Part shown: piece by piece, positions 1 through 62,829 of the stretch
Numbering within the stretch: position 1 is the stretch's first letter
Layout of the letters: each line of letters begins with the position of its first letter
NCBI GenBank assembly: GCA_016219345.1
Contig: JACRNE010000002.1
Coordinates: forward strand, 1-62,829
Direction of reading: 5' to 3'
DNA: 62,829 bases
Source: Candidatus Saccharimonadota bacterium
GTDB taxonomy: Bacteria > Patescibacteriota > Saccharimonadia > Saccharimonadales > 2-12-FULL-41-12
Notes under the pieces: generated by a model
Seen by the model: the letters and a program-made list of their open reading frames with translations, nothing else
What the model was told of the DNA's origin: nothing
Databases searched by the model: none
Position numbers and translations under genes: made by a program

Positions 1-11
1 TTGAACAAGTA

Positions 12-338
12 ATGCATTTTGGATGTGCTCCCGCCTTGGTAATTGGTGAAGATGATGGTGTCTCTGTTGAAAGAGCCTTTGAGAAAAGCTTTGAATTCCC
101 TAATGGAGGATTCCCTAAGGTTCATGCCGAAAGATCAAGACTTCAAAGGAGAGTTGCTCGCAACTCTAAGTCTCCGCTTGAAAATAGGCTAGGCGCCGTT
201 GCGGCGGAGATTCTCCCCGTCAAAGGTGAAGACTCTACCCCTATTGTTATAGCAGATGATGCTCTTCCTCATCTAGATGAGCGACTTAAAGAAGATATGC
301 ATTCTATGGCAGTGGAGATAGATCCAATACTTCTTTAA
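12..338 (+). CDS. hypothetical protein; frame is open back to the window edge, so possibly the 3' part of a longer gene
   Basis: 108-aa ORF in track; no in-frame stop between nt 3 and 12; no recognisable motif. Confidence 0.3.
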   Translation: MHFGCAPALVIGEDDGVSVERAFEKSFEFPNGGFPKVHAERSRLQRRVARNSKSPLENRLGAVAAEILPVKGEDSTPIVIADDALPHLDERLKEDMHSMAVEIDPILL

Positions 339-369
339 TCAAGAATATAAATAATTGAAACCGAAAATC

Positions 370-1098
370 TTATTTAATTTCACAGTCAATTATAGGCATT
401 CGCTTTGCTGCCCTAGTGCGAATAGTTAATGGAGCGTAATTACCGCGTGACACGGTATTCACAGTAAATTTGAATTCTACGTCTGGATTAGTTACACATG
501 ACTGATCATTTCCAAAACTGTCAAAATAATAACTACCGTACTCTGGAGAACTACCAATATATTTAATAATCCCTGTTGGAGTATTAACAGGCTTAAAGTT
601 TTCTTTGCTATTTTCTCTTGATTCTAGGCCGACTACAGTTCTGATCACCCGACTTTTTTGACAATCATCCATTAGATTTAAGGTTATTCCTACGCTGTCT
701 TCATCTATTCTTGCTGTCTCTATATCTCCCTTTAAGAAAACCTTACCCGCATCGCCGAACATGCAAGATCTATATGTTGTCTTATCATCCTCAGACATCT
801 CTGGCATCGGCGGCAAATCCACTGCATCCTCATTAAACTCTTGTAAAATGCTTGTCAAAGCTTTTTGACTCGTATCAAATTTTTTATATCTTGGTATTTT
901 TCTATAACCACCCTCTGGTGGAACAAACTCTCTGCCCTCTACAGTCGCTGCATTGGCTTTTGGAACACCGATTAAACCCAGTGAAACTCCAACAATAGTT
1001 AAGCATCCAGAAATCTTCATCCAATTATCGGATACGAACTCTGTTGCCTCGCGAAGTGGCGCTAACTTTGACTCTATTCCATTTCCCAAGTTATGCAT
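370..1098 (-). CDS. hypothetical exported/membrane-anchored protein
   Basis: 242-aa ORF; N-terminal hydrophobic segment (ISGCLTIVGVSLGLIGV) followed by a hydrophilic domain with Cys residues; co-directional with glyQS. Confidence 0.5.
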   Translation of the reverse strand: MHNLGNGIESKLAPLREATEFVSDNWMKISGCLTIVGVSLGLIGVPKANAATVEGREFVPPEGGYRKIPRYKKFDTSQKALTSILQEFNEDAVDLPPMPEMSEDDKTTYRSCMFGDAGKVFLKGDIETARIDEDSVGITLNLMDDCQKSRVIRTVVGLESRENSKENFKPVNTPTGIIKYIGSSPEYGSYYFDSFGNDQSCVTNPDVEFKFTVNTVSRGNYAPLTIRTRAAKRMPIIDCEIK

Positions 1099-1168
1099 AT
1101 AACCTACTTTTAAATAATTCTACTCTCTTAATTAACTCATGCAAGCACAAGCATCAAGCTAAATTTGA

Positions 1169-2545
1169 CTACCTAACAACAAGTTTTTCTTTTAAGGCAG
1201 AGATTTTTATACGTTCTTGCTTAGTCGTATCTCTGTCTCGAATAGTTACAGTGTTATCTTCTAAAGTGTCGAAGTCTACGACTACGCAGTGTGGCGTACC
1301 GATTTCGTCTTGGCGGCGATAGCGCTTGCCGATGTTGCCGTTGTCGTAGTACATTACATTTCCGCATTCTTTTTTCAGCGTTTTATAAACTTCTTTGGCC
1401 TTCTCTACCAATTCTGGCTTGTTTTTTAGTAAGGGGCTTACGGCTACTTTGACAGGGGCTAGGTGGGCTGGAAGCTTGAGGTACGTTCTTTTCTCTCCAT
1501 TGATCTCGTCCTCCGTGTATGCGCTGACTAGAACGGCGATAATTGCTCGCTCTACACCAAAACTTGGCTCTATCACGTGTGGCACAAATGGCTCACCACC
1601 ATCTTTTGGTCGATATTCCATATTCTTGCCACTAACTCGTTGGATATTGCCCAGATCAAAGTCTGTTCTGTACGCCAGGCCAAGTAGTTCATCACGCTTG
1701 TGAGGAAAATCAAATTCAAAGTCGACAGTTCTCTTGCTGTAGTGTGCACGATCTGCGTCTTCTACCTCTAATTTATGAACTGATTCTTTTGGCAAACCAA
1801 GTTCGCCCAAGAAAGCTTCAATATCTTTCACCCACTTATCAAATTCTTTTTCCCAGTTTTTCTCATTAATAAAATATTCGATCTCCATTTGCTCAAACTC
1901 ACGAGAGCGGAATACAAAATCGCGCGGGCTGATCTCGTTTCTAAAAGCTTTGCCGATCTGGGCTATACCAAACGGCACATCTGGATAAAAGCTATCCACT
2001 ACATTCTTGTAATTCGTAAATATTCCCTGCGCAGTCTCTGGCCTTAAATAAACCAAATTTGTATCGTCAGAAATAGAATAATCATGTTCTCTCAGATGTT
2101 CGAGCGCTTCTGGTACTTTATCGAACTTTGCTGGCATGTCTTCTACGGGACCTATGTGAGTCTTGAACATCATATTAAACTCTCGGGCTTCGCTGAAAGT
2201 ACCAGTTTTGCCACAAGTTGGGCATTTATCACTATCCAGATGATCTGCTCGGAAGCGTCCTTTGCAGTTGCTGCATTCAACTAGTGGGTCTGTAAAAGTA
2301 TCTACGTGACCGCTGGCTTGCCAGACTTTCTGGTTCATCAAAATTGCTGCATCTACACCGTACATGTCATCTCTATCTTCTACAAATGTCTTCCACCAGA
2401 GATCCTGAATGTTCTTTTTTAGTGCGACACCAAGCGGACCGTAATCCCAAGTACCGCTTAAGCCACCGTAGACTTCACTACCCTGGTAAATAAAACCACG
2501 GCGCTTACACAAACTAACAATCTCATCCATCGCAACTTTGCTCAT
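1169..2545 (-). CDS. glyQS: glycine--tRNA ligase, single-chain class II type
   Basis: 458 aa; N-terminus KRRGFIYQGSEVYGGLSGTWDYGPLG and class II motifs (FRNEISPRDFVFRSREFEQMEIEYF) typical of GlyQS. Confidence 0.95.
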   Translation of the reverse strand: MSKVAMDEIVSLCKRRGFIYQGSEVYGGLSGTWDYGPLGVALKKNIQDLWWKTFVEDRDDMYGVDAAILMNQKVWQASGHVDTFTDPLVECSNCKGRFRADHLDSDKCPTCGKTGTFSEAREFNMMFKTHIGPVEDMPAKFDKVPEALEHLREHDYSISDDTNLVYLRPETAQGIFTNYKNVVDSFYPDVPFGIAQIGKAFRNEISPRDFVFRSREFEQMEIEYFINEKNWEKEFDKWVKDIEAFLGELGLPKESVHKLEVEDADRAHYSKRTVDFEFDFPHKRDELLGLAYRTDFDLGNIQRVSGKNMEYRPKDGGEPFVPHVIEPSFGVERAIIAVLVSAYTEDEINGEKRTYLKLPAHLAPVKVAVSPLLKNKPELVEKAKEVYKTLKKECGNVMYYDNGNIGKRYRRQDEIGTPHCVVVDFDTLEDNTVTIRDRDTTKQERIKISALKEKLVVR

Positions 2546-2589
2546 CTTAATGAATATTATACCCCAACTGAACTCTTTATAAACGAAAC

Positions 2590-3054
2590 TTATACGCTCG
2601 GATGGTCTCGATTATATCGATCGCGATTCCTGGAACGTACTAGACCACCAAAAAGCACGAAAGCAAAGGCTCCACCCCCAGCAGCTGCCAGAGCTATCAT
2701 GTTTTTGTTTTTTTCTTTCACAGTCCTTGTATTGTCTATCTTGAAATCCGATGCATTTGGGAAGGAATATGACACGACATTACTTGAAGTACTGTGGGAT
2801 TTGCCTTGATCAAGTTGAAAGCTCTCTTCTTGGTTCGTAAATTTATTCGCAAAAGGCTTACATTCAACAGGAAGATTAGGTTTTTCAACAGCGACAGCAC
2901 CAAGATTACGAGAGCATGCTTCCACGCCTTTGTTATGTGAGTTTAGTAACTTCTCGTGCATATTTGCGAAGTCGTTCGCATATACAAACAAGCCCGCGCC
3001 CGATGCAACTCCGATTGCTAATGCTTTTCCTCTTTCCATGCCTTTATTCATCAT
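2590..3054 (-). CDS. hypothetical membrane protein
   Basis: 154 aa; hydrophobic helices near both termini (ALAIGVASGAGLFVY; IALAAAGGGAFAFVLFGGLV). Confidence 0.5.
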   Translation of the reverse strand: MMNKGMERGKALAIGVASGAGLFVYANDFANMHEKLLNSHNKGVEACSRNLGAVAVEKPNLPVECKPFANKFTNQEESFQLDQGKSHSTSSNVVSYSFPNASDFKIDNTRTVKEKNKNMIALAAAGGGAFAFVLFGGLVRSRNRDRYNRDHPSV

Positions 3055-3063
3055 AGTGCCCTA

Positions 3064-4470
3064 TTATACAGATCGTCTGTTAAGCTCAGTTAGCATATCA
3101 CGGCTTACTACAACGGCAGAAGCCATGGTAGGAGCCCACAAATCGACTCCTACTGGTTTAGCATTGCCCGGCTCATATGCTTCTGAGAATTTTCTCCTAC
3201 CACGTTTTTTATCGTACATGCCAGAATGATTGTAGGCTTTTACAATTGCTGTGCCTAGTCTATGTTTTAAGTCTTTTTCCCGTGGATTTGATGATTCCAA
3301 CGCAGAATAAATAAGCATATTTATCATGGGGTGCATGGCACCTCTATGTATTTTATCGCCACCTTCTGCACCTGTAGCGATTGGAAAGTTTACTCTTGTG
3401 CTTTTCTTGAGCGATCCTACAACCCGCTTAACTTGAATATCACTCATGGCACTTCTACCCAGTAAGGACAATGCACTCTCTGCACCCGAATACTCAGCTA
3501 GGGATTCACCGGAATCAGTTAGCGAAGCAAACTTCTGCTCATCAGTGTTCCAGAACTTTTGGAATCCCTGCTTAGTTCTAGCAAAATGAACCTGGAGGTG
3601 GCCGATACCGCCCCTGCCAGCCATCTCGCAAAGATTTTCTAGCGCTTCGTTGTCTGCCACCAAAAAAGCATTGGCCGTAAGATCCTTAAGCCGAAAATCA
3701 CCAAAAGCATTATGCAATACATCCCATGTTCTGGCGGCTGTATCTGTAGACATATACTGATTTGCGTCATAAGTAGATCCGCCAATTCCTGCTACTTTAC
3801 CGCCGCCCTTTAGTTGCCTAAATGTTCTTACAGGGTGTCTTACTAACCTGCCTACTGCACTTTCGGCAATCCTGGTAAATTTAAAACGCTTATCTATCTC
3901 TAAACTATCCAAAATATGCTTATTGACTTCTCCGTGCCTAAATATAGTTTCGTCTGGATGTAGCTGAGTTAAAAGACCATCCTTATCAAAATCTCTTTCT
4001 CTATACTGCCATTCTTTTATTTTTAGAAGCTTTGGCAATATTTCATCAAGCCATCCTTGTCTCTCTGCGTCTGGTAATTTTCGAGCTACATCAAGCGCAG
4101 CCAAATTCATAACAGGCATGGCCGAAAGTGGACTAATCCACTCATCTTGCTCGTTTTTTTCTGCTTTTAGTACTCTTCTGTCTGCATGTATTCTTCTAAA
4201 ACTCGTGCCATCAACTACCATGTGTGGGACTCGGCCATCGGCTGCGATATTATCAAGAACAAAGTCAACCATAGCCTTTGCATTTTCTGTTTTACCAAGG
4301 GCTAAATCGGCACGCTCAAAGGCCAATAGCTCGTGAGGCCAGGTATCCGTATGGCTTTTTGCAGTAATGGGATCAGGGCGGCCTTCAACCCTACTTTTAT
4401 CAAGCTCCCTAGATGCAACCATTTGGAATTCTAGCAATTCCGTTGCTATAGAAACTTCTCCACGGTTCAT
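3064..4470 (-). CDS. hypothetical protein, possibly a six-hairpin (alpha/alpha)6 glycosidase-like enzyme (GH63/trehalase-like superfamily); tentative
   Basis: 468-aa ORF. Weak by-eye resemblance to MGH1/GH63-like hydrolases in the C-terminal half (LTANAFLVADNEALENLCEMAGRGG; HPMINMLIYSALE; SEAYEPGNAKPVGVDLWAPTMASAVV). The coding status is solid; the function is not. Confidence 0.35.
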   Translation of the reverse strand: MNRGEVSIATELLEFQMVASRELDKSRVEGRPDPITAKSHTDTWPHELLAFERADLALGKTENAKAMVDFVLDNIAADGRVPHMVVDGTSFRRIHADRRVLKAEKNEQDEWISPLSAMPVMNLAALDVARKLPDAERQGWLDEILPKLLKIKEWQYRERDFDKDGLLTQLHPDETIFRHGEVNKHILDSLEIDKRFKFTRIAESAVGRLVRHPVRTFRQLKGGGKVAGIGGSTYDANQYMSTDTAARTWDVLHNAFGDFRLKDLTANAFLVADNEALENLCEMAGRGGIGHLQVHFARTKQGFQKFWNTDEQKFASLTDSGESLAEYSGAESALSLLGRSAMSDIQVKRVVGSLKKSTRVNFPIATGAEGGDKIHRGAMHPMINMLIYSALESSNPREKDLKHRLGTAIVKAYNHSGMYDKKRGRRKFSEAYEPGNAKPVGVDLWAPTMASAVVVSRDMLTELNRRSV

Positions 4471-4510
4471 AACCTGTTATTATACCACTTTAGTCAATCT
4501 TTTTCAAGAT

Positions 4511-5203
4511 TTACGCTGTTTGCTGAGATTCTAATCTATCTGTTAAAACACAGCATTTTGAGATTGCGTCATTAGGGCAGTTAGATATTGGTTTAAAGGT
4601 TTCTCTGCCATCAAAATAGCGCAGAATCTTTATGCTATCAGACGTAAAATTGCCATTTTGATCGACAAAGAAACAGTGGTTATCATAGTCAAAACTGTAT
4701 TTTTCATCTGCCGGGATTGGCTGACCATCCTTAAGAGTTTTGAGATTGGGTGTTGAGCCAGTTAGTTTAAGAATTTTCAAACTAAACCATATCTTTAGCT
4801 GGTTTATGTCTACATCATTTTCATTAATTTTTTTTAAATTTTCTAAAAGGTACGAGTAATATTCCCCGCCCGCTCCATCGGGCGTCAGCTTATTTACGCT
4901 TTTTAGCGAATTGTATGCATATTCGGATTTCTTTATATCTTTTGGCGTGTTGTTTCCAAAAAAGTTTTTCATCTTCGAAGAGATAAGCGTAAACATATCA
5001 CTCCTACCGCGCACTAAAACTATATGATTCTCCGAGAAAAGCTCTATCCCTCCGGCTAGCTTACTGCCCGAGGATCTGACGGACTTTGCCACTAGCTTTA
5101 ATTTTCCGTGATTAGGAGTTATCACAGTAAGTATCCGGTCTTTCTCACCAAAATTCACTCTAGAAAGAACGATTGCGTCGTCTGAAATATTTTTTTCTAG
5201 CAT
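4511..5203 (-). CDS. recO: DNA repair protein RecO
   Basis: OB-fold N-terminus DDAIVLSRVNFGEKDRILTVITPNHGKLKLVAKSVR. Start trimmed to the ATG at 5201-5203 (MLEKNISDD) because the track ORF extension overlaps the upstream receiver gene. Confidence 0.85.
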   Translation of the reverse strand: MLEKNISDDAIVLSRVNFGEKDRILTVITPNHGKLKLVAKSVRSSGSKLAGGIELFSENHIVLVRGRSDMFTLISSKMKNFFGNNTPKDIKKSEYAYNSLKSVNKLTPDGAGGEYYSYLLENLKKINENDVDINQLKIWFSLKILKLTGSTPNLKTLKDGQPIPADEKYSFDYDNHCFFVDQNGNFTSDSIKILRYFDGRETFKPISNCPNDAISKCCVLTDRLESQQTA

Positions 5204-5204
5204 T

Positions 5205-5579
5205 TTAACGAAGCGATTGTTCGACCCTTTCAACAAGTTTTTTAAGCGTTGTGGTTGGCTTATAAAAATGCTCCAAAATACCCATGTCTTTTTTAATCTT
5301 TTCTGACATTCCTGCATCATCTGCTGAGATCTGGCTATAGATGATAATTGGTGTGTCTACCCAATCGCTATATGATCTGAACTCGTGTATAAACTCCAGA
5401 CCGTTATGCCGCGGGATTAGAAGCTCAATTACCACGATTTTTGGTGGTGATGAATCAGCGGCTTTTATAGCCTCTTGTGAGGTATGAGCTATTTTGGTTG
5501 AAAATTCCTTGCGTGCAAAAGCATGCGATATGACTAGGGATAGCTCTTTGGACGGTTCAATAATTAGTACGTCTGTCAT
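5205..5579 (-). CDS. atypical single-domain response-regulator receiver (Glu at the phospho-acceptor position)
   Basis: CheY-like pattern starting at MTDVLIIEPS. Acidic pair DD is replaced by EP and acceptor Asp by Glu (KIVVIELLIPRHNG); conserved Ser (IIIYSQ) and Lys-Pro (FYKPT) are retained. ATG at 5577-5579 lies 1 nt after the kinase stop. Confidence 0.7.
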   Translation of the reverse strand: MTDVLIIEPSKELSLVISHAFARKEFSTKIAHTSQEAIKAADSSPPKIVVIELLIPRHNGLEFIHEFRSYSDWVDTPIIIYSQISADDAGMSEKIKKDMGILEHFYKPTTTLKKLVERVEQSLR

Positions 5580-5580
5580 G

Positions 5581-6145
5581 TTATATAAGCTGTAGTTGGT
5601 GACTTTTTTTAAGCCGTATAACAAAACCCTTCATCCCATTGTGGCTAGCTATATTTAATCCATCTCCGAGTGAACTTGCCAAAATGTCAGCGATTGCCAG
5701 CTGTATCCCGCTGCCTTCATTTTTTAGACAAAGAGCCATGCGTGAATTACCCTGCATTGAGCGAGCTTTTACAATATCCTTTTTTTCTACGTCCAAATTG
5801 CTGCGACATAACTTCGGAGTCTTTTATATTTGTACTGATTAAAACTCTATTTTTCTCGGCAACAGGACCAAGCTCTTGCAAGACTTCATAGATAACTGAT
5901 CCAACCCCAATTGTCTCTATAGGCAATTTTACCTGGCCATATTCTGATTGCGCCATTAATAGGTAGCTGTCTATTAACTTTAGGGTCCGTTCAGCTGTGT
6001 CTTGCAGTTCACTAAACGCTGATTCGCCGATGTTCAAGGCTTCTAACTCGGCCTTTCGGGCAATCAAAGTCAGAGGGTTCTTCAGTTCGTGTGCTAAAGA
6101 CCCAAGAAGTTGATATGGTGTTGAAAAATTATTTGTTTTAGCCAC
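5581..6145 (-). pseudogene. frameshifted minimal histidine kinase (DHp H-box plus degenerate HATPase_c); no sensor or TM region
   Basis: ORF 5747-6145 carries the H-box LAHELKNPLTLI. ORF 5581-5796 in another frame carries a G2-like tail GSGIQLAIADILASSLGDGLNIASHNGMKGFVIRL. The frames overlap at an A7 run (minus sense; T7 at 5781-5787). Confidence 0.55.
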
Positions 6146-6211
6146 TCTCTACCCCGTTTTATACAAGGGTAATTGTAGCATGGTGATTTGTTGCGTTAGC
6201 AAGCTCAAGCT

Positions 6212-6895
6212 CTATGGAGAGAAGACTAAGTTGGGCAATATGATGTTGTTAAAATCATTAAACCTGTCAGGTAGTTCGCTTGAGATTTTAAGAGTTTTAT
6301 CGCGAAGCGGCAGCACAACCAAAGAAGCTGTTTTACCCTCTTCTAACTCCCCATCGAACTTCAGGCCAACAACGCCAGGAACTTTTGGTAATGAGTAGGC
6401 CGTTGCTTTCAGTTTTCCGTCTTGGATCTGTCCATCATACCCGGATATTGCGTCATTGTAAGCACTTGCTTCAATGGTGATCCTTAATGCCTGAGCCGTT
6501 TCATCGCCTGCAGGAACGTACTGGGGACTAAATATAAAGAAAGGATCTTCCTCCGTTGATACGTACGCACTCCATGTTTTTGGATAGCTAACTTCTAGAC
6601 TGCCGAATTCAGCTGGTGCTTTGTAAATATCTAGCGGGAACTTCTCTTTTTCTAAAAACTCATTGTCCTTTTGTGTTGATACTTTTTGTGATGCGACAGC
6701 TGCAGCGGCTTCTGACTTTTTATCAGAGTTATTTTTATAGTCGGTACGCTCAGCGTAAGCCCAAATACCAAAACCAAGTGACACAAAAAAACAAAGAACG
6801 GCAATGATCAAAGGGATTAAAAGAATATTTAGAGCACCGGACTCATCGCGGTTTAACTTCATAACCCTTATGTTAACATAGTTTTTCAGTGGCAT
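6212..6895 (-). CDS. hypothetical membrane-anchored extracytoplasmic protein
   Basis: 227 aa; TM segment ILLIPLIIAVLCFFVSLGFGIWAY. ATG overlaps the stop of the upstream gene (TAATG). An alternative start at 6862 is possible. Confidence 0.55.
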   Translation of the reverse strand: MPLKNYVNIRVMKLNRDESGALNILLIPLIIAVLCFFVSLGFGIWAYAERTDYKNNSDKKSEAAAAVASQKVSTQKDNEFLEKEKFPLDIYKAPAEFGSLEVSYPKTWSAYVSTEEDPFFIFSPQYVPAGDETAQALRITIEASAYNDAISGYDGQIQDGKLKATAYSLPKVPGVVGLKFDGELEEGKTASLVVLPLRDKTLKISSELPDRFNDFNNIILPNLVFSP

Positions 6896-7374
6896 TAATA
6901 GATATAAAGATACACACCAGATTTTTCTAACACGAATTTTTTGTCTGGTATTTTAAATGAATTACTTGCCACCCTAACGCCCTTTTTACTTTGCTGTTTT
7001 ATTTTTTGGTCAAGTCTACTCATGTACTTATCAAGTAAAAATACGTATATGCCATCGTGCTTGGGCCAATCCACCGACCAGAAGCTCCCCCACACCACCT
7101 TGACCTGATTTTTGTATTTCCTAGTTGTTAACTTTGAGATAATGACTAGTAAAGGATTGATCTCGTAGCCGACGACCTTTAACCCTCTCTTTGCCGCTTC
7201 ACGCATTACCCTGCCATCACCGCACCCAAGCGCTAGTAGCGTCTGCCCGGGCTTAAGACTTAAGATATCCAGTGCTGTATCTTGTGTTTTTTTAAGAGTT
7301 GGTAAATACGGCGCCCCGAAGAAAACCACAAAACCAAATAGCAAAATAATTGTTACGGCAACTAACGTTATCAT
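6895..7374 (-). CDS. small class I SAM-dependent methyltransferase with N-terminal TM helix
   Basis: 159 aa; motif I LLALGCGDGRVMREAAKRGLKVVGYEINP; N-terminal hydrophobic helix. Confidence 0.7.
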   Translation of the reverse strand: MITLVAVTIILLFGFVVFFGAPYLPTLKKTQDTALDILSLKPGQTLLALGCGDGRVMREAAKRGLKVVGYEINPLLVIISKLTTRKYKNQVKVVWGSFWSVDWPKHDGIYVFLLDKYMSRLDQKIKQQSKKGVRVASNSFKIPDKKFVLEKSGVYLYIY

Positions 7375-7550
7375 GATATTTTTTTAATTTTTGCTTCGGT
7401 TTTCTTGATATATTTCTCAAGCTCTTTCACTAATTTTTGACCAGTCTCGTAAAGCTCGACTGACTCGTCTAGGTCAACCTGTCCGTCCTCAAGTTTGTTG
7501 ATTACTTGTTCTAGTTCATTCTTTAGTTGCTGGTAGTTTTTCTCTGCCAT
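7371..7550 (-). CDS. xseB: exodeoxyribonuclease VII small subunit (59 aa, missing from the ORF track)
   Basis: My translation of the minus strand gives MAEKNYQQLKNELEQVINKLEDGQVDLDESVELYETGQKLVKELEKYIKKTEAKIKKIS. It lies immediately downstream of xseA (2-nt gap), and its stop overlaps the next ATG (ATGA). Confidence 0.8.
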   Translation of the reverse strand: MAEKNYQQLKNELEQVINKLEDGQVDLDESVELYETGQKLVKELEKYIKKTEAKIKKIS

Positions 7551-7552
7551 TT

Positions 7553-8665
7553 TTAGCTCGCTTTCGCCTTGATTTTACCATCGCTAAACTGGATTGATAA
7601 GTCATCTGCTTTTTTAACATTGGTTGCTGAGCGAATTTGTTGACCAGTTTTATCACGCACTATAGCGTAGCCTTTTTTAAGGGGTAATAAGGGGTTTAAA
7701 ACGTTAATAAATTCTGACTTTTGGCGCAAATCATGCTGAGCTAAATCAATTTTTGTGTTCATTCTAGAGACCAAATCCTCTTTCAAAAGCTTAGATTCAT
7801 CCAAACTTATTTTTAATATACTTTCTATAGCTTTTTTCATGTAGTCGTTCTGCGAAAAAAGACTTTGCAGTTCGGATTTTTTATCCGGCACAAGCATTTC
7901 TGCAGCATTGCTAGGCGTGCTTGCACGTACATCAGCAGCTAGCTCAGCCAAGCTTAGGTCAATCTCATGGCCGATAGCTACTATAGTCGGGGCGCGACTA
8001 GCAGCAACCGCCCTCACCACCTGCTCTGTTGAGAAGGCTGCAAGATCATCTGTGCTACCACCGCCTCTGATTAAGGCTAGAACATCCATGGGCTGCGACA
8101 TTTGGTTAAATTTTTCGACGGCATGAACTATCTGCCCGGGCGCTTCCAGGCCTTGCACTAATGATTCAGCAACGTTTATCTCCACATGTGGCCAGCGTGC
8201 ATTAATAATCTTTATGAAATCTGCATATGCAGCAGACCCAACCGAAGTGATTAACCCAATCTTTTTCGGGGGATACGGCAATGCTCGCTTTCTCTCCGGT
8301 GAAAAAAGGCCTTCGGCTTCTAACTTCTTTGCCAACAAAGCCTGGGCCTTAGCTATAGAGCCCTCACCCACTACCCTAAGATTACTGATATTTATACTCA
8401 ATCCATATCTGTTATGAAGTCTCGGGTAGCCTATAACCTCCAGGTTTATGCCATCCTCCAGCGGACCTGGGAGCATGTCTTTCGTGCCAAAAAATTTTAC
8501 TGAGGAAGTCTCGTCTTTTAAGTCAAAATAAACCCACCGATTCTTGCTAATCCTAAAGTTAGAAAGCTCCCCCACAATATCTACAAAGGGATAAGTTAAT
8601 TCCAGAGTTTGATTAAATAATTCTACAAATTCGCTGACTGTTAGCTTAGGGTCTGAGCCAATCAT
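7553..8665 (-). CDS. xseA: exodeoxyribonuclease VII large subunit
   Basis: 370 aa; OB-fold N-terminus (VSEFVELFNQTLELTYPFVDIVGELSNFRISKNRWVYFDLKDE) and catalytic core (LIRGGGSTDDLAAF, IGHEIDLSLAELAADVRASTPS). Confidence 0.9.
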   Translation of the reverse strand: MIGSDPKLTVSEFVELFNQTLELTYPFVDIVGELSNFRISKNRWVYFDLKDETSSVKFFGTKDMLPGPLEDGINLEVIGYPRLHNRYGLSINISNLRVVGEGSIAKAQALLAKKLEAEGLFSPERKRALPYPPKKIGLITSVGSAAYADFIKIINARWPHVEINVAESLVQGLEAPGQIVHAVEKFNQMSQPMDVLALIRGGGSTDDLAAFSTEQVVRAVAASRAPTIVAIGHEIDLSLAELAADVRASTPSNAAEMLVPDKKSELQSLFSQNDYMKKAIESILKISLDESKLLKEDLVSRMNTKIDLAQHDLRQKSEFINVLNPLLPLKKGYAIVRDKTGQQIRSATNVKKADDLSIQFSDGKIKAKAS

Positions 8666-9699
8666 GCACGCTGCGGCCCAGAATTTAACGCCTTATGGTA
8701 GAAGTAATATCCGGGAGGTAGCTGGATTGCGCTGGTCAAAACTCTATAAGTTATGGTGGCTGGTATGCTAACTGCCAGAGGAACACCAGCTGTAGCCAAG
8801 ACGGCCGTCATTAAACCTTCGTATATTCCAACTCCGCCAGGTAAAACTGATATAAGCCCAGCAAAGTTAGCGATAACGTAAGCAATAATAATAGCTCCCG
8901 GGTTCACGACTTCTCCGAACGCGAGATAAACAACATAAATACTGGCTATCTCAACTGAATTAGCCAAAAGCGCGTAGTATAGAGGCTTTCCAAGATTGGT
9001 AAAGTTTTTAGAGATAAGTAAATAATTTTTATGTAGATCTAAGAATATCTTGCGAGCACCTTTAATATTAATCGTTTCCGGGTGTTTGGGCCGTACTACG
9101 TGGATTAAACGGTTTAAGAATTTAGTTAAAGCTGTAAAAAACCCGTCGATTCTACTGCGACTTCCGACTATATATGCTACGAGCGCCGTACCAACTAAAA
9201 TCAAGGTCACAACGGAGCTAGAAACTAATATTGTAAAGTTACTGGCTTTGCCGGCTGCAGCTAAAGTTAGAAGTCCAAAAACCAGCAAAACCTGGAAAGA
9301 TACGAAAACTAAAATCATTCTGAGCATCTGGACTAATGTGGCCTTACCGGCGGAAACTTTAAATGTGCCCATCCTAAGACCAAAATATGAAAAACCAGAG
9401 ACTCCACCTGTCGGGAACACATTATTCACAAAATTTATTTCTAGAGACATCCGGTACATAGACCAATATTTTAATTTTGAACCCAAAACAGCAAAGCAAT
9501 TTTTATAAATCCGAGCATACGCGTGATGATTTACAAACTGAAGTAGAACAATCAATAATATCCAGAGGAAATTTACTTGCTTGAGGTTAGCAAAAGTTTC
9601 TTTAATCTCATCCCAGATTAGAAAGATCATTAAGCTCAAAGCCAACAAAGTTACAACCGTTACTATCTTTCGCCACTTACCTTCAAGCTTGTCTGCCAT
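8662..9699 (-). CDS. multi-pass membrane protein, lysylphosphatidylglycerol-synthase TM-region (YbhN/UPF0104-like) family
   Basis: 345 aa; about 8 hydrophobic helices; family recognised by overall pattern only. Confidence 0.55.
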   Translation of the reverse strand: MADKLEGKWRKIVTVVTLLALSLMIFLIWDEIKETFANLKQVNFLWILLIVLLQFVNHHAYARIYKNCFAVLGSKLKYWSMYRMSLEINFVNNVFPTGGVSGFSYFGLRMGTFKVSAGKATLVQMLRMILVFVSFQVLLVFGLLTLAAAGKASNFTILVSSSVVTLILVGTALVAYIVGSRSRIDGFFTALTKFLNRLIHVVRPKHPETINIKGARKIFLDLHKNYLLISKNFTNLGKPLYYALLANSVEIASIYVVYLAFGEVVNPGAIIIAYVIANFAGLISVLPGGVGIYEGLMTAVLATAGVPLAVSIPATITYRVLTSAIQLPPGYYFYHKALNSGPQRA

Positions 9700-9719
9700 A
9701 GATAACTAAGTATACGGGA

Positions 9720-10631
9720 TTATTGATCTTTCTTGTAGTTGGTGAACTTTACTTTTATCGGGGTAATCCTGAAAACAATATAGGACTCCTTCTCAAGACT
9801 GGAAACTGGTGGCAAACCTATTTTACTTCCATATTTTCGCGGTTTTACAATCTCCGTGAAAACTATATTTTTTACTGTTGGCTGCGATTCTATCTCAGCA
9901 ATACCTTTTATCTGCGCTGTTTTTAAACTGTCCCTGTCATAAACTGTAAACGCAACGTTGGAATTTGCTAAGATATTGTGAGTTTTTTGAGTGTCTGACT
10001 TTGTCACAAAGTAGATAGAATTATTATCAACTATGTAGTGTATGGTTGCTCCATCCAAGCTCCCATCTCTGTTAATTGTCGATAAAACTCCTGTGTCATG
10101 CGAGTTTAAAAACTCAACTGATTCATCATCAAGAGTAATTGGCTTTTTAGATTGATCTTTGTTCATTTTTTTCACACTCCCTCCGTTTTCATGATTCACT
10201 CTACCCTTACTATCCTCAACTGAGTAGCTCTCAACGTATTTTACAAACCTTTTAGCACAAACAAGACTCGCAAACTTCAATGTAAAATCACCCATTCTGG
10301 TGTGAAGTGTAACTGCTGCAAAAGGCCAGGCACTTACATATTTAACGCCTGCCACAATAAAGTATGTAAGCTCATCGACGTTTGTATATCCAGGCTTGTG
10401 ATTAATAAACATAACTTTTTTATCGGTCGCTACAAGCATACCTTCGACCCAATTCAACGGTCCTTTAGAGGTCTCGCTATATCGTCCGTAGACGGCACCA
10501 CCTATGTGTTCGTCCTTATTAATTACCTGCGGTAAATATTTGGCTGTAAATTTTTTTAAAGCAGATTTTGTAAATCCGGCATCTATCAATTCGTCTCTGA
10601 CTCTTTGTTCATGCTTGCTAAGATTACTCAT
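9720..10631 (-). CDS. fusion protein: bacterial PH-like N-domain plus pyridoxamine 5'-phosphate oxidase-like FMN-binding split-barrel
   Basis: C-terminal half FLNSHDTGVLSTINRDGSLDGATIHYIVDNNSIYFVTKSDTQKTHNILANSNVAFTVYD is typical of PNPOx-like proteins. Start trimmed to the ATG at 10629-10631. Confidence 0.6.
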   Translation of the reverse strand: MSNLSKHEQRVRDELIDAGFTKSALKKFTAKYLPQVINKDEHIGGAVYGRYSETSKGPLNWVEGMLVATDKKVMFINHKPGYTNVDELTYFIVAGVKYVSAWPFAAVTLHTRMGDFTLKFASLVCAKRFVKYVESYSVEDSKGRVNHENGGSVKKMNKDQSKKPITLDDESVEFLNSHDTGVLSTINRDGSLDGATIHYIVDNNSIYFVTKSDTQKTHNILANSNVAFTVYDRDSLKTAQIKGIAEIESQPTVKNIVFTEIVKPRKYGSKIGLPPVSSLEKESYIVFRITPIKVKFTNYKKDQ

Positions 10632-10679
10632 ATACATACATTTTACTACTTTTATGGGGTGTAGGACTATATACTGTAA

Positions 10680-11912
10680 ATGATGCAAACACTGATAGTA
10701 CATGGCCGGCAACCAGCGCTAGGCAGAGCTGAACTTGAAATCCTATATGGCGCCGACGTTCTGGAGCCTGTGGGAAATGACGCAACTTTAATCAATCTTG
10801 ATCCAACGTCTATAGATTTTATGCGATTGGGCGGGATGGTTAAATTTTGCAAAGTTTTAACATTTTTAGAGACTACGAATTGGAATGAGATTGAGAAATT
10901 TTTAGTTAATGAAACGCCAAATCATTTTCAGTATCTTGAGTCCGGTAAACTAAAAATTGGACTAAGTGTATATGGTCTAGATACAAATCCCCGACGCATG
11001 CACGCTACCGCGCTAAAACTCAAAAAAGCCGGAAAAGAAGTAGGTAGATCTATCAGGATTATCCCGAATGAGAAGCTGGACCTTAATAGTGCTCAAGTAC
11101 TCTACAATAAATTGACTCAAAAACTAGGATGGGAGCTAGTCTTTGTAAAACACGGCCACAAAACTATTGTTGCTCAGAGTATAGCTGTTCAAGATATCGA
11201 TAGATACGCCGCAAGGGATCAAGAAAGACCATACCGCGATGCTAGAGTCGGTATGCTGCCACCTAAATTAGCTCAGATTATCATCAACTTAGCAGTCGGT
11301 GGTTCAGACGATCCAAAAGACCCCCTCTGTCTACCCAATGGTCAGGGTGAGCCTAAAGACCTGACTGTAATTGATCCGTTTTGTGGAACTGGCGTAATTC
11401 TTCAGGAAGCCACACTTATGAATTACAGGGCTTACGGAACTGATTTAGAGCCAAGAATGGTTGAGTACTCAGAGAAGAACTTAAACTGGCTAAAAAATAA
11501 ATATGAAGACTGGCAAATACAATTCAATGTTGAGCAAGCAGATGCGACCAGCCACACATGGGAAAGAAGCTTAACCTCAAAATCAGTTATTGCCTGCGAG
11601 ACATATTTGGGCAGAGCCTTAACTTCCCTGCCAGATCAAGAAACACTGGCAAAAATTATCAATGATTGCGACACAATTCATAAAAAATTCTTAAAAAACG
11701 TAGCTCGCCAAACAAAACCAGGCTTTAGAATGTGTTTAGCCGTTCCAACCTGGCATACAAAAAATGGTTTCAGGCACCTTAGGACACTTGATTCTCTCGA
11801 GAAAATGGGATACAATCGTGTGAAGTTCAAGTTCTCTTCTAATAACGATTTGATCTACCATAGACCAGGTCAAACAGTTGCCCGAGAACTTGTCGTATTA
11901 GAAAGGTTATAA
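10680..11912 (+). CDS. putative RNA methyltransferase (UPF0020/Trm11-like) with non-canonical motif IV
   Basis: 410 aa; motif I VIDPFCGTGVILQEA. At the position where NPPY/DPPY is expected the sequence reads IACETYLGR. Abuts rpmA (stop directly followed by ATG). Confidence 0.55.
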   Translation: MMQTLIVHGRQPALGRAELEILYGADVLEPVGNDATLINLDPTSIDFMRLGGMVKFCKVLTFLETTNWNEIEKFLVNETPNHFQYLESGKLKIGLSVYGLDTNPRRMHATALKLKKAGKEVGRSIRIIPNEKLDLNSAQVLYNKLTQKLGWELVFVKHGHKTIVAQSIAVQDIDRYAARDQERPYRDARVGMLPPKLAQIIINLAVGGSDDPKDPLCLPNGQGEPKDLTVIDPFCGTGVILQEATLMNYRAYGTDLEPRMVEYSEKNLNWLKNKYEDWQIQFNVEQADATSHTWERSLTSKSVIACETYLGRALTSLPDQETLAKIINDCDTIHKKFLKNVARQTKPGFRMCLAVPTWHTKNGFRHLRTLDSLEKMGYNRVKFKFSSNNDLIYHRPGQTVARELVVLERL

Positions 11913-12185
11913 ATGTCTAAAGTAAAAGCAGGTGGTTCCAGTAAGAACAATCACGACAGTCCCGGTCAACGACTTGGCGTAAAGCTATTTGGTGGCCAAA
12001 AGGTAAAAGTCGGACAAGTTATTGTAAGACAAGTTGGCATGACGAAGCGCCCAGGACCAGGCACAAAATTAAGCCGCAACTTCACCATTCACGCAGACCG
12101 CGATGGAATTGTTGCCTACAAAACCAAGAAAGTTAAAACTTTCACAGGTCGCAGCGTCCGCCGTACCGTTGTCTCCGTAGAATAA
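11913..12185 (+). CDS. rpmA: 50S ribosomal protein L27
   Basis: KAGGSSKNNHDSPGQRLGVKLFGGQ is the canonical L27 N-terminus. Confidence 0.95.
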   Translation: MSKVKAGGSSKNNHDSPGQRLGVKLFGGQKVKVGQVIVRQVGMTKRPGPGTKLSRNFTIHADRDGIVAYKTKKVKTFTGRSVRRTVVSVE

Positions 12186-12188
12186 CCC

Positions 12189-12854
12189 TTAAGCGATACC
12201 TGAAATTTTACCTAGATCAGGATGTTCGTGATTTCTTTTGGTCTCAGCTGCCGTAAAATGCCCTATAGCTCCGACTAGTTCTTGGTCTAATTCTGATGAA
12301 TTACGAACAGGTAGACGATATTCTAAAGGAGCATCTTGCTTTCCTCTTTCTGCTGTAGCTATCGCTATACCATCTTCTATTTCCTGAATCCTGGAGTTAA
12401 CTACAGCAAGTGTCCTCAAGGACCCACTTGCAAGCCTGCCTATTAATCTATAGTGCTCCTCAGGCGACTTCATATCTTCTCTCAATATTATGCCCGCTCT
12501 CTCAAAAGCTGCAGCTAGACCAAACGGGCTGTCTACACTACTTACAGCGCGATGAATGCGAGGATTTTCTGGATCAGGGTTCAGCCTTGCTAAGGTCTTA
12601 TTAACCCCATACCTGACTGCTCTATCACTAAGAAGAGCTGGATTAGATATCAAAACAGTATTTAGATTGCGTAATCCAGCCTCAGCTAGCTCTTTAACAG
12701 CTTGAGAATTCTTAGAATGAGTAGGCTCAGCCCCATCTATCAAGGATTCCGTAAACCCACTAACACGCCTACTAATCTCTCTTAGGCTGGAAGGGTCAAG
12801 GGCTTCGGGCATTTTAACAGATTCAGGACTGGGATCATTTGCTACTTGTGGCAT
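12189..12854 (-). CDS. hypothetical protein (no recognisable domain)
   Basis: 221-aa ORF preceded by a consensus sigma70-type promoter; convergent with rpmA with 3 nt between stops. Confidence 0.6.
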   Translation of the reverse strand: MPQVANDPSPESVKMPEALDPSSLREISRRVSGFTESLIDGAEPTHSKNSQAVKELAEAGLRNLNTVLISNPALLSDRAVRYGVNKTLARLNPDPENPRIHRAVSSVDSPFGLAAAFERAGIILREDMKSPEEHYRLIGRLASGSLRTLAVVNSRIQEIEDGIAIATAERGKQDAPLEYRLPVRNSSELDQELVGAIGHFTAAETKRNHEHPDLGKISGIA

Positions 12855-12879
12855 TTTTATTTTTTTAAATAACTCCTAT

Positions 12880-12908
12880 ATTATACCGATAAATTACTAT
12901 TTTGTCAA
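12880..12908 (-). promoter_or_regulatory. consensus sigma70-type promoter (TTGACA-17 nt-TATAAT) for the 221-aa gene
   Basis: Minus-sense read is ATTGACAAAATAGTAATTTATCGGTATAATATAGGAG. -35 = 12903-12908, -10 = 12880-12885, and the ATG is at 12852-12854. Confidence 0.6.
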
Positions 12909-13110
12909 TTTTAGATCTGTAAAATTTGAGCAATATATAAAAATTATATCGCTTTTGTTAAATAATTTTTTGCGCACTGTTCACGCAAGTAAACTTAATA
13001 AATTGTAACAAACATATCCTTTTTGTTTAATTTTTTGCAGAATTTTCCTTAATACTGCTTAACATAAACAGAACATATACGTTTTATGATATATCTGCAG
13101 TGGATGAAAT

Positions 13111-13500
13111 CTATTCGATACCGAGTTGTTTTTTGATGCGGTCTACTACGTCTGCAATTAGCACTTGGGACTTGATCAAATAATCATCCACGCCTAGATC
13201 TTTGGCTCGTTGTTTATCGCTCTCCTGAGAAAGCGCCGTTAGCATAATTATCTTTGTGCTGGTGGTCTCTGGTGTGCTGCGAAGTATGTCCAGTACATCA
13301 AATCCGCTAACTTTAGGCATCATTACATCAAGTAAAATTAGGTCCGGCTTAACCTGGAGGGCTGTTGACAAAGCATCTTCTCCGTTGGCCACCCTTTTCG
13401 TTTTAAATCCTTCTGCCTGCAGCCTTGTTTCATAGACATTAGCCAGTTTGTCATCGTCTTCAACCAATAAAATAGTTTTTTGTTTTTGTATTATATCCAT
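13111..13500 (-). CDS. canonical single-domain response regulator (CheY-like receiver)
   Basis: ILLVEDDD, acceptor DLILLDVMMP, IMLTAL, DDYLIKS: all receiver signature residues are present. Confidence 0.85.
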   Translation of the reverse strand: MDIIQKQKTILLVEDDDKLANVYETRLQAEGFKTKRVANGEDALSTALQVKPDLILLDVMMPKVSGFDVLDILRSTPETTSTKIIMLTALSQESDKQRAKDLGVDDYLIKSQVLIADVVDRIKKQLGIE

Positions 13501-13545
13501 AGGGGTTATGCTAACCTAAAAAGCTACCGAATACAAGCAAATCAG

Positions 13546-15141
13546 TTATTTTTTATTTTTGGAAATAGCTGCTATAAAACCTCTGAACATTGGATGAGGT
13601 TTATTTGGTCTTGAATTAAATTCTGGATGGAATTGACTTGCTACAAAATATGGATGATCTTTCCCTTCAACCATTTCTACTAGCTCATTGTCAGGACTTG
13701 TACCAGATACCTGTATACCCCAATCCGAATACTGGTCTCTGTATGCATTGTTGCACTCGTATCTATGCCTGTGACGTTCTACTACCTCTTTTTTACCATA
13801 CAACTCGCGAGCCTTCGTGCCCTTAATAAGCATGCAAGGATAGTTCCCAAGCCTCATAGTTCCACCGGTTTCTTCTTTGCCTCTCTGATCCTCCATTGTA
13901 TCGATAACAAGATGCTTGCCCGCAGGATCAAATTCTCTAGAATTAGCGTCTGCGATACCAGCGTTTCTGGCAGCCGCGATGACAGCTACCTGGAGACCTA
14001 GACATAGACCTAAGTATGGTTTTTCATGAGATAGAGCAAATTGAGCTGCTGCTATCTTGCCCTCTATACCACGATTACCGAAACCACCGGGTACTAATAT
14101 CCCATCATATTTTTTCAACGAAGCGGTGGAAGTTAAGTTCTCTGCATCAACCCAGTGGATATTAAGCCCCACGCCCTCTGCCCAAGCAGCAGCCTTTAGC
14201 GCTTCAAACACAGATATATAAGTGTCTTGATTGTCCAGGTACTTAGCAACCACAGCTACGTCGATGGTTTTTGACGGCTCTGCAAGAGCGCTCTGCACCA
14301 TCTTTGACCACTCTTTAAGATTCGGCTTTTTTGAACCGAAACCTAATCTTTTTGCGATAAATTTGCCTATACCTGTTTTTTCAAGAGTTAGTGGTACTTC
14401 ATAGATAGTTTTAGCATTTGGCAACAACACTAACGCCTCTCTGCTAATACCGCCATATAGACTTAACTTTGTCAGTGCTTCCTCTGGGGCCTCACCTTCG
14501 CTTCTAGCGACTAAAACATCTGGAACAATTCCCGCTGAGCGCAAATCTCTAACCGCATTTTGAGCTGGTTTTCTCTTAAACTCTTTACTCGTACCCAAAA
14601 ATGGCAAATAGACTACGTGCACAAATAAGCAATTCTCACGACCAAGTTTTAAGCCCAATTCTCTGATAGCTTCTATGAATGCAGGGCTTTCATAATCACC
14701 GACCGTCCCACCGATTTCCACAATATGAACATCGAATCCTTCACCAGCTTTGATAATTTGCTGCTGAATTGCATTAGTAAGATGAGGTATGACCTGAACA
14801 GTTTTACCGATAAATTTTCCATCACGCTCATCCTGAATAAGATTTCTAAGCAGCCGACCACTCATTAGGCTGCTCTTCTGAGTCAGTTGAACATCTATAA
14901 ATCTTTCGTAGTGCCCTAAATCTAGATCTGTCTCAGCACCATCGGTAGTTACAAAACATTCACCGTGCTCGGCCGGGTTAAGTGTACCTGCGTCTACATT
15001 CAAATACGGGTCGCATTTTTGGATGTTTATTTTTAGGCCGCGGGCTTTAAGTATATTTCCGATTGAGGCGCTGGTGATACCCTTGCCAATCCCTGACAAG
15101 ACTCCTCCTGTAACAAAAATATATTTCGTTTGCTTACTCAA
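13546..15141 (-). CDS. pyrG: CTP synthase (TTG start)
   Basis: 531 aa; KYIFVTGGVLSGIGKGI N-terminus and the glutaminase motif GLCLGLQ; start codon reads TTG. Confidence 0.97.
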   Translation of the reverse strand: MSKQTKYIFVTGGVLSGIGKGITSASIGNILKARGLKINIQKCDPYLNVDAGTLNPAEHGECFVTTDGAETDLDLGHYERFIDVQLTQKSSLMSGRLLRNLIQDERDGKFIGKTVQVIPHLTNAIQQQIIKAGEGFDVHIVEIGGTVGDYESPAFIEAIRELGLKLGRENCLFVHVVYLPFLGTSKEFKRKPAQNAVRDLRSAGIVPDVLVARSEGEAPEEALTKLSLYGGISREALVLLPNAKTIYEVPLTLEKTGIGKFIAKRLGFGSKKPNLKEWSKMVQSALAEPSKTIDVAVVAKYLDNQDTYISVFEALKAAAWAEGVGLNIHWVDAENLTSTASLKKYDGILVPGGFGNRGIEGKIAAAQFALSHEKPYLGLCLGLQVAVIAAARNAGIADANSREFDPAGKHLVIDTMEDQRGKEETGGTMRLGNYPCMLIKGTKARELYGKKEVVERHRHRYECNNAYRDQYSDWGIQVSGTSPDNELVEMVEGKDHPYFVASQFHPEFNSRPNKPHPMFRGFIAAISKNKK

Positions 15142-15181
15142 ACGCTCAATCTACCCTTCTTATTAATACTCAATACTACCC

Positions 15182-15276
15182 TAAAGCAGCCTAATTTGAT
15201 ACAAAAAAAAAAAAAAACATTTTTATAGACAGTTAGACTTGGCCAGAAATAATTGTTTTGTTTTTAGGCTGCTTTA
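15182..15276. repeat. 13-bp perfect inverted repeat (TAAAGCAGCCTAA / TTAGGCTGCTTTA) enclosing a 69-nt AT-rich spacer with an A15 tract
   Basis: Arms at 15182-15194 and 15264-15276 are exact reverse complements; A15 lies at 15203-15217; located in the ctpA-pyrG intergenic region. Confidence 0.7.
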
Positions 15277-15297
15277 AATACGCCTTGTAGGCAAGAC

Positions 15298-16533
15298 TTA
15301 TTGAGCTTTTTGTATAAATTGGATGGCGGCGTCTTTTTGTGGGTCGCGATTTGCCTTAGCATCCTCTTCTGAAATTTCTACCTTCTGGTCAGGCTCAATA
15401 CCTTCTTTGTCTATGTTTCTTCCATTGGGTGTAAACCATCTAGCGACTGTTACTTTAAGTGTTCCACCAAAGCTCAAACTTTTTACTTCCTGCACACTAC
15501 CTTTGCCATAACTTTTTGTTCCAATTATCGTAGCGGCGTTATTATCCTTTAATGCCCCCGCCACAATTTCACTTGCGCTAGCACTACCTTCGTCAATTAG
15601 TATCACCGTTTTAACACCACCTAAAATCTGTTTTCCGTCGGCAAAATAGGTTTTTATAACTTCCTCGCCTCTTTTTTCCTGCAGAATTTTGTCGCCATTT
15701 GAAAGCCAAATCTCGGAAATGCCAACAGCTCCCTCCAAAAGCCCCCCAGGATTACCACGAAGATCTAATATTATGCCTTTTACGTTTTTTGATTTTAGAT
15801 TAGCTGCTGCATCCGTTGCTAGCTGAACGGTATCATCCCCGAAACGACTTATTTTTATAATTCCTATGCCAGAATCTGTAACTTCCGTAGTAACACTCGG
15901 TATAGTTATTTGATCTCGGGTTATTTCAAACTCTAGGGTTTTACCCTCCCTAAAGACCGTTAGTTTTACTTTGGTGCCTTTTTGGCCTCTTATTTTCTTT
16001 ACAGCTTCTGTAACACTCAAATCCGCCGCACTTTCGCCGTCAATCTCAACTATTATGTCTTTGGCTTTTATGCCGGCTTTTTCGGCTGGAAAACCACTGA
16101 TTGGGGAGATTATTACAATCGATTCCTTATCTTTACCCAGCTCTGCACCAATCCCTTCAAAGGAGCCACTTAAGCCCTCTTCGAATTCTTTTGTCGCCTC
16201 AGCATTCAAAAATTCAGTGTAAGGATCACCCGCGGCCCTGACTAAGCCCTCCTTCAGACCATCCTGAAGTTTCTGCTGAGTAAGCTCGCCATCGAAACTA
16301 TCCTTAAGCTTAGAATAAACCTCTTCAACACCGCTGTAATCCAGATTATTTGGCAGGTTTGAATCTGACTTATTCTTACTTCTAAAATATAGGTTTTGCT
16401 TAGCAAAATCACTCTGACCAAATAAAAAACCAGCTGAGAATATTACCAGCACAACAAGAATATTTTTAAGTGTTTTAATTGGAAATTTTTTCTTTTTAGA
16501 AAACTCCACTCCCTGTTCCCCTCTATAATCCAT
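15298..16533 (-). CDS. ctpA: carboxyl-terminal processing (S41) protease with PDZ domain
   Basis: PDZ region (ISGFPAEKAGIKAKDIIVEIDG) and S41 core (ILDLRGNPGGLL; LIDEGSASASEIVAGAL); N-terminal anchor. Confidence 0.9.
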   Translation of the reverse strand: MDYRGEQGVEFSKKKKFPIKTLKNILVVLVIFSAGFLFGQSDFAKQNLYFRSKNKSDSNLPNNLDYSGVEEVYSKLKDSFDGELTQQKLQDGLKEGLVRAAGDPYTEFLNAEATKEFEEGLSGSFEGIGAELGKDKESIVIISPISGFPAEKAGIKAKDIIVEIDGESAADLSVTEAVKKIRGQKGTKVKLTVFREGKTLEFEITRDQITIPSVTTEVTDSGIGIIKISRFGDDTVQLATDAAANLKSKNVKGIILDLRGNPGGLLEGAVGISEIWLSNGDKILQEKRGEEVIKTYFADGKQILGGVKTVILIDEGSASASEIVAGALKDNNAATIIGTKSYGKGSVQEVKSLSFGGTLKVTVARWFTPNGRNIDKEGIEPDQKVEISEEDAKANRDPQKDAAIQFIQKAQ

Positions 16534-16561
16534 CTAAGTATTGTACCTTAACGGCGTAATA

Positions 16562-17740
16562 TTAGAAGTATAAGAACCAGTCTATTTCGGAAGTATTGAC
16601 CCACATTTCACTATATTCACCACGTACACCGTAGTGGTACTGGCTCACATAAACGCGATTTCCGCTTATTGCCTCAACATACATTGCATGACCATAGTAA
16701 CCCCAATAAGCTATTGCGACCGCACCCACACGAGGAGTCTTGCCTTTATTACTGGTGTTGTGCGGCCATCTGTTAGCATTACCACGACCGCCCCAATATG
16801 GCATGTAGCGACCGCTTTGGTAAACTTTCCAGGCCGCGTAGCTCACGCACTCCCTGTTATACATACCCCAAGTATCGACTAGGCTGTCCTGAGGTGCGTT
16901 AGCCCATTTAGCAGGATACCCACCCTTTGATGGATCACCTGCAATAACTCCGCTACCGTGCTTAGCGTTTTCAATTGCTTGCTGGCGGCGTAGCTCGGCA
17001 ACCTTGACATTGTTAGCCTGTATTTCTGACTCTAATTTGTTCTGTTCATTCACGTTTAGTGAAAGCAGACGATCTTTTTCACTTCTCTTGGAAACGATTT
17101 CTGCCTTTTGACGTTTTTGATCGGCGATCAATTTCTCGATTTTGTTTTTCTTGGTATTTAAATCAAGTTTTAGCTGTGTAATCTTGTCCAGTGTGGACTT
17201 AACTTTATCTTGAACAGTATCGCGGTATTGCTGTTTATCAAAGAAATCTGTTAGGTCGTCGCTGGAAGCCAGCATTTCTAGGGTGGAAATATCCCCCTCG
17301 ATATATATAGCCTTGATTGTTTGGCGCAGAAGATCCTTTTGCTTAGCTAATTCTTTCTCAGCAGCAGCTATTTCAACCTTTAGTTGCTCTACATCGTTTT
17401 GGTATTGCGAGATAGTCGCCTGCTTAGCATCTATTTCAGCCTGTAATTTTGAAATAACTTCGCTCAAACTACTAGCCTCAGCTCCGAGCTGAGCTGTTAC
17501 AGCCTCTTTTTTATCGTTTTGTTGTTCTAATTCTTTAATTTTAGCGTCGTATTGGTCGGCACTGACAATTGAAAAACCAGCCAGCAAAAATGCAGTCAGG
17601 AAAACAAAGCTTAGAGCAAATACGCCTTGCCTACTTGATAACGATATAGAACCGGTGCCCATTTTTTGTTTTATTTGTTTCATTTTTTGTTTTTTTGAGC
17701 GTACATCTGCAATTTTAGCATAAGCTTTCATTATAATCAA
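16562..17740 (-). CDS. PcsB-like peptidoglycan hydrolase: signal/anchor, long coiled coil, C-terminal CHAP domain
   Basis: About 220 aa of heptad-rich sequence (KIKELEQQNDKKE...), then CHAP motifs NRECVSYAAWKV ... GHAMYVEA; directly downstream of ftsEX. Confidence 0.8.
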   Translation of the reverse strand: MIIMKAYAKIADVRSKKQKMKQIKQKMGTGSISLSSRQGVFALSFVFLTAFLLAGFSIVSADQYDAKIKELEQQNDKKEAVTAQLGAEASSLSEVISKLQAEIDAKQATISQYQNDVEQLKVEIAAAEKELAKQKDLLRQTIKAIYIEGDISTLEMLASSDDLTDFFDKQQYRDTVQDKVKSTLDKITQLKLDLNTKKNKIEKLIADQKRQKAEIVSKRSEKDRLLSLNVNEQNKLESEIQANNVKVAELRRQQAIENAKHGSGVIAGDPSKGGYPAKWANAPQDSLVDTWGMYNRECVSYAAWKVYQSGRYMPYWGGRGNANRWPHNTSNKGKTPRVGAVAIAYWGYYGHAMYVEAISGNRVYVSQYHYGVRGEYSEMWVNTSEIDWFLYF

Positions 17741-17840
17741 CCCCTGTTCAGAGTATTAGGTTATGAATTTTATAAATTTACTTTTGTGTCAGCCACGATT
17801 TCTACAGACTTACAAGATTTATCGGTAATTTAGCATAATC

Positions 17841-17860
17841 GTGTTAGACAATTCTAACAC
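17841..17860 (-). terminator. perfect 8-bp hairpin just after the ftsX stop; possible weak terminator or RNA-stability element
   Basis: GTGTTAGA-CAAT-TCTAACAC at 17841-17860; no clear U-tract follows in the minus sense. Confidence 0.3.
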
Positions 17861-17862
17861 AC

Positions 17863-18843
17863 TTATCGTTTAAAAAGCCGGCGGATTTTTCGCTTTTTTC
17901 CGCCCTGCGAGACGCGCAAATATCGTTTTGTCGCAATCATTGCTGAAATTGCCCCTATACTTACGCCAGCAACTACCTGGAGAAGCACGAACCACCAGAA
18001 GTTTTGAGCGAAATAATCATTGGCATAACTTATATCTAGTAGGCCTAAACTGCTGGCGTCGAAGGCCTGTGACTGTAGCGCAAAAAGAAAATTCACCAAG
18101 CTAAGTGAAATAACCGCCGAAACCAAGCCATAGATCATAGTCTCAACCACGAATGGACCTTTTATGTACCATGGTTTTGCACCAAGTAACCTCATTATTG
18201 TTAGTTCGTTACGTCTGTTAAATATAGCCATCTGAATGGTGTTAAAAATTATCAGCATCGAAATAATTGCAAAGATTACCACTCCGCCGAACACCGCTTT
18301 TCTAAAGAAGGCTGTTGCTTTAGTTATTTTGTCTATTGCGTCTTTACGATCCCCTGAATAAGAGGTTTTGTCAGTATATTTACTTACTTCTTCGGTTTCT
18401 AGAACAGTTCTGATATCGTCGATTTTTAATGGGTCATATGGTTTTATCCTAATTGTTTCTGGCAGTGGGTTCTCCACCGCTGCAACTGCTATCAGCGCGT
18501 CAGTTTCATTCTCTGCTTTTTTCTCAGCCCTGTAATCTTCTAGGGCCTCTTCTTTGGAGATATATTCAACAGATTTTACATTAGATAGTCCCTTAAATTT
18601 TCCGATCAGCTCGTTACGCTGATCCTCTGTGACGGAATCCTTTAGGTAAACAGAGATTCCGATTTTGTCATTAATCTGCTGAACCGTGTTATTAAATGTA
18701 GCATTAGCGATGATGGAAAACAGCACAATCGTAAGTGTTACGACCATAACAGCCGTGGCGGCAATACTGAGTGAAATATTGCGCACAAAATTTATACAAC
18801 CTGCCTGAATTACCCTTGATAATGTTATTAATCGTCTCTGCAT
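17863..18843 (-). CDS. ftsX: cell-division ABC permease-like protein FtsX
   Basis: 326 aa; TM1, large extracytoplasmic loop, 3 C-terminal TMs; follows ftsE with a 2-nt gap. Confidence 0.9.
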   Translation of the reverse strand: MQRRLITLSRVIQAGCINFVRNISLSIAATAVMVVTLTIVLFSIIANATFNNTVQQINDKIGISVYLKDSVTEDQRNELIGKFKGLSNVKSVEYISKEEALEDYRAEKKAENETDALIAVAAVENPLPETIRIKPYDPLKIDDIRTVLETEEVSKYTDKTSYSGDRKDAIDKITKATAFFRKAVFGGVVIFAIISMLIIFNTIQMAIFNRRNELTIMRLLGAKPWYIKGPFVVETMIYGLVSAVISLSLVNFLFALQSQAFDASSLGLLDISYANDYFAQNFWWFVLLQVVAGVSIGAISAMIATKRYLRVSQGGKKRKIRRLFKR

Positions 18844-18845
18844 AA

Positions 18846-19529
18846 CTAAAGCTCGTAACTCCCGTTTGCTTTATCGCTAATTACCCTACCGTCTTTTATT
18901 GTAATTACTCGTCGTTTTAGCCTATTAACAATTTCTTGATTATGAGTAGTTAGGAGCACAGTAGTGCCATATTTATTTATTTTCTCCAATACGGCTATAA
19001 CATCCCAGGCATGTTTGGGATCAAGATTACCAGTTGGTTCATCTGCAATTAGAATTTTTGGTTGACGCACTATTGCCCTGGCAATAGCAACTCTTTGTGC
19101 TTCACCACCCGATAATTCTCTTGGGTAGCTACTTGCTTTACCTTTAAGCCCAACGATATTTAGAACTTTTGGAACTGTATAACGAATCTCTCTGTTGCTA
19201 GCTCCTGAAATTTCTCGAGCAAAAGCCACATTCTCAAACACTGTCTTATTCGGTAAAAGCTTGAAATCCTGAAAAACAACCCCAATCCTACGTCTTAAGG
19301 CTGGCACGTCTCTGTCTTTTAGTCTTTCGTAGTCTATTCCGCCGACGATTATCTTGCCGCTAGTTGGTTTTTCTTCTCTTGTTAATAGCTTCAAAAGTGT
19401 TGATTTACCGGCACCGCTCTGGCCGACAACAATAACAAACTCCTTCGGTTCGACATGAATACTCACGCGATCAAGAGCCGGTGTTTTTCTTTTTTTATAA
19501 TTTTTTGTTACTCGATCCAGCAGAATCAT
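18846..19529 (-). CDS. ftsE: cell-division ATP-binding protein FtsE
   Basis: Walker A GQSGAGKST, ABC signature LSGGEAQRV, Walker B ILIADEPT. Confidence 0.93.
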   Translation of the reverse strand: MILLDRVTKNYKKRKTPALDRVSIHVEPKEFVIVVGQSGAGKSTLLKLLTREEKPTSGKIIVGGIDYERLKDRDVPALRRRIGVVFQDFKLLPNKTVFENVAFAREISGASNREIRYTVPKVLNIVGLKGKASSYPRELSGGEAQRVAIARAIVRQPKILIADEPTGNLDPKHAWDVIAVLEKINKYGTTVLLTTHNQEIVNRLKRRVITIKDGRVISDKANGSYEL

Positions 19530-19563
19530 ATCTAATAATTATACCAAAACATTAGCAATAAGC

Positions 19564-20640
19564 TTATTTTATATTCCAGGAGTTAAAAGCATCAATAAAA
19601 TCATTCAACTCACCATCCAGCACCTTATCTGGATCTGATGATTCTTGCTTTGTGCGGAGATCTTTCACTTGCTTGTACGGATGAAGCACGTAGCTTCTAA
19701 TCTGGTTACCCCACTCGGCTGATTTATTGGGACCCTTTAGCTCTGATATTTTCTCGGAATGCTGCTCAATCTGAAGCTGTGCTAATTTGGATCTTAAAAT
19801 TTTTAGGGCAGTTTCTTTATTTTGGATCTGACTCCGTTCATTTTGGATCGAAACAGTAATGCCCGTGGGTATATGAGTGACTCGCACAGCTGAATCCGTC
19901 GTATTAACACTCTGCCCACCATGACCACCAGCCCTAAACACATCAATCCTTAGATCTTTTTCATCTATAGGAACTGTCTCGGGCTCATCAATTTCTGGCA
20001 ATACCTCGACCTTTGCGAAGCTAGTTTGCCGTAAGTTATTTGCGTTGAATGGGCTTAATCGAACTAACCTGTGAACACCATGTTCACCCTTTAATTTGCC
20101 GTAGGCTAGCTTCCCAGATATCTCTATACTGACACTCTTAATACCCGCTTCTTCACCTGATGATTCGTCTAGAATTTTCGCCTTGTAGCTGTTTGATTCT
20201 GCCCAGCGCAAGTACATTCGCTGCATCATGGCTGCCCAGTCCTGGGCGTCCGTCCCACCTGCTCCAGCGTGAATATCCAACAATGCGCTATGCTCATCAT
20301 AGGGACCGGCGTAGGCCAAATCCATGTGTAGCTTATTGTAAGTATCGCTGACTTTTCTAAACTGACTTTCAATATCTGAGCTTAATGATTCGTCTTCAAG
20401 CAAAGTTAGCTCTAGTAGATCATTAGCTTCATTTAAAATAGCCTTCCAAGAACTAATTTTTTCGTCAATCTCAGCGATATTCTGCATTATTTTAGTTGCT
20501 TTTTGATTATCTTCCCAGAAGTCGGACTTTTCGCTTTGTTTTTTTAGTTCTTCCCTCTTTGTCTCCATTTTTTTTAAATCAATTTTGGAGATATCTTGTT
20601 TGATCTCTGCAACTAGCCGCTTAATTATGTTCTGATCCAT
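19564..20640 (-). CDS. prfB: peptide chain release factor 2 (uninterrupted ORF, no programmed +1 frameshift site)
   Basis: SPF tripeptide (RLSPFNA) and GGQ ([23 protein letters not shown]); the N-terminus aligns through the usual frameshift region without a stop. Confidence 0.95.
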   Translation of the reverse strand: MDQNIIKRLVAEIKQDISKIDLKKMETKREELKKQSEKSDFWEDNQKATKIMQNIAEIDEKISSWKAILNEANDLLELTLLEDESLSSDIESQFRKVSDTYNKLHMDLAYAGPYDEHSALLDIHAGAGGTDAQDWAAMMQRMYLRWAESNSYKAKILDESSGEEAGIKSVSIEISGKLAYGKLKGEHGVHRLVRLSPFNANNLRQTSFAKVEVLPEIDEPETVPIDEKDLRIDVFRAGGHGGQSVNTTDSAVRVTHIPTGITVSIQNERSQIQNKETALKILRSKLAQLQIEQHSEKISELKGPNKSAEWGNQIRSYVLHPYKQVKDLRTKQESSDPDKVLDGELNDFIDAFNSWNIK

Positions 20641-20641
20641 C

Positions 20642-21238
20642 TTAACTAATCCTTAGGCTTTCAAAAGACTTTTGCCAAATATCTAGATTGTCTTGCCAGA
20701 CTTCCTCCGTCGACTCAGCAATCATAAAATAAACCGTATCCTCGCTAAATATAACCAGCAGTCTACCGTTCACGGGAGCATCTTCATATTTATAGCTAAA
20801 ATCCGAGATTACACCATCCCTCTCGCCTAACTTATAATCAGAGAATCCATTGAAAGACAGTTCCTTAGCTGCGGGATTTGTATTTGTCTTGCTCTTAAAT
20901 ATCTCGTAATATTCGCCGTTTTTGGCTTTTAGCTGTTTTATTATTTCATCCCTAGCTGAATCAATAACATCTTTACCGAAATACTGAGATTCAACCCTGA
21001 TGTGACTAATTAAACTTTGCTTCTCATTTTGTAGTCTGTGTTCGTAGTCAATGGTTGTTAACCCAGCCTGGACTTCCTGCATTTGATCTGGGACATCTAC
21101 AGCAATCTTTTGATTGGTCGTAGATACTGTTTTTAATTTTTTATAGTCAGTTCGATTATTAGACTGAAAATATACATATAAAGAAAAGCACAGCAGTGCA
21201 GCTGCGAAAAATAAAAATAGATATTTCTTCGATTTCAT
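20642..21238 (-). CDS. hypothetical exported protein
   Basis: 198 aa; signal/anchor MKSKKYLFLFFAAALLCFSLYVYF. Confidence 0.55.
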   Translation of the reverse strand: MKSKKYLFLFFAAALLCFSLYVYFQSNNRTDYKKLKTVSTTNQKIAVDVPDQMQEVQAGLTTIDYEHRLQNEKQSLISHIRVESQYFGKDVIDSARDEIIKQLKAKNGEYYEIFKSKTNTNPAAKELSFNGFSDYKLGERDGVISDFSYKYEDAPVNGRLLVIFSEDTVYFMIAESTEEVWQDNLDIWQKSFESLRIS

Positions 21239-21255
21239 TACCCTTTAACTATATA

Positions 21256-22542
21256 CTACTGCCAAAGAACGCTTATCTGCTTAGCTAGCCTATTAGCTGG
21301 ACGCCTGTCTACGCCGCCCAAAATACCGAGCCCCCAGTTATTTTCAGCAAAAAGATCATTGGCCCCTTTGACTATTTGTGATTTTGTAACGGATCTAATA
21401 TGCTCTGGTGTTTTGGTATATTCTTCTACGACGTCCTCGAAGAAATACCGGCCCATATACCCTGCAGATAGACCTGAAACGGTCTGAACATCACGCTGGA
21501 ACCTGCCAAGCCTGTACTGTTTCGCAGCCTTCAGATCATCTCTAGTTATCTTGCCGTTTTTAACTTCGTTAATTTCTTTGATCATTATGTCGAATAATTT
21601 TGAAGCGTTCTTAGGCTGAACTTGTGCGCCAAACCACCAATTAGTACAATTTTGATCAAAATGAATATTAGAATTCATACCATAAACTAGCCCATGCTCC
21701 CTCGCCGCACCTAAAATTCTAGAATGAAGAGTTTCTGTGAGCATACTGTTCACCAGGCTCATGGCGTGAAGTTCTTTGTCGCTCATTCTTCGCCTCATGA
21801 AAGTGTCTAGGTAAAAATAAAAGTTTTCGATTGTATCATTGGATATAAATAGAGGTTTTTTTAGCCCCTTTGGTTTTTCGATCGGTAATTTCTTCCTACC
21901 CTTTCCGCCAGGAAGTTCGATACTAGAAAGCCGGGACTTTATGTGAGAACGTCTGTTTGGTGATAGTTTTCCTGCTATTACAAATCTCATGTTACTGGTG
22001 TAGTGTGTTTTTTTATAGTGGTCGATCAAATCTTCTAGTTCTACGTTCTTAATCAGCTCCAAACGATTTTGATAAGTGGTAGACCGATATCCGTAGGCTT
22101 CCCTAAGCGCCAAACTAAGATGTCTGAAATGGTTGTTTGACCTGGCGGTTAGCTCTTCTTTGACGTTTCCGACTTCAGCATGAAATTCCTCTTCTAAAAA
22201 TAGCGGTTCGGTCAAAGGTAAAATCATTCGTTCTAAAATCCTCTTCCACTCAAAGTCAGCACATTCAGCCTCATAAGTTATGTCATAGGTGCTCGTACTA
22301 GCGTTTGAATAAGCACCATTTCTTTCAAAGTCAGCCTGAAAATCGCGCCCTCTTGGATATGATTTATTTGCTCCTAAAATCAAGTGTTCCATCAAATGGG
22401 GAACTTCCCATTTATCTTCAGAAACTAGATACTCGCCTGCTCTAAAACTAATATAGAAAGTCATTACACTTGCATCGGGAACATTAATAAATAGCCCCCT
22501 AGCCCCATTACTAAGCTCGGTCTCAGAAACGTAATGTCTCAC
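21256..22542 (-). CDS. M16 (pitrilysin/insulinase) family zinc peptidase
   Basis: Inverted zinc motif HLMEH near the N-terminus; size of 428 aa is typical. Confidence 0.85.
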   Translation of the reverse strand: MRHYVSETELSNGARGLFINVPDASVMTFYISFRAGEYLVSEDKWEVPHLMEHLILGANKSYPRGRDFQADFERNGAYSNASTSTYDITYEAECADFEWKRILERMILPLTEPLFLEEEFHAEVGNVKEELTARSNNHFRHLSLALREAYGYRSTTYQNRLELIKNVELEDLIDHYKKTHYTSNMRFVIAGKLSPNRRSHIKSRLSSIELPGGKGRKKLPIEKPKGLKKPLFISNDTIENFYFYLDTFMRRRMSDKELHAMSLVNSMLTETLHSRILGAAREHGLVYGMNSNIHFDQNCTNWWFGAQVQPKNASKLFDIMIKEINEVKNGKITRDDLKAAKQYRLGRFQRDVQTVSGLSAGYMGRYFFEDVVEEYTKTPEHIRSVTKSQIVKGANDLFAENNWGLGILGGVDRRPANRLAKQISVLWQ

Positions 22543-22543
22543 T

Positions 22544-25150
22544 CTATTTTTTTCTCTTAGCTTTCTTCTTGCGTTGTCGCTCAGCCTTGCGAGCTTTTTT
22601 GCGCTTATTTTTTACCTTACGGGCTCCTGCCTGTTCTTTCTCTTGCGTAACAAAGTCGGTCTCCTCAAACTCTTTCGCATCTAAAATCCTGTCTGCATTA
22701 TCCACCGAACCTCTGGCGGCCAAGGTTAGATCAGTTTCAACAGGTCTATTGATCTCCGTTGCCTCAACCGGTCTTGCGTGGAAAAGGGCTCTAACAATAT
22801 CGTGTCTCAGATCAATCTGCATTTGCTCAAAAATTATTTGCGCTTGTTTTCGGTATTCAACCAGTGGATCTTTCTGGCCCACTCCCATCCAGTGAATTCC
22901 TTCACGTAGATGCTCCATATTTTCAAGATGCTGCATCCAGAAATTGTCGAGGACTTGCAGGTAAATATCCCTCTCTATCTTGCGCAAAATTTCTGGAGTA
23001 AAGAGCTTTTCCTGTTCTTTGTACATCTTGTCGGCGGCTTTTGTGAGTGCTTGTTCAAACTTATCGGCTGGTGAATCAAATAGCTTGTCGAGAGTACTTT
23101 CATCAAATGGGAACACCTCTTTTAGAAATGCTTCGTAGTCCTCGGTTGTGGCCAGCGGTGAACTTGCTAAATCCTTAACTTCGGAGTGAATAAAAGTCTT
23201 AACTCGTGCACTTATATCTGCTTGCTTTAAGATTTCACGTCGCATTATGTAAGTAGCTTTTCTGTGGCGATTCATAACATCGTCATATTTGACTACGTTT
23301 TTACGTGTATCGAAGTTAAAGCCTTCAACTTTCTTTTGCGCACCCTCTAGACTCTTGCTAATTACTCTGTTTTCAACCGGAGTATCCTCATCGACATTAA
23401 GTCGCTCCATAACTCTTAGGATGCGGTCTCCTCCGAATATTCGCATAAGGTCGTCTTCACAGCTAACAAAGAATTGTGATGCTCCTGGGTCACCCTGACG
23501 TCCTGCCCTACCACGCAGCTGGTTATCGGTTCTTCGTGCTTCATGGCGTTCTGATCCTAATACAAACAATCCACCAGCCTTCTTTGCATCATCGTCCAAC
23601 ACAATGTCGGTACCACGACCAGCGATGTTAGTTGCGAGTGTAACCGCACCCTTCTGCCCAGCCTTAGCGACAATTGCAGCTTCTCTTTCGTTATTCTTAG
23701 CATTTAGAACTTGGTGAGGTATTCCCGATTTTTTAAGTAGACCGGATAGAATTTCGTTTTTCTCAATTGAGGCAGTACCAATCAAAACAGGCTGGCCTTT
23801 TTTATTTAATGCCTTAACTTCTTTGATTATAGCTCTGAATTTGGCCTGCTCGTTCTTATAGATCTTGTCTGGGTAGTCCTTTAGAATCAGCTTGCGGATT
23901 GGCGGAATTTCCAAAACTTCTAGTTTATAGATCATGTGGAATTCTTCTGCTTCAGTAAGCGCAGTACCGGTCATACCAGACAATTTCTCATATAGTCTGA
24001 AGTAGTTTTGGAAGCTAATTGTAGCTAAAGTTTGGGATTCTTCTTGAATCTCTACATTCTCTTTTGCCTCAATGGCCTGGTGCAAACCTTCATTGTAACG
24101 ACGACCAGCTAGAAGCCGCCCAGTAAACTCATCGACTATTACAATTTCGCCCTCTTTAGTCACAACGTAATCTTTGTCTCGCTTGAATAAAGCCTGGGCG
24201 CGCAGCGCTTTGTCCAAGTGATAAATTAGACGGATATTGCCCGTTCCGTAGAGGTTATCTATCCCTAAGATCTTTTCTACCTTATCTACTCCGTCATCAT
24301 TAAGGGCTACTTGTTTTCGTTTTTCATCCACCTCATAATGCTCATCCCGTTTTAAGGATCTAACAACTTTGGCAAACTGCTGGTAAGAACTACCGCTAGC
24401 AGTAGAAGGTGCAGAGATAATCAATGGTGTTCTAGCCTCATCGATCAAAATTGAGTCTACCTCGTCCACAATGGCAAAGTTGAGTTCACGCTGGCGGAGC
24501 TGATCTACTTCCCTAACCATATTGTCGCGCAAATAATCAAACCCGAATTCGTTATTTGTGCCATAGGTTATGTCTGCTTGGTAGGCTTCCTGTCGTGTGC
24601 ATGGCTTAAGATTTCGCATGCGCTTATCATCGTGATCCTTATTTTCATATTTTGGATCATAGATAAAAGATTGCTCCGGAATAATCACCCCAACACTAAG
24701 CCCCAAAAAGTCATAAACTTGGCTCATCCATCCAGCATCACGTTGAGCTAAGTAATCATTCACCGTAACGACGTGTACGCCCTTACCAGTTAGTGCGTTT
24801 AGATAAACTGGTGCAGTTGCTACTAATGTTTTACCTTCACCAGTTTTCATCTCTGTTACAGCACCAGAATGAAGACCCATCCCACCGATCAACTGCACAT
24901 CAAAGTGTCTTTGACCAAGTGTTCTCCTAGCTGCCTCACGTACGATAGCAAAAGCATCCGGCAAAATATCATCTAGTGTCTCTTTTTTTTCTAGTCTGGC
25001 TTTTAGTTTTGCGGTCTGAGATTTTAGATCTTTGTCTGATAATTTCTTATATTTAGCCTCCAGGGCATTTATGTCTTTTACCCTTTTGCTTAGACGCTTA
25101 ACAGTTCTAACCTGTGGGTCACCAAATACTTTCTTCAGAACTTTCTTCAT
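22544..25150 (-). CDS. secA: preprotein translocase ATPase SecA, with a polybasic C-terminal tail instead of the Cys-rich zinc-binding tail
   Basis: DEAD motor motifs (MKTGEGKTLVA; DEVDSILIDEARTPLIIS). The C-terminus RKVKNKRKKARKAERQRKKKAKRKK has no Cys/His. Start set at ATG 25148-25150 (MKKVLKKVFG). Confidence 0.96.
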   Translation of the reverse strand: MKKVLKKVFGDPQVRTVKRLSKRVKDINALEAKYKKLSDKDLKSQTAKLKARLEKKETLDDILPDAFAIVREAARRTLGQRHFDVQLIGGMGLHSGAVTEMKTGEGKTLVATAPVYLNALTGKGVHVVTVNDYLAQRDAGWMSQVYDFLGLSVGVIIPEQSFIYDPKYENKDHDDKRMRNLKPCTRQEAYQADITYGTNNEFGFDYLRDNMVREVDQLRQRELNFAIVDEVDSILIDEARTPLIISAPSTASGSSYQQFAKVVRSLKRDEHYEVDEKRKQVALNDDGVDKVEKILGIDNLYGTGNIRLIYHLDKALRAQALFKRDKDYVVTKEGEIVIVDEFTGRLLAGRRYNEGLHQAIEAKENVEIQEESQTLATISFQNYFRLYEKLSGMTGTALTEAEEFHMIYKLEVLEIPPIRKLILKDYPDKIYKNEQAKFRAIIKEVKALNKKGQPVLIGTASIEKNEILSGLLKKSGIPHQVLNAKNNEREAAIVAKAGQKGAVTLATNIAGRGTDIVLDDDAKKAGGLFVLGSERHEARRTDNQLRGRAGRQGDPGASQFFVSCEDDLMRIFGGDRILRVMERLNVDEDTPVENRVISKSLEGAQKKVEGFNFDTRKNVVKYDDVMNRHRKATYIMRREILKQADISARVKTFIHSEVKDLASSPLATTEDYEAFLKEVFPFDESTLDKLFDSPADKFEQALTKAADKMYKEQEKLFTPEILRKIERDIYLQVLDNFWMQHLENMEHLREGIHWMGVGQKDPLVEYRKQAQIIFEQMQIDLRHDIVRALFHARPVEATEINRPVETDLTLAARGSVDNADRILDAKEFEETDFVTQEKEQAGARKVKNKRKKARKAERQRKKKAKRKK

Positions 25151-25242
25151 TACAAAAACAATTTCCCTCAACTATTTCAAATACCTATTGTAACCTAAAT
25201 AATCCCTATAAAGCTACGTAATTTTCACAAATTGCTTAAGAT

Positions 25243-25605
25243 TTAGCGAGAATTTTTCAGGCGGTTGATTATCCGGCGGTGCAGCTTGGGATCACCATGT
25301 TTTTCTTTATACTTTTTGAGCCGGGTTTTTAGTTTATCCTCTGAGAGGTCAATTGCCTCTAGAAAACTTGAGGCTTTTTCGTGAACTGTTATGCGTTCTT
25401 TCGGCAATCTAACTATTACCTCACAAGTAAATCTTTTGGATTTGTCTTTACCCTTTGCTTCCTTTAGCTTCACATCTGCTTTCACTGACTCTCGTGATTT
25501 TCGTGAAGTGAATCTGTCCAGAGTACCAATTTTTTTATGTACATACAGCTCTAAATCTTTATTTAACTTAGTATGAACTCCGTCGATTTGAATGGTTTTT
25601 ATCAT
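25243..25605 (-). CDS. hpf: ribosome hibernation promoting factor / S30AE family protein
   Basis: 120 aa; IQIDGVHTKLNKDLELYVHKKIGTLDRF pattern; start overlaps the serS stop (ATGA). Confidence 0.8.
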   Translation of the reverse strand: MIKTIQIDGVHTKLNKDLELYVHKKIGTLDRFTSRKSRESVKADVKLKEAKGKDKSKRFTCEVIVRLPKERITVHEKASSFLEAIDLSEDKLKTRLKKYKEKHGDPKLHRRIINRLKNSR

Positions 25606-26903
25606 ATTTTTTCTCTCCCTCCCATATATTTTTGTAGAACCTTAGGAATAATTACGTCACCTTCTTTGGTCTGGTTATTTTCAACTATGGCTATAAGCGG
25701 TCTTTCGGAAAATACCGTTGCGTCATTTGTATGAACAAGCTTTGTTTTACCCTCATCGTCCTTGGATTTTGTCTTTCGTCTTCTCGCCTGGTAGTCAGTC
25801 ATATAATCTGCCGTGTGCGTCTCGCGGTAGGCACCCTGGCCGGCCATCCAACTGTTTATATCCCAGCCACTGGCATTTGGACCACCTATATCTGCACTAC
25901 ACTTCTGAATCAATTGATATGGGATTTCTAGCTCTTCCATTAGTTCTCTCTGAATAGCTACCAAAAGTTTGTGCTCATCCAGGCCGGTTGCTGCAGTAGA
26001 AAAACTTTCCATTTCCAGCTTATTAAACTGATGCAGACGAATAATTCCCTCTATGTCTTTACCGTACGATCCTGCCTCACGCCGGAATGCCGTTGTGTAT
26101 CCAACATATCTGAGTGGTAATTCATCCTTTGTAAATGTCTCGCCCTGATGCATTGGTACTAAAGTATGTTCCGCACTGGCGTTTAGCCAAAGATCGTCTT
26201 CAGCTAATTTGTAGGTAGTTTCTTCTTTATCCAGACGAGCTGTTGCATCGTAGATTTCTGTTTTGGCGAGTGCAGGCGGCAGCACTGGAACAAATGGCTT
26301 GTCACTGACCTTTAGTCTGTACTTTTCTACAACTTCTTTTATGAATTTACTGTCGCTTAGTTTGTCTATTCCATATTGCATTAAAGCCATTTCTAGCCTG
26401 ACTAAATCACCCTTCAGGTAGACAAATCTTGAGCCAGCGACTTTTGCTGCCCGTTTTTTATCTATCCAATCTTTTGCTTCGCCTATTTCTATGTGGCTTT
26501 TCGGCTTAAACCCTAGCTCTTTTGGCTTTCCAACTTCCTGGGCAATCACATTTTCATCTTCGCTAGCACCAACCGGCACTTCATCAAGAGGCATGTTTGG
26601 GACTTGCTTCAAAAGGTTATTAAGCTGGAGTGATATAGAGTCTAGCTTATGCTCTAGATCTGTTAGATCTTCTTTTAGAGCCTTGCCTTTTTCTAAATCT
26701 TCATCAGAGGGCTTGCCCTTGTTTTGCTTAAAGGCGGCTGCATGTTCGTTGCGCTCTCTTCTTTTTTCTTCTACCTGCAAAAGAAGTTCTCGCCACTCTT
26801 TATCAAATCCCAAAAGCTGAGGGACATCGACTTTTATATTCTTTTGAAGAGCTTTTTCTTCAACAACTTTTGGGTTATCGCGAATAAACTGAATATCAAT
26901 CAT
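25602..26903 (-). CDS. serS: serine--tRNA ligase
   Basis: N-terminal coiled-coil arm (MIDIQFIRDNPKVVEEK...) and class II core (FRREAGSYGKDIEGIIRLHQFNKLEME). Confidence 0.97.
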   Translation of the reverse strand: MIDIQFIRDNPKVVEEKALQKNIKVDVPQLLGFDKEWRELLLQVEEKRRERNEHAAAFKQNKGKPSDEDLEKGKALKEDLTDLEHKLDSISLQLNNLLKQVPNMPLDEVPVGASEDENVIAQEVGKPKELGFKPKSHIEIGEAKDWIDKKRAAKVAGSRFVYLKGDLVRLEMALMQYGIDKLSDSKFIKEVVEKYRLKVSDKPFVPVLPPALAKTEIYDATARLDKEETTYKLAEDDLWLNASAEHTLVPMHQGETFTKDELPLRYVGYTTAFRREAGSYGKDIEGIIRLHQFNKLEMESFSTAATGLDEHKLLVAIQRELMEELEIPYQLIQKCSADIGGPNASGWDINSWMAGQGAYRETHTADYMTDYQARRRKTKSKDDEGKTKLVHTNDATVFSERPLIAIVENNQTKEGDVIIPKVLQKYMGGREKI

Positions 26904-26916
26904 GCTTTAATTATAC

Positions 26917-27681
26917 CTATTTATTCAAATGCTTAAGAGTTAGTTCGGTCCTGGCTCGTGCGTAGGTGCAGAATTCGCATGGGCCGCCCATGGCTGCCAC
27001 ACCTACTTCAGGTATCTCACCTTCCATACATTCTTTCATTTTTATAATTGCCGGCTCCACCCACCCATCATTGCCTTCGTACTCTATAACTTTAGTCCTA
27101 AACTCTAGTCGATCGCCAAAACCCTCTACGTCCATCCGGGCGTTTGTATAAACAAAATAGCCTTTTGGACTTACCTTAAACCCCTTTTGGCGCAGAAGCC
27201 ACTGGTATACTTCCATCTGGCGCTTGTACATAATTTGCCAGTCAGAATCTAGTGTAATCTCTGCATTTTTTGAAGTTGCTTTGTAGTCTACTACTATTAA
27301 TTCGCCTGTTTTGCTTTCCCATACATCATCAACTGCCCCAAAAATATGTAGGTTAGTTGGCTCGTGCTCAATAGCTACACCACTGAAGTTATGTCGCCAT
27401 GTATCCAGATCTTCGTGTGCAAACGGTATGGCTTGAATTTTATTTTCCGCCATCAGTGGATGCGGTTTTTTTTGAGCCCTGTAGCTATCAAATTCTTTTT
27501 TATATAGCTCGTCTATTGTTTTGTTGATCTGAAACGGCGGCCCACTAGGACGTTTAATTTTCATGCGAACGTCTAGCCAAAAACATCTAGGGCACTGAGT
27601 AAAAAGCTCAATTTTACTTCGAGACAATTTAAATATTTCTTTTTGCCCAGGCTTGTAGGCAGCACTACGCGAATAACCCAT
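26917..27681 (-). CDS. stand-alone PD-(D/E)XK nuclease, Cas4/RecB-like, with a Cys cluster
   Basis: N-terminal CPRC; GAVDDV...VVDYKATSK (D...D/E-x-K); QMEVYQWLL (QxxxY); C-terminal KEC...PCEFC. Confidence 0.7.
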   Translation of the reverse strand: MGYSRSAAYKPGQKEIFKLSRSKIELFTQCPRCFWLDVRMKIKRPSGPPFQINKTIDELYKKEFDSYRAQKKPHPLMAENKIQAIPFAHEDLDTWRHNFSGVAIEHEPTNLHIFGAVDDVWESKTGELIVVDYKATSKNAEITLDSDWQIMYKRQMEVYQWLLRQKGFKVSPKGYFVYTNARMDVEGFGDRLEFRTKVIEYEGNDGWVEPAIIKMKECMEGEIPEVGVAAMGGPCEFCTYARARTELTLKHLNK

Positions 27682-27720
27682 TAACTATTAGTATACGACG
27701 AATCAACGGTTCCTGAATAA

Positions 27721-28119
27721 TTAATCCCCAAGGACTAATCTTTCGCCAGCGCTATCAAATAAATGCACAGCATTTCTCATAGAGTTCCATCCATGCAAAG
27801 GGTTCTCCCTAATTTTTGCAGCCTGGAATGCGTCTTCCCAGATATCTTTCCTAACCTGATGCCTGTATTCCAAATCGTCTATACGGGACAGTGCGTTTCC
27901 TATTTCACATATAACCAGCCCAGTTGCATCATGTGTACCGTGGTTTTCCTTTAAGTCTTCTAAGCGACCCATAATTAGCAGCAAGGCCTCCTCGGGCGTA
28001 GATATCGCCAAAACTACTTCGTCAAAATCTCCCTCAAACTTATTTAGAGCATCATCGTAATGCTTGCCTATAGCCGTTTGCTCACGCTCTGGTCTGGCTT
28101 CAATATCTTCAATAGCCAT
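27721..28119 (-). CDS. hypothetical acidic protein
   Basis: 132-aa ORF, no recognisable motif; 39 nt downstream spacing to the nuclease gene. Confidence 0.45.
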   Translation of the reverse strand: MAIEDIEARPEREQTAIGKHYDDALNKFEGDFDEVVLAISTPEEALLLIMGRLEDLKENHGTHDATGLVICEIGNALSRIDDLEYRHQVRKDIWEDAFQAAKIRENPLHGWNSMRNAVHLFDSAGERLVLGD

Positions 28120-28187
28120 TTTACGCCCTCCAAATAAATGCTAAATATATGCCTCTAATAATTCCGTGTCAATCATAAGCAAAATTA

Positions 28188-29096
28188 TTATATCTTTGTG
28201 AAAAGTTCTGGTGATAATTCGGGCAAATCACCAAAATCGCTTATCAGCTTCTGAGTTATTGGTCCAACCTGAGATGAAATTTCTTTTTCGTCAATTACCG
28301 AACACCAGGTTATGTTTGTGGCAGATCCACTGAAGAAAACCTCGTCGGCTTCATATAGCTCCTCTGGCTTTACCTTTCGCTCAGTAACTTTTATATCGCT
28401 TCTATTTGCAATTTCTATAATGGTTTTTCTGGTAATACCCTCTAGAATATCGCTGTCGAGTGATGGAGTAATCAGCTCCCCATCTTTAACCAAAAATATA
28501 TTCATAACCGCACCTTCGCTCACATTACCGTTTTTATCTAGCATAATTGCCGAGTCATAGCCTTTACCGCGTGCTTCATCTATAGCTAAAGCTGAGTTTA
28601 TGTAACCACCCGTTGCTTTAGTCCGCGGCGGAATGGCATTATCACTATTACGCTGCCAGCTAGAAACACAAACTTTAAGCCCACTGCTGGGATCAAAGTA
28701 AGCTGGCATGTCTAGCATATAAACTGCCAGCTCGTAATCACCTGCTATATCCGGTGAAATATTAGTATCACTTCTATATACAAGCGGTCTTATGTAGGTT
28801 GTTGATGTCGGATTATTTTTAGAAGCTAGCTCTAAAATTATTTTTTTAATTTTTATAGAATCGAAATCATAACGAAAACCAAGAATCTCTACGCTCTTTC
28901 TCATTCTTTCTAGATGATCATCTAGCCTAAATATAGCGGGTCCATCTTGCGTCATAAAAATCTTTAGTCCACCGAAAATGCCTATTCCGTAATGAAGAGA
29001 ATTCGTCATGATCGATATTTGAGCTTGCTCAATCGGAACTATAGCTCCTTCGAAATAGGCATAGGGATACGGTTTAAAATTCTTTTTAATGGTCAT
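28188..29096 (-). CDS. ilvE: class IV (fold type IV) aminotransferase, branched-chain amino acid aminotransferase-like
   Basis: 302 aa; EGAVMNIFLVKDGELITP, GITRKTIIE; 4-nt overlap with pheA. Confidence 0.8.
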   Translation of the reverse strand: MTIKKNFKPYPYAYFEGAIVPIEQAQISIMTNSLHYGIGIFGGLKIFMTQDGPAIFRLDDHLERMRKSVEILGFRYDFDSIKIKKIILELASKNNPTSTTYIRPLVYRSDTNISPDIAGDYELAVYMLDMPAYFDPSSGLKVCVSSWQRNSDNAIPPRTKATGGYINSALAIDEARGKGYDSAIMLDKNGNVSEGAVMNIFLVKDGELITPSLDSDILEGITRKTIIEIANRSDIKVTERKVKPEELYEADEVFFSGSATNITWCSVIDEKEISSQVGPITQKLISDFGDLPELSPELFTKI

Positions 29097-30160
29097 TTTA
29101 CCTCAACGGGATAAGATCCAAGGATTTTGCATGTTCTCGTTAAATTATCTAGCTTTTGGAGTACTGACTTAACGCCCACGTCGTCTTTATGCCCGAGGAA
29201 ATCTATGAAAAAAGCATATTGCCCATCTTGATGAGGCTGTGATTCTAGTCGAGTCATAGAAATACTTGCATCAGCTAATATGCCTAGAAGTTCGTGAAGA
29301 GCTCCTGGCTTATCGTTTAAAACACATATAATAGACGTTTTATCATTACCCGTTGGTTTAGTTGGAAATGAGCCAAGAGCAATAAACCTAGTCTTATTAC
29401 CTGGAAGATCATTTATCCCAACCTCTAGCTTATCCAGGCCATAGATCTCTGCTGCATTTTTACTAGCAATTGCAGCACTTGAAATATGTTTATATGCAAG
29501 CTCAGCAGCGGCTGAGTTGCTGCTAGTTGGAATCTGTTTTACGTTCGGCAGATGCGTGGCTAACCAAGTCTTACACTGCCCCAAAGCCTGCGGATGTGCA
29601 TAAACGGACTTTATGTCTGAAAGATTTCTCTCTCTGGTCAATAGACAGTGGACAACAGGTAAGGTTACTTCTGAGACAATCCTAGAATTCGTATTGAACA
29701 AAAGTCTGTGAGTCTCCCGAACCGCACCTTCTGTAGAATTTTCTATCGGAATTACAGCCAGTTCAGAAGTGCCGGCCTCAACCGCTCTAACAACAGAAGA
29801 AATCGAATCTTCTGGGTGTAAATTAACAGTTGATCCAAATAGTTTAAGCGCGGCTTCCTCGCTGTATGTTCCTTTCGGACCCAAATAACTCACTGAGATA
29901 GGTCTTTCTAGCTGCAGCTGATCTCTGAACGTAGCTATAATTTGAGTAAAAATGGATTTTACGGCATCGCTCGGTAAAGGTCCTTTATTTTTGTCTTTTA
30001 ACTTTCTGATTATGTCTATTTCTCTCTCTGGTCTAATCGGCGCTTTACCTTGATCGGTGTTTTTAATCTCAAGGGCTTTCTTAGCGCGAGCATTCAACAG
30101 ATCAAGCAGATTCGCATCTATCTCGTCTATTTCCTGTCTGATTTTATTTATATCTGTCAT
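29093..30160 (-). CDS. pheA: bifunctional chorismate mutase / prephenate dehydratase (P-protein) with ACT domain
   Basis: CM_2 N-terminus (IRQEIDEIDANLLDLLNARAKKALEI), PDT core (VSYLGPKGTYSEEAA; TRFIALG), ACT (CVLNDKPGALHELLGILA). Confidence 0.9.
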   Translation of the reverse strand: MTDINKIRQEIDEIDANLLDLLNARAKKALEIKNTDQGKAPIRPEREIDIIRKLKDKNKGPLPSDAVKSIFTQIIATFRDQLQLERPISVSYLGPKGTYSEEAALKLFGSTVNLHPEDSISSVVRAVEAGTSELAVIPIENSTEGAVRETHRLLFNTNSRIVSEVTLPVVHCLLTRERNLSDIKSVYAHPQALGQCKTWLATHLPNVKQIPTSSNSAAAELAYKHISSAAIASKNAAEIYGLDKLEVGINDLPGNKTRFIALGSFPTKPTGNDKTSIICVLNDKPGALHELLGILADASISMTRLESQPHQDGQYAFFIDFLGHKDDVGVKSVLQKLDNLTRTCKILGSYPVEVK

Positions 30161-30163
30161 ATA

Positions 30164-30889
30164 TTAGGCCTTCAGCTCATCGTTTAATTTTTTTATAGAT
30201 TCAGTAAACCTTTGTCGCACGTCTTCCGCATATGGATTACCCAGCTCAACTGTCTTAAATAATTCTATACTGTGCGATGACTCTAACTCAACTAAATCCA
30301 TTAATTTCTGATAGTAGCCCGTAGTAAGTTCGCTTTTTGGTGGCTCGGTCCGCAAAAGCGCTCTTCCAACAAAAAAAGTGAGGCCATGAACCCAAGCAAT
30401 TTCTCTATCGTGATCTTCTGGGGTCATTTCTATTACTTCGAGCCTCAGAAAATCCCTTAGGGCGGATTTTATTTGATTAAAATTATCGACTTTTATTGGA
30501 TGAATGACTATTTTTTGACCTTTTATTTGACCGTCTTTTATAGTCTGTGGTCCAAAGAGCGGGTGCGTTGCAAGCAGCTGACATTTACCCCCCAAGACCC
30601 TTTCCATTATTTCGGCAGGCTTAACTTTTACAGAACAAACATCCGCAACAATTGTGCTGGAATCAACTAACGGTGCTATTTTTTTGCAAGTATCTTCCAG
30701 GTCATCCAATGTAGTTGATAGTATAACCAGGCTAGATTTAGCCACCTCTTCTATCTCAGCCTGTCGAATACCCTTCTTTAAATCACTAGATATATCTCTT
30801 TTGCTATAGACTAGCACTTCGCCATACGAAGCAAGATTCTCTGCAAGAAGTTTTCCAAAAGATCCATAACCAACAATCCCAAAAGTCAT
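30164..30889 (-). CDS. tyrA: prephenate (or arogenate) dehydrogenase
   Basis: Rossmann motif FGIVGYGSFGKLLAENL; HPLFGPQ motif; 3 nt upstream of pheA. Confidence 0.8.
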   Translation of the reverse strand: MTFGIVGYGSFGKLLAENLASYGEVLVYSKRDISSDLKKGIRQAEIEEVAKSSLVILSTTLDDLEDTCKKIAPLVDSSTIVADVCSVKVKPAEIMERVLGGKCQLLATHPLFGPQTIKDGQIKGQKIVIHPIKVDNFNQIKSALRDFLRLEVIEMTPEDHDREIAWVHGLTFFVGRALLRTEPPKSELTTGYYQKLMDLVELESSHSIELFKTVELGNPYAEDVRQRFTESIKKLNDELKA

Positions 30890-30931
30890 GCAATTATTCT
30901 ATACGCTATAGGGATATATAAAAAGCGATAG

Positions 30932-31828
30932 CTATTTATAAAAAGCAATGAAAGTTATGACGAATACAGCCAGCTTGATCAAGAAATCTGTAGAAACATA
31001 CTTGCCCTCTACGTCTAGGTATTGGCTAGTATTTGCGCCAGTCTTAATGTAGCGATATTGGATCAAGGCAATATTTATAAATCCAGTTAGAACTACAGCA
31101 GCAAGTACATAAACATACCAACTAAAGTTTTGTATGCCAAATAATCCTGTTCCTATCAAGCCAGATATCAGGGGTATCCAGGCCAAAAACCCTGTAAATA
31201 AACTTAGGTAGAACAGTGAAAATTGCTTTTGATTGTTTTTATTTTGCGCTTCGGACAGCAGACCCAGAATAGAGGTTACTAGGATTAACCCAGCAATCAT
31301 CTTTAGGGCAGCCATTTCGGTGACACCGCCGAGAACGCTTACGATTTCTAAAGTTAATGCTGATGATATACCAAGAAATATCCATCTTAGAGAAGAAACT
31401 TTGGCGCTGACACCTTTTTCGTAACGACTCCTTAATTTTGTTGCTAGAAGTATCGAGAAGATTGCACTTAAACCAAATACGACTGCTAGAAGATATCTCA
31501 CTTCAATATTTAACACATTTGTAAATGCAGGACCTAGGGTGTCCTCAGTTGCAGCTAATTCATCTTTGGTTGAATGAGCAAACAACAAATTTACAGATGT
31601 ATTTGATAAGAATATTACACTCAAAACAGCAAATCCTAGATAAGCTACAGCCGCAAACATGTTGAACTTATAAAGTTTCTCAAAAGTTACCATTGGTGTG
31701 GCCTTAGCCGTACTTTTTTTAGGTGCTGCAACCTTCTTGCTTGCTGTTTTCTTTTTTGAAGCGCTAGCAGAAGCTGATTTTTTTGTGGTTGTTTTCTTCT
31801 TGGATGAAGTTTTTTTGGCAGTAGCCAT
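30932..31828 (-). CDS. heliorhodopsin-like 7-TM protein with a Lys/Ala/Ser/Thr-rich N-terminal tail
   Basis: Seven predicted helices. By-memory alignment to heliorhodopsin 48C12 shows LYKFN/LQNFN, GLSAIF/GLSALF, LRW/FRW, GLLSE/GWLQE, ALIQYRY/ALVQYLQY and TM7 FLIKLAV/LVAKSAL (Lys285). An SD-like GGGAG lies 9 nt before ATG 31828. An alternative start at Met46 (31693) would give a 253-aa protein. Confidence 0.55.
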   Translation of the reverse strand: MATAKKTSSKKKTTTKKSASASASKKKTASKKVAAPKKSTAKATPMVTFEKLYKFNMFAAVAYLGFAVLSVIFLSNTSVNLLFAHSTKDELAATEDTLGPAFTNVLNIEVRYLLAVVFGLSAIFSILLATKLRSRYEKGVSAKVSSLRWIFLGISSALTLEIVSVLGGVTEMAALKMIAGLILVTSILGLLSEAQNKNNQKQFSLFYLSLFTGFLAWIPLISGLIGTGLFGIQNFSWYVYVLAAVVLTGFINIALIQYRYIKTGANTSQYLDVEGKYVSTDFLIKLAVFVITFIAFYK

Positions 31829-31855
31829 CTATAATATCTCCCTTTACTTTCCCCG

Positions 31856-31885
31856 TTGCCAGCTACTATAACACAAGAGTAATAT
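31856..31885 (+). promoter_or_regulatory. sigma70-type promoter placed for a leaderless msrA mRNA
   Basis: TTGCCA (31856-31861), 18 nt, TAATAT (31880-31885), then only 6 nt before ATG 31892; no SD. Confidence 0.5.
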
Positions 31886-31891
31886 AAAATC

Positions 31892-32419
31892 ATGAGTTCT
31901 AAGGCGACAATAGCTGGCGGATGCTTCTGGTGCATCGAGGCCATTTATCAATTAGTTAAGGGAGTTGATAAAGTGGTCTCCGGCTACAGCGGCGGTCATA
32001 CTGCCAATCCAACATATGAACAATTACATAAGGATGATACCGGCCATGCCGAAGCAGTTCAGATAGATTTTGATGATTCGGTGATTTCCTACGAAGAAAT
32101 ACTGCAAATCTTTTATTACGTCCACGACCCGACCACACCAAATCGCCAAGGCAACAATGTGGGCGCTGAATACAGATCAGTTATTTTTTATCATGATGAT
32201 AATCAAAAGAAAATTGCAGAAGATGTAACCAATAATTTTGCTAGATCGCTTTGGAACGATCCAATAGTTACAGAAATAATTCCTCTAGATAAATTTTGGC
32301 CAGCCGAGGATTATCATCAAAATTATTTCAAAAATAACCCAAACCAGGCCTACTGCCAGCTGATTATTAATCCAAAATTAGAGAAATTCCGATCCAAGTT
32401 TGAAGGCTATTTAAAGTAG
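31892..32419 (+). CDS. msrA: peptide methionine (S)-sulfoxide reductase MsrA
   Basis: Active-site GGCFWC near the N-terminus; 175 aa. Confidence 0.95.
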   Translation: MSSKATIAGGCFWCIEAIYQLVKGVDKVVSGYSGGHTANPTYEQLHKDDTGHAEAVQIDFDDSVISYEEILQIFYYVHDPTTPNRQGNNVGAEYRSVIFYHDDNQKKIAEDVTNNFARSLWNDPIVTEIIPLDKFWPAEDYHQNYFKNNPNQAYCQLIINPKLEKFRSKFEGYLK

Positions 32420-32421
32420 TA

Positions 32422-33954
32422 CTATTTTTCGAGCCTTAGTCGACTTATCAGCCAATCCCTGGGCAACATACTAAGAAACCAGCCGGCACGCGGACCAGAA
32501 CTTTTCCCTATTATCACCTTATACAAAACCTCAAAAAGTTCTTTTGGCTTTAAATCTATAGTGTCTTTAAAATCATAAATTGCTTTATGGAACCACTCAC
32601 CATCAGCTTCTGCTGGTGCTGACTGTATTTTTTCTGCCAATTCCTTTAGGTACTTCTTCTCTTCTTCATTGAATTCCGACTCTTCAATAGTATCTCTAAG
32701 ATCAAACTTAACGTCCTCGGGCGCCCATTTGTCTAGCCAGTTATCAATAAAATTCAGTTCATTTAAGATAATATCTTTTTGCATTGTGGCAGTGTCTTGA
32801 TGCTCTGTTCTGGCAATCACCTCTATAGTTTTTTCGGGATTTTTAAGCGTCGCCTGATAGCTGGCTACCAAATGCGTGAAAGGCACATTACTGACTGTCT
32901 GCTTATCAATCCCATAGGTACAAAGCTCTAATAAATGCTTTTCCTGTTCTGATTTATCCTGCTTAGCTACCAGCTCACTAAACTCATCAACCAGCCTCAT
33001 AAGAGTCGGACCTTCATCAAAGAATAGTTGCTTATCAGGCGATAGCTTAAGCAAGAAATACCAAACAACCTCAGGTGGTAAAACCTGTAATAGTTCAGCT
33101 GCCGTTATGGTATCTCCTGCGCTTTTACTCATCTTCTTTGTCTCACCTGAACGATTTATAAAATGATATGGGATTGGCAGGGGCGCTTTACCCCCAAAGA
33201 CTTTTTCAACGATTTGTTTCCCGGTATCGTATGATCCACCCTTTGTGGCATGATCCCTACCGAAAGGTTCAACGTCCACTCCTAGCAGCCACCATCTAGC
33301 AGCCCAATCAATTCGCCAGCTTAATTTAACTTCACCGTCTTTATAACTTGTTGACTGATCTTTACTGTCTTTGTCTTTATAGAAAACCTCTTTTTTGTCT
33401 TTATCAATGCTCACGAACTGACGATTTTTTAGATAGCCTTCTTCCATAATTTGCACCGGCGACCACTGTTTATCAAGCTCACGACCCGAAACATCCTCTA
33501 GAATTTTTCTAATTCCATCAATATTATCTAAGGCTTTTTCTATCGCCGGAACGAAGAACCCGCCCCTATATTCCTCATGTGCACGAACTACTTCCATCTC
33601 CAAGTTCATAGCTTTAGCGGCACTTAAAAGATCATTCAAGAAATAATCGGCATATGATTGATCCGAGCCATCAGGCGCGGGAATATCACATAGCGGCATA
33701 CCCAAATATTTACTAAATTCCTCTGGCACGCCTAAGGGAACTTTTCTAAAAACATCCAAATCATCGGCGACATGTATGTGCCTACTGTCTCGTCCGCGAC
33801 GCTTAATCTCACGAGCGATAACCTCAGCTGTCAGAACCTCGCGCAAAGTACCTAAATGATACGTCCCCGATGGCGAAACACCAGAGGAAACCACAATTTC
33901 GCCTTCAGGACGAAGAGCAATCACCTCATCTACAACCTTATTCAACCACTGCAT
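32422..33954 (-). CDS. lysK: lysine--tRNA ligase, class I (archaeal-type)
   Basis: SSGVSPSGTYHLGTLREV (HIGH-type), DDLDVFRKVP, and KMSKS; 510 aa. Confidence 0.9.
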   Translation of the reverse strand: MQWLNKVVDEVIALRPEGEIVVSSGVSPSGTYHLGTLREVLTAEVIAREIKRRGRDSRHIHVADDLDVFRKVPLGVPEEFSKYLGMPLCDIPAPDGSDQSYADYFLNDLLSAAKAMNLEMEVVRAHEEYRGGFFVPAIEKALDNIDGIRKILEDVSGRELDKQWSPVQIMEEGYLKNRQFVSIDKDKKEVFYKDKDSKDQSTSYKDGEVKLSWRIDWAARWWLLGVDVEPFGRDHATKGGSYDTGKQIVEKVFGGKAPLPIPYHFINRSGETKKMSKSAGDTITAAELLQVLPPEVVWYFLLKLSPDKQLFFDEGPTLMRLVDEFSELVAKQDKSEQEKHLLELCTYGIDKQTVSNVPFTHLVASYQATLKNPEKTIEVIARTEHQDTATMQKDIILNELNFIDNWLDKWAPEDVKFDLRDTIEESEFNEEEKKYLKELAEKIQSAPAEADGEWFHKAIYDFKDTIDLKPKELFEVLYKVIIGKSSGPRAGWFLSMLPRDWLISRLRLEK

Positions 33955-34017
33955 ATATATTACCTACATTATATCCCTAAATTCAGACTTCGATCTAGTG
34001 GTAGTCTTTTATTAAGA

Positions 34018-34476
34018 CTAGGAAATGTTGGTAATTTTGTAGGTTTTAGTGTCATTTGGAGTAGAGATTTCTACCGCGTCACTAACACTTTTACCCAAGA
34101 GAGCTTTACCTATTGGTGATTCATCAGAAACTTTACCTTCCAGAGGATCGGCTTCTACCGTTCCTACCACGGTGAAAGTCTTTAGGCCACTATCGCCTTT
34201 TAGCTTAACGGTACTGCCTAGAACAACTTTGCTTCCGCTCCTAGGCTTACTGATTACCTCTGTATTGGTCAAAATATGTTCTAATTCAGCTATTCTGGCC
34301 TCTGTTCTTTCATGGTCGTCTTTAGCTGCATGGTATTCAGCATTCTCGCTTAGATCACCCTGTTCACGAGCTGTCTTAATTGCCTCTGCAATTTCGCCAC
34401 GGCGAGCAATCAAAGAGTCAAGCTCCGTCTGAAGCTCTTTTATACCATCTTTAGTCATGTGAAATTGTTTTTTCAT
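34018..34476 (-). CDS. greA: transcription elongation factor GreA
   Basis: Coiled-coil N-domain with DLSENAEYHAAKD; C-terminal FKBP-like domain; start set at ATG 34474-34476. Confidence 0.9.
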   Translation of the reverse strand: MKKQFHMTKDGIKELQTELDSLIARRGEIAEAIKTAREQGDLSENAEYHAAKDDHERTEARIAELEHILTNTEVISKPRSGSKVVLGSTVKLKGDSGLKTFTVVGTVEADPLEGKVSDESPIGKALLGKSVSDAVEISTPNDTKTYKITNIS

Positions 34477-34552
34477 TATTCTCCTCCTCTTCTTGATATT
34501 CGGACACAAACCGAACACAAGAAAATGTGCCTATGATTATACCGATCTTGAT

Positions 34553-35803
34553 CTAGTTTGCAACTCGATCTAAAAGTTCTTTTACTGATACTATTTCTGT
34601 ATCATTGGATGTTCGCTTCTTATACTCTAACCCACCGGCTTCTAGTGATTTTTCACTAACAACTACACGCAGCGGTATACCGATGAGCTCCGCATCTGCA
34701 AATTTTTGTCCCGGGCCTACACTTCGATCATCAAATAATACTTCTACTCCCGAGTCTTTTAATTCTTTGTATATTTGATTAGCTTGATCTGTGATTTTAT
34801 TATCTTCGCCTACTGAGATCAGATAGACTTTGGCTGGAGCAACTGCTTCAGGCCAAACTATTCCCTTGTCGTCAGCAAATTTTTCAACCAAAACACCCAT
34901 TAATCTGCTTATGCCTATTCCATATGATCCAAGATGTACAAACTGAATTTTTCCAGCCTCATCAGTATATTTAAAACCCATTTCTTTACTTTTTATGACG
35001 TTAAAATCAAAAATATTTCCTACCTCAGCTGACTTAACTTCTTCTAACTCATCGCGTTTAAGACCCAATTTTTTTAACACATCATCGTTTAAAACTTCTT
35101 TATTTACTGCAATTTTCTTGGAACGACTTAAATATATAGTGTCTTCTCCGGCATCACAGATTGTTTGAAATTCATGGCTAAATTCTGTAAATGCCCCACC
35201 GCTAGCAAAGGTTAAAAACGTTTCACCACCGATTCCTAGACGATCAAAAACTCTATGATAAGCCTCTATACAATCTTGATAGAACTTATCGTGATCTTTC
35301 TGATCTAAGCTAGCCGAGTACATGTCTTTCATGACAAATTCGCGTCCTCGCATAATTCCGCTTTTGGATCTCAGCTCATTTCTAAGCTTCGTCTGGAATT
35401 GATAAACGTACGAGGGCAAATCTTTATAGCTAGACACGTGATTTTTCATCATCTCAACTATCGGTTCTTCGTGTGACCAGCCAAAGCCCACTTCGGTACC
35501 ATTTTTTAGTTTAGATTTGAACCAAATATCTACTGTTTTATCATCCCACCTGTTGGTTTTTTGCCACGTTTCCTTGGGCTGAAGGCTACTCATGATTAGC
35601 TCTTGCCCGCCAATGGCGTCCATCTCTTCACGAACAATCTGTTTTATGTTTTCTAAAACCTTTAGTCCCAGTGGGAGAAACGAATAAACACCAGCCATTT
35701 CCTTATGCACATAACCAGCCTTTATAAGCAACTGAGCATTTAGAGCCGTTTCATCAGCTGGTAGGTTTTTACTTGTTTTGGTAAATAGTTTGCTTAAATG
35801 CAT
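34553..35803 (-). CDS. proS: proline--tRNA ligase, short form lacking the INS editing domain
   Basis: 416 aa; LLIKAGYVHKEMAGVYSFLPLGLKVLENI, FRNELRSKSGIMRGREFVMKDMYS, and a C-terminal anticodon-binding domain. Confidence 0.92.
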   Translation of the reverse strand: MHLSKLFTKTSKNLPADETALNAQLLIKAGYVHKEMAGVYSFLPLGLKVLENIKQIVREEMDAIGGQELIMSSLQPKETWQKTNRWDDKTVDIWFKSKLKNGTEVGFGWSHEEPIVEMMKNHVSSYKDLPSYVYQFQTKLRNELRSKSGIMRGREFVMKDMYSASLDQKDHDKFYQDCIEAYHRVFDRLGIGGETFLTFASGGAFTEFSHEFQTICDAGEDTIYLSRSKKIAVNKEVLNDDVLKKLGLKRDELEEVKSAEVGNIFDFNVIKSKEMGFKYTDEAGKIQFVHLGSYGIGISRLMGVLVEKFADDKGIVWPEAVAPAKVYLISVGEDNKITDQANQIYKELKDSGVEVLFDDRSVGPGQKFADAELIGIPLRVVVSEKSLEAGGLEYKKRTSNDTEIVSVKELLDRVAN

Positions 35804-35815
35804 GTCTTTTCGACA

Positions 35816-36652
35816 TTATTGTATCACTTTGGTGTGCGAACCTTGTTTGCCATCCCCGTCTAGAAGTTTTTTCCAGTTCTGGTAAGGCGAAGCAATGTAG
35901 ACATTCTTTGCACCTGCTTCTACCGCATCAAAACAGGCATCAACTTTCACCTTCATACCCCCACTTCCGCCTTTTCTCACGCCATTACAATCTGCATAAA
36001 CTTTCTCGCGGTCGCTAGCAGATATTTCAGGTTGTACTTGTTTATCCTTTTCAAATCCGCCCACTTCGGTAAAAATAGCCAAACTAACAGCAATATCCTT
36101 GTCATATCCTTCAGCTACTAACTCTTCGATTAATGCAATTGTGAGTTGTGCGGCGAGTGGATCATTGTCTATCCCGGGTTGCTTCTCACGGACTTCCATA
36201 CCTTCCTCTTCAAACAATTTAAGCTCGAATAGATTTTCCTGGTCATTCTCATTAATTGTGTAGACATTTTGCTCCGTGAAAATTCCGCGAATAATTCCCT
36301 GCATTAAGACAGAGCCTTTTTTCATTTGATTATGATTGGCCATTACTTGTCCGCTCCTAATACCGTGCTCCCTTAGAGCATTTTGAAAAGCAAGACTGAC
36401 AGCAGCAGAACCATACGAAGCTAATGCCTGGAGATCAGTTCCTTCATGATCTTCGCCAATCTCTTCTAGATATGCCCTGCCCGCACCCACGGCCCCTCCT
36501 ACAATAAGTAATGGATGGAATTCCTCTTCAACTTTAGCAACTTCGGCAGCATAGGCATTAACGGCTTCATGGCTTATGCCAACCTCATTCGAGTTTAAGA
36601 TAAGACCAGAACTAAGCTTTAAGACAGCTATGTCTTTTTCAAAATCTATCAC
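35816..36652 (-). CDS. amino-acid-kinase fold protein, glutamate 5-kinase (ProB)-like without PUA domain
   Basis: By-eye match to ProB blocks: IVGGAVGAGRAYL (cf. TSGAIAAGREHL), TINENDQ (cf. INENDAV), GIDNDPLAAQL (cf. GDNDNLSALAA), GSGGMKVKVDA (cf. GTGGMSTKLQAA). Confidence 0.5.
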   Translation of the reverse strand: MIDFEKDIAVLKLSSGLILNSNEVGISHEAVNAYAAEVAKVEEEFHPLLIVGGAVGAGRAYLEEIGEDHEGTDLQALASYGSAAVSLAFQNALREHGIRSGQVMANHNQMKKGSVLMQGIIRGIFTEQNVYTINENDQENLFELKLFEEEGMEVREKQPGIDNDPLAAQLTIALIEELVAEGYDKDIAVSLAIFTEVGGFEKDKQVQPEISASDREKVYADCNGVRKGGSGGMKVKVDACFDAVEAGAKNVYIASPYQNWKKLLDGDGKQGSHTKVIQ

Positions 36653-36703
36653 AATAATCCCAGATTAATACTTTACTTATAATAAATTAAAAGTTGTAAT
36701 TTG

Positions 36704-37831
36704 TCAAACTTTTAGAGATCGCCGACTGGACCTATCAATAGGCAGAAGTCTCGCTAGAACCTGCACAAAGCTCTCTCGTTTCCAATGTCTTGTGAAGATA
36801 ATTGAGGCACTTAAAGCAACGGCTAGGGCGAAGACAACAAAGTCACCAGCCGGTAGATCAGTTATATATTTCATGGAAGCCCCAACAAGAGCTGCACAAG
36901 GAAGAGTAAACAACCAGGCGATCAAAATACTCCTAACTATTTTCCAATTTATTTTTGAAGGCTTCCTGGCTATGCCTGAGCCAACTATTGAACTACTGAT
37001 GGTATGAGTTGTTGAAACAGGAAAGCCAAAATGCGCAGTGGTCCAAAGTATGCTCGCTGTCGCCGTTTCCGCAGCAAAGCCCTGCTTAGGCTTTAGGTCA
37101 ACTATGCGCTCGCCTAAAGTTTTGATTATTCTCCAGCCACCCACATAGGTACCCAGAGCCATAAATAGAGCCGAACTAAATATTACCCAAATTGGAACAT
37201 CAAACTCTCTACCCGGGTTCGCTGCTATTAATGCCAGCGCGATAATACCCATGGTTTTTTGAGCATCATTCGTGCCGTGGGTAAACGCTACAAAACTTGC
37301 AGAGGCTACCTGTAGTCTCCTGAATATACTTTCGGTTTTCTCTTCGTTTTTACCCCTAGTTAATCTGGAAATAAAAAGCATTATTAACAGGGCAATTAAT
37401 AGTCCCAAAAAAGGTGCTACAAGTGATGGAATTATGACTTTTTGCTGAAGTCCTTGCCATTTTATAGCCTCCATTCCAAAGCCAGCTATGGCCGCCCCTG
37501 CAACCCCTCCAATAAGTGCATGGGATGAGCTGGTGGGCATACCAATACGCCAGGTAAAGAGATTCCATATAATCGCGCCAACTATTCCAGCTAGTACGAC
37601 TTCAAGGGTAACGAACTGAGTAGCTACAACGCCTTTGGCGACTGTTGCAGCAACCTTTAGAGATACGAAAGCTCCTAAAAAATTTAAAATCGCCGCCCAA
37701 ATGACAGCGACTTTTGGTGGTAGTGCTTTAGTCGATACGCTGGTAGCAATTGCATTGGCAGTGTCATGGAAACCATTAGTAAAATCAAAAAACAGAGCCA
37801 ATACTACTATGATTATTAGGAGTTCTTCCAT
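36704..37831 (-). CDS. pit: inorganic phosphate transporter, PiT family
   Basis: FDFTNGFHDTANAIATSV and the duplicated motif FTHGTNDAQKTMGI; about 10 TM helices. Confidence 0.9.
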   Translation of the reverse strand: MEELLIIIVVLALFFDFTNGFHDTANAIATSVSTKALPPKVAVIWAAILNFLGAFVSLKVAATVAKGVVATQFVTLEVVLAGIVGAIIWNLFTWRIGMPTSSSHALIGGVAGAAIAGFGMEAIKWQGLQQKVIIPSLVAPFLGLLIALLIMLFISRLTRGKNEEKTESIFRRLQVASASFVAFTHGTNDAQKTMGIIALALIAANPGREFDVPIWVIFSSALFMALGTYVGGWRIIKTLGERIVDLKPKQGFAAETATASILWTTAHFGFPVSTTHTISSSIVGSGIARKPSKINWKIVRSILIAWLFTLPCAALVGASMKYITDLPAGDFVVFALAVALSASIIFTRHWKRESFVQVLARLLPIDRSSRRSLKV

Positions 37832-37911
37832 ATATATAGCCTGTTTATGTCTTCGCCCTCACGATACCACTCGGAAGATTAACACATAGAAATACTAATT
37901 GAAAGCGGAAA

Positions 37912-38703
37912 TTAAACGTTTATATTAAGTATGAAAATTGTAATAAATGCCAAAGAATTCTTTAGGCCATGGACGAATATACCTGCCCATAGATTGCCGG
38001 TTCTCTCACGCAACCAGATTAAAAACATAGACAGAATAAAAGTATCTATAGCTGCCACCCAAAGCGGACTTTCGCCGCTGCCTAGCTGCAAGTGTGCGAA
38101 CCCGAAAATCAAACTAGCTATTAACGCCGCTGATAATTTCCTGAATTTTTTTACTAAACCTCCGTACAAAAATCCTCGAACCATAACCTCTTCGACAAAA
38201 GCTGGCAAAACTACCAAGCTAATGAACACCATCGTTAGGGCTACGTAGCCAGTCGCGTTCTCAAAGCCAATTTGTTGTTCTTGATCTAGGTTAATCGACG
38301 GCAACGCAGCAGAAACCAAGGATAAAATACATATTAGAGTGATGAAATAGACTACGAAAACTGGTAGGGCCAAGAGTATGTTGTCAAATGAGGGTTTTTT
38401 TAGCGCCAGATCAGCAAAAGAGATGCTTCTCCTTTTCATAAATCCGTACAAAAACCAAAGGGATAAGATTGCAACTCCAAATACAAAAACAAATTGTGCT
38501 GTGGTAGATTTTTCGAATAATCTGGTGGTTTCGGCTTCGCTAAGACCTGCCAGACCTACGTATACACCAAATAACAAACCCATTACTATCTGTGATCCAA
38601 AATATATAAGGAGTGTAAATAATACAGCCGAAACAGGCCCCCAGCCCTTTATTTTTGGCTTTTCGGGACGATGGCTTAGTCTTTTAGAAAAATCTTTTAA
38701 CAT
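37912..38703 (-). CDS. CPBP (CAAX protease and bacteriocin-processing) family intramembrane metalloprotease
   Basis: Motifs EEVMVRGFLYG, FGFAHL, HGLKN in a multi-TM context. Confidence 0.85.
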   Translation of the reverse strand: MLKDFSKRLSHRPEKPKIKGWGPVSAVLFTLLIYFGSQIVMGLLFGVYVGLAGLSEAETTRLFEKSTTAQFVFVFGVAILSLWFLYGFMKRRSISFADLALKKPSFDNILLALPVFVVYFITLICILSLVSAALPSINLDQEQQIGFENATGYVALTMVFISLVVLPAFVEEVMVRGFLYGGLVKKFRKLSAALIASLIFGFAHLQLGSGESPLWVAAIDTFILSMFLIWLRERTGNLWAGIFVHGLKNSLAFITIFILNINV

Positions 38704-39805
38704 CTGCTATTGTTATTAGCACAAAAAGAATCATCAAAACTGCGAAGCCGGCGCCATGTATAAGCTCTTCTTTGGCCTTTGTGAGCTTTTGGCCAGCCGC
38801 CCTAAACGCTAACATCACAAAAAGTCTCCCGCCATCAAGCGCGGGTATAGGCAATATGTTCATTAAGGCCAATGTTAGGGATATTATGGCGATTATCATG
38901 ATAATAAAGCTAAGGCCTAGCTTCCCCCCTTCTTTAAAGATGTACACAACGCCAACGGGACCTGATACTTGCTCACTCGCAGTTTTGGTATCGCCCTTAA
39001 ATAAGCTGCTTACAGCTATACCTAAATGTTTAAAAGTCAGTTCGCTAAATTGTTTTATTAGACCTGCTGCTACAATCGGTGAAGACCAGGTTGAACGCAC
39101 CTGCTCTATACCACTTCTTCCAGAGGCACTGGCTACTCCTAGATATCCATCGCCCTTATTTTCTGTGTTAAGCGTAGCGCCAACCACCATCTGATTTCCG
39201 TTTCGTTCTATGATGATTGGAATGGTTTTGCCGGCATTTTGCTTCGTAGCCTCTGAGACTGCTTCAACACCAGTTATAGATTGATCATTGATTTTAATAA
39301 TCCTATCGTTCTCTTGCAATCCGGCTTTTTGAGCTGGTGAATTATCTACGATTTTTCCGACCAAGACTACATCTTTATCTTTAACCTCACGTACAACTTT
39401 TGCGTCGCTCGATACGCTGAATTGGTTTTCAACAATCTGTGGCATGCCAGTGGCCGCTAAGATAGTGAACAATATGAATGCAACCAAGGCATTCATGCCT
39501 ACGCCAGCTAATAATATCTTTACTTTTACGTTAAGTGGAGCCGCGCCAAAGCTACCAGGCCTTTCATCATCATCACTCTCGCCTTTTAACCTCACAAACC
39601 CGCCCAGTGGTAGTAAATTAACGCTAAAATCAAATTTGCTTTTCTCGGTTTTAACTTTTTTTGACCAAATTTTGGGCGGAAAGCCAACACCAAACTCTTC
39701 TACTTCAACTCCGCCACGCCTAGCTGCAACAAAGTGACCCCACTCGTGAACCACTACAAGACCAAGTAAAGATACAAGCCCAATGATTAATAAAACTACT
39801 GTCAT
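38684..39805 (-). CDS. rseP: RIP metalloprotease RseP (M50 site-2 protease) with PDZ domain
   Basis: HEWGHF zinc motif in TM1, central PDZ (SPAQKAGLQENDRIIKIND), C-terminal LDGG motif. Confidence 0.9.
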   Translation of the reverse strand: MTVVLLIIGLVSLLGLVVVHEWGHFVAARRGGVEVEEFGVGFPPKIWSKKVKTEKSKFDFSVNLLPLGGFVRLKGESDDDERPGSFGAAPLNVKVKILLAGVGMNALVAFILFTILAATGMPQIVENQFSVSSDAKVVREVKDKDVVLVGKIVDNSPAQKAGLQENDRIIKINDQSITGVEAVSEATKQNAGKTIPIIIERNGNQMVVGATLNTENKGDGYLGVASASGRSGIEQVRSTWSSPIVAAGLIKQFSELTFKHLGIAVSSLFKGDTKTASEQVSGPVGVVYIFKEGGKLGLSFIIMIIAIISLTLALMNILPIPALDGGRLFVMLAFRAAGQKLTKAKEELIHGAGFAVLMILFVLITIADVKRFF

Positions 39806-39849
39806 CAGATAGTAATTCTACCATAAGCAGCCGGTTAGAATTTATTAAT

Positions 39850-40416
39850 TTAGACTGTTAAGATTTCTTTTTCTTTGGCCTTTGCTATATTATCCACATC
39901 TGTTTTCGTTTTGCTCATTAGATCTTCAATCTGTTTATTAAGGCGCTTGTGTTCATCCTCGCCAATGTCTTTATCATTCTTGGCTTTATCAAGCTGTTTT
40001 AGACTATCATGACGTATATTTCTTGCCGAGATCATACAATCTTCTACCTTCTGATTAAGTTGCTTAGCTATGTCTCTGCGCCGCTCTTCGGTTAGTGGTG
40101 GGATGGGTATACGCACCACGTGTCCGTCATCCATTGGGTTTAGTCCTAGCGTTTGATTATCGCGTATGGCACTTGAGATTGCTTCGATATTATTAGGGTC
40201 GAATGGCGAAACCTGGAGCAATTGTGGCTCTGGTGTAGATATAGTAGCCAGCTGCTTAAGTGGCATCTGCTGTCCATAAGCCTCAGCCGTAACGTCATCA
40301 AGCATGCTTGGATGGGCCCTGCCTGTTCGTAGCTTCTTAAGTTCGTTCTCAAAATGTTCTACTGTATTTTTAAGTGACTCATCAGCTTTGCTGAGTATGT
40401 TGGTCGGGTCCATCAT
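39850..40416 (-). CDS. frr: ribosome recycling factor
   Basis: LRTGRAHPSMLDDV and overall RRF pattern; 188 aa. Confidence 0.95.
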   Translation of the reverse strand: MMDPTNILSKADESLKNTVEHFENELKKLRTGRAHPSMLDDVTAEAYGQQMPLKQLATISTPEPQLLQVSPFDPNNIEAISSAIRDNQTLGLNPMDDGHVVRIPIPPLTEERRRDIAKQLNQKVEDCMISARNIRHDSLKQLDKAKNDKDIGEDEHKRLNKQIEDLMSKTKTDVDNIAKAKEKEILTV

Positions 40417-40786
40417 CTTTTCCTCCGTTGACTCTAATATGATCTCTCAATGATACTACCACGCCATCTTCACTGCCAGATTGGATATTATTTTCACCAG
40501 TTGGGTCCAACTGCCATCTTATTGCTGTAAAAACTTCGATTGGTGGATATAAATCACGTTTTTTCGGCACCCACAAACCTTGCTTTTTCAGAACCGCAGC
40601 TACATTGGCTCTCGCGCTTGTCGCTTGGTCATAGTCTAGTTTGGCTCTGTCTGAACGGTAGTGCCCGCTTCTTGCTCTTTCTCTTGCTGCCATAGCAAAA
40701 GTATGTAGCTCAATGCATCTATCAATACGCTTAACTAGTTCAGCGTCACTTAAATTTTCTGGTTTTTTGCGAAAATGTTCAAACAC
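40382..40786 (-). CDS. hypothetical protein (overlaps the frr start by 35 nt)
   Basis: 134-aa ORF with normal-looking composition and no recognisable motif. Confidence 0.45.
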   Translation of the reverse strand: MFEHFRKKPENLSDAELVKRIDRCIELHTFAMAARERARSGHYRSDRAKLDYDQATSARANVAAVLKKQGLWVPKKRDLYPPIEVFTAIRWQLDPTGENNIQSGSEDGVVVSLRDHIRVNGGKDDGPDQHTQQS

Positions 40787-40862
40787 TATAAGTCATCATG
40801 CTCCTAACGTGTACGGAGCGCAAGTCTAATCATGTTTATCATAAACTTCACTACGTATAACT

Positions 40863-41546
40863 TTATCTGACTTCAATATACAAACCCCTCGGCTTGCAGC
40901 CATTTGGTATTGAACCATAATTGCCATAACGATCCTTAAAAATTAGACCAGGTCTTTCCCTGCCTTTCGGATCTCGATCACCATATATTCTGCTTAATGG
41001 CGCTACCCTATCTCTTAAGGATAGCCCTGTTTTTAATCTAACCATGAATTCACAAGGATCATTTTCTATATAGGCATCGATGACGTCCATTGCCCTATCA
41101 AATAGAACTATTTTTTCAGCAATTTTGCCTATCTTCATAGCTCGATGAAGTTCATGTGCCCAAGCACTACTTTGACCAAACCGTTCAGCTTCTGCCATCC
41201 AATATTGTAAAGTATTGATTGGTTCTACATTTGTCTCAGGAACCTCTTTTTCACCCGACATCAAACGCTCAAATAAAGAAAGCTTGTACAGGGTATCATG
41301 AGTAGACCTGCCCTCTACAACGGAGCTTAACATCATTCGACCGTGAGTTAACTCGTGATCTACCGAAAGATCAAAACCTCCAGCATGTCCCCATCGGTTT
41401 ACTTCCGTCCAATTGCGATTATTAGCGTGTATAACTTCTAAACCATTTTCAAGATTCGCGCAACCTTCAATTCGCCAAAGATCCCTAAATCTAAGAGGAT
41501 CAGTTTGTGTGCCAATTTCACCTTGACTTTCTATTCGCGAGACCAT
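40863..41546 (-). CDS. hypothetical protein with an HExxH motif (possible zincin-like metallopeptidase)
   Basis: 227 aa; SVDHELTHGR (His64-Glu65-x-x-His68); no signal peptide. Confidence 0.5.
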   Translation of the reverse strand: MVSRIESQGEIGTQTDPLRFRDLWRIEGCANLENGLEVIHANNRNWTEVNRWGHAGGFDLSVDHELTHGRMMLSSVVEGRSTHDTLYKLSLFERLMSGEKEVPETNVEPINTLQYWMAEAERFGQSSAWAHELHRAMKIGKIAEKIVLFDRAMDVIDAYIENDPCEFMVRLKTGLSLRDRVAPLSRIYGDRDPKGRERPGLIFKDRYGNYGSIPNGCKPRGLYIEVR

Positions 41547-41562
41547 GGGTTACCTGAAATTT

Positions 41563-42153
41563 CTAAGCAACTTCGCCTAGTGCAATACGACTGAAACGCC
41601 TGACGATTATATTTTCGCCTAGCTTGGCATTGCCTTCTTTTACAAAGTCGTCAACTGTTTGATCGGGGTTTTTTACAAAAGGTTGGTCAAGCAAACATCT
41701 TTCTGCAAAATATTTTTTAACCTGGCCTTCTACAATTTTAGCCAGCATTTCTTTTGGCTTGCCCTCAGCAGCAGCTTTTTCACTAAATTCTTTTTCTACC
41801 TTTTTTAGATCAGCTTCAGGAATTTCATCAGCTGAAACATAAACAGGGTTAGAGGCTGCGATGTGCATAGCGATATCTTTTACTAAATCTGTGAAAATAT
41901 CGTTTCTGGCAACAAAATCTGTTTCACAATTTACTTCTACTAGAACTCCGATTCGGCCGTCATGGTTATATGTGCCAATCACGCCAGCGCGAGCCTCGCG
42001 CTCACCACGCTTTTCAGCCTTAGTTAAGCCTTTTTTACGCATAGCTTCTAGAGCTTTATCGAAATCCCCATTGGCGTCCGTCAAAGCCTGTTTGGCATCT
42101 GTTATACCTACACCCGTGAGCTCACGCAGTCTTTTAATTGCTTCAATGTCCAT
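41563..42153 (-). CDS. tsf: translation elongation factor Ts (short, 196 aa)
   Basis: UBA-like N-terminus IKRLRELTGVGITDAKQALTDANGDFDKALEAMRKKG; EVNCETDFVARN. Confidence 0.9.
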   Translation of the reverse strand: MDIEAIKRLRELTGVGITDAKQALTDANGDFDKALEAMRKKGLTKAEKRGEREARAGVIGTYNHDGRIGVLVEVNCETDFVARNDIFTDLVKDIAMHIAASNPVYVSADEIPEADLKKVEKEFSEKAAAEGKPKEMLAKIVEGQVKKYFAERCLLDQPFVKNPDQTVDDFVKEGNAKLGENIIVRRFSRIALGEVA

Positions 42154-42876
42154 CTACTTTGCCTCCGCTTCTGTTTTATCGGTTGGTTTTATCGATTTTT
42201 TTCCGTCATTGATTGCTTCAACCACATAGTCCACTATCAGCTGCAGGGCCTTTATGGCGTCATCATTAGCTGGAATTGGATAATCAACCAGACTAGGATC
42301 GGCATTGCTATCGACAATAGCTACAATCGGAATCCCTAATTTTCTAGCTTCTTTAATAGCGTTCAGCTCATCATTAACATCGACTACAAAAACCAACCCC
42401 GGGCGATTCGCCATGTGCTTAATACCGCCATACTGAAAGTTCATCCCATCGATTTCTTCTTGGAAACGCTGCACCTCTAGCTTGTTGTACTTAGCATCAA
42501 GTGCCCCAGAATCCATTTTTTGTTCAAGTTCTTTTAGGTGTTTGATGCGGTTGTTCATGGTTGTTGAATTCGTAAGCATTCCACCAACCCAACGCTCAGC
42601 AACATACGGCATATCTGTATCAGCCGCTGCTTTCTTGATCATTTCTTTAGCTTGACGCTTTGTGCCAACCAAAAGTACCTGCTTACCTGCAGATGAAGTT
42701 TTTTCGACAAACTTTAATGCTTCTTCTAGTTTTTCTGCTGTTTTTGTTAAGTCGATTATGTGGCTACCATTTCGTTTACTGTGAATGTATGGAGCCATTT
42801 TTGGGTGCCACCTACTAGTCTTATGACCAAAGTGCGCGCCCGATTCTAATAGTTTTTTAACATCTACTGATGCCAT
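42154..42876 (-). CDS. rpsB: 30S ribosomal protein S2
   Basis: LLESGAHFGHKTSRWHPKM; SD AAAGGAA lies 8 nt before the ATG. Confidence 0.97.
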   Translation of the reverse strand: MASVDVKKLLESGAHFGHKTSRWHPKMAPYIHSKRNGSHIIDLTKTAEKLEEALKFVEKTSSAGKQVLLVGTKRQAKEMIKKAAADTDMPYVAERWVGGMLTNSTTMNNRIKHLKELEQKMDSGALDAKYNKLEVQRFQEEIDGMNFQYGGIKHMANRPGLVFVVDVNDELNAIKEARKLGIPIVAIVDSNADPSLVDYPIPANDDAIKALQLIVDYVVEAINDGKKSIKPTDKTEAEAK

Positions 42877-42991
42877 ATGGATAGTTCCTTTCTCTTCGCT
42901 CGAGGTACCCGAGTGGTTGCCAAGCGGCTCTCCACTAGGAGGAATTAATCCTCGGCTGCTTAATTTATGTCCTCAAAGTCTACCACATCTG

Positions 42992-43020
42992 TTGACCAAA
43001 GTCCAGATCTGGGTTACAAT
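42992..43020 (+). promoter_or_regulatory. sigma70-type promoter placed for a (near-)leaderless rpmE2 mRNA
   Basis: TTGACC (42992-42997), 17 nt, TACAAT (43015-43020), then 9 nt before ATG 43030; no SD. Confidence 0.55.
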
Positions 43021-43029
43021 CGTGTTCTG

Positions 43030-43356
43030 ATGAAAAAAGGAATACACGCCAAGAACTATCGTCCTGTGGTTTTCAAAGATCTTTCAAACGGAAAGACTTT
43101 TTTGACACGCTCAACTGCAGAAACGGATGAAACCATAAAGCTTGATGGTACTGAGTATCCTCTAGTGACTACGCATATTAGCAGCGCATCTCATCCATTC
43201 TTTACAGGCCAGGAAAAGCTTCTTGATATTGAAGGACGTGTTGATAAATTCAAAGCTCGCGCTAAAGCTGCCCAAGAAGCTCGCGAAAAGTCAGCTCAAA
43301 AATCGAAGAAAACGAAAGCCGAAAAGCCCAAAGACGCTCCACAAAAAATCGGTTAG
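43030..43356 (+). CDS. rpmE2: 50S ribosomal protein L31, type B (no CxxC), with a Lys/Ala/Glu-rich C-terminal extension
   Basis: MKKGIHAKNYRPVVFKD...SSASHPFFTG. Start moved to Met22 of the track ORF because of the promoter position and the family N-terminus. Confidence 0.85.
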   Translation: MKKGIHAKNYRPVVFKDLSNGKTFLTRSTAETDETIKLDGTEYPLVTTHISSASHPFFTGQEKLLDIEGRVDKFKARAKAAQEAREKSAQKSKKTKAEKPKDAPQKIG

Positions 43357-43368
43357 CTAAATCCAAAT

Positions 43369-43400
43369 AACTCTCGGTTAGCTTATAATCGAGAGTTTTT
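43369..43400 (+). terminator. rho-independent terminator after rpmE2
   Basis: AACTCTCG ... CGAGAGTT stem (8 bp plus inner TTA/TAA pairs) followed by TTTTTGTTATT. Confidence 0.65.
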
Positions 43401-43416
43401 GTTATTCTTAGTAGAG

Positions 43417-44478
43417 ATGGAAGAGAAAGAAAAATCACTTAGACAAGAGTTTGGCCGGGTTGAGTCCGAACTTCAAAACCCGGATGTGTTCGGGCGTAGT
43501 GATTATCCTAAGCTAGCAAAGCGTCAGGGTGAATTAGCTAAAGCTATTGCTCTTTTTGATGATAAAAAACTCTTCTCAAAACAGCTTGAGGAAGCAAAAA
43601 CTATTGCAGATGGTAGTGACGGCGAAATGGCCGAAATGGCAAAAGATGAGATATCTGAGTTAGAGAAAAAATTAGCTGAAGTTGATAAATTATTAGAGAT
43701 AGAATTAATCCCAAAAGACCCTAATGATGACCGTGATGTAATTATAGAAATCCGTGCCGCTGCCGGTGGCGATGAAGCAAGTTTATTCGCTGGAGATTTA
43801 TATAAGATGTATGTTCGCTGGGCTGAAGACCATGGCTTTAAAACAGAACACATCAGTGATAGTGCAAACGATGCAGGAGGCTTTAAGGAAGTAACTTTTT
43901 CTATTCGTGGTGATGCGCCATATAAATTTTTAAAGTTTGAGGCTGGCGTACATCGTGTCCAGCGAGTCCCAGTAACGGAATCTCAAGGGCGTGTTCATAC
44001 CAGCACGGCCACGGTCGCGGTCTTACCAGAAGCAGAAGAAACAGATATAGAGATAAAACCAGCAGATCTTCGAATAGACATATTCCGAGCCAGCGGGCAC
44101 GGTGGTCAATCCGTTAACACGACAGATTCGGCGGTTAGAATCACCCATTTACCTACTGGGTTAGTAGTGACTAACCAGGATGAAAAATCTCAGATCAAAA
44201 ATAAAGAAAAAGCGATGAGCGTTCTGCGCTCCAGGCTTCTTCAGGCAAAAATAGATGAGGAGCACAAAGAAATGTCTGATGCTCGTAAAAAACTGATTGG
44301 CTCAGGTGATCGCAGCGAGAAAATCCGTACATACAACTTCCCGCAAGATCGCATAACAGACCATCGAATTGGTTATTCCCGCTCCAACATCCCAGCAGCA
44401 CTAGCTGGCGATATAGACGACCTTATAGAAAACCTCCAAACCGCGGAACATAGCCTGCTCAAAAATGACAATTCTTGA
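43417..44478 (+). CDS. prfA: peptide chain release factor 1
   Basis: PVT tripeptide ([14 protein letters not shown]) and GGQ ([23 protein letters not shown]). ATG 43417 is preferred over the TTG at 43399, which lies inside the terminator. Confidence 0.93.
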
Positions 44479-45271
44479 TTGGTTATTGGTTTCTATGAAA
44501 AAGCTGGTTGCAGCCGGGGTGGATTCACCACGGCGAGATTGTTTGGTTTTAGTTGAAGATCTTTTGGATAAAGATAGGTCTTGGGTTAACGCCCATGCCG
44601 AATACGAGCTAAATGATGAGCAAATATCTGTACTTGATGAGCAATTGAAGAGACGCATTAATCGCGAACCTTTGGCTTATATACGTGGAAAAGCCTGGTT
44701 TTATAAAAGATTTTTTGAGGTTAATCCGGATGTATTAATCCCCCGCCCCGAATCAGAAAGCTTTATAGAACTGCTCAAAGAATTAGATGTAGGAACAGTG
44801 GTGGATGTTGGTACAGGTAGTGGATGTTTAGCAATTACAGCAAAGCTGGAGCTACCACAAACACAGGTTTTTGCTACAGATATTAGTAGCGAGGCTCTAA
44901 AAGTTGCTCAAAAAAACGCCTTGAATCATAAAACTGAAATTAATTTTGTTCAAGGAAATTTTCTTGAGCCAATAAACGAGCTTGATTTAGAAAATTATGC
45001 AATTTTAGCTAACCTGCCATACGTTCCCAACGACCTAGTAACAAGCCCTGAGATAAAGACTGAGCCAGAACTGGCGCTGTTTTCTGGTACGGATGGCTTG
45101 GACCATTACAGGCAATTTTGGAAACAAGTTAATGAGCTACATGCGAAACCAAAATACATACTAACCGAGTCTCTAGAGAATCAGCATGAACAGCTTGAGA
45201 AGCTAGCAAAAGAAAGCTCCTATCGTCTATTAAAAACGGACGTCTTGGTTCAGCTATTTGAAAAAGCCTAG
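44465..45271 (+). CDS. prmC: release factor glutamine N5-methyltransferase PrmC/HemK
   Basis: Motif [14 protein letters not shown] and a NPPY-like LANLPYVP; 14-nt overlap with prfA. Confidence 0.9.
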
Positions 45272-46452
45272 CTGGTCGGGGCAGCTTCTAAAGTTGCATC
45301 TATTTTCATTTCTTTATTATCACGGATAACGGTTAGCGTAACCTTTTCCCCTACTGTAAATCTGCCTAAAACAGATGTCAGGCTATTTTTCTCATCAACT
45401 GAAACATCATTTACTTTGGTAATTATATCTTTTTCCTGTAAACCTGCTTTAGCAGCTGGACTATCGTCAAGTATAGAAGCAACTCCATCATTCGATGGCA
45501 CAATGTATGCACCTCGTTTTGTGTTTAGGTTGTATTCGTAGGCATAATCATCTGTTAGCGACACATACCGAATCCCTAAATATGGTCGTTTTAGCTCTCC
45601 AGTATCGAGTACCGTTTTAATAAGACCCTTTATATCGCTTATTGGTATTGCAAAGCCAATATTCTCAGCACCACCGCCAGCAACCGCTGTATTAACTGCT
45701 ATCACCTCGCCCTGCATATTTACAAGTGGACCACCAGAATTACCTTCATTTATTGCTGCGTCCGTCTGGAATAAATTTTGTAAAGCTTCAACACTCTGAG
45801 AACTTGATGAGTCACCAGCCTGAACATTTCTTCCGTAGCCAGATATTATTCCTGACGTCACCGTGTTTTGAAATTGGCCAAGAGCATTTCCTATGGCGAT
45901 CACCCGATCGCCTACTTCTGTTTTGGTAGAGTCTCCTATCTTAACTGGTTGCAAGTCTTTGCCTTTTTTATCCTTAATTTTTAAGAAAGCTATATCAAGC
46001 GGGTCACCTTCGGCGGTGCGACCTATAACTTCTATATCAGTAAGTTCTGTTCCGTCAGATAGGGTTATGCTTACGTTCTCTACACTCTTAGGTATGACGT
46101 GTCTATTTGTTACGATAACACCGTCTTCACTGACTATGAAGCCAGTTCCGGCGCTCTCCTGAGTCGTACTTTGAGGACCAAAAAAGGTTGAGACCGTGCT
46201 TTGACTTGTCACATTGACCGAAACCACGCCAGGACCAACCTCTCTGGCAATCTGAGTTATTAGATTGCCCTCGTCTTTAATTATTTGTGCCTGCTGATCT
46301 CTATTGGTGGAAATGTCTCGGTTCGCTTGACCACCAAAATATCCGCCAAAAAATCCAGCGCTCACGCTCGCTAAAGCAATTAGTAAAACAACTGCTAATT
46401 TATTGTTTTGATTGAGGTTTTTTCCAGTCTCTGATAGTTTTCCCATGTCCAA
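45268..46452 (-). CDS. htrA: HtrA/DegP-family serine protease with one PDZ domain
   Basis: Catalytic motifs TNRHV, DIAFLKI, GNSGGPLV; N-terminal anchor; C-terminal PDZ (SPAAKAGLQEKDIITKVND). Confidence 0.9.
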   Translation of the reverse strand: MDMGKLSETGKNLNQNNKLAVVLLIALASVSAGFFGGYFGGQANRDISTNRDQQAQIIKDEGNLITQIAREVGPGVVSVNVTSQSTVSTFFGPQSTTQESAGTGFIVSEDGVIVTNRHVIPKSVENVSITLSDGTELTDIEVIGRTAEGDPLDIAFLKIKDKKGKDLQPVKIGDSTKTEVGDRVIAIGNALGQFQNTVTSGIISGYGRNVQAGDSSSSQSVEALQNLFQTDAAINEGNSGGPLVNMQGEVIAVNTAVAGGGAENIGFAIPISDIKGLIKTVLDTGELKRPYLGIRYVSLTDDYAYEYNLNTKRGAYIVPSNDGVASILDDSPAAKAGLQEKDIITKVNDVSVDEKNSLTSVLGRFTVGEKVTLTVIRDNKEMKIDATLEAAPTS

Positions 46453-46488
46453 TAATTATAATGCTTAAATTGGCTTTATAAAAATTTT

Positions 46489-47241
46489 CTAGACGGTTGC
46501 GTCACCCCAGCGAGAGAAGACAATTATTACAAAAACTATCGCAAACATTGTTAGGATAATCTGTTGCCTAATAGTGGATGAAAGACGGTCAGTCTGCTCC
46601 AAGTAGTAGAGACCGGCAAATCCGAAAGCTAACGAGCTAACTAAAAGAGCAGGCTGTGCAATAGGGCCCACAAATAGTAGCCAATGTCCCAAAACCCACA
46701 TAATTGCAGCCGCAAAGAACGCCCAGATTGATGAAATAAGCCTACCGTGTCTTTCGTCAAAAATATTCAGGAAATGCCTTGCGCAGAAATAACTGATGGA
46801 CCAAAAGGCCAGAACATAAGCTCCTAAAATAGCTCCTTCCAGTGCCAGGAAAATACTAACAAGCCCCAGAGTATTAGCTATTACGGCCTGGGCCGACACC
46901 ATACCAACACTAGTTCCAGGCTTTATATAGAGCAGCCAAATTTCAAACAGGATCATCCATACAATCTGTATCCACATCGTAGACGTAGATGCCATAAAGA
47001 CTAAGAAACTCACACTCGCGATAATATCTACAGCGTTAGTTCTAATGTGCGCTATCCAGTGCCTAGGATGGAGCGCAAACATTCGCCACTTACTGAGCAG
47101 TAGGATTGCCAGTGCGATCAAGTTAAAATCAAGCCGTACTAAAACCAGTATAAGGGGCGGGAGTATAGCGATAATACTCAAATGAAATGCATGGGCAAAT
47201 CCCCTGCCAGGTCTGATTTTGTCGAAAATATATTTAACCAT
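46489..47241 (-). CDS. hypothetical multi-pass membrane protein
   Basis: 250 aa with about 7 hydrophobic helices; no motif recognised. Confidence 0.5.
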   Translation of the reverse strand: MVKYIFDKIRPGRGFAHAFHLSIIAILPPLILVLVRLDFNLIALAILLLSKWRMFALHPRHWIAHIRTNAVDIIASVSFLVFMASTSTMWIQIVWMILFEIWLLYIKPGTSVGMVSAQAVIANTLGLVSIFLALEGAILGAYVLAFWSISYFCARHFLNIFDERHGRLISSIWAFFAAAIMWVLGHWLLFVGPIAQPALLVSSLAFGFAGLYYLEQTDRLSSTIRQQIILTMFAIVFVIIVFSRWGDATV

Positions 47242-47249
47242 TTTTTATT

Positions 47250-48937
47250 CTAAAGATGCGGTGATCGCGCAGAACCACAAATATTGGTGTTGGAGCAATT
47301 TGCTCCCGCGGACTGCGACGATGTATCGCCGCCGAGTATTATAACAAAGTCGGCGTAACCTGGCTGAATCGCACTATCAGGCAACGAAGTTGTAGCTAAT
47401 GTCTTAAATCTTAGTTCTAAATATCTCTTAGTGTATTTTTTTGCACCACTACGCATATCTACCAATACGGTTTTTGAGTAGTTTAGCGACGGAGCATTAT
47501 CTACAGATATTACGTTATAACCGTAGGATTTAAGTTCATCGGCTTTTTCTGTGGCAATTCCCGGACGTGAAGTTCCATTTAAAATTGCCACGCTCGGATT
47601 CTCCATCTTTAGGAAACTATCTTTCAAGGTATTTCTTATATAAAATTGAATATCTTTGTAGTTTCCTACTCCGGCTTTTGGAATCACAACAGACAGACCG
47701 CCTATATTGGCTGTTTTTACGTAATCATTTGGAGGATCAGCTAGACCGATTGAGACAATCTTCGAACTATCTATGCCCCTTGTTATCTCATACAACCTAT
47801 TAAGATCCTGGATGCTGAAGTTGGTCTGCACATGATTGCCGAAATTATCTAAAAGCTGTGAGATCTTAGCAGGGTTTGAAAACGTACCAAGCGAAAATAC
47901 TTTATCTTTTGTAGCAGCAATTATTAGTCTTTGTCTTTCAGACCTATCAAAATCACCACGTGCACTCGTATGCCTTGATCTTGCATATGCTAGCGCCTCA
48001 AAACCATCAAAATGTTTTTGTCCAGGCTTAACGTTGAGCGTGTAAGGTCTGCCATCTATGCGCATGGGTTCATAAACAGCTTTTGGTACATTCATATCAA
48101 TTCCACCAACCGTATCTATCGCCTGCTTAAACCCGGTAAAGTCCACCATGGCATGATAATGAACAGGTATGCCAAGCGTATCCTCGACAGTATTTTCAAT
48201 TAAATCAAATCCGGCGTTCTCTGCATCTTTTTTGGTTTGATCATTTATATTTTTAGACTTGTTCAAAACGGATGATTTACCGGTATAAAAGACGCTGTTA
48301 ATTTTCATAGAGCCTTCGCCGGGAACTTTTACATAAAGATCCCTCGGGATACTGACGAGCCCTGCTTCCTTTGCGATTGGATCTAACCACCCCGGCCTAA
48401 GAGTAGTACATTTATCCTGCCATCTCCTTCACCGCGCAAGCGTGATGGATCAACATTTTCATCAAGAGCTGCGGCTCCTCCACCACCTGACAGAACTTTA
48501 CGCAAGTTCAGATATCCCTTTGCAAATAAAAACCCAACAATCAATGCAATTATTAAAATTATTATCGCAGCGATCTTCAGACGTTTTTTTCTTTTTGCTT
48601 TACGCTTTTCATAATGATCAATTCCATCTAGGCGGCTGTTGTTTTTTTTCTTGAACAGAGAGAATTTTGATTTTTTCTTTGCGACTGGTCGTTCATATTT
48701 TGGTCGTTTAGGCATTTCAATCATTGGGTTCTGCGCTTGCCTAAAACCATCCGTCCCTCTAAATTCACCTATTCTGCCCTGTCCAGTTTGCGGCTTGGCA
48801 GAGCCTTGCGGTCTATAAGAGCTTGAACGCTTGAAATCAATGCTGCCACCAGCCCTAGAGCCGGTTGTGCGGCCTATGCTTATCCCGTCGATCGATGTTG
48901 GTGGTTTACGAAATTTTTTGTTTAGCTGGTCGTTCAT
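47250..48937 (-). pseudogene. disrupted LytR-CpsA-Psr (LCP) family cell-wall glycopolymer ligase, split into two ORFs
   Basis: ORF 48383-48937 holds the basic cytoplasmic tail, a TM helix and the start of the LCP domain (GEGDGRINVLLLGRGG then stop). The rest (LDPIAKEAGLVSIPRDLYVKVPGEGSMKINSVF..., then a LytR_C domain) continues in another frame through 47250. Confidence 0.6.
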
Positions 48938-49059
48938 ATGTAATTACAAAGCATTAGTATAGCGTTTTGAGTCGATTGATACCAGACTATAAGAAGCCTC
49001 TTTTATACTCCCCACTGGTTAGAGACTTAGACAGCAAACTTATGTTAAGCTCTAGAGGC

Positions 49060-49686
49060 ATGAACGAAATCAGCCAGGCAGCACCGACACCAGAAAAACC
49101 TAAAAAAAACTTGTTCTCAAGACACGGAGAGCTTCTTTCCACAATAGGAATTCTTATAGCTGCCCCTGTACTAGCCGTACTCTTAACAATATTTGTATTT
49201 CAATCATACGAAGTAGATGGACCAAGCATGGAGACGACCCTCCAGGACAATGACCGTCTCATCGTTAACAAAATTGGTAAAACATGGGCAAAGATAAACG
49301 GCAGCGACTATATACCTGACAGATACTCGATTATTGTTTTTCATAGCCATTCCTCTATAACTGTGAATGGACAAAATAAACAATTAATAAAAAGAGTTAT
49401 CGGGCTACCTGGAGACAGAGTTGTAATCAGCAACGGATCCGTAAAAATCTACAATTCTGAAAATCCAGACGGCTTCTCACCCGACACACAAGGGCCTGAG
49501 GCTCAAGTGATCGAGACAACCAGTGGCAACCTAGACGAGACGGTTGAAGATGGCGAGGTATTTGTTATGGGGGATAACAGGGAAAACTCCTTGGATTCTA
49601 GAAATTTTGGACCAGTAAAATCCAGCGATATTGTGGGCGAGCTAGCATTTAGGATCTTTCCGTTTAACTCTATAAAACACTTTTAG
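49060..49686 (+). CDS. lepB: signal peptidase I
   Basis: S26 boxes GPSMETTL, KRVIGLPGDRV, GDNRENSLDSR. The start is uncertain: the track begins at TTG 48967, and ATGs lie at 49042 and 49060. Confidence 0.85.
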   Translation: MNEISQAAPTPEKPKKNLFSRHGELLSTIGILIAAPVLAVLLTIFVFQSYEVDGPSMETTLQDNDRLIVNKIGKTWAKINGSDYIPDRYSIIVFHSHSSITVNGQNKQLIKRVIGLPGDRVVISNGSVKIYNSENPDGFSPDTQGPEAQVIETTSGNLDETVEDGEVFVMGDNRENSLDSRNFGPVKSSDIVGELAFRIFPFNSIKHF

Positions 49687-49688
49687 AA

Positions 49689-50555
49689 TTAATCTGTTAT
49701 AAGTTTAGATATTCTTTTGAGCTCTTTTTCCGAGTTAAAAAATATCTGGACTCTTCCACCGCGGTTTGACCTGATTATAGCTACTTTGCTATCAAGTTTT
49801 TTACTAATCTTTTCGGTAGTTTTAATATCTTCCGGATTAGTGCGCGCAACCTTGCGTGATTCCTTTGATTTTTTATTCTTGACGTCATTTACAAATTTCT
49901 CAGCCTGCCTAACCGACCATTTGTCCTCTTCTATTAACTCGAGCAGTCTGGTCTGTTGATCTGGATGGTCTTTTAGTGCCAAGATTGACCTAGCATGACC
50001 TTCGGAAATATCACCTCTGGTTAGTGCATCCTTGGCATTGTCAGGTAATTGAAGGAGCCTGACTATGTTGGCAATCGTAGTGTTCGCCTTACCTAGTCTT
50101 TTTGCTATTTCGTCATAGCCCATACTAAATTGTTCGTGAAGTTTGGCTATTGAAACGGCTTGCTCTAACGGTGACAGATCTACCCTTTGCACATTTTCCA
50201 CCAATCCAATTTCCAGTCGATCCAGTTCTTCACTTGTTCTAACTAGCACCGGTAATTGATCTATGCCAGCTGACTTCGCTGCCCTGTATCTTCGCTCTCC
50301 AGCAATAATTATATATTTACCACCATTATCTGGAGTTACGACCAGGGGCTGTAGTATTCCGTGGCGTTTTATTGAAGATGCTAATTCGCTTAGAGCATCT
50401 TTGTCAAAATGCTTTCTTGGTTGCTCGGGATTGGGAGAAATGTCAGAAATGAACAACTTTTGTGTTCGGTCTTTTTTATCTATTAACAGAGATGTATCAA
50501 AGTCTTCTGGCAATAAACTACCAAATCCCCTGCCTAATCCTTTTTGTTTAGCCAT
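49689..50555 (-). CDS. parB: chromosome partitioning protein ParB/Spo0J
   Basis: KGLGRGFGSLLP, IIAGERRYRAAKSAG, and an HTH region. Confidence 0.93.
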   Translation of the reverse strand: MAKQKGLGRGFGSLLPEDFDTSLLIDKKDRTQKLFISDISPNPEQPRKHFDKDALSELASSIKRHGILQPLVVTPDNGGKYIIIAGERRYRAAKSAGIDQLPVLVRTSEELDRLEIGLVENVQRVDLSPLEQAVSIAKLHEQFSMGYDEIAKRLGKANTTIANIVRLLQLPDNAKDALTRGDISEGHARSILALKDHPDQQTRLLELIEEDKWSVRQAEKFVNDVKNKKSKESRKVARTNPEDIKTTEKISKKLDSKVAIIRSNRGGRVQIFFNSEKELKRISKLITD

Positions 50556-50559
50556 AGTA

Positions 50560-51351
50560 CTATTTTACCTCCTCAGTATCACTTTTGGGAATCTTTTCTG
50601 TCAGCTCTTTGGCAAGATTTTTGTAGGCCCTTGCCCCCTTACTCCATTTGTCGTGTTCAGATATTGGCTTTCCGAAACTAGGCGCTTCAGCCAATCGAAT
50701 ATTTCTTGGTATCACAGTTTTAAATAATTTATCTCCGAAATTTTCTTTTAGCTCACTGTAAACTTGCTCAGACAAACTAGTCCTTTTATCGAACATGGTT
50801 ACAGCTACCCCGAGTAATTCTAGGTTTGGGTTAAAGCTTCTTTTCACACTCTGCATAACTTGGAGTAACTGGCTCAATCCTTCAAGTGCATAGTATTCGG
50901 CCTGTACTGGGATCAGTACTAGATCCGATGCTACCAAAACATTTATGGTGAGTAGGCTTAGCGCCGGTGGACAGTCTATCAATATATAATCATAATACTC
51001 AAGCCCGCTAATCTTATTTTTTAGCATATGTTCACGATCTTGTTTGCCGGCTAAGTCAACTTCGGCACTCGCTAATCTAGGGTCTGCGGGTATCAAAAAT
51101 AGGTTTTTTAAATTTGTCTTTTGTACTACGGAACTAGCCTCTTGCCCTGAAAGTAGTACGTCGCACAATGTTTTAGCATGCTCCCGCTTAGTAAGGCCAA
51201 GGCCACTTGTGGTATTACTCTGGGGATCCGCATCAACCAACAGGACTTTTTTACCTTGCTTTGATAAATAGGCGCCAAGATTTATGGTAGTAGTAGTTTT
51301 GCCTACCCCGCCCTTTTGATTCAAAATAGCAATTATTTTTGTTTGTTCCAC
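50560..51351 (-). CDS. parA: chromosome partitioning ATPase ParA/Soj (GTG start)
   Basis: Deviant Walker A NQKGGVGKTTTT; SD AGAGGGA lies 5 nt upstream of the GTG. Confidence 0.95.
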   Translation of the reverse strand: MEQTKIIAILNQKGGVGKTTTTINLGAYLSKQGKKVLLVDADPQSNTTSGLGLTKREHAKTLCDVLLSGQEASSVVQKTNLKNLFLIPADPRLASAEVDLAGKQDREHMLKNKISGLEYYDYILIDCPPALSLLTINVLVASDLVLIPVQAEYYALEGLSQLLQVMQSVKRSFNPNLELLGVAVTMFDKRTSLSEQVYSELKENFGDKLFKTVIPRNIRLAEAPSFGKPISEHDKWSKGARAYKNLAKELTEKIPKSDTEEVK

Positions 51352-51411
51352 TTATTTCCCTCTCTAATAGACTAACATGCTAGCCCTTTACTAGAAAGAC
51401 CAGGCAATCTA

Positions 51412-52251
51412 TCAATTAAGGTTATTGATATAGCTAATAACTGATGTCTCAGATACTTTATTTTGTGTTCTTATAAACACCAATAGATCAAATTTCTTAA
51501 ATATTATGGTCTCGGGACCTTCCTCCGTTTCCTTTATGTACGCTAGTCCGCTACCTGTTTGAATAATTTTTGTTGCTTCAAAGCCCTTTGCCAACTCTTC
51601 TAGCTTAGCCTCTGGATCAGACTTAAAATCTTCCGGTAATGACTGCTGGCTCACGGCAATAGCTATCCCATCTATGCTGTCATCGAATTTAGCAAAGTTA
51701 CGCTCTGGGTTATAAGATACTTCTTCTTTATTGATTCCACTCGGTGGAAGCGCCGGACTAAAAGGCGGGTCATGTGAAACCGGCTCTTCTTTTACCTGGC
51801 TTGTTGTCGCAGTTTGTTCTGCGCTAGGAGCGTTATCCTTATTATCTCTGTTGATCAACAGGAATGACGCAGCCCCTACAATAAACACAATGAAGCCAAT
51901 AATAAGATAGGTCTTCGGATTTTTTAGAAAGTTAAATGAAAAATTTTTCTTATAATTTAATAGTCTGTTTTTTAACTTTTTAAGAAAATCCCAGTGTGCT
52001 TCTGGTAGGGAAAGTTTTATATTAACTTCGACTCGCTTTTTGTCTTCGTCACTTGCTAAGTCATAAGGCTCGTTAATGTTGCCAAATAACGAACCTTTGC
52101 TACTATGTCTTATATCTTTTTCTGATTGTTTTTTTACCTTGTCCCTTAACTCGCGCCACTCGGGATCATCGTATATAGTCTCTACTTTTTGGTTAGAATT
52201 TTCCTCAAAGAACTTTGGGGACTTTTTTTTCTTAGGATTTATAAACTCCAC
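51412..52251 (-). CDS. hypothetical single-pass membrane protein
   Basis: 279 aa; charged N-terminal region, TM helix YLIIGFIVFIVGAASFLLI, extracytoplasmic C-domain. Confidence 0.5.
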   Translation of the reverse strand: MEFINPKKKKSPKFFEENSNQKVETIYDDPEWRELRDKVKKQSEKDIRHSSKGSLFGNINEPYDLASDEDKKRVEVNIKLSLPEAHWDFLKKLKNRLLNYKKNFSFNFLKNPKTYLIIGFIVFIVGAASFLLINRDNKDNAPSAEQTATTSQVKEEPVSHDPPFSPALPPSGINKEEVSYNPERNFAKFDDSIDGIAIAVSQQSLPEDFKSDPEAKLEELAKGFEATKIIQTGSGLAYIKETEEGPETIIFKKFDLLVFIRTQNKVSETSVISYINNLN

Positions 52252-52265
52252 CTAAATTTCCTGAC

Positions 52266-54164
52266 TTATATGACGATGAAAAATCTATTTATTGATGTGG
52301 TATTACCTGCAAAATCCGTGACGGTTAAAGTGTAATTTCTTAAACCTGAGGGGAGCCTGCTTCTATTAGCTGACCAGCTACAATTACCTCCCGTACAACT
52401 CAGTGAAATACCTCCGTCTTGGCTACTGAGACTTGTGGAGCCTGAAGAAAGCACAACAGAGTGAACCCCAGATATACTATCAGATGCACTGCCACTTATC
52501 GTCCTGCCTAGGAATCGTAAAATCAGCTGGTTGCCGCTGAAGTTACTCGTGGGCAAAGTCTTGTCTATTGATAGTTGTATTGATCCAGTAGAACAATTTC
52601 CAGCAGGATCACATGATTGTCCGGATGTAAAAGTATTAATTCCTTCAGTGCTAGCAACTGTGGCTGAGGGCACATTTGGGCTACCCGATGATGGCGCAGG
52701 ATCATTTGATTCCCAGTTTATAGTAACGTCTGCGTTATACCACCCAAAACTATTAGCAGCCCTATCTGGCGTGCCTGTCACTACAGGTGGAGTTACATCA
52801 TCATTTAAAGGAGGTGCTGTACTCGAAACAAACACATTTGCACAATTTATTAAATTTTGAGCGATTGCTGAAGCAGAAAGAGAAGCAAATTGGGGCTCTA
52901 CATATGAACATGCGGGAGGAACTCCAAAGTTTGATGCCCTGTTGGAAAAAGCAGCTAATTGACCATTGGCACTTATTGAAAGAGAGCCCGCTTCGTTAAT
53001 GTCTGGCGCTAAATCATCCTGGTTATATCCAAAAAAATGATATTCCAATGTATTGGTGTCTAAAAAGACAAGACCGGTTTCACTATTACTCGTTGGGAAA
53101 ATAGCCGAATTACCATCTCTGGAGAACGATAACTCATTAAAATCAGCGCTTCTAAATATATCTGCTTGACCTATGGATATTCTTAGTTGTTTTGTCATTC
53201 CAGAATTTAAATCTCTCCTGTAGACACACCCCCTGAACTCACATTCGCCTGGTGTGGTTGAAAGCATATTTGGATCATGAGACTCAAAATAAGCATATCT
53301 GCCATCACCAGACAGATAACTGCCCACATTGTACCAGTAATCACTATTGACACCCGTCTGGGTAACATCAATACGTTGCGTGTTCTGTGTCTGGGAATCA
53401 AACAACTCAACAATTTGATATCCAAAGCTATTTTGTCTTTGATATAGAATCTTAGTTCCATCAGAGGACAATCCCTTATTAATGCCCTCGGCTATCTCTT
53501 GTGAGCTGCCTGCTGCCATGTCTCTTATGTATGTTTTCGGGAATCCTCCAGACTCTGAAAGAGTAATTGCAAACTTATTACCGTCATACGATGAATCAAT
53601 GGGGAAATCAGATCCAATTAAATTATTATTATCGTCAAAAGACACTACAGACGTTTGTCCCAATAAAGAATCATGTCTGAACTGGTATATAGTACCGCTG
53701 GTACGTGGATCAATGTTAGTAGAATAATGTACTGCGAAAAACACATACCTTCCGTCTCCACTCAAACCCGTTAGTCTTAGACCCTGACCATCCTGCGGCA
53801 TACCGTCTGAATTCACAGATACCATCTTAGTTGTATCCGCTCCTCTATCCCTTAGATAGATTTGTTCAGTATTTGTTGTTTGGCTACTTAGGTTCGTTGC
53901 CTGTGATAGAAAAGCGACATACCTGCCATCGTCTGACATTAACGTATCGCCACTATCATCATTTGTAAACTGCCCTTCTGTGGATTGTGAAATTAGTTCA
54001 GGATAGTAGTTCTGAGCATGCACCTTTGAAGTATCAAAAGGTGCCGTTTGTATTATTAGTGATAGGAATAAAACAGTTAAGACAATCTGTATTTTAATCC
54101 CAGTATTTCTATATATATTTTTCACCCTTTGAAACTCCCTCTTATGTACTAATAATTTTAGCAT
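52266..54164 (-). CDS. exported protein with TolB/PD40-like beta-propeller repeats and a C-terminal Ig-like region
   Basis: Signal/anchor helix. Recurrent S-x-DG-x-Y/F-hydrophobic motif about 7 times (SDDGRYVAFLS, SGDGRYVFFA, SYDGNKFAIT, SSDGTKILYQ, SGDGRYAYFE, SRDGNSAIFP, SANGQLAAFS). Confidence 0.65.
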   Translation of the reverse strand: MLKLLVHKREFQRVKNIYRNTGIKIQIVLTVLFLSLIIQTAPFDTSKVHAQNYYPELISQSTEGQFTNDDSGDTLMSDDGRYVAFLSQATNLSSQTTNTEQIYLRDRGADTTKMVSVNSDGMPQDGQGLRLTGLSGDGRYVFFAVHYSTNIDPRTSGTIYQFRHDSLLGQTSVVSFDDNNNLIGSDFPIDSSYDGNKFAITLSESGGFPKTYIRDMAAGSSQEIAEGINKGLSSDGTKILYQRQNSFGYQIVELFDSQTQNTQRIDVTQTGVNSDYWYNVGSYLSGDGRYAYFESHDPNMLSTTPGECEFRGCVYRRDLNSGMTKQLRISIGQADIFRSADFNELSFSRDGNSAIFPTSNSETGLVFLDTNTLEYHFFGYNQDDLAPDINEAGSLSISANGQLAAFSNRASNFGVPPACSYVEPQFASLSASAIAQNLINCANVFVSSTAPPLNDDVTPPVVTGTPDRAANSFGWYNADVTINWESNDPAPSSGSPNVPSATVASTEGINTFTSGQSCDPAGNCSTGSIQLSIDKTLPTSNFSGNQLILRFLGRTISGSASDSISGVHSVVLSSGSTSLSSQDGGISLSCTGGNCSWSANRSRLPSGLRNYTLTVTDFAGNTTSINRFFIVI

Positions 54165-54204
54165 GGTGAGAATAAAGTTTTTTGTTTAGAAAGATCAATA
54201 AATC

Positions 54205-57200
54205 CTAAGGTAGAGGGCAGTTGGGGTAGTTGGATTGGCGGCATGGGGTGTCGAGTGGTTGTTGCTGACCACCAATAAAGGTTTTACCATGAATCAATCT
54301 CTTTCCTGGATCACTAGTAAATACGAAGGATAGATCTGTTATAGTCGGACCCCTAGATACATCTTCAGGGAAGCCCCAAGCATTTTGGCTGTCTATAGTT
54401 AAATTCAGGAAGAAATAGCGTGCACAACTAGTGTTACTACCTGATCCATCTTTTGGTGTGTAAGTTGAAGGTACCCCAAGAGAAACAGCTCCAGCATTTG
54501 TATTCTGACCCCAAGTTGTCATCGATGCGCACGAACTGCCAGCACCGCTGGTTGCTGATTTATAATTCAGATACCATCTGGCACCGTCGGCATTATCCAG
54601 ACCGTTAGCTACAAACATTGATGGAAATACATCTGTGTCTGCGTCGATCGCTAATGAATAGTTCGCTATGTGAGGCTGGAATTGCAAAGTAGCATGAACT
54701 ACCCTGTTAGCCCCTGTGAATGCCGCTCCGGTGCAATCGTAACCACCCAGCATGTATGCTCTGCCTCCGTTATACGCAACTGTTGGAGCATATCTAGCGG
54801 TAGTAAATCTAACATTTGTTTGCGACCAATAACCCAAAGATCCGTTAGCATTAATCGGTATAACGTAGGTGTTATTTGTGCAAGTAGTAGAGGCCGAACG
54901 TCCACCAAATATATATAAGAAGCCATTACTGGCAAAACCATCACCTTGCCTTATACGCTGAGGCAGCTTTTCTGTTGCTGACCAGGAGCCAATCGTACCA
55001 TCGCTAGCTATAGCTGCGTATTGAGCGTCAAGAAGATAGTTAGTTCCATCAAACCCGCCTAATATATAGAGGAAACTGCCATATGCAATAGCCACGTGGC
55101 CACTACGTGCAGTGGTAAAGGCTGTCATACCGGTGCTAGTCCAAGCTGAGCCAATATCGCCTCCGCTTGACAGAGATGGACTAGCATAGATTACATTTGA
55201 AGCGGCACTTGAACCATCGTTACCGCCAGTCACATAAATTCGATTATTCCAGACCGTGGAGCTATGCATGGTTCTACCAGCTGGTAGTCCGTTAGTGGCA
55301 CTTGCCCAAGTACTAATATCTCCGTTACTAGCGGGGGTCCCATAGTAAACATCTGTAACTCCAGCAGTCGATCCAGAAGTTTGACCGCCAATAAAGTAAA
55401 GTGTGCCACCGACTACCTCCATCTGTCCATGAGCCCGCACTGCGGGCAGCGTACTGTCTGTAGTATTTGCCCAGGTGCCTACGGTTCCATCATCGTTAAG
55501 TAGTGCAAACTGCGTATTATCAGTTGCGGTTGTACAGTCTGTGCCAGTTGTACAACCTCCAGCTATGTATAAATAGCCGTTATGTACGGCGGATGCAGCA
55601 GCATATCTATCGGTTGCAAATGTATTACCGCTCGAAGTAAATGATGCCGGTGAAGCACTATAGTTGTTATAAACTTGCACTTTTTCATTAACACCACTTT
55701 GGGCACTACAGCTTCCCGGCGGAGCACCAGACGTACAGCCACCAACTATATAAATATAGCCATTGGCAGCTGCTGCTCCTTCATTCCAGCGAGCCGTAAT
55801 GGTAACTGTTGAGGTCGTGAACGTGTTAAGTTCTCCCGTAGTTTGATCGATCTTGGCATATTGAATATCGCTTAAAGTGCTTGGGCCACTACCATCATGA
55901 CCGCCTATCACGTATATGTAGCCATTCACTCCAACAGCAACTCCGCGCCGCCTTAAGCTGCCCCCCAGATCTGAAGTTGTATCCCAGCCCCCAGTGGCAT
56001 TCCCATTGTCTGCCCTAACTATATTTCCACTAGAATTAATCGTGGCAAAAAATACTGTACGCGTTTGGGCATCACCGCTCTCGTTGGCACCACCAGCTAG
56101 GTAAATATACCCCGCGTAGTATATACCGGCCATCAATCCCAACCCTTCAGTCAGCTGTAGTTGGTTAGTTATAGCGCAGCTACTAGTTGCTCCGTCCGAA
56201 TGAGCAATATCACATTTATAAACGGTGCTTATGTAGTTTGAACAACCGATGCCGGTCCCACCAGTCCAACAACCACCAATAATGTATAGATTACCTGCAG
56301 TAGCACTATTTGATCTAGTGATAACATACATATGCCCATAGCCGTTGACTGGTGCACCGGTGTCAACATCTGGTAATACATCAGCTTGATTTGTCCAACT
56401 TCCCAGAGAGCCATCACTATTAAAAGAAGCTCTGAAAATATTGCGTACATAGTCAGTACCATTGGCACCTCCAACCACATATACATAGTTGTTGTATACA
56501 GAAACACCAGCGGCACCGATGCCCGTCGTACCGTTAAGCGTATCCGTGCTGTCAACGGTCCAAGAGCCTATGGATCCATCAGCATTTATCGGGGCATACC
56601 CTGTGTTATCACTCATGGTTGTGCATCCATTGTTAGCACAACCACCGATATTATAGATGTAACCATTATTTATAACTACGCCCATTGCTGTACGCCCAAC
56701 CTGCCCGGCACCAGCTCCAATTGTCGGCTGAGAGTTCTCAGTTTCTATAGGACCTATATCCCCATCATTATTGATGCGACCATAGAAAGTAGTCTCAAGT
56801 GTTGTAGTGGAGTTAGTGCAATTATCCGTTGTCATGCCACTACATCCACCTATCTGATAAATCGTGTTCCTCCAACCGACCAGTCCGTAACCAACTTTTG
56901 TTGTTGTTACTCCTGACACTGAAGTCCAGTCTGTTATGGATCCATCTGCGTTAATACTAGCTAGTTTAAGAGTATCGCTCGCAATAACAGTACTACAGTT
57001 AGTGGCCGTTAGTGCACTACATCCCCCAGTAACGTACATATACCCTCCCCAGATGGTTGCAAAAGAACCACCAAAAGTCATGCGCGCGCTAGGAAGAGCC
57101 GTAGTCGTTACCCAGGAGCTGGCCAGGCTCCCAGTGCTAGTGATCTTTATATAGCTGACTCCTGTTTGTGCAGTTGTGCCATTGGCGCCACCGACCACAT

Positions 57201-58830
57201 ATAAGTAGCCGTTGTACTGGGCAGACGAGTGTCCCCACCTGGCTGAAGCAAGCGCAGTCATGCCGGTGGTAGACCAAGCGCCCAAACTACCGTCTGGATT
57301 AATATCTGCATACTCAACGGTTGTGACACCCCCGGTAGCGGCATTTGTCTGCCCACCCATTAGGTACATTCTGTTGTTATACGCAATCGCCGAGGAATGA
57401 CTTCTCTCTGTACTCAGAGCACTACTTGAATCAAGAGTCCAGCTAATCGGTTCTCCATTCGCTCCAATCTTGGCATAATAAACATTAGTTGAACGCGCGC
57501 CGCCGCTGTCTTTACCGCCCATTACATATAGATAGCCATTGTATGCTGCCACACTCATAGAATCTCTCGCCGCTGGCAGGTCATAGGCAGTTCCTGTACA
57601 CCAATTCGTACAAGCTCCCGCTCCTGGGTTCGGCGCAGTTAGCGTGTAATTTGATGGGTCAAACTTCGCCCAATAGACATTGCTAACTCTGGTGGAACCA
57701 CTGTTACCTCCAATCACATAGACATATCCCCCCGCTACAACTGTGCCGTGATTCCATCTATCGGCTGGTAATGATGTAGTCCCAGTCCAGCTAGGAATTC
57801 GGGCGCCCGTAACAACACCTTTTTGGATAAGTTCGTTGGTAACATCGAAATCAACATTAGACTCATTATTACCGCGCATAAATTTTTGAGCTGTTTCTAC
57901 ATAAACGCTAGGGTCAATGCTCAAAGGATAACTAGCAGTTTTCATATTTTCTGCAACCACTTTTAGGTTGTTGCCATTTAACTCATAGTGAATTTTTACT
58001 TGTGAAGCCGTTTTATTTGTTTCTTTAACTACGGGAGCCGGTATGGTAAATAATAATTTGGTTTTATCGGCTTTTTCTCTAGCTTTTTGGAGTAGCGCTG
58101 CATCCTTGTCGCTACCCGTTGCTACATCGCCATTCAGAGGCAATTCTGAACCATATACCCCTATAGAACCGTCTTTTTCTAGCTTAGTTTCAAGGCCATC
58201 TTCAAGCTTTATCTCATATTCATACTCTACCCTGTCTCTGTTATATTTCTCTAAGACTATATCCTCCTTGACTCCCGTAGCTTGAGAAGTATAGACTAAA
58301 TATCCAAGATTTTGTTTAAGCTTATAGAACACTTGATTTTCTTGTTGCTTACCCTCTTGCAGCCTAAATTTAGGTATTAGTTGAAAATCTAGATCATTAA
58401 TAGGATCTTTAACTATCATGCCTTTTTGGGGATCCTTACTCAAAGAAGCAACTATCCGCGGACTGCCCGTATTTTCTGCCTTAACGTCTGAGTCCTGCTC
58501 TGGGCTATATGAAGAATTGTACTCAAAGCTATTTTTGCTTTGATCATATTTTAATAGTTCGGAAAACTTCTTGCTTGTTTTTGGTAGTAGATCTATTGCA
58601 CCTTGACTGAGCTGGTGCGGCTTTTCGTTTATAAAAGGCTGGAAAGCAGCTATTAGAACAGTTGCTATAATTAATATTGCAATAAAACCCGAATAGAGTC
58701 TAAACATCAAAGATTTTTTAGGCTTTGTCATCTCTAGGCTTTTTACGGTCAATCTGCCCATACGTTTTGCAGCTGCCCTTGAGGCCAATAAAGCTCTTGT
58801 ATTAGTTCTTTTTAGTTTTATATCATCCAT
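54205..58830 (-). CDS. giant N-terminally anchored surface protein with about 18 Kelch-type blades (three predicted 6-bladed propellers)
   Basis: 1541 aa; TM helix FIAILIIATVLIAAF near the N-terminus. I count 18 occurrences of the blade signature (N)GY[ILV]Y[VI]xGG ... DG[ST][IL]G[ST]W. Confidence 0.8.
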   Translation of the reverse strand: MDDIKLKRTNTRALLASRAAAKRMGRLTVKSLEMTKPKKSLMFRLYSGFIAILIIATVLIAAFQPFINEKPHQLSQGAIDLLPKTSKKFSELLKYDQSKNSFEYNSSYSPEQDSDVKAENTGSPRIVASLSKDPQKGMIVKDPINDLDFQLIPKFRLQEGKQQENQVFYKLKQNLGYLVYTSQATGVKEDIVLEKYNRDRVEYEYEIKLEDGLETKLEKDGSIGVYGSELPLNGDVATGSDKDAALLQKAREKADKTKLLFTIPAPVVKETNKTASQVKIHYELNGNNLKVVAENMKTASYPLSIDPSVYVETAQKFMRGNNESNVDFDVTNELIQKGVVTGARIPSWTGTTSLPADRWNHGTVVAGGYVYVIGGNSGSTRVSNVYWAKFDPSNYTLTAPNPGAGACTNWCTGTAYDLPAARDSMSVAAYNGYLYVMGGKDSGGARSTNVYYAKIGANGEPISWTLDSSSALSTERSHSSAIAYNNRMYLMGGQTNAATGGVTTVEYADINPDGSLGAWSTTGMTALASARWGHSSAQYNGYLYVVGGANGTTAQTGVSYIKITSTGSLASSWVTTTALPSARMTFGGSFATIWGGYMYVTGGCSALTATNCSTVIASDTLKLASINADGSITDWTSVSGVTTTKVGYGLVGWRNTIYQIGGCSGMTTDNCTNSTTTLETTFYGRINNDGDIGPIETENSQPTIGAGAGQVGRTAMGVVINNGYIYNIGGCANNGCTTMSDNTGYAPINADGSIGSWTVDSTDTLNGTTGIGAAGVSVYNNYVYVVGGANGTDYVRNIFRASFNSDGSLGSWTNQADVLPDVDTGAPVNGYGHMYVITRSNSATAGNLYIIGGCWTGGTGIGCSNYISTVYKCDIAHSDGATSSCAITNQLQLTEGLGLMAGIYYAGYIYLAGGANESGDAQTRTVFFATINSSGNIVRADNGNATGGWDTTSDLGGSLRRRGVAVGVNGYIYVIGGHDGSGPSTLSDIQYAKIDQTTGELNTFTTSTVTITARWNEGAAAANGYIYIVGGCTSGAPPGSCSAQSGVNEKVQVYNNYSASPASFTSSGNTFATDRYAAASAVHNGYLYIAGGCTTGTDCTTATDNTQFALLNDDGTVGTWANTTDSTLPAVRAHGQMEVVGGTLYFIGGQTSGSTAGVTDVYYGTPASNGDISTWASATNGLPAGRTMHSSTVWNNRIYVTGGNDGSSAASNVIYASPSLSSGGDIGSAWTSTGMTAFTTARSGHVAIAYGSFLYILGGFDGTNYLLDAQYAAIASDGTIGSWSATEKLPQRIRQGDGFASNGFLYIFGGRSASTTCTNNTYVIPINANGSLGYWSQTNVRFTTARYAPTVAYNGGRAYMLGGYDCTGAAFTGANRVVHATLQFQPHIANYSLAIDADTDVFPSMFVANGLDNADGARWYLNYKSATSGAGSSCASMTTWGQNTNAGAVSLGVPSTYTPKDGSGSNTSCARYFFLNLTIDSQNAWGFPEDVSRGPTITDLSFVFTSDPGKRLIHGKTFIGGQQQPLDTPCRQSNYPNCPLP

Positions 58831-58831
58831 T

Positions 58832-58993
58832 CTACATATCCATAATCTGCGAATCGCTTATTATTTGCTCAATCAGACCAGCCTGTTTCTTCAACTTGTA
58901 ACGAGAAAGTTTTCTCCGCTGAGGGCGGACAACTTCGTAGATAAGGCTGTTGGCTGTCATTTCTCTGGTTAGTGGTAATTTATCGTTTTTCAT
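58832..58993 (-). CDS. possible 53-aa basic small protein between the two giant genes (below the track cutoff)
   Basis: My translation gives MKNDKLPLTREMTANSLIYEVVRPQRRKLSRYKLKKQAGLIEQIISDSQIMDM. Its stop TAG lies 1 nt before the ATG of the 1541-aa gene. No homology evidence. Confidence 0.25.
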   Translation of the reverse strand: MKNDKLPLTREMTANSLIYEVVRPQRRKLSRYKLKKQAGLIEQIISDSQIMDM

Positions 58994-59001
58994 AATTTGC
59001 C

Positions 59002-62000
59002 TTATTGATTCGTATACGTGAAGTCCAGATTCTCTACATAAACATTTCCGCTACTCTTCGCGGTTACATTAATCTTGAATATTACATAGTCCCCGCCAAC
59101 AAATCCGCATGCAGTTTCGTCTCCACCAAAGGAAGTTTGTTGCCAGGTATTAGCTGTGTTATTTATGGTGGTCGCACTTCCGCAGGAGACAATAGTGCCA
59201 CCTCCAACATTCTTCCTAAAGACCTGCAACGTTGCATTGGCGTTTGTAGTGCTATCGGTCAATGCGGTTAACTTGATAGTGTTAGCGTCATTAAATCCAC
59301 TGAACGTGGAAGGCAGCTTGTATGTAACATATATTCCGTAAGTCTGATCAGTACCTTGAGGTGAAGTCCATTTATAGAAGTTTCGTGCTTCACCACTAGC
59401 ACAAAGGGTGCCGACGACCAAAACACTTGCCTGATTCGAACAAAAGTCCGCAGTCAAGGTTCCGACACCCGTGCCATTTAATACCGCTCCGGTATATTCT
59501 GGGGTAAGCGTAATAATGTTGTTGGGGGCAGATCCGCAAGCGCCCCATGCCGCTGTGCCGTTACGATTTTCGTAACACTGTAATTTTCCTTGAGTAGAAT
59601 CATAGTACATTGAACCAAGATATGCAGTCTGGCCGGTTCCGAACGGAGCACTAGCAGCAGCATCTAGCTGGAATACAGTGGTTGATGTGCCAGTTCCCGT
59701 GCTATTACCTATCTTTACTTTATTAACAGAAGTTGTATCTACGCTGAACATTGTGTCAGCACTGCTAGCACTCTGTACCTGGAAGGCTGTAGCTGAGTTC
59801 GTCGAGCTCTTAATTGTAGCCTTGCCGGTCGTGACAAATTCACCACCAACAGATAAGCCATTAGCTATGTCGGCACCACCAGCAACCTGCAAATAACCGA
59901 CTATGTTAGTGTTACCAGCAGTTAAACTACCCCCTGAGCCATTTCCATCAGCACCATTGCTATTTGAATAGCTTGTAAGATCAAGGTTTCCACCAAATTT
60001 TATGCGTTGAGTCGAAGTGTAATAAACCGTATTAGCGTAGTTTGCGTTATTTGTAAACGCTCCAGATATACCGCCAGGTGCGTAAATGTAGCCATTATAC
60101 ATGGCTCCTCCACCAAAGGAGTATCTATTTGCCGGCAATGAGCTTGCTGCATTTGTCCAAGCGCCCAAAGTTCCGTCAGTATTTAGTCTTGAGTATTCAA
60201 CGCTTGCATATGCAGTTGCACCATCTGTTCCAGTTGCGCCACCAATAGCATATACGTAGCCGTTTGATACAGCAGCACCGTGAAAAAACCTCGACGTATT
60301 AAGGTTAGAGTCACTGTCGGTAGACCATGCTGCTGTACCGGTTGAAGGATCAGCATTGATTCGTGCATAATAAGTAGCAGCATAAGATGTAGCTCCGTTA
60401 CCACCACCATAAACATATAGATATCCATTTGCTGACACTGCGCCAATACCATAACGGACAGCTGGTAGTAAGTCTGATTCTGTGGACCATGAACTAATCG
60501 TACCGTCAGCATTTGGTCTCGCATAGAATATTTCATCTTGCGAGTTTGTATTATCTGATCCACCTATTAGATATATGTATCCGTTTGCAGAAGTAACTGC
60601 AGCATCCCATCGTCTGTCACCTGCTACCGATCCAAGATCAGCTGTTGTAGCCCAAGACCCAACAGATCCGTCAGCATTAAGCTTAGCATATCTAACAGTC
60701 CTTAGTGCGTTTACGTTATCTGTTGTTCCACCAATTACATACAAATAACCATTAACGACTATGGCTGAGTGTCTACCAAGAGCAGCTGGAAGTGGGTTAC
60801 TGGCTGAAGTCCAGCTGTCTAAGGTGCCGTCCGTTTTTATTTTCGCGTAACGTATAGTAGTTTGGAAGCCAGGTGTTGGTGATCCTGAGTAACCACCTAT
60901 TATATAGATATATCCGTTGTGAGTTACAGTCGCATGAGCACCCAAAGTAATGCTGCTTGGTATGGCAGTTGTGGTTGCCCAAGCCTGAAGCTCAGGGCTA
61001 TTGTTTCCACCAATTGTAATTACATTGTTTACACCAGAGATAGAGTTATCAACACTGAAGTAAGTAGCAGTTCCTGCAGCATTCTGTATCTGGAAGGCTG
61101 TAGTTGAACCTGTAGATCCACCAGACTTAACAGTTACACCAGCGCTTCCGCCCTGAATTGTGGTGTTGCTAGTCAATGCAGTTGAACCAACAGTTACTAA
61201 GTTAGATCCCGATCCCGTTGGCGTACCAGTACCTATGTTTATGGTCTTACCGCCAGCTACAGTTGTGTTGCCTGTTCCTATATTAAGAGTGTCTATTCCA
61301 ACTGTGTTGCTGCCTGTTCCGAAGTTAAGAGTTCTAGCTGCATCGGCCGCAACGTTACCTATGTCTATTTGAGTAACGCGATCATTGTTACCCATTAGCA
61401 GTGAGGCTGTACCATTGGTACCAGCTGCTCCTGAGAGGATATTAACTATGGTAGAGCTAGAAGCATTAGACATACTACCGTTACCAATGCTTATGGTTTG
61501 AGTAGAACTGGCTCCAGGGGTAGCGCTACCAATGCTAATGGTATTTGTAGCAGTAGATTGACCTATTGTTATCTGGCCAGTTGTGCCAGTGCCGCCGATG
61601 ACAGTTGTCCCAGCGACTGCTGCAGTGTTGATAGCGACGTTATTATTGCTAACTGTTCCTATATTGATGGTGCCACTAGCACCTGCTTGGATGTTTACTG
61701 CGCTAGAGCCGGTGCCGCCCTGAATGGTGGTTTGAGTAGCCGCAGTGGTATTACCTATTCCAACAGTTGTGGCATTAGTGAAACCTAGTCTTACTGTTCC
61801 AGCGCCCGTGGTATCTAGATCTAGAGTATTTGTACCAGTTGCTCGGATGTTTAAGCTGCCTGGGTTAGTTATTGTGGCACCAGCGGCACCAAGGTTGATA
61901 GTGCTGGCTGCACCGAAGGCATTGATGGTGGTGGCGGTAGTATTAAAGACGCTGAATGTAGTTGACGCTGTGTAGACTCCAGGAGAAGTTGAGTTAACAC

Positions 62001-62829
62001 CGAATATAGTTGTTGGAACACCACCATTCACTACCCCCACAGTAAAGGCATTGGTTGAGGTAAATCCATCTGATGACTGAATAGCAAATCCGGCATTTGC
62101 GCCAACAGCTAGTAGGTTTAGGTTATTCTCATCTTTAAGCTGGAAGATATCTGCAGTTTGAGCAGTTGTTCCTTGTATGACTGCACCTACGCTACCCGCA
62201 GAGGCTGACTTTATATTAAAGTTGGCATTTGTCTGCTGGGTTGTAGCATTCTGTATATAGTTACCTGTAGAAAATGCTACGTTTCCTGCAACTCTCCAGT
62301 ATCCAGGTGAAGCAGCATCATAAACCAAAGTTATGCTGCCACCTGCAGCCAGAGTTATGTTAGCTCCAGTACCTGTGATAATCTGGTTACCTGCGCTGGA
62401 GCTACCGGAGTTGTTGGATATTGTTGCGCTTTGGCTGGCTGCATTAACAATAGTCAGGATTTCCCCATCCCTGCCATTTGCTATGCCGGTTATTGTCTGT
62501 GCAGATGCACCTGTTAGACGTACCAGTGATACTTCGCCAAAGTTAACATTATTAGATGATCCAGTGGTGGAGAAGTCCGTCCCTCGCTTAAACGCAGCAG
62601 ATCCTGTAAGGTCAAAATTAGCTCCCACATCAAGACTATCATCTGTCTTCAAAGTATTGTTTGCAGACCTATAAAGATTTGTATCTGTACCGAAGGTTAT
62701 TCCACCAGCTGCAGTGGTAGTATTTGTTCCTATAGTTAATAAGCTGTTTGCTGGAGTTGCACCTATACCAACCATACTGTTAGTGGTGTCTGCTATAAAT
62801 AAGTTGCTAGTTCCAGCCGCATTTTGAAT
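59002..62829 (-). CDS. giant surface protein, 5'-truncated by the window edge: G/T/N/A-rich beta-helix-like repeats, 6 Kelch blades, and a C-terminal Cys-containing domain
   Basis: The track ORF starts at Met 62775, but the frame stays open to nt 62829 (IQNAAGTSNLFIADTTNSMVGIGATP...). Kelch blades lie at about 60000-60985 (GYIYIIGG, GYLYVIGG, GYIYLIGG, GYLYVYGG, GYVYAIGG, GYIYAPGG). Confidence 0.8.
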   Translation of the reverse strand: MQNAAGTSNLFIADTTNSMVGIGATPANSLLTIGTNTTTAAGGITFGTDTNLYRSANNTLKTDDSLDVGANFDLTGSAAFKRGTDFSTTGSSNNVNFGEVSLVRLTGASAQTITGIANGRDGEILTIVNAASQSATISNNSGSSSAGNQIITGTGANITLAAGGSITLVYDAASPGYWRVAGNVAFSTGNYIQNATTQQTNANFNIKSASAGSVGAVIQGTTAQTADIFQLKDENNLNLLAVGANAGFAIQSSDGFTSTNAFTVGVVNGGVPTTIFGVNSTSPGVYTASTTFSVFNTTATTINAFGAASTINLGAAGATITNPGSLNIRATGTNTLDLDTTGAGTVRLGFTNATTVGIGNTTAATQTTIQGGTGSSAVNIQAGASGTINIGTVSNNNVAINTAAVAGTTVIGGTGTTGQITIGQSTATNTISIGSATPGASSTQTISIGNGSMSNASSSTIVNILSGAAGTNGTASLLMGNNDRVTQIDIGNVAADAARTLNFGTGSNTVGIDTLNIGTGNTTVAGGKTINIGTGTPTGSGSNLVTVGSTALTSNTTIQGGSAGVTVKSGGSTGSTTAFQIQNAAGTATYFSVDNSISGVNNVITIGGNNSPELQAWATTTAIPSSITLGAHATVTHNGYIYIIGGYSGSPTPGFQTTIRYAKIKTDGTLDSWTSASNPLPAALGRHSAIVVNGYLYVIGGTTDNVNALRTVRYAKLNADGSVGSWATTADLGSVAGDRRWDAAVTSANGYIYLIGGSDNTNSQDEIFYARPNADGTISSWSTESDLLPAVRYGIGAVSANGYLYVYGGGNGATSYAATYYARINADPSTGTAAWSTDSDSNLNTSRFFHGAAVSNGYVYAIGGATGTDGATAYASVEYSRLNTDGTLGAWTNAASSLPANRYSFGGGAMYNGYIYAPGGISGAFTNNANYANTVYYTSTQRIKFGGNLDLTSYSNSNGADGNGSGGSLTAGNTNIVGYLQVAGGADIANGLSVGGEFVTTGKATIKSSTNSATAFQVQSASSADTMFSVDTTSVNKVKIGNSTGTGTSTTVFQLDAAASAPFGTGQTAYLGSMYYDSTQGKLQCYENRNGTAAWGACGSAPNNIITLTPEYTGAVLNGTGVGTLTADFCSNQASVLVVGTLCASGEARNFYKWTSPQGTDQTYGIYVTYKLPSTFSGFNDANTIKLTALTDSTTNANATLQVFRKNVGGGTIVSCGSATTINNTANTWQQTSFGGDETACGFVGGDYVIFKINVTAKSSGNVYVENLDFTYTNQ

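Follow-up and report, generated by a model that had tools for sequence, protein, structure and literature searches.

The gene on the minus strand at nucleotides 30932-31828 of the window (the whole 62,829-nucleotide stretch of DNA analysed) encodes a genuine but unusual heliorhodopsin (HeR) of Saccharimonadales (CPR) bacteria, in which the Schiff-base lysine is kept, the glutamate counterion of helix C is replaced by phenylalanine, and an aspartate on helix G fills a neighbouring Schiff-base position. The open reading frame is complete (298 amino acids plus stop), starting with an ATG at 31828 and ending with a stop codon at 30932-30934, exactly as the preliminary description had it. Recomputation placed the codons of K285 at 30974-30976, of F151 at 31376-31378 and of Met46 at 31691-31693. 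The protein belongs to a clade of the HeR family that is specific to Saccharimonadales.

Membership of the HeR family, already claimed in that description, was established by a Pfam match to PF18761 of 79.8 bits (gathering cut-off 26.7) spanning residues 52-279. The score against the equivalog model NCBIfam NF038020 ('HeR') was 77.8 bits, below its 100-bit equivalog cut-off. Comparison with the PDB via phmmer revealed HeR matches only (TaHeR at 1.8e-13 and 48C12 at 4e-11), with no non-HeR chain matching at E-values up to 10, and the motif pairs quoted earlier were all visible in the alignments to these two proteins. Profile-profile comparison with canonical HeRs (hhalign) yielded a probability of 99.95%, and identity to characterised HeRs was ~22%. 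The AF2 model (pLDDT 85.7 overall, above 90 in the core) displayed a 7-TM core of residues 47-298 (30935-31690, minus strand), consisting of TM1 (49-73), an AB beta-hairpin (78-109), TM2 (110-129), a short BC helix (133-141), TM3 (146-166), TM4 (172-195), TM5 (204-230), TM6 (237-263) and TM7 (267-295). The predicted structure therefore has the seven helices, the long AB beta-hairpin and the short BC helix specific to the HeR fold. In Foldseek searches with this model TaHeR (6is6) scored a TM of 0.90 (rmsd 2.2 A) and type-1 rhodopsins ~0.5, and the ten top structural matches were all HeRs.

Residues 1-45 (31694-31828, minus strand) form a disordered polybasic tail of Lys, Ala, Ser and Thr with the N-terminus MA-x-TAKK, containing 15 K/R and no D/E, and with an AF2 pLDDT below 50 over residues 1-40. 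The 45-residue tail noted previously is thus real, conserved and counted as translated, M1, A2, A4 and K6 being at least 90% conserved in ~50 homologues. Because this conservation begins at M1 and a Shine-Dalgarno-like AAGGGAGA (AAGGGAG; 31837-31844, minus strand) is located 9 nt upstream of the ATG at 31828, Met46 is not the start codon, contrary to an earlier suggestion that it might serve as an alternative. The predicted cytoplasmic side (tail and N-terminal-side loops) counted ~25 K/R versus 2 outside, and this positive-inside distribution predicts the inverted topology of HeRs, with the N-terminus and its tail in the cytoplasm, as had been proposed. Most of the 198 relatives in the alignment carried the tail, irrespective of the residues around their Schiff base, and canonical ESK-type CPR heliorhodopsins were among them; only 1 of the 61 ORFs in the window carries such a tail, which rules out that polybasic tails are common to the proteins of this organism in general. 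When used alone as a query, the tail found no PDB match and only sub-threshold low-complexity matches in Pfam. At least 10 types of extension have been described on HeRs (Bulzu et al. 2021; PMC8612252), and MORN-HeR and Znf-HeR likewise carry a cytoplasmic N-terminal extension on the HeR core, although theirs is a folded domain rather than a disordered Lys-rich tail.

The columns of the Schiff-base region were fixed by phmmer pairwise alignment, MAFFT alignment of 56 and of 199 sequences, and hhalign profile-profile alignment, and all four agreed. K285 (30974-30976, minus strand) aligns with the lysine that forms the Schiff base in 48C12 (K241), so that the retention of the TM7 lysine held up in a proper alignment. 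The identity of ~22% to characterised HeRs had made it conceivable a priori that this is an ordinary HeR whose odd columns are misaligned, or else a decaying pseudogene. Both possibilities are hardly credible given the agreement of the four alignments, the invariant helix-C anchors R148-W149 (31382-31387, minus strand; R104-W105 of 48C12), a dN/dS of ~0.08 and a reading frame that is intact in ~50 clusters.

In the column of the counterion Glu107 of 48C12 (Asp85 of bacteriorhodopsin, BR) stands F151 (31376-31378, minus strand), and this column holds F, L, S or I in 51 of 51 clade members. The claim that the counterion Glu is absent was consequently correct for helix C, but it overlooked D281 (30986-30988, minus strand) on TM7, four residues ahead of K285 and in the column of Ser237 of 48C12 (Asp212 of BR). 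The Schiff base of 48C12 forms hydrogen bonds with both Glu107 and Ser237, the latter being the BR Asp212 equivalent (PMC7049168). The TM7 motif accordingly reads DFLIK, with DxxxK in place of the SxxxK that has been used to recognise HeRs (PMC9166423). Alignment also confirmed the replacement of the two cavity histidines (His23 by Y63 and His80 by S125), to which Asn101 (S145) and Tyr108 (L152) can be added. The water-filled Schiff-base cavity, which is thought to be the proton acceptor in canonical HeRs, is dismantled here, and this counts against the combined reading that we set out below.

Overall, the protein resembles 48C12 and TaHeR (PF18761; PDB 6su3 and 6is6) in its seven helices, AB beta-hairpin, BC helix, predicted N-terminus-in orientation, TM7 lysine and TM3 RW, and in the conserved equivalents of N16, Y92, E149, Y226, E230, W173, F206 and Q213. 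Among the retinal-pocket residues of the clade, W149, W217, F250 and Q257 are conserved, and G/A189 is retained as well. Apart from the changes of Glu107 to Phe and Ser237 to Asp, the clade differs from 48C12 and TaHeR by Tyr or Asn for His23, Ser for His80 and for Asn101, Leu, Thr or Met for Tyr108, and an invariant Ala for Pro172, and it adds the polybasic tail and, in the outer half, Glu161 and Lys176.

With BR equivalences of the 48C12 columns taken from PMC7049168 and the schizorhodopsin residue set from PMC7148096, the window protein carries the schizorhodopsin-type combination of Phe at BR position 85 (F151), Asp at 212 (D281) and Lys at 216 (K285). In schizorhodopsins such as SzR1 and SzR4, Phe likewise takes BR position 85, and Asp184 (BR Asp212) on helix G is the putative counterion (PMC7148096). 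This resemblance is local and convergent: sequence matches and predicted fold are those of HeRs only, the predicted topology is opposite (N-in versus N-out), and the BR Asp96 site is I162 rather than the essential Glu of schizorhodopsins, E161 sitting one residue earlier. In SzR1 the mutant D184N forms no pigment.

E161 (31346-31348, minus strand; Val117 in 48C12) is a clade-specific conserved glutamate in the outer third of TM3. Together with the helix-C and helix-G residues, which equal those of the inward-pumping schizorhodopsins (PMC7148096), it raises the possibility of a light-driven or light-gated proton transporter, in which protons would travel from the cytoplasmic side (R148) to the outer side (E161), making it an outward pump that energises the cell. 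The outer half of TM3 is fully hydrophobic in canonical HeRs (PMC7049168), and viral HeRs with extra glutamates are reported to transport protons (PMC9448325). E161 nevertheless aligns to BR position 95 and not 96, and it co-occurs with K176 (31301-31303, minus strand), a clade-specific conserved lysine near the outer end of TM4, or with K225, which replaces it in one subclade. The co-occurrence of E161 with a conserved lysine near the outer helix ends suggests that the two form a structural pair, and it weakens the case for E161 as a free, schizorhodopsin-like proton carrier. Since, moreover, the Arg variants described below are under purifying selection and cannot pump, and neither sequence nor fold belongs to the schizorhodopsins, we consider a proton transporter quite improbable. 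The related and more general notion that Phe/Asp/Lys HeRs constitute a new functional class, with schizorhodopsin-type chemistry in an inverted topology giving an outward proton pump or a light-gated proton path, is only slightly less doubtful.

Covariation between the acid and the base bears directly on the role of D281. Of the 51 clade members, 47 carry Asp or Glu at position 281. In the four in which residue 285 is not basic (G, S, N or M) the acid is gone as well (H, N, S or Q at 281), and the five with Arg at 285 all retain Asp. Among 198 representatives of the tail-bearing HeR relatives, those bearing K/R in the lysine column have an acid at position 107 only (75), at 237 only (72), at both (3) or at neither (10). 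This mutual exclusion was strong (Fisher 2.5e-30, uncorrected for phylogeny), with parsimony requiring at least 18 and at least 13 changes. An acid at 237 was found in 75 of 160 representatives with K/R at 241 and in 0 of 38 without. The acid thus occurs at the helix-3 or the helix-7 site, almost never at both, and at helix 7 always together with K/R, suggesting that the counterion is displaced and not missing. To judge from these sequence patterns, D281 is probably the alternative ion-pair partner of K285, and 'displaced counterion' fits the protein better than 'counterion absent'.

The lysine itself turned out to be labile in part of the clade. Overall, 42 of 51 members have Lys-285; the larger subclade keeps it in 34 of its 35 members and has no Arg, but the subgroup containing the window protein (n=15) has 7 K, 5 R and 3 other residues. 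The nine Lys-less orthologues are P0003, P0005, P0008, P0016, P0032, P0009, P0014, P0021 and P0031. For the Arg variants P0003 and P0005 the syntenic locus is identical to that of the Lys orthologues, and their Arg codons (CGC and CGA) differ from AAR by 2 nt or more. This distance, the shared synteny and the occurrence of Arg in five independent clusters rule out that the Arg variants are paralogues or sequencing errors. No compensating lysine was seen elsewhere in their TM helices, and dN/dS was alike (0.076-0.095) for K-K, K-R and R-R pairs. A swap of Lys and Arg at orthologous loci with purifying selection unchanged suggests that the core function conserved among these orthologues needs no Schiff base. 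We give this exchange real weight as support for a light-independent core function, and some of what the protein does may not depend on light.

This might in turn indicate a fully retinal-independent descendant, in which D281 and K285 would form no more than a buried intrahelical salt bridge that stabilises a 7-TM scaffold, and the protein would be a membrane-resident structural or regulatory one that never binds a chromophore. A salt bridge of purely structural role would predict a labile lysine, as found in the subgroup of the window protein, and a buried charge pair would explain why the acid at 281 is lost only along with the base at 285. The at least 27 independent Lys losses over the 198 representatives and the loss of the cavity His, Asn and Tyr residues point the same way. 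Retinal-less rhodopsin homologues also have precedents in Rh-noK, the FArhodopsins and haloarchaeal opsins (PMC10308929). The nine Lys-less orthologues resemble these type-1 homologues (Rh-noK, freshwater FArhodopsins and haloarchaeal opsin-like proteins) in that a scaffold is selected without the Schiff-base lysine, but they belong to the HeR family, and the window protein, unlike the type-1 homologues, keeps its lysine. Moreover, a salt bridge should accept Arg freely, yet Lys prevails in the larger subclade and overall, and the retinal pocket is conserved, decaying mainly where the base is lost (K or R at 257 arises mainly in members in which the base at 285 is entirely lost). On balance, we consider complete independence of retinal possible but rather doubtful for the window protein. 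No Lys-less heliorhodopsins and no description of this clade were found in the literature searched, and the motifs DFLIK, DFLIR, DYLVK and DFLVK are absent from the supplementary tables published with the freshwater CPR paper.

The gene shares a divergent intergenic region of 63 bp (31829-31891) with msrA (31892-32419, plus strand; peptide methionine sulfoxide reductase, PF01625), and it adjoins msrA in 11 of 12 loci examined. The adjacency survives an orientation flip in L005, msrA is absent in L010, and an inserted gene separates the pair in L011. As this adjacency is indistinguishable from conserved synteny, msrA was rejected as a dedicated partner, and no link between HeR and MsrA was found in the literature. 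The HeR-like gene lies in a stable housekeeping block, away from signalling and carotenoid genes, which is also in line with independence of retinal. Regarding retinal supply, a Pfam scan of 20 ORFs (the unassigned ones and the two flanking genes) revealed no rhodopsin, Blh or carotenoid gene, while assignment of the other ORFs relied on synteny or on reading of the sequence, so that the reported absence of retinal biosynthesis genes from the window holds within this non-exhaustive survey. It says little, since rhodopsin-bearing Saccharibacteria lack blh and have been proposed to take up external retinal; in vitro, retinal added from outside does bind to their type-1 rhodopsins (PMC9296517). 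Scans of the window for tRNAs and Rfam families gave no matches. While a genome-collection scan with the single protein as query found nothing, the same scan with an alignment (A3) yielded 5 loci. The clade is carried by five GTDB species, three of which are soil MAGs (PMC10640626); light is perhaps scarce there, which again would suit a retinal-independent protein.

Taken together, the reading to which we give about an even chance is that of a vertically inherited HeR orthologue with a rebuilt Schiff-base region. Loss of the helix-C Glu and the His-lined cavity (F151, Y63, S125, S145, L152) would have been accompanied by the gain of an Asp one turn ahead of the lysine on helix G (D281-x3-K285), resulting in a Phe (helix C) and DxxxK (helix G) arrangement in which D281 would neutralise the positive charge at 285. 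With K285 in place, binding of scavenged all-trans retinal would be chemically possible, with D281 as the putative counterion, and photoactivity is plausible. At the cytoplasmic face the protein might then serve as a slow photoreceptor or regulator, with the 45-residue polybasic tail perhaps docking on an anionic partner such as acidic lipids, nucleic acid or protein. Light, where used, would be a modulating input on this scaffold or regulator function and not the function itself. What the tail does and which partner it meets are guesswork, and this weighs against the combined reading, as do the prospect that the msrA adjacency is mere synteny, the score below the NCBIfam equivalog cut-off, the labile lysine in the subgroup of the window protein and the soil origin of three of the five species.

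HeR function is poorly understood, and the clade supplies three natural experiments. The proposed move of the counterion from helix C to helix G tests how much Glu107 and the His-lined cavity matter to the photochemistry of HeRs. The Lys/Arg polymorphism in syntenic and equally constrained genes implies a scaffold function that needs no covalently bound retinal, and may offer a way to find that function. The polybasic tail common to most of the 198 relatives points to a shared cytoplasmic interaction. A screen for HeRs that demands the Glu, or SxxxK as was done in PMC9166423, would miss or misclassify the clade. Should the proton pump or proton path hold true, it would constitute a second light-energy route for Saccharimonadales; and should the tail-bearing HeR radiation, with its repeated Lys losses, prove mainly light-independent, it would offer a long-sought clue to the function of heliorhodopsins.

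The minus-strand ORF at 30932-31828 encodes 298 aa, exactly as in the preliminary description, and its proposed kinship with heliorhodopsins (HeRs) was borne out by Pfam family PF18761 (Heliorhodopsin; 79.8 bits, gathering cut-off 26.7), with the NCBIfam HeR equivalog scoring 77.8, below its cut-off of 100. A PDB sequence search returned heliorhodopsins only (TaHeR at 1.8e-13 and 48C12 at 4e-11). An AlphaFold2 model built from 54 homologues (mean pLDDT 85.7, and >90 across most of the membrane core) predicted the HeR-typical architecture of seven helices, a long AB beta-hairpin and a short BC helix, with residues 1-40 being disordered. In Foldseek, this model matched TaHeR with a TM of 0.90 (rmsd 2.2 Å), versus ~0.5 at most for type-1 rhodopsins. 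Moreover, ~25 Lys and Arg residues lie on the side of the N-terminus and the BC, DE and FG loops versus 2 on the opposite side, consistent with a predicted N-terminus-in topology as in HeRs.

The Schiff-base columns were assigned via pairwise phmmer, MAFFT alignments of 56 and of 199 sequences, and hhalign profile-profile comparison with HeRs (probability 99.95%), and were identical in all four approaches. K285 aligned with K241 of 48C12, F151 with E107, Y63 with H23 and S125 with H80, and R148-W149 with the invariant R104-W105. Because the four approaches agree, these columns confirm the earlier reading of a retained Lys, a Glu-to-Phe replacement and two His replaced by Tyr and Ser. The accompanying statement that the counterion Glu is lacking holds for helix C, where F151 stands, and had missed D281 on helix G, which lies four residues before K285 and occupies the Ser237 column in the same four alignments. 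The Schiff base of 48C12 forms direct hydrogen bonds to Glu107 and Ser237, which have been equated with Asp85 and Asp212 of bacteriorhodopsin (BR), respectively (PMC7049168). An alignment artefact or a pseudogene was considered and rejected.

A search of 5.8 billion proteins yielded ~50 clusters with 37-97% identity to the window protein, the few named ones stemming from Candidatus Saccharimonadales or "Parcubacteria" MAGs, and a scan of GTDB species representatives revealed only five loci, all in Saccharimonadales-type MAGs and three of them from the SMAG soil catalogue (PMC10640626). Within the resulting clade (n=51), the Glu107 column is never acidic (F 41, L 6, S 2, I 2), the Ser237 column is mostly acidic (D 44, E 3), and the Lys column holds K in 42 members, R in 5, and G, S, N or M in 1 each. 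All five Arg-bearing members keep Asp at 281; where residue 285 is non-basic (four members), this acid is gone in every case (H, N, S, Q).

Exhaustive searching of 1.84 billion representatives with phmmer returned 536 relatives at E <= 1e-3, the best 150 of which were aligned together with the first set. Among the 160 K/R-bearing sequences of the 198 representatives, the acid was found at the helix-C site alone in 75, at the helix-G site alone in 72, at both in 3 and at neither in 10 (Fisher's test 2.5e-30, uncorrected for phylogeny), and parsimony on a neighbor-joining (NJ) tree required at least 18 and at least 13 changes at the two sites, respectively. A helix-G acid occurred in 75/160 sequences with K/R four residues on, and in 0/38 without. 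Since the two acid sites alternate and the helix-G acid occurs only with K/R, the sequences point to exactly one carboxylate per positive charge, which either helix C or helix G can hold. On this basis, we read D281 as a counterion in a displaced position, or as an ion-pair partner, and do not describe the protein as lacking a counterion. Schiff-base chemistry also varied highly (DNK, DSK, ESK, DGK, YDK and others) in a large HeR-family radiation with "MATTKK..." polybasic tails (P0054-P0200). Lys was absent from 53/198 representatives (15 Arg, 38 other), for which at least 27 independent changes were required on an NJ tree.

Phe at BR-85 combined with Asp at BR-212 is shared with schizorhodopsins, the first microbial rhodopsins reported with Phe at BR-85 and with Asp184 as putative counterion (Inoue et al., PMC7148096). 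The window protein might be a proton transporter of the schizorhodopsin kind, with the inverted topology making it work outward. We consider this very improbable. The likeness is local and convergent, and the protein is a HeR by sequence, fold and predicted topology.

On an NJ tree the clade divides into two groups, the larger of which bears Lys in 34/35 members and Arg in none; the window protein's group (n=15) has Lys in 7, Arg in 5 and another residue in 3. Two of the Arg variants, P0003 and P0005, occupy a syntenic position identical to that of the window gene, and turning their codons (CGC and CGA) into AAG/AAA would take two or more substitutions. The dN/dS values of 0.076-0.095 were alike for K-K, K-R and R-R pairs, and close to the range of the neighbouring prephenate dehydrogenase gene (0.03-0.13). 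The Arg-bearing orthologues are therefore functional, and the role of this orthologous group does not require a Schiff base. A fully retinal-independent protein, in which D281 and K285 form a structural salt bridge, could account for this; we regard this explanation as possible, if rather unlikely. The clade has also lost the water-filled cavity that surrounds the Schiff base in canonical HeRs (N/S/Y for H23, S for H80 and N101, T/M/L for Y108), and it has an invariant Ala in the Pro172 column. The near-exclusive Lys of the larger group speaks for retinal binding that is ancestral and probably still frequent, as does the conservation of the pocket residues W149, W217, F250 and Q257. Pocket decay (K or R at 257) occurred mainly in members without any base.

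The clade further carries a specific, conserved E161 (31346-31348; Val117 in 48C12) near the outer end of TM3, and a conserved K176 (31301-31303), or K225 in one subclade, near the outer end of TM4 or TM5. Canonical HeRs are hydrophobic in the E161/K176 region, and we infer that E161 and K176/K225 form a structural pair. Nearly all members share the 45-aa N-terminal tail, with a conserved MA-x-TAKK start, 10-18 K/R and hardly any acidic residues. No other of the 61 window ORFs has such a tail, and an AAGGGAG motif precedes the ATG at 31828 by 9 nt. In P0016 (263 aa), the annotated start probably cuts off this tail, as the tblastn match at its locus (JAHWKM010000005.1, 3001-3897) covers query residues 1-297. 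Polybasic tails also occur on canonical His/His/Glu/Ser/Lys HeRs (P0052, P0160 and P0198 among the 198 relatives) and on Asp-counterion types, so the tail is older than the counterion change. At least 10 types of N-terminal extension exist in HeRs, of which only MORN and zinc-ribbon have been characterised (Bulzu et al., PMC8612252). The tail might anchor the protein electrostatically to acidic lipids or nucleic acid, dock a partner, or determine topology.

The gene resides in a conserved block (ProRS - GreA - LysRS - msrA - HeR - (RsmE) - prephenate dehydrogenase - chorismate mutase/prephenate dehydratase - aminotransferase IV - PD-(D/E)XK - SerRS - S30AE - SecA), largely kept at loci whose HeR is merely 42-54% identical, with L005 being devoid of its aromatic-amino-acid genes. 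The position of msrA was compared between the window (31892-32419, plus strand) and loci including L001-L007 and L011-L015. It directly adjoins the HeR-like gene in 11/12 loci, divergently in most and co-directionally, still adjacent, in L005; it is missing at L010, and at L011 one inserted gene separates the two. At the LysRS position of the block, the window (32422-33954) and most loci encode a class I enzyme (PF01921), and L005 (3948-5459) a class II one (PF00152). A downstream TrmA-like gene is common to P0052 (a canonical ESK-type HeR) and P0053 (a Lys-less WNC-type), and the P0053 locus continues with RsmE - PD-(D/E)XK - ... - class-II aminoacyl-tRNA synthetase core domain (PF00587) - S30AE, the PF00587 gene holding the SerRS position of other loci. 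Given this shared context, these chemically distinct forms appear to be positional orthologues that derive from a canonical HeR.

In agreement with the preliminary description, Pfam scans of part of the ORFs together with synteny revealed no further rhodopsin, Blh or carotenoid genes in the window. The 250-aa ORF at 46489-47241 (minus strand), which on reading its sequence resembles a multi-pass membrane protein with several His, had no Pfam match; checked because dioxygenases of the Blh type are small membrane proteins rich in His, it does not match them. Little can be read from the absence of retinal genes, since blh is also missing from Saccharibacteria that do have rhodopsins, and these rhodopsins bind retinal supplied from outside in vitro (PMC9296517). 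Elsewhere in the window, the very large ORFs at 54205-58830 (1541 aa) and 59002-62775 (1257 aa), both on the minus strand at the window end, may be surface proteins; an adjoining 632-aa ORF has a sub-threshold Ig-like (Big_13) match. In the 330-aa ORF at 9720-10712 (minus strand), an N-terminal region weakly similar to bacterial PH domains is joined to a PNPOx-like FMN-binding domain. The minus strand bears almost all genes, GC skew is negative in all 2-kb bins but the last (60001-62000, +0.03), and neither tRNA genes nor Rfam families at gathering score were found in the 62.8 kb (1-62829).

The literature searched yielded no report of HeRs that combine a DxxxK motif with a hydrophobic helix-C site, and none of HeRs lacking the Lys or of linkage between HeR and MsrA. 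In a freshwater CPR survey, SLVAK, SLIAK and SFVAK were the commonest TM7 motifs of CPR HeRs, and SxxxK versus DxxxK was used to separate HeRs from type-1 rhodopsins (PMC9166423). The clade belongs to the known HeR family and is not a new kind of system. The most likely reading, to which we give roughly even chances, is that of a HeR with its counterion on helix G, in which D281 would serve K285 and scavenged retinal would still be bound, while the conserved role would be scaffolding or regulation at the cytoplasmic face, persisting after replacement of Lys by Arg.

Follow-up and report, generated by a model that had tools for sequence, protein, structure and literature searches.

A three-gene cassette of Saccharibacteria encoding a giant Kelch protein, a fibre and a small membrane protein: a putative cell-surface module

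Comparison with described surface and propeller systems

To our knowledge, the structures implicated so far in host recognition and attachment by the ultrasmall Patescibacteria are limited to type IV pili and a small number of adhesins, all in cultured oral strains. The epibiotic growth of Saccharibacteria requires several surface adhesins with glycan-binding domains (PMC10633639), and host binding by TM7x uses a minor pilin, PilX2, which bears a beta-propeller (PMC11623550). Here we describe a locus in a contig of 62,829 nt, the whole of which is referred to below as the window, that encodes a fibre protein, a giant Kelch protein and a small membrane protein (henceforth the trio). The trio is like PilX2 and the adhesins of Southlakia epibionticum in belonging to the same phylum and in the predicted placement of non-enzymatic lectin-type or propeller domains on the surface of an epibiont. 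However, the propeller of PilX2 is seven-bladed and of the RCC1 type, and is carried by a pilin encoded in a type IV pilus locus (PMC11623550), while the essential S. epibionticum adhesins SEML1_0890, SEML1_0891 and SEML1_0315 contain VCBS, dockerin and FN3 domains (PMC10633639); neither architecture is that of the trio. No pilus-related Pfam match was found among the scanned conserved neighbour families, either in the window or at 80 related loci, and the N-terminus of the Kelch giant has a long basic tail and a helix instead of a prepilin motif. The supplementary annotation tables of S. epibionticum, a genetically tractable species, contain no Kelch entry. Literature searches combining Saccharibacteria or TM7x with Kelch returned nothing relevant, and we found no published description of the trio.

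Enzymes are known among bacterial Kelch proteins, for example NanM/YjhT and galactose oxidase. The trio shares with known Kelch proteins (KLHL/Keap1, NanM) a clear blade signature, an apparent six-blade period and significant Pfam and PDB alignments. It differs in that its blades are predicted to be extracellular and carry GGC-x-C loops of the disulfide type, and in that the giant is read as having three tandem propellers behind a membrane anchor, together with two family-specific flanking domains. Unlike KLHL/Keap1 and NanM, the trio has neither a BTB/BACK domain nor a mutarotase-like NCBIfam match.

The WxL/Csc clusters of Firmicutes, which encode WxL proteins, DUF916/WxLIP proteins and a small LPXTG protein, are, like the trio, enzyme-free operons of secreted or anchored proteins. 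A Csc-like hint is that in about half of Saccharibacteria the trio follows a gene whose product has a signal peptide, a C-terminal TM/Arg tail and a sub-threshold WxLIP_PGBD match. The window itself contains no WxL, DUF916 or LPXTG element, and we know of no Kelch giants that are part of Csc clusters. With phage tailspikes and fibres (Klebsiella K2-2 TSP, 8iqe; Kp7 gp52, 7xyc) and with carbohydrate-binding modules of families 30, 61, 22 and 4, the fibre shares the fold class of its terminal jelly roll. It differs from the tailspikes and fibres in the Sec signal of its complete homologues, its chromosomal location, its lack of phage neighbours and the lack of a PHROG match. Finally, a 632-aa protein encoded in the window between the giant and the small membrane protein resembles PD40/TolB-type exoproteins ('Tol biopolymer transport system component') in its seven SxDGRYVAF-type repeats, but is not part of a Tol-Pal system, of which the window shows no sign.

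Gene order and distribution of the cassette

The locus comprises five co-directional ORFs, all on the minus strand, and the ORF list bears out the coordinates given for them in an earlier note on this DNA. That note had put the gaps between the genes at 8-60 nt; in order through to parA they are 8, 1, 40, 14 and 60 nt, four of which agree, the second being only 1 nt. It correctly placed the end of the series 60 nt before parA (50560-51351, minus strand), with parB (49689-50555, minus strand) directly after; both were identified with Pfam and serve as context only, outside the cassette. The best ParA matches are all Saccharibacteria MAGs, which identifies the organism as a Saccharibacterium (TM7). 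Outside the locus the window holds housekeeping genes, the flanking ORFs matching only housekeeping families in Pfam. Both observations agree with the reduced-genome, host-dependent bacterium that had been proposed. No exact-sequence matches were found for the window's own 1541-aa protein or for the 619-aa database version of the 632-aa protein.

A terminator scan found no terminator-like site between the genes on the coding strand, promoter-like sites did not exceed shuffled expectation (25 found, 29.5 expected), and no tandem DNA repeats of note occur in the region. In the explanation favoured below, the three core genes would be co-transcribed as an operon. As regards a DGR, there is no template/variable repeat pair and no RT among the annotated ORFs; only two weak repeat families were detected, with 62-74% identity, and these reflect the blade and fibre motifs.

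We defined the trio as a gene encoding an N-domain, a Kelch array and a C-domain, with a jelly-roll fibre gene directly upstream and a small bitopic gene directly downstream; the window has all three genes. Among the testable loci of species-representative genomes, a fibre gene with the C-domain lies upstream of the giant Kelch gene in 69 of 72 cases (median gap 55 nt), and at 62 of 66 loci the giant gene is followed downstream by the small membrane gene, after a median of 20 nt. Alignment-seeded genome scans recovered the Kelch-giant family in 92 stretches of species-representative genomes by its N-domain and in 134 by its C-domain, nearly all labelled Saccharibacteria or Patescibacteria. Judged by gene content and order, the trio is a Saccharibacteria cassette present in well over a hundred species. 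Its order is kept across different surrounding contexts. All five genes of the window recur, identically arranged, in the closest relative, L082, and at L022 the Kelch and small-membrane genes lie together about 7 kb from parA. The giant is 82%, 77% and 52% identical to its orthologues in L082, L002 and L058, respectively; for L002, the corresponding values are 73% for ParA and 66% for ParB, and on this comparison the giant is as conserved as ParA and ParB.

Because parA adjoins the cassette at just 5 of the 61 species loci open to this test, the adjacency of parAB is considered incidental, and the position before parAB appears to be a local rearrangement with no functional meaning. A functional link between the cassette and parAB was ruled out by the same count. 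The unit envisaged at the outset, five genes upstream of parAB, is replaced here by a three-gene cassette: conserved synteny, which had been named beforehand as a test that could refute the unit, was found for three of the five genes and not for the PD40 gene or the 53-aa ORF. The trio genes break short-read assemblies and are therefore under-represented in MAG-based surveys.

Domain composition of the encoded proteins

The propeller repeats reported previously in three of the ORFs were recovered in the same numbers, namely six Kelch, 18 Kelch and seven PD40-like blades, and strong Pfam matches support the Kelch repeats of both the 1541-aa and the 1275-aa protein. The three big proteins each have an even number of cysteines, most of which lie in close pairs, with six GGC-x-C loops among them; no cysteine occurs in the 279-aa or the 53-aa protein.

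The giant Kelch membrane protein (1541 aa; 54205..58830, minus strand), recognized by its orthologues and Pfam matches, is the core of the cassette. A Lys/Arg-rich N-tail precedes a signal-anchor helix (residues ~40-69; 58624..58713, minus strand) located by a Kyte-Doolittle scan and direct reading, and a type II membrane topology, N-in and C-out, is predicted. The helix is followed by a family-specific, beta-rich N-domain, read as a beta-sandwich (residues ~70-345; 57796..58623, minus strand), that has no Pfam model and 26 homologues, of which those named by source are from Saccharibacteria or Patescibacteria. Its AF2 model (pLDDT 80.5, pTM 0.77) gave weak Foldseek matches to GH92/GH98 chains (E 1.5e-3 or worse, TM ≤0.35). 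Residues ~346-1378 (54697..57795, minus strand) comprise 18 Kelch blades, as counted by the h-h-x-h-GG blade motif. Pfam models Kelch_KLHDC2_KLHL20_DRC7 (PF24681, E=3.6e-44) and Kelch_1 (E=1.8e-27) match above their gathering cut-offs, and the PDB sequence matches are to Kelch propellers, with full-length alignments to six-bladed domains. From the blade counts and these alignments, we read the 18 blades as three six-bladed propellers, whose identity among themselves and with the propeller of the fibre is 27-36%; six of the blades contain a GGC-x(4-9)-C loop. The conserved C-terminal domain (54208..54696, minus strand), ending ...DPGKRLIHGKTFIGGQQQPLDTP, is followed by an 11-aa Cys tail unique to the window copy. 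Since 14 of the 16 homologues aligned share 47-87% identity in it (the two outliers having 28-30%), this domain is taken to be the best conserved part of the family; it has no match in Pfam, even at permissive thresholds, or in PDB. The idea that it and the C-domain of the fibre represent the same docking module was ruled out by hhalign (probability 0.1%).

The fibre gene (59002..62829, minus strand) lacks its 5' end, its frame being open to the contig end, so that the N-terminus of the product, of at least 1275 aa, lies off the contig. The protein consists of Thr/Gly/Ser/Asn/Ala-rich repeats (T, S, G, N and A together account for 60% of residues), one Kelch propeller and a C-terminal jelly roll. 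The N-terminal part of complete homologues comprises a Sec signal followed by an N-domain with the conserved sequence 'TLNFQARL...'. The propeller insert (residues ~612-945; 59995..60996, minus strand) was identified with Kelch_6/Kelch_1 and PDB. Kelch_6 matches the 1275-aa sequence above its gathering cut-off (E=8.6e-16), PDB Kelch matches span residues 611-946, and a motif count and direct reading gave six GG blade motifs (h-h-x-h-GG). The insert is absent from all 69 fibre genes that adjoin Kelch giants in other species, which marks it as apparently lineage-specific. With the fibre of L002, which has no Kelch insert, tblastn aligns only the last ~316 residues (74% identity) and scattered repeat matches, suggesting that the fibre body is swapped between close relatives.

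The C-terminal beta-sandwich (jelly-roll) domain of the fibre (59005..59664, minus strand) has 140 homologues in the database, in none of which it is covered by a Pfam model, and their alignment contains 21 invariant columns, three of them Cys. Its AF2 model has a mean pLDDT of 81.6, with values of at least 80 in most 10-residue blocks from residue ~60 on. The top Foldseek matches in PDB are CBM30, CBM61, CBM22 and CBM4 (E 5e-6 to 7e-4), and Foldseek also pairs the domain with C-terminal domains of phage tailspikes and fibres and of giant-virus fibres, all of these being fold-level matches only (TM 0.3-0.58, identity 10-18%). The modelled domain has a CBM-type beta-sandwich fold. No Pfam family, and hence no CBM sequence family, was matched even at E up to 10. 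The jelly roll thus resembles CBMs, with sugar binding only putative from fold-level matches. CBM_4_9 is present in other members of the fibre family.

The small bitopic membrane protein (279 aa; 51412..52251, minus strand), characterized by a Kyte-Doolittle scan and by synteny, has a charged N-tail of ~110 aa that would be cytoplasmic, a TM (residues 112-136; 51844-51918, minus strand) and a conserved outer domain of ~145 aa. Its family counts 1046 cluster representatives at E 1e-3 or better and has no Pfam or PDB match; the protein is 40% identical to its counterpart in L002. A single weak PHROG match (E=8.4e-4) is to a family of unknown function. The earlier note had ascribed a signal or anchor helix to every visible N-terminus. 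This is the case for the 1541-aa and 632-aa proteins; in the 279-aa protein the helix lies at the internal position just given, and the 53-aa product has no hydrophobic segment.

Two further genes appear to be recent, lineage-specific additions to the operon. One encodes the accessory, exported PD40 and Ig-like protein (632 aa; 52266..54164, minus strand), for which the database gene call starts 13 codons later (619 aa). It has a predicted signal peptide, whose hydrophobic stretch (residues 20-45) comes with the cleavage-like site VHA|Q, seven degenerate PD40-type blades (~52845-53987, minus strand) recognized as S-x-[DN]-G-x-x-h-x-[FYI] repeats, and a C-terminal Ig-like region (~52269-52832, minus strand). 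The HMM checks proposed for this protein had a mixed outcome: its own sequence matches Pfam PD40 only at E=4.2, whereas 36 of 38 aligned sequences match that model, and for the Big_x families there are weak Big_13 and Big_3_2 matches. No PDB match was obtained with the single sequence or with a profile. Its homologues carry PD40 and Ig-like domains. The PD40 gene itself was found only in the window genome and in L082, and a genome scan with the protein gave a single match, to an unrelated Planctomycete Ig-domain protein. The other addition, a basic ORF of 53 aa (58832..58993, minus strand) with the motif YEVVRPQRRKLSRYKLKKQA and no TM, was recognized by its copies in relatives; these have 85% identity in L082 and 57-67% in L005 and L029, follow directly on a fibre gene in every case and are absent from the next relative, L002/L083. 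It has no family match in Pfam, NCBIfam or PHROGs.

Proposed function and alternatives

We read the locus as a Saccharibacteria-specific cell-surface module consisting of a Kelch platform and an exchangeable fibre binder, a reading to which we assign a probability of about 0.55. The trio would probably be a non-enzymatic, putative glycan-binding surface complex. In the mechanism we propose, the Kelch giant and the small membrane protein would form a conserved, membrane-tethered envelope platform, and the secreted fibre would be attached by one of its conserved ends, either to this platform or to the wall. The fibre would present variable binding modules outward, with an extra Kelch propeller added in the window lineage, and the trio together would bind polysaccharides or proteins as ligands, whether on a partner cell or on the wall of the bacterium itself. 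The analysis shows how the genes are built, which domains they encode, their export signals, their synteny and how conserved each is; we infer complex formation, the type of ligand and a role in host contact. That the proteins are exported or anchored, as claimed before, is upheld by the signal peptide, the signal-anchor helices and the close-paired cysteines in the three large proteins, and by the Sec signal in complete fibre homologues.

The trio might instead organize the envelope, as a self-directed scaffold, an S-layer-like coat or a frame that binds wall glycopolymers, shaping or protecting the envelope without serving host contact. The giant (77-82% identical to its relatives) and its C-domain are as conserved as housekeeping genes, and the CBM-like conserved end of the fibre could bind the cell's own wall polymer; neighbours in the clade include the envelope-biogenesis genes for signal peptidase I, an LCP ligase and an HtrA-like protease, and Southlakia attaches to hosts although the cassette may be absent there. 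Yet Pfam and NCBIfam revealed no SLH or other S-layer or anchoring domain in the five proteins, and a swapped fibre body with lectin-type modules (Kelch, CBM_4_9) is more typical of outward-facing binders, so that we regard a purely structural role as unlikely. A bolder and likewise doubtful proposal is that the trio is a host-contact organelle, in which the triple-propeller platform and its small membrane partner dock phage-fibre-like receptor-binding fibres whose swappable modules set which bacteria can be attached. If true, it would be a cellular counterpart of the phage baseplate-plus-fibre and a main determinant of host range. Against the preferred reading, the high cross-species conservation of the giant and of the fibre C-domain is not what one would expect of a receptor adapted to differing hosts; it fits interaction with a conserved partner, possibly the cell's own wall. 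The cassette may moreover be absent from at least one cultured host-attached lineage, Southlakia, and because of this may be dispensable for attachment in general.

A role in nutrient capture or catalysis, with Kelch acting as a mutarotase or oxidase and the CBM tethering the substrate, could draw on the weak resemblance of the giant's N-domain to glycosidase chains and on the dependence of Saccharibacteria on scavenged sugars. That resemblance is slight, however, and the cassette includes no transporter genes. In agreement with the earlier note, Pfam, NCBIfam and PHROGs yielded no enzymatic domain, glycoside hydrolases included, in any of the five proteins; NCBIfam gave nothing mutarotase- or oxidase-like, its only matches being two weak and unrelated ones, BamI (E=5e-4, with a score of 19.4 where the cut-off is 370) and CHU_0125_OmpA (E=5e-4). 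We therefore hold catalysis to be improbable. Still less probable is the view that large surface-protein genes merely accumulate in a variable region near parAB. Different large fibre genes do lie upstream of parA in different Saccharibacteria, the PD40 gene and the 53-aa ORF are present in some relatives and missing from others, and linkage to parAB is rare; but the order of the trio, its gaps of tens of nucleotides and its persistence in varied contexts appear to have largely refuted this view for the three core genes. A domesticated phage tail-fibre module or prophage remnant, suggested by the structural matches of the jelly roll to phage tailspikes, tail fibres and giant-virus fibres and by fibre repeats that we take to be reminiscent of phage tail fibres, is scarcely credible. 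No named PHROG family was found in the five proteins; phage origin is set aside because PHROGs gave no match for four of them and one weak match for the 279-aa protein. Against it also stand the Sec signal of complete fibre homologues, flanking ORFs in which Pfam scans detected no phage gene, and a stable chromosomal position in more than 100 species.

For the preferred reading, a Kelch platform with an exchangeable fibre, the pairing of a conserved platform with a modular fibre provides a concrete hypothesis of how host range is determined or the envelope built. The cassette is large, with 6-15 kb or roughly 1% of a ~1 Mb genome devoted to surface proteins only. Several of its domains match nothing in Pfam or, by sequence, in PDB, namely the N- and C-domains of the giant, the fibre jelly roll and the small membrane family of more than 1000 clusters. 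The wider context also speaks for this reading: in roughly half of the species the trio extends a larger cluster of co-directional genes whose products are secreted or anchored, and one of these products has the WxLIP_PGBD match already mentioned (E=0.005), which at 17.2 bits falls short of the cut-off of 27.3.

Gene organization of the locus

The locus consists of five minus-strand genes followed by parA and parB, an arrangement proposed in an earlier note from the sequence alone and borne out by ORF listing, translation and Pfam searches. ORF listing and translation place the fibre gene at 59002-62829, where the frame is still open when the window ends, so that its product is at least 1275 aa long. 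It is followed on the same strand by a 53-aa ORF (58832-58993), a gene for a giant Kelch protein of 1541 aa (54205-58830), a gene for a 632-aa protein with PD40-like repeats (52266-54164) and a gene for a small membrane protein of 279 aa (51412-52251). Pfam identifies parA (50560-51351, minus strand) and parB (49689-50555, minus strand). Gaps along the five ORFs and on to parA are 8, 1, 40, 14 and 60 nt, and a terminator scan found no terminator-like site between the five genes on the coding strand.

The Kelch content claimed for the two largest proteins held up, with Pfam matches well above threshold and blade motif counts of 18 in the giant and 6 in the fibre; sequence searches of the PDB with the Kelch proteins returned six-bladed Kelch domains only. 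The proposed N-terminal helices needed correction in two cases: the 53-aa ORF lacks a hydrophobic segment, and in the 279-aa protein a charged stretch of about 110 aa precedes the helix, which spans residues 112-136. GC content is 0.45-0.465 at 54001-58000 and 60001-62000, over the Kelch and fibre genes, compared with 0.39-0.43 in most other 2-kb windows. This rise tracks the Gly/Ala/Thr-rich composition of the encoded proteins and need not be read as a sign of foreign origin.

Conservation of a three-gene unit

In a close relative, L082 (ParA 80% and ParB 85% identical), a Logan contig shows exactly the layout of the window: a truncated fibre gene, then genes of 53, 1541, 619 and 270 aa, parA and parB. 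The next relative (L002/L083; ParA 73%) keeps the fibre gene, the Kelch giant, the small membrane protein gene and parAB, and has neither the PD40 gene nor the 53-aa ORF. A species-representative genome collection was then scanned with the N-terminal domain of the giant, giving 92 confirmed stretches; 80 loci were fetched, and domains were mapped in all their ORFs with jackhmmer. The C-terminal domain of the giant, used as query against species-representative genomes, returned 134 stretches.

Of 72 testable loci, 69 have a gene that ends in the fibre C-terminal domain as the immediate same-strand upstream neighbour of the Kelch giant, at a median distance of 55 nt. On the downstream side, the adjacent gene encodes a homologue of the 279-aa protein in 62 of 66 loci, with a median gap of 20 nt. 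In light of these counts, random juxtaposition fails as an account of the three core genes. The gene set put forward in the earlier note is thus conserved for these three, whereas the 53-aa ORF, the PD40 gene and the position next to parAB are specific to certain lineages; parA follows the cassette in only 5 of 61 testable loci, and in one related locus (L022) the adjoining Kelch and small membrane protein genes lie about 7 kb from parA. The conserved unit is therefore the trio, not five genes plus parAB.

In about 35-40 of the 80 loci (L102, L110, L125, L159, L106 and some 30 others) the trio forms the tail of a longer co-directional cluster, located 1-9.7 kb upstream of the giant. It encodes two to three secreted paralogues (each about 370 aa) and a membrane protein (about 320 aa) whose Ig-like matches are to Glucodextran_B/PKD. 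A further product, about 333 aa long, combines a signal peptide with a C-terminal TM/Arg tail and resembles DUF916/WxLIP; its match to the WxL-interacting peptidoglycan-binding domain stays below threshold (E=0.005). Next come two small bitopic genes on the opposite strand. The likeness to the Csc/WxL clusters of Firmicutes is a loose analogy that stops short of family membership. The window's nearest complete relatives, L083 and L084, lack the longer cluster. Its occurrence strengthens the placing of the trio in surface-structure biology.

Nearly all of the best 80 ParA matches among species-representative genomes are labelled Saccharibacteria/Saccharimonadales, with identities of at most 73%. 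A few records are labelled Limnocylindria, Binatia, Verrucomicrobiia or Balneolia, yet carry the same genes in the same order, and we read these as mis-binned contigs.

Domain architecture of the encoded proteins

The giant begins with a Lys/Arg-rich tail of about 40 aa and a single hydrophobic helix at residues 40-69, from which an N-in, C-out topology is predicted. Its N-terminal domain is family-specific and beta-rich (AlphaFold2 pLDDT 80.5, pTM 0.77), and its structural neighbours, chains of GH92/GH98 glycosidases, are weak matches only. Conservation within the family peaks in the C-terminal domain (about 160 aa), where 14 of 16 aligned homologues are 47-87% identical; this domain ends in ...KRLxHGxTFxGGxQQPLDTP and matched nothing in Pfam or the PDB. 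The 22 cysteines of the giant all occur in pairs, six of these pairs forming GGC-x(4-9)-C loops directly after the Kelch GG doublet, a pattern that fits an oxidising environment outside the cytoplasm. Members of the family are about 1500 to 2535 aa long and have a median of 19 blade motifs. The giant of the window carries an extra C-terminal tail of 11 codons with two cysteines, CRQSNYPNCPLP (54208-54240, minus strand), beyond the usual family end (...QQPLDTP[F/Y]) and absent from the 16 aligned homologues. Three homologues of the N-terminal domain (P0244, P0246 and P0263) have a long glycine-rich region after the first Kelch blade, and P0244 and P0263 carry a precomputed Pfam hit (PF21722); domain shuffling therefore occurs in the giant too.

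In complete fibre homologues the N-terminus consists of a Sec signal and a conserved 'TLNFQARL...' domain; the fibre body is 60% Thr/Gly/Ser/Asn/Ala, its length ranging between 862 and 2786 aa. Other members of the family carry CBM_4_9, and the complete fibre of L002/L083 (1761 aa) is without the Kelch insert, as are all 69 fibre genes adjoining giants in other species. The fibre propeller of the window is only 31-34% identical to those of the giant and is therefore no recent copy of them. At the C-terminus, ~210 residues make up a domain for which Pfam has no model; it has 140 homologues in the database and contains three conserved cysteine pairs. An AlphaFold2 model built from an 80-sequence alignment predicts, with confidence, a beta-sandwich (mean pLDDT 81.6; most 10-residue blocks at 80 or above from residue ~60). 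In Foldseek this model matched CBM30, CBM61, CBM22, CBM4 and the C-terminal domains of Klebsiella phage tailspikes/fibres (E 5e-6 to 1e-3; TM 0.3-0.58 on the target), as well as viral fibre proteins in BFVD; the predicted likeness to CBMs and viral fibres is at fold level only.

The window is itself an entire contig that ends inside the fibre gene (62829), and the L082 contig breaks in the same gene (position 1). Most database matches to the fibre C-terminal domain and the N-terminal domain of the giant lie on contigs of 1-4 kb. These genes seem to break short-read assemblies, via repeats or strain variation.

The small membrane protein is bitopic and belongs to a family of 1046 cluster representatives at E<=1e-3, for which no Pfam or PDB match was found. 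Another locus (L043, 5561-9945) holds four paralogues around parA on both strands, so the family can expand independently of the Kelch giant. The 632-aa protein has seven S-x-[DN]-G-x-x-h-x-[FYI] repeats; it falls below the Pfam PD40 threshold itself (E=4.2), which 36 of 38 aligned sequences reach, and its C-terminal third gives weak Ig-like matches (Big_13 and Big_3_2). The 53-aa ORF, which ends 1 nt before the start codon of the giant, is basic, has the conserved motif YEVVRPQRRKLSRYKLKKQA and returned no family match. Its recurrence directly after fibre genes in L082 and two further loci (L005, L029) indicates a real small gene.

Possible function and genomic surroundings

Compared with L002, the Kelch giant is 77% identical, ParA 73%, ParB 66% and the small membrane protein 40%. 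In the fibre (tblastn), the C-terminal ~316 residues align (74%) along with scattered repeat matches, the body being largely replaced. This pattern of a conserved giant and a replaced fibre body favours a surface complex. With a probability of roughly 0.55, we propose that the trio encodes a non-enzymatic surface-binding complex, in which the giant and the small membrane protein would form a conserved membrane-tethered platform and the secreted fibre would act as an exchangeable element, docked by one of its ends and binding a ligand, probably a polysaccharide, that may lie on a host cell or on the organism's own wall. Recognizable folds in the five proteins are all of binding or scaffold types. 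A scaffold directed at the cell's own envelope is unlikely; envelope-biogenesis genes (signal peptidase I, LCP ligase, HtrA-like protease, S41 protease) also occur in the window, and no S-layer domain was found for the locus. Nutrient capture or catalysis appears more doubtful still, Pfam and NCBIfam searches having recognized no catalytic domain in the five proteins. The little probability left goes to chance juxtaposition or a phage origin. A PHROG search of the locus gave no phage signature, and no DGR was found.

Within a surface-binding complex, the host recognition suggested in the earlier note, taken as a simple host-range receptor, meets mixed evidence. The high conservation of the giant and the jelly roll counts against it, as does the absence of a Kelch entry from the Southlakia epibionticum annotation tables. 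The shuffling of fibre modules between relatives speaks in its favour, and so does the literature precedent of several lectin-type adhesins (PMC10633639) and a propeller-bearing pilin (PMC11623550) that Saccharibacteria need for host binding. No pilus context was found around the cassette in the window or related loci, and full-text literature searches gave no publication that connects Kelch proteins with Saccharibacteria or TM7x. The locus belongs to a known category, that of bacterial surface-protein operons; what it contains is a cassette not described before, widespread in Saccharibacteria, with several domains lacking a Pfam or PDB match. It gives research on the envelope or host contact a concrete candidate that can be tested, one of few available for this group.

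Elsewhere the window holds housekeeping genes (SecA, CTP synthase, several aminoacyl-tRNA synthetases, RF1, PrmC, L31, S2 and EF-Ts), and no tRNA, rRNA or other Rfam element was found across its 62.8 kb. The minus strand carries nearly all genes, and only the last 2-kb window departs from a negative GC skew. A frame change near 48383-48386 splits the LCP (LytR-CpsA-Psr) gene (47250-48937, minus strand) into ORFs of 184 and 352 aa, to which one 583-aa LCP corresponds in L082 (68% and 88% identity); a pseudogene, a true frameshift or a sequencing error could account for the split. The lysyl-tRNA synthetase (32422-33954, minus strand) is of class I (Pfam tRNA-synt_1f), a type common in archaea and present in only some bacteria.
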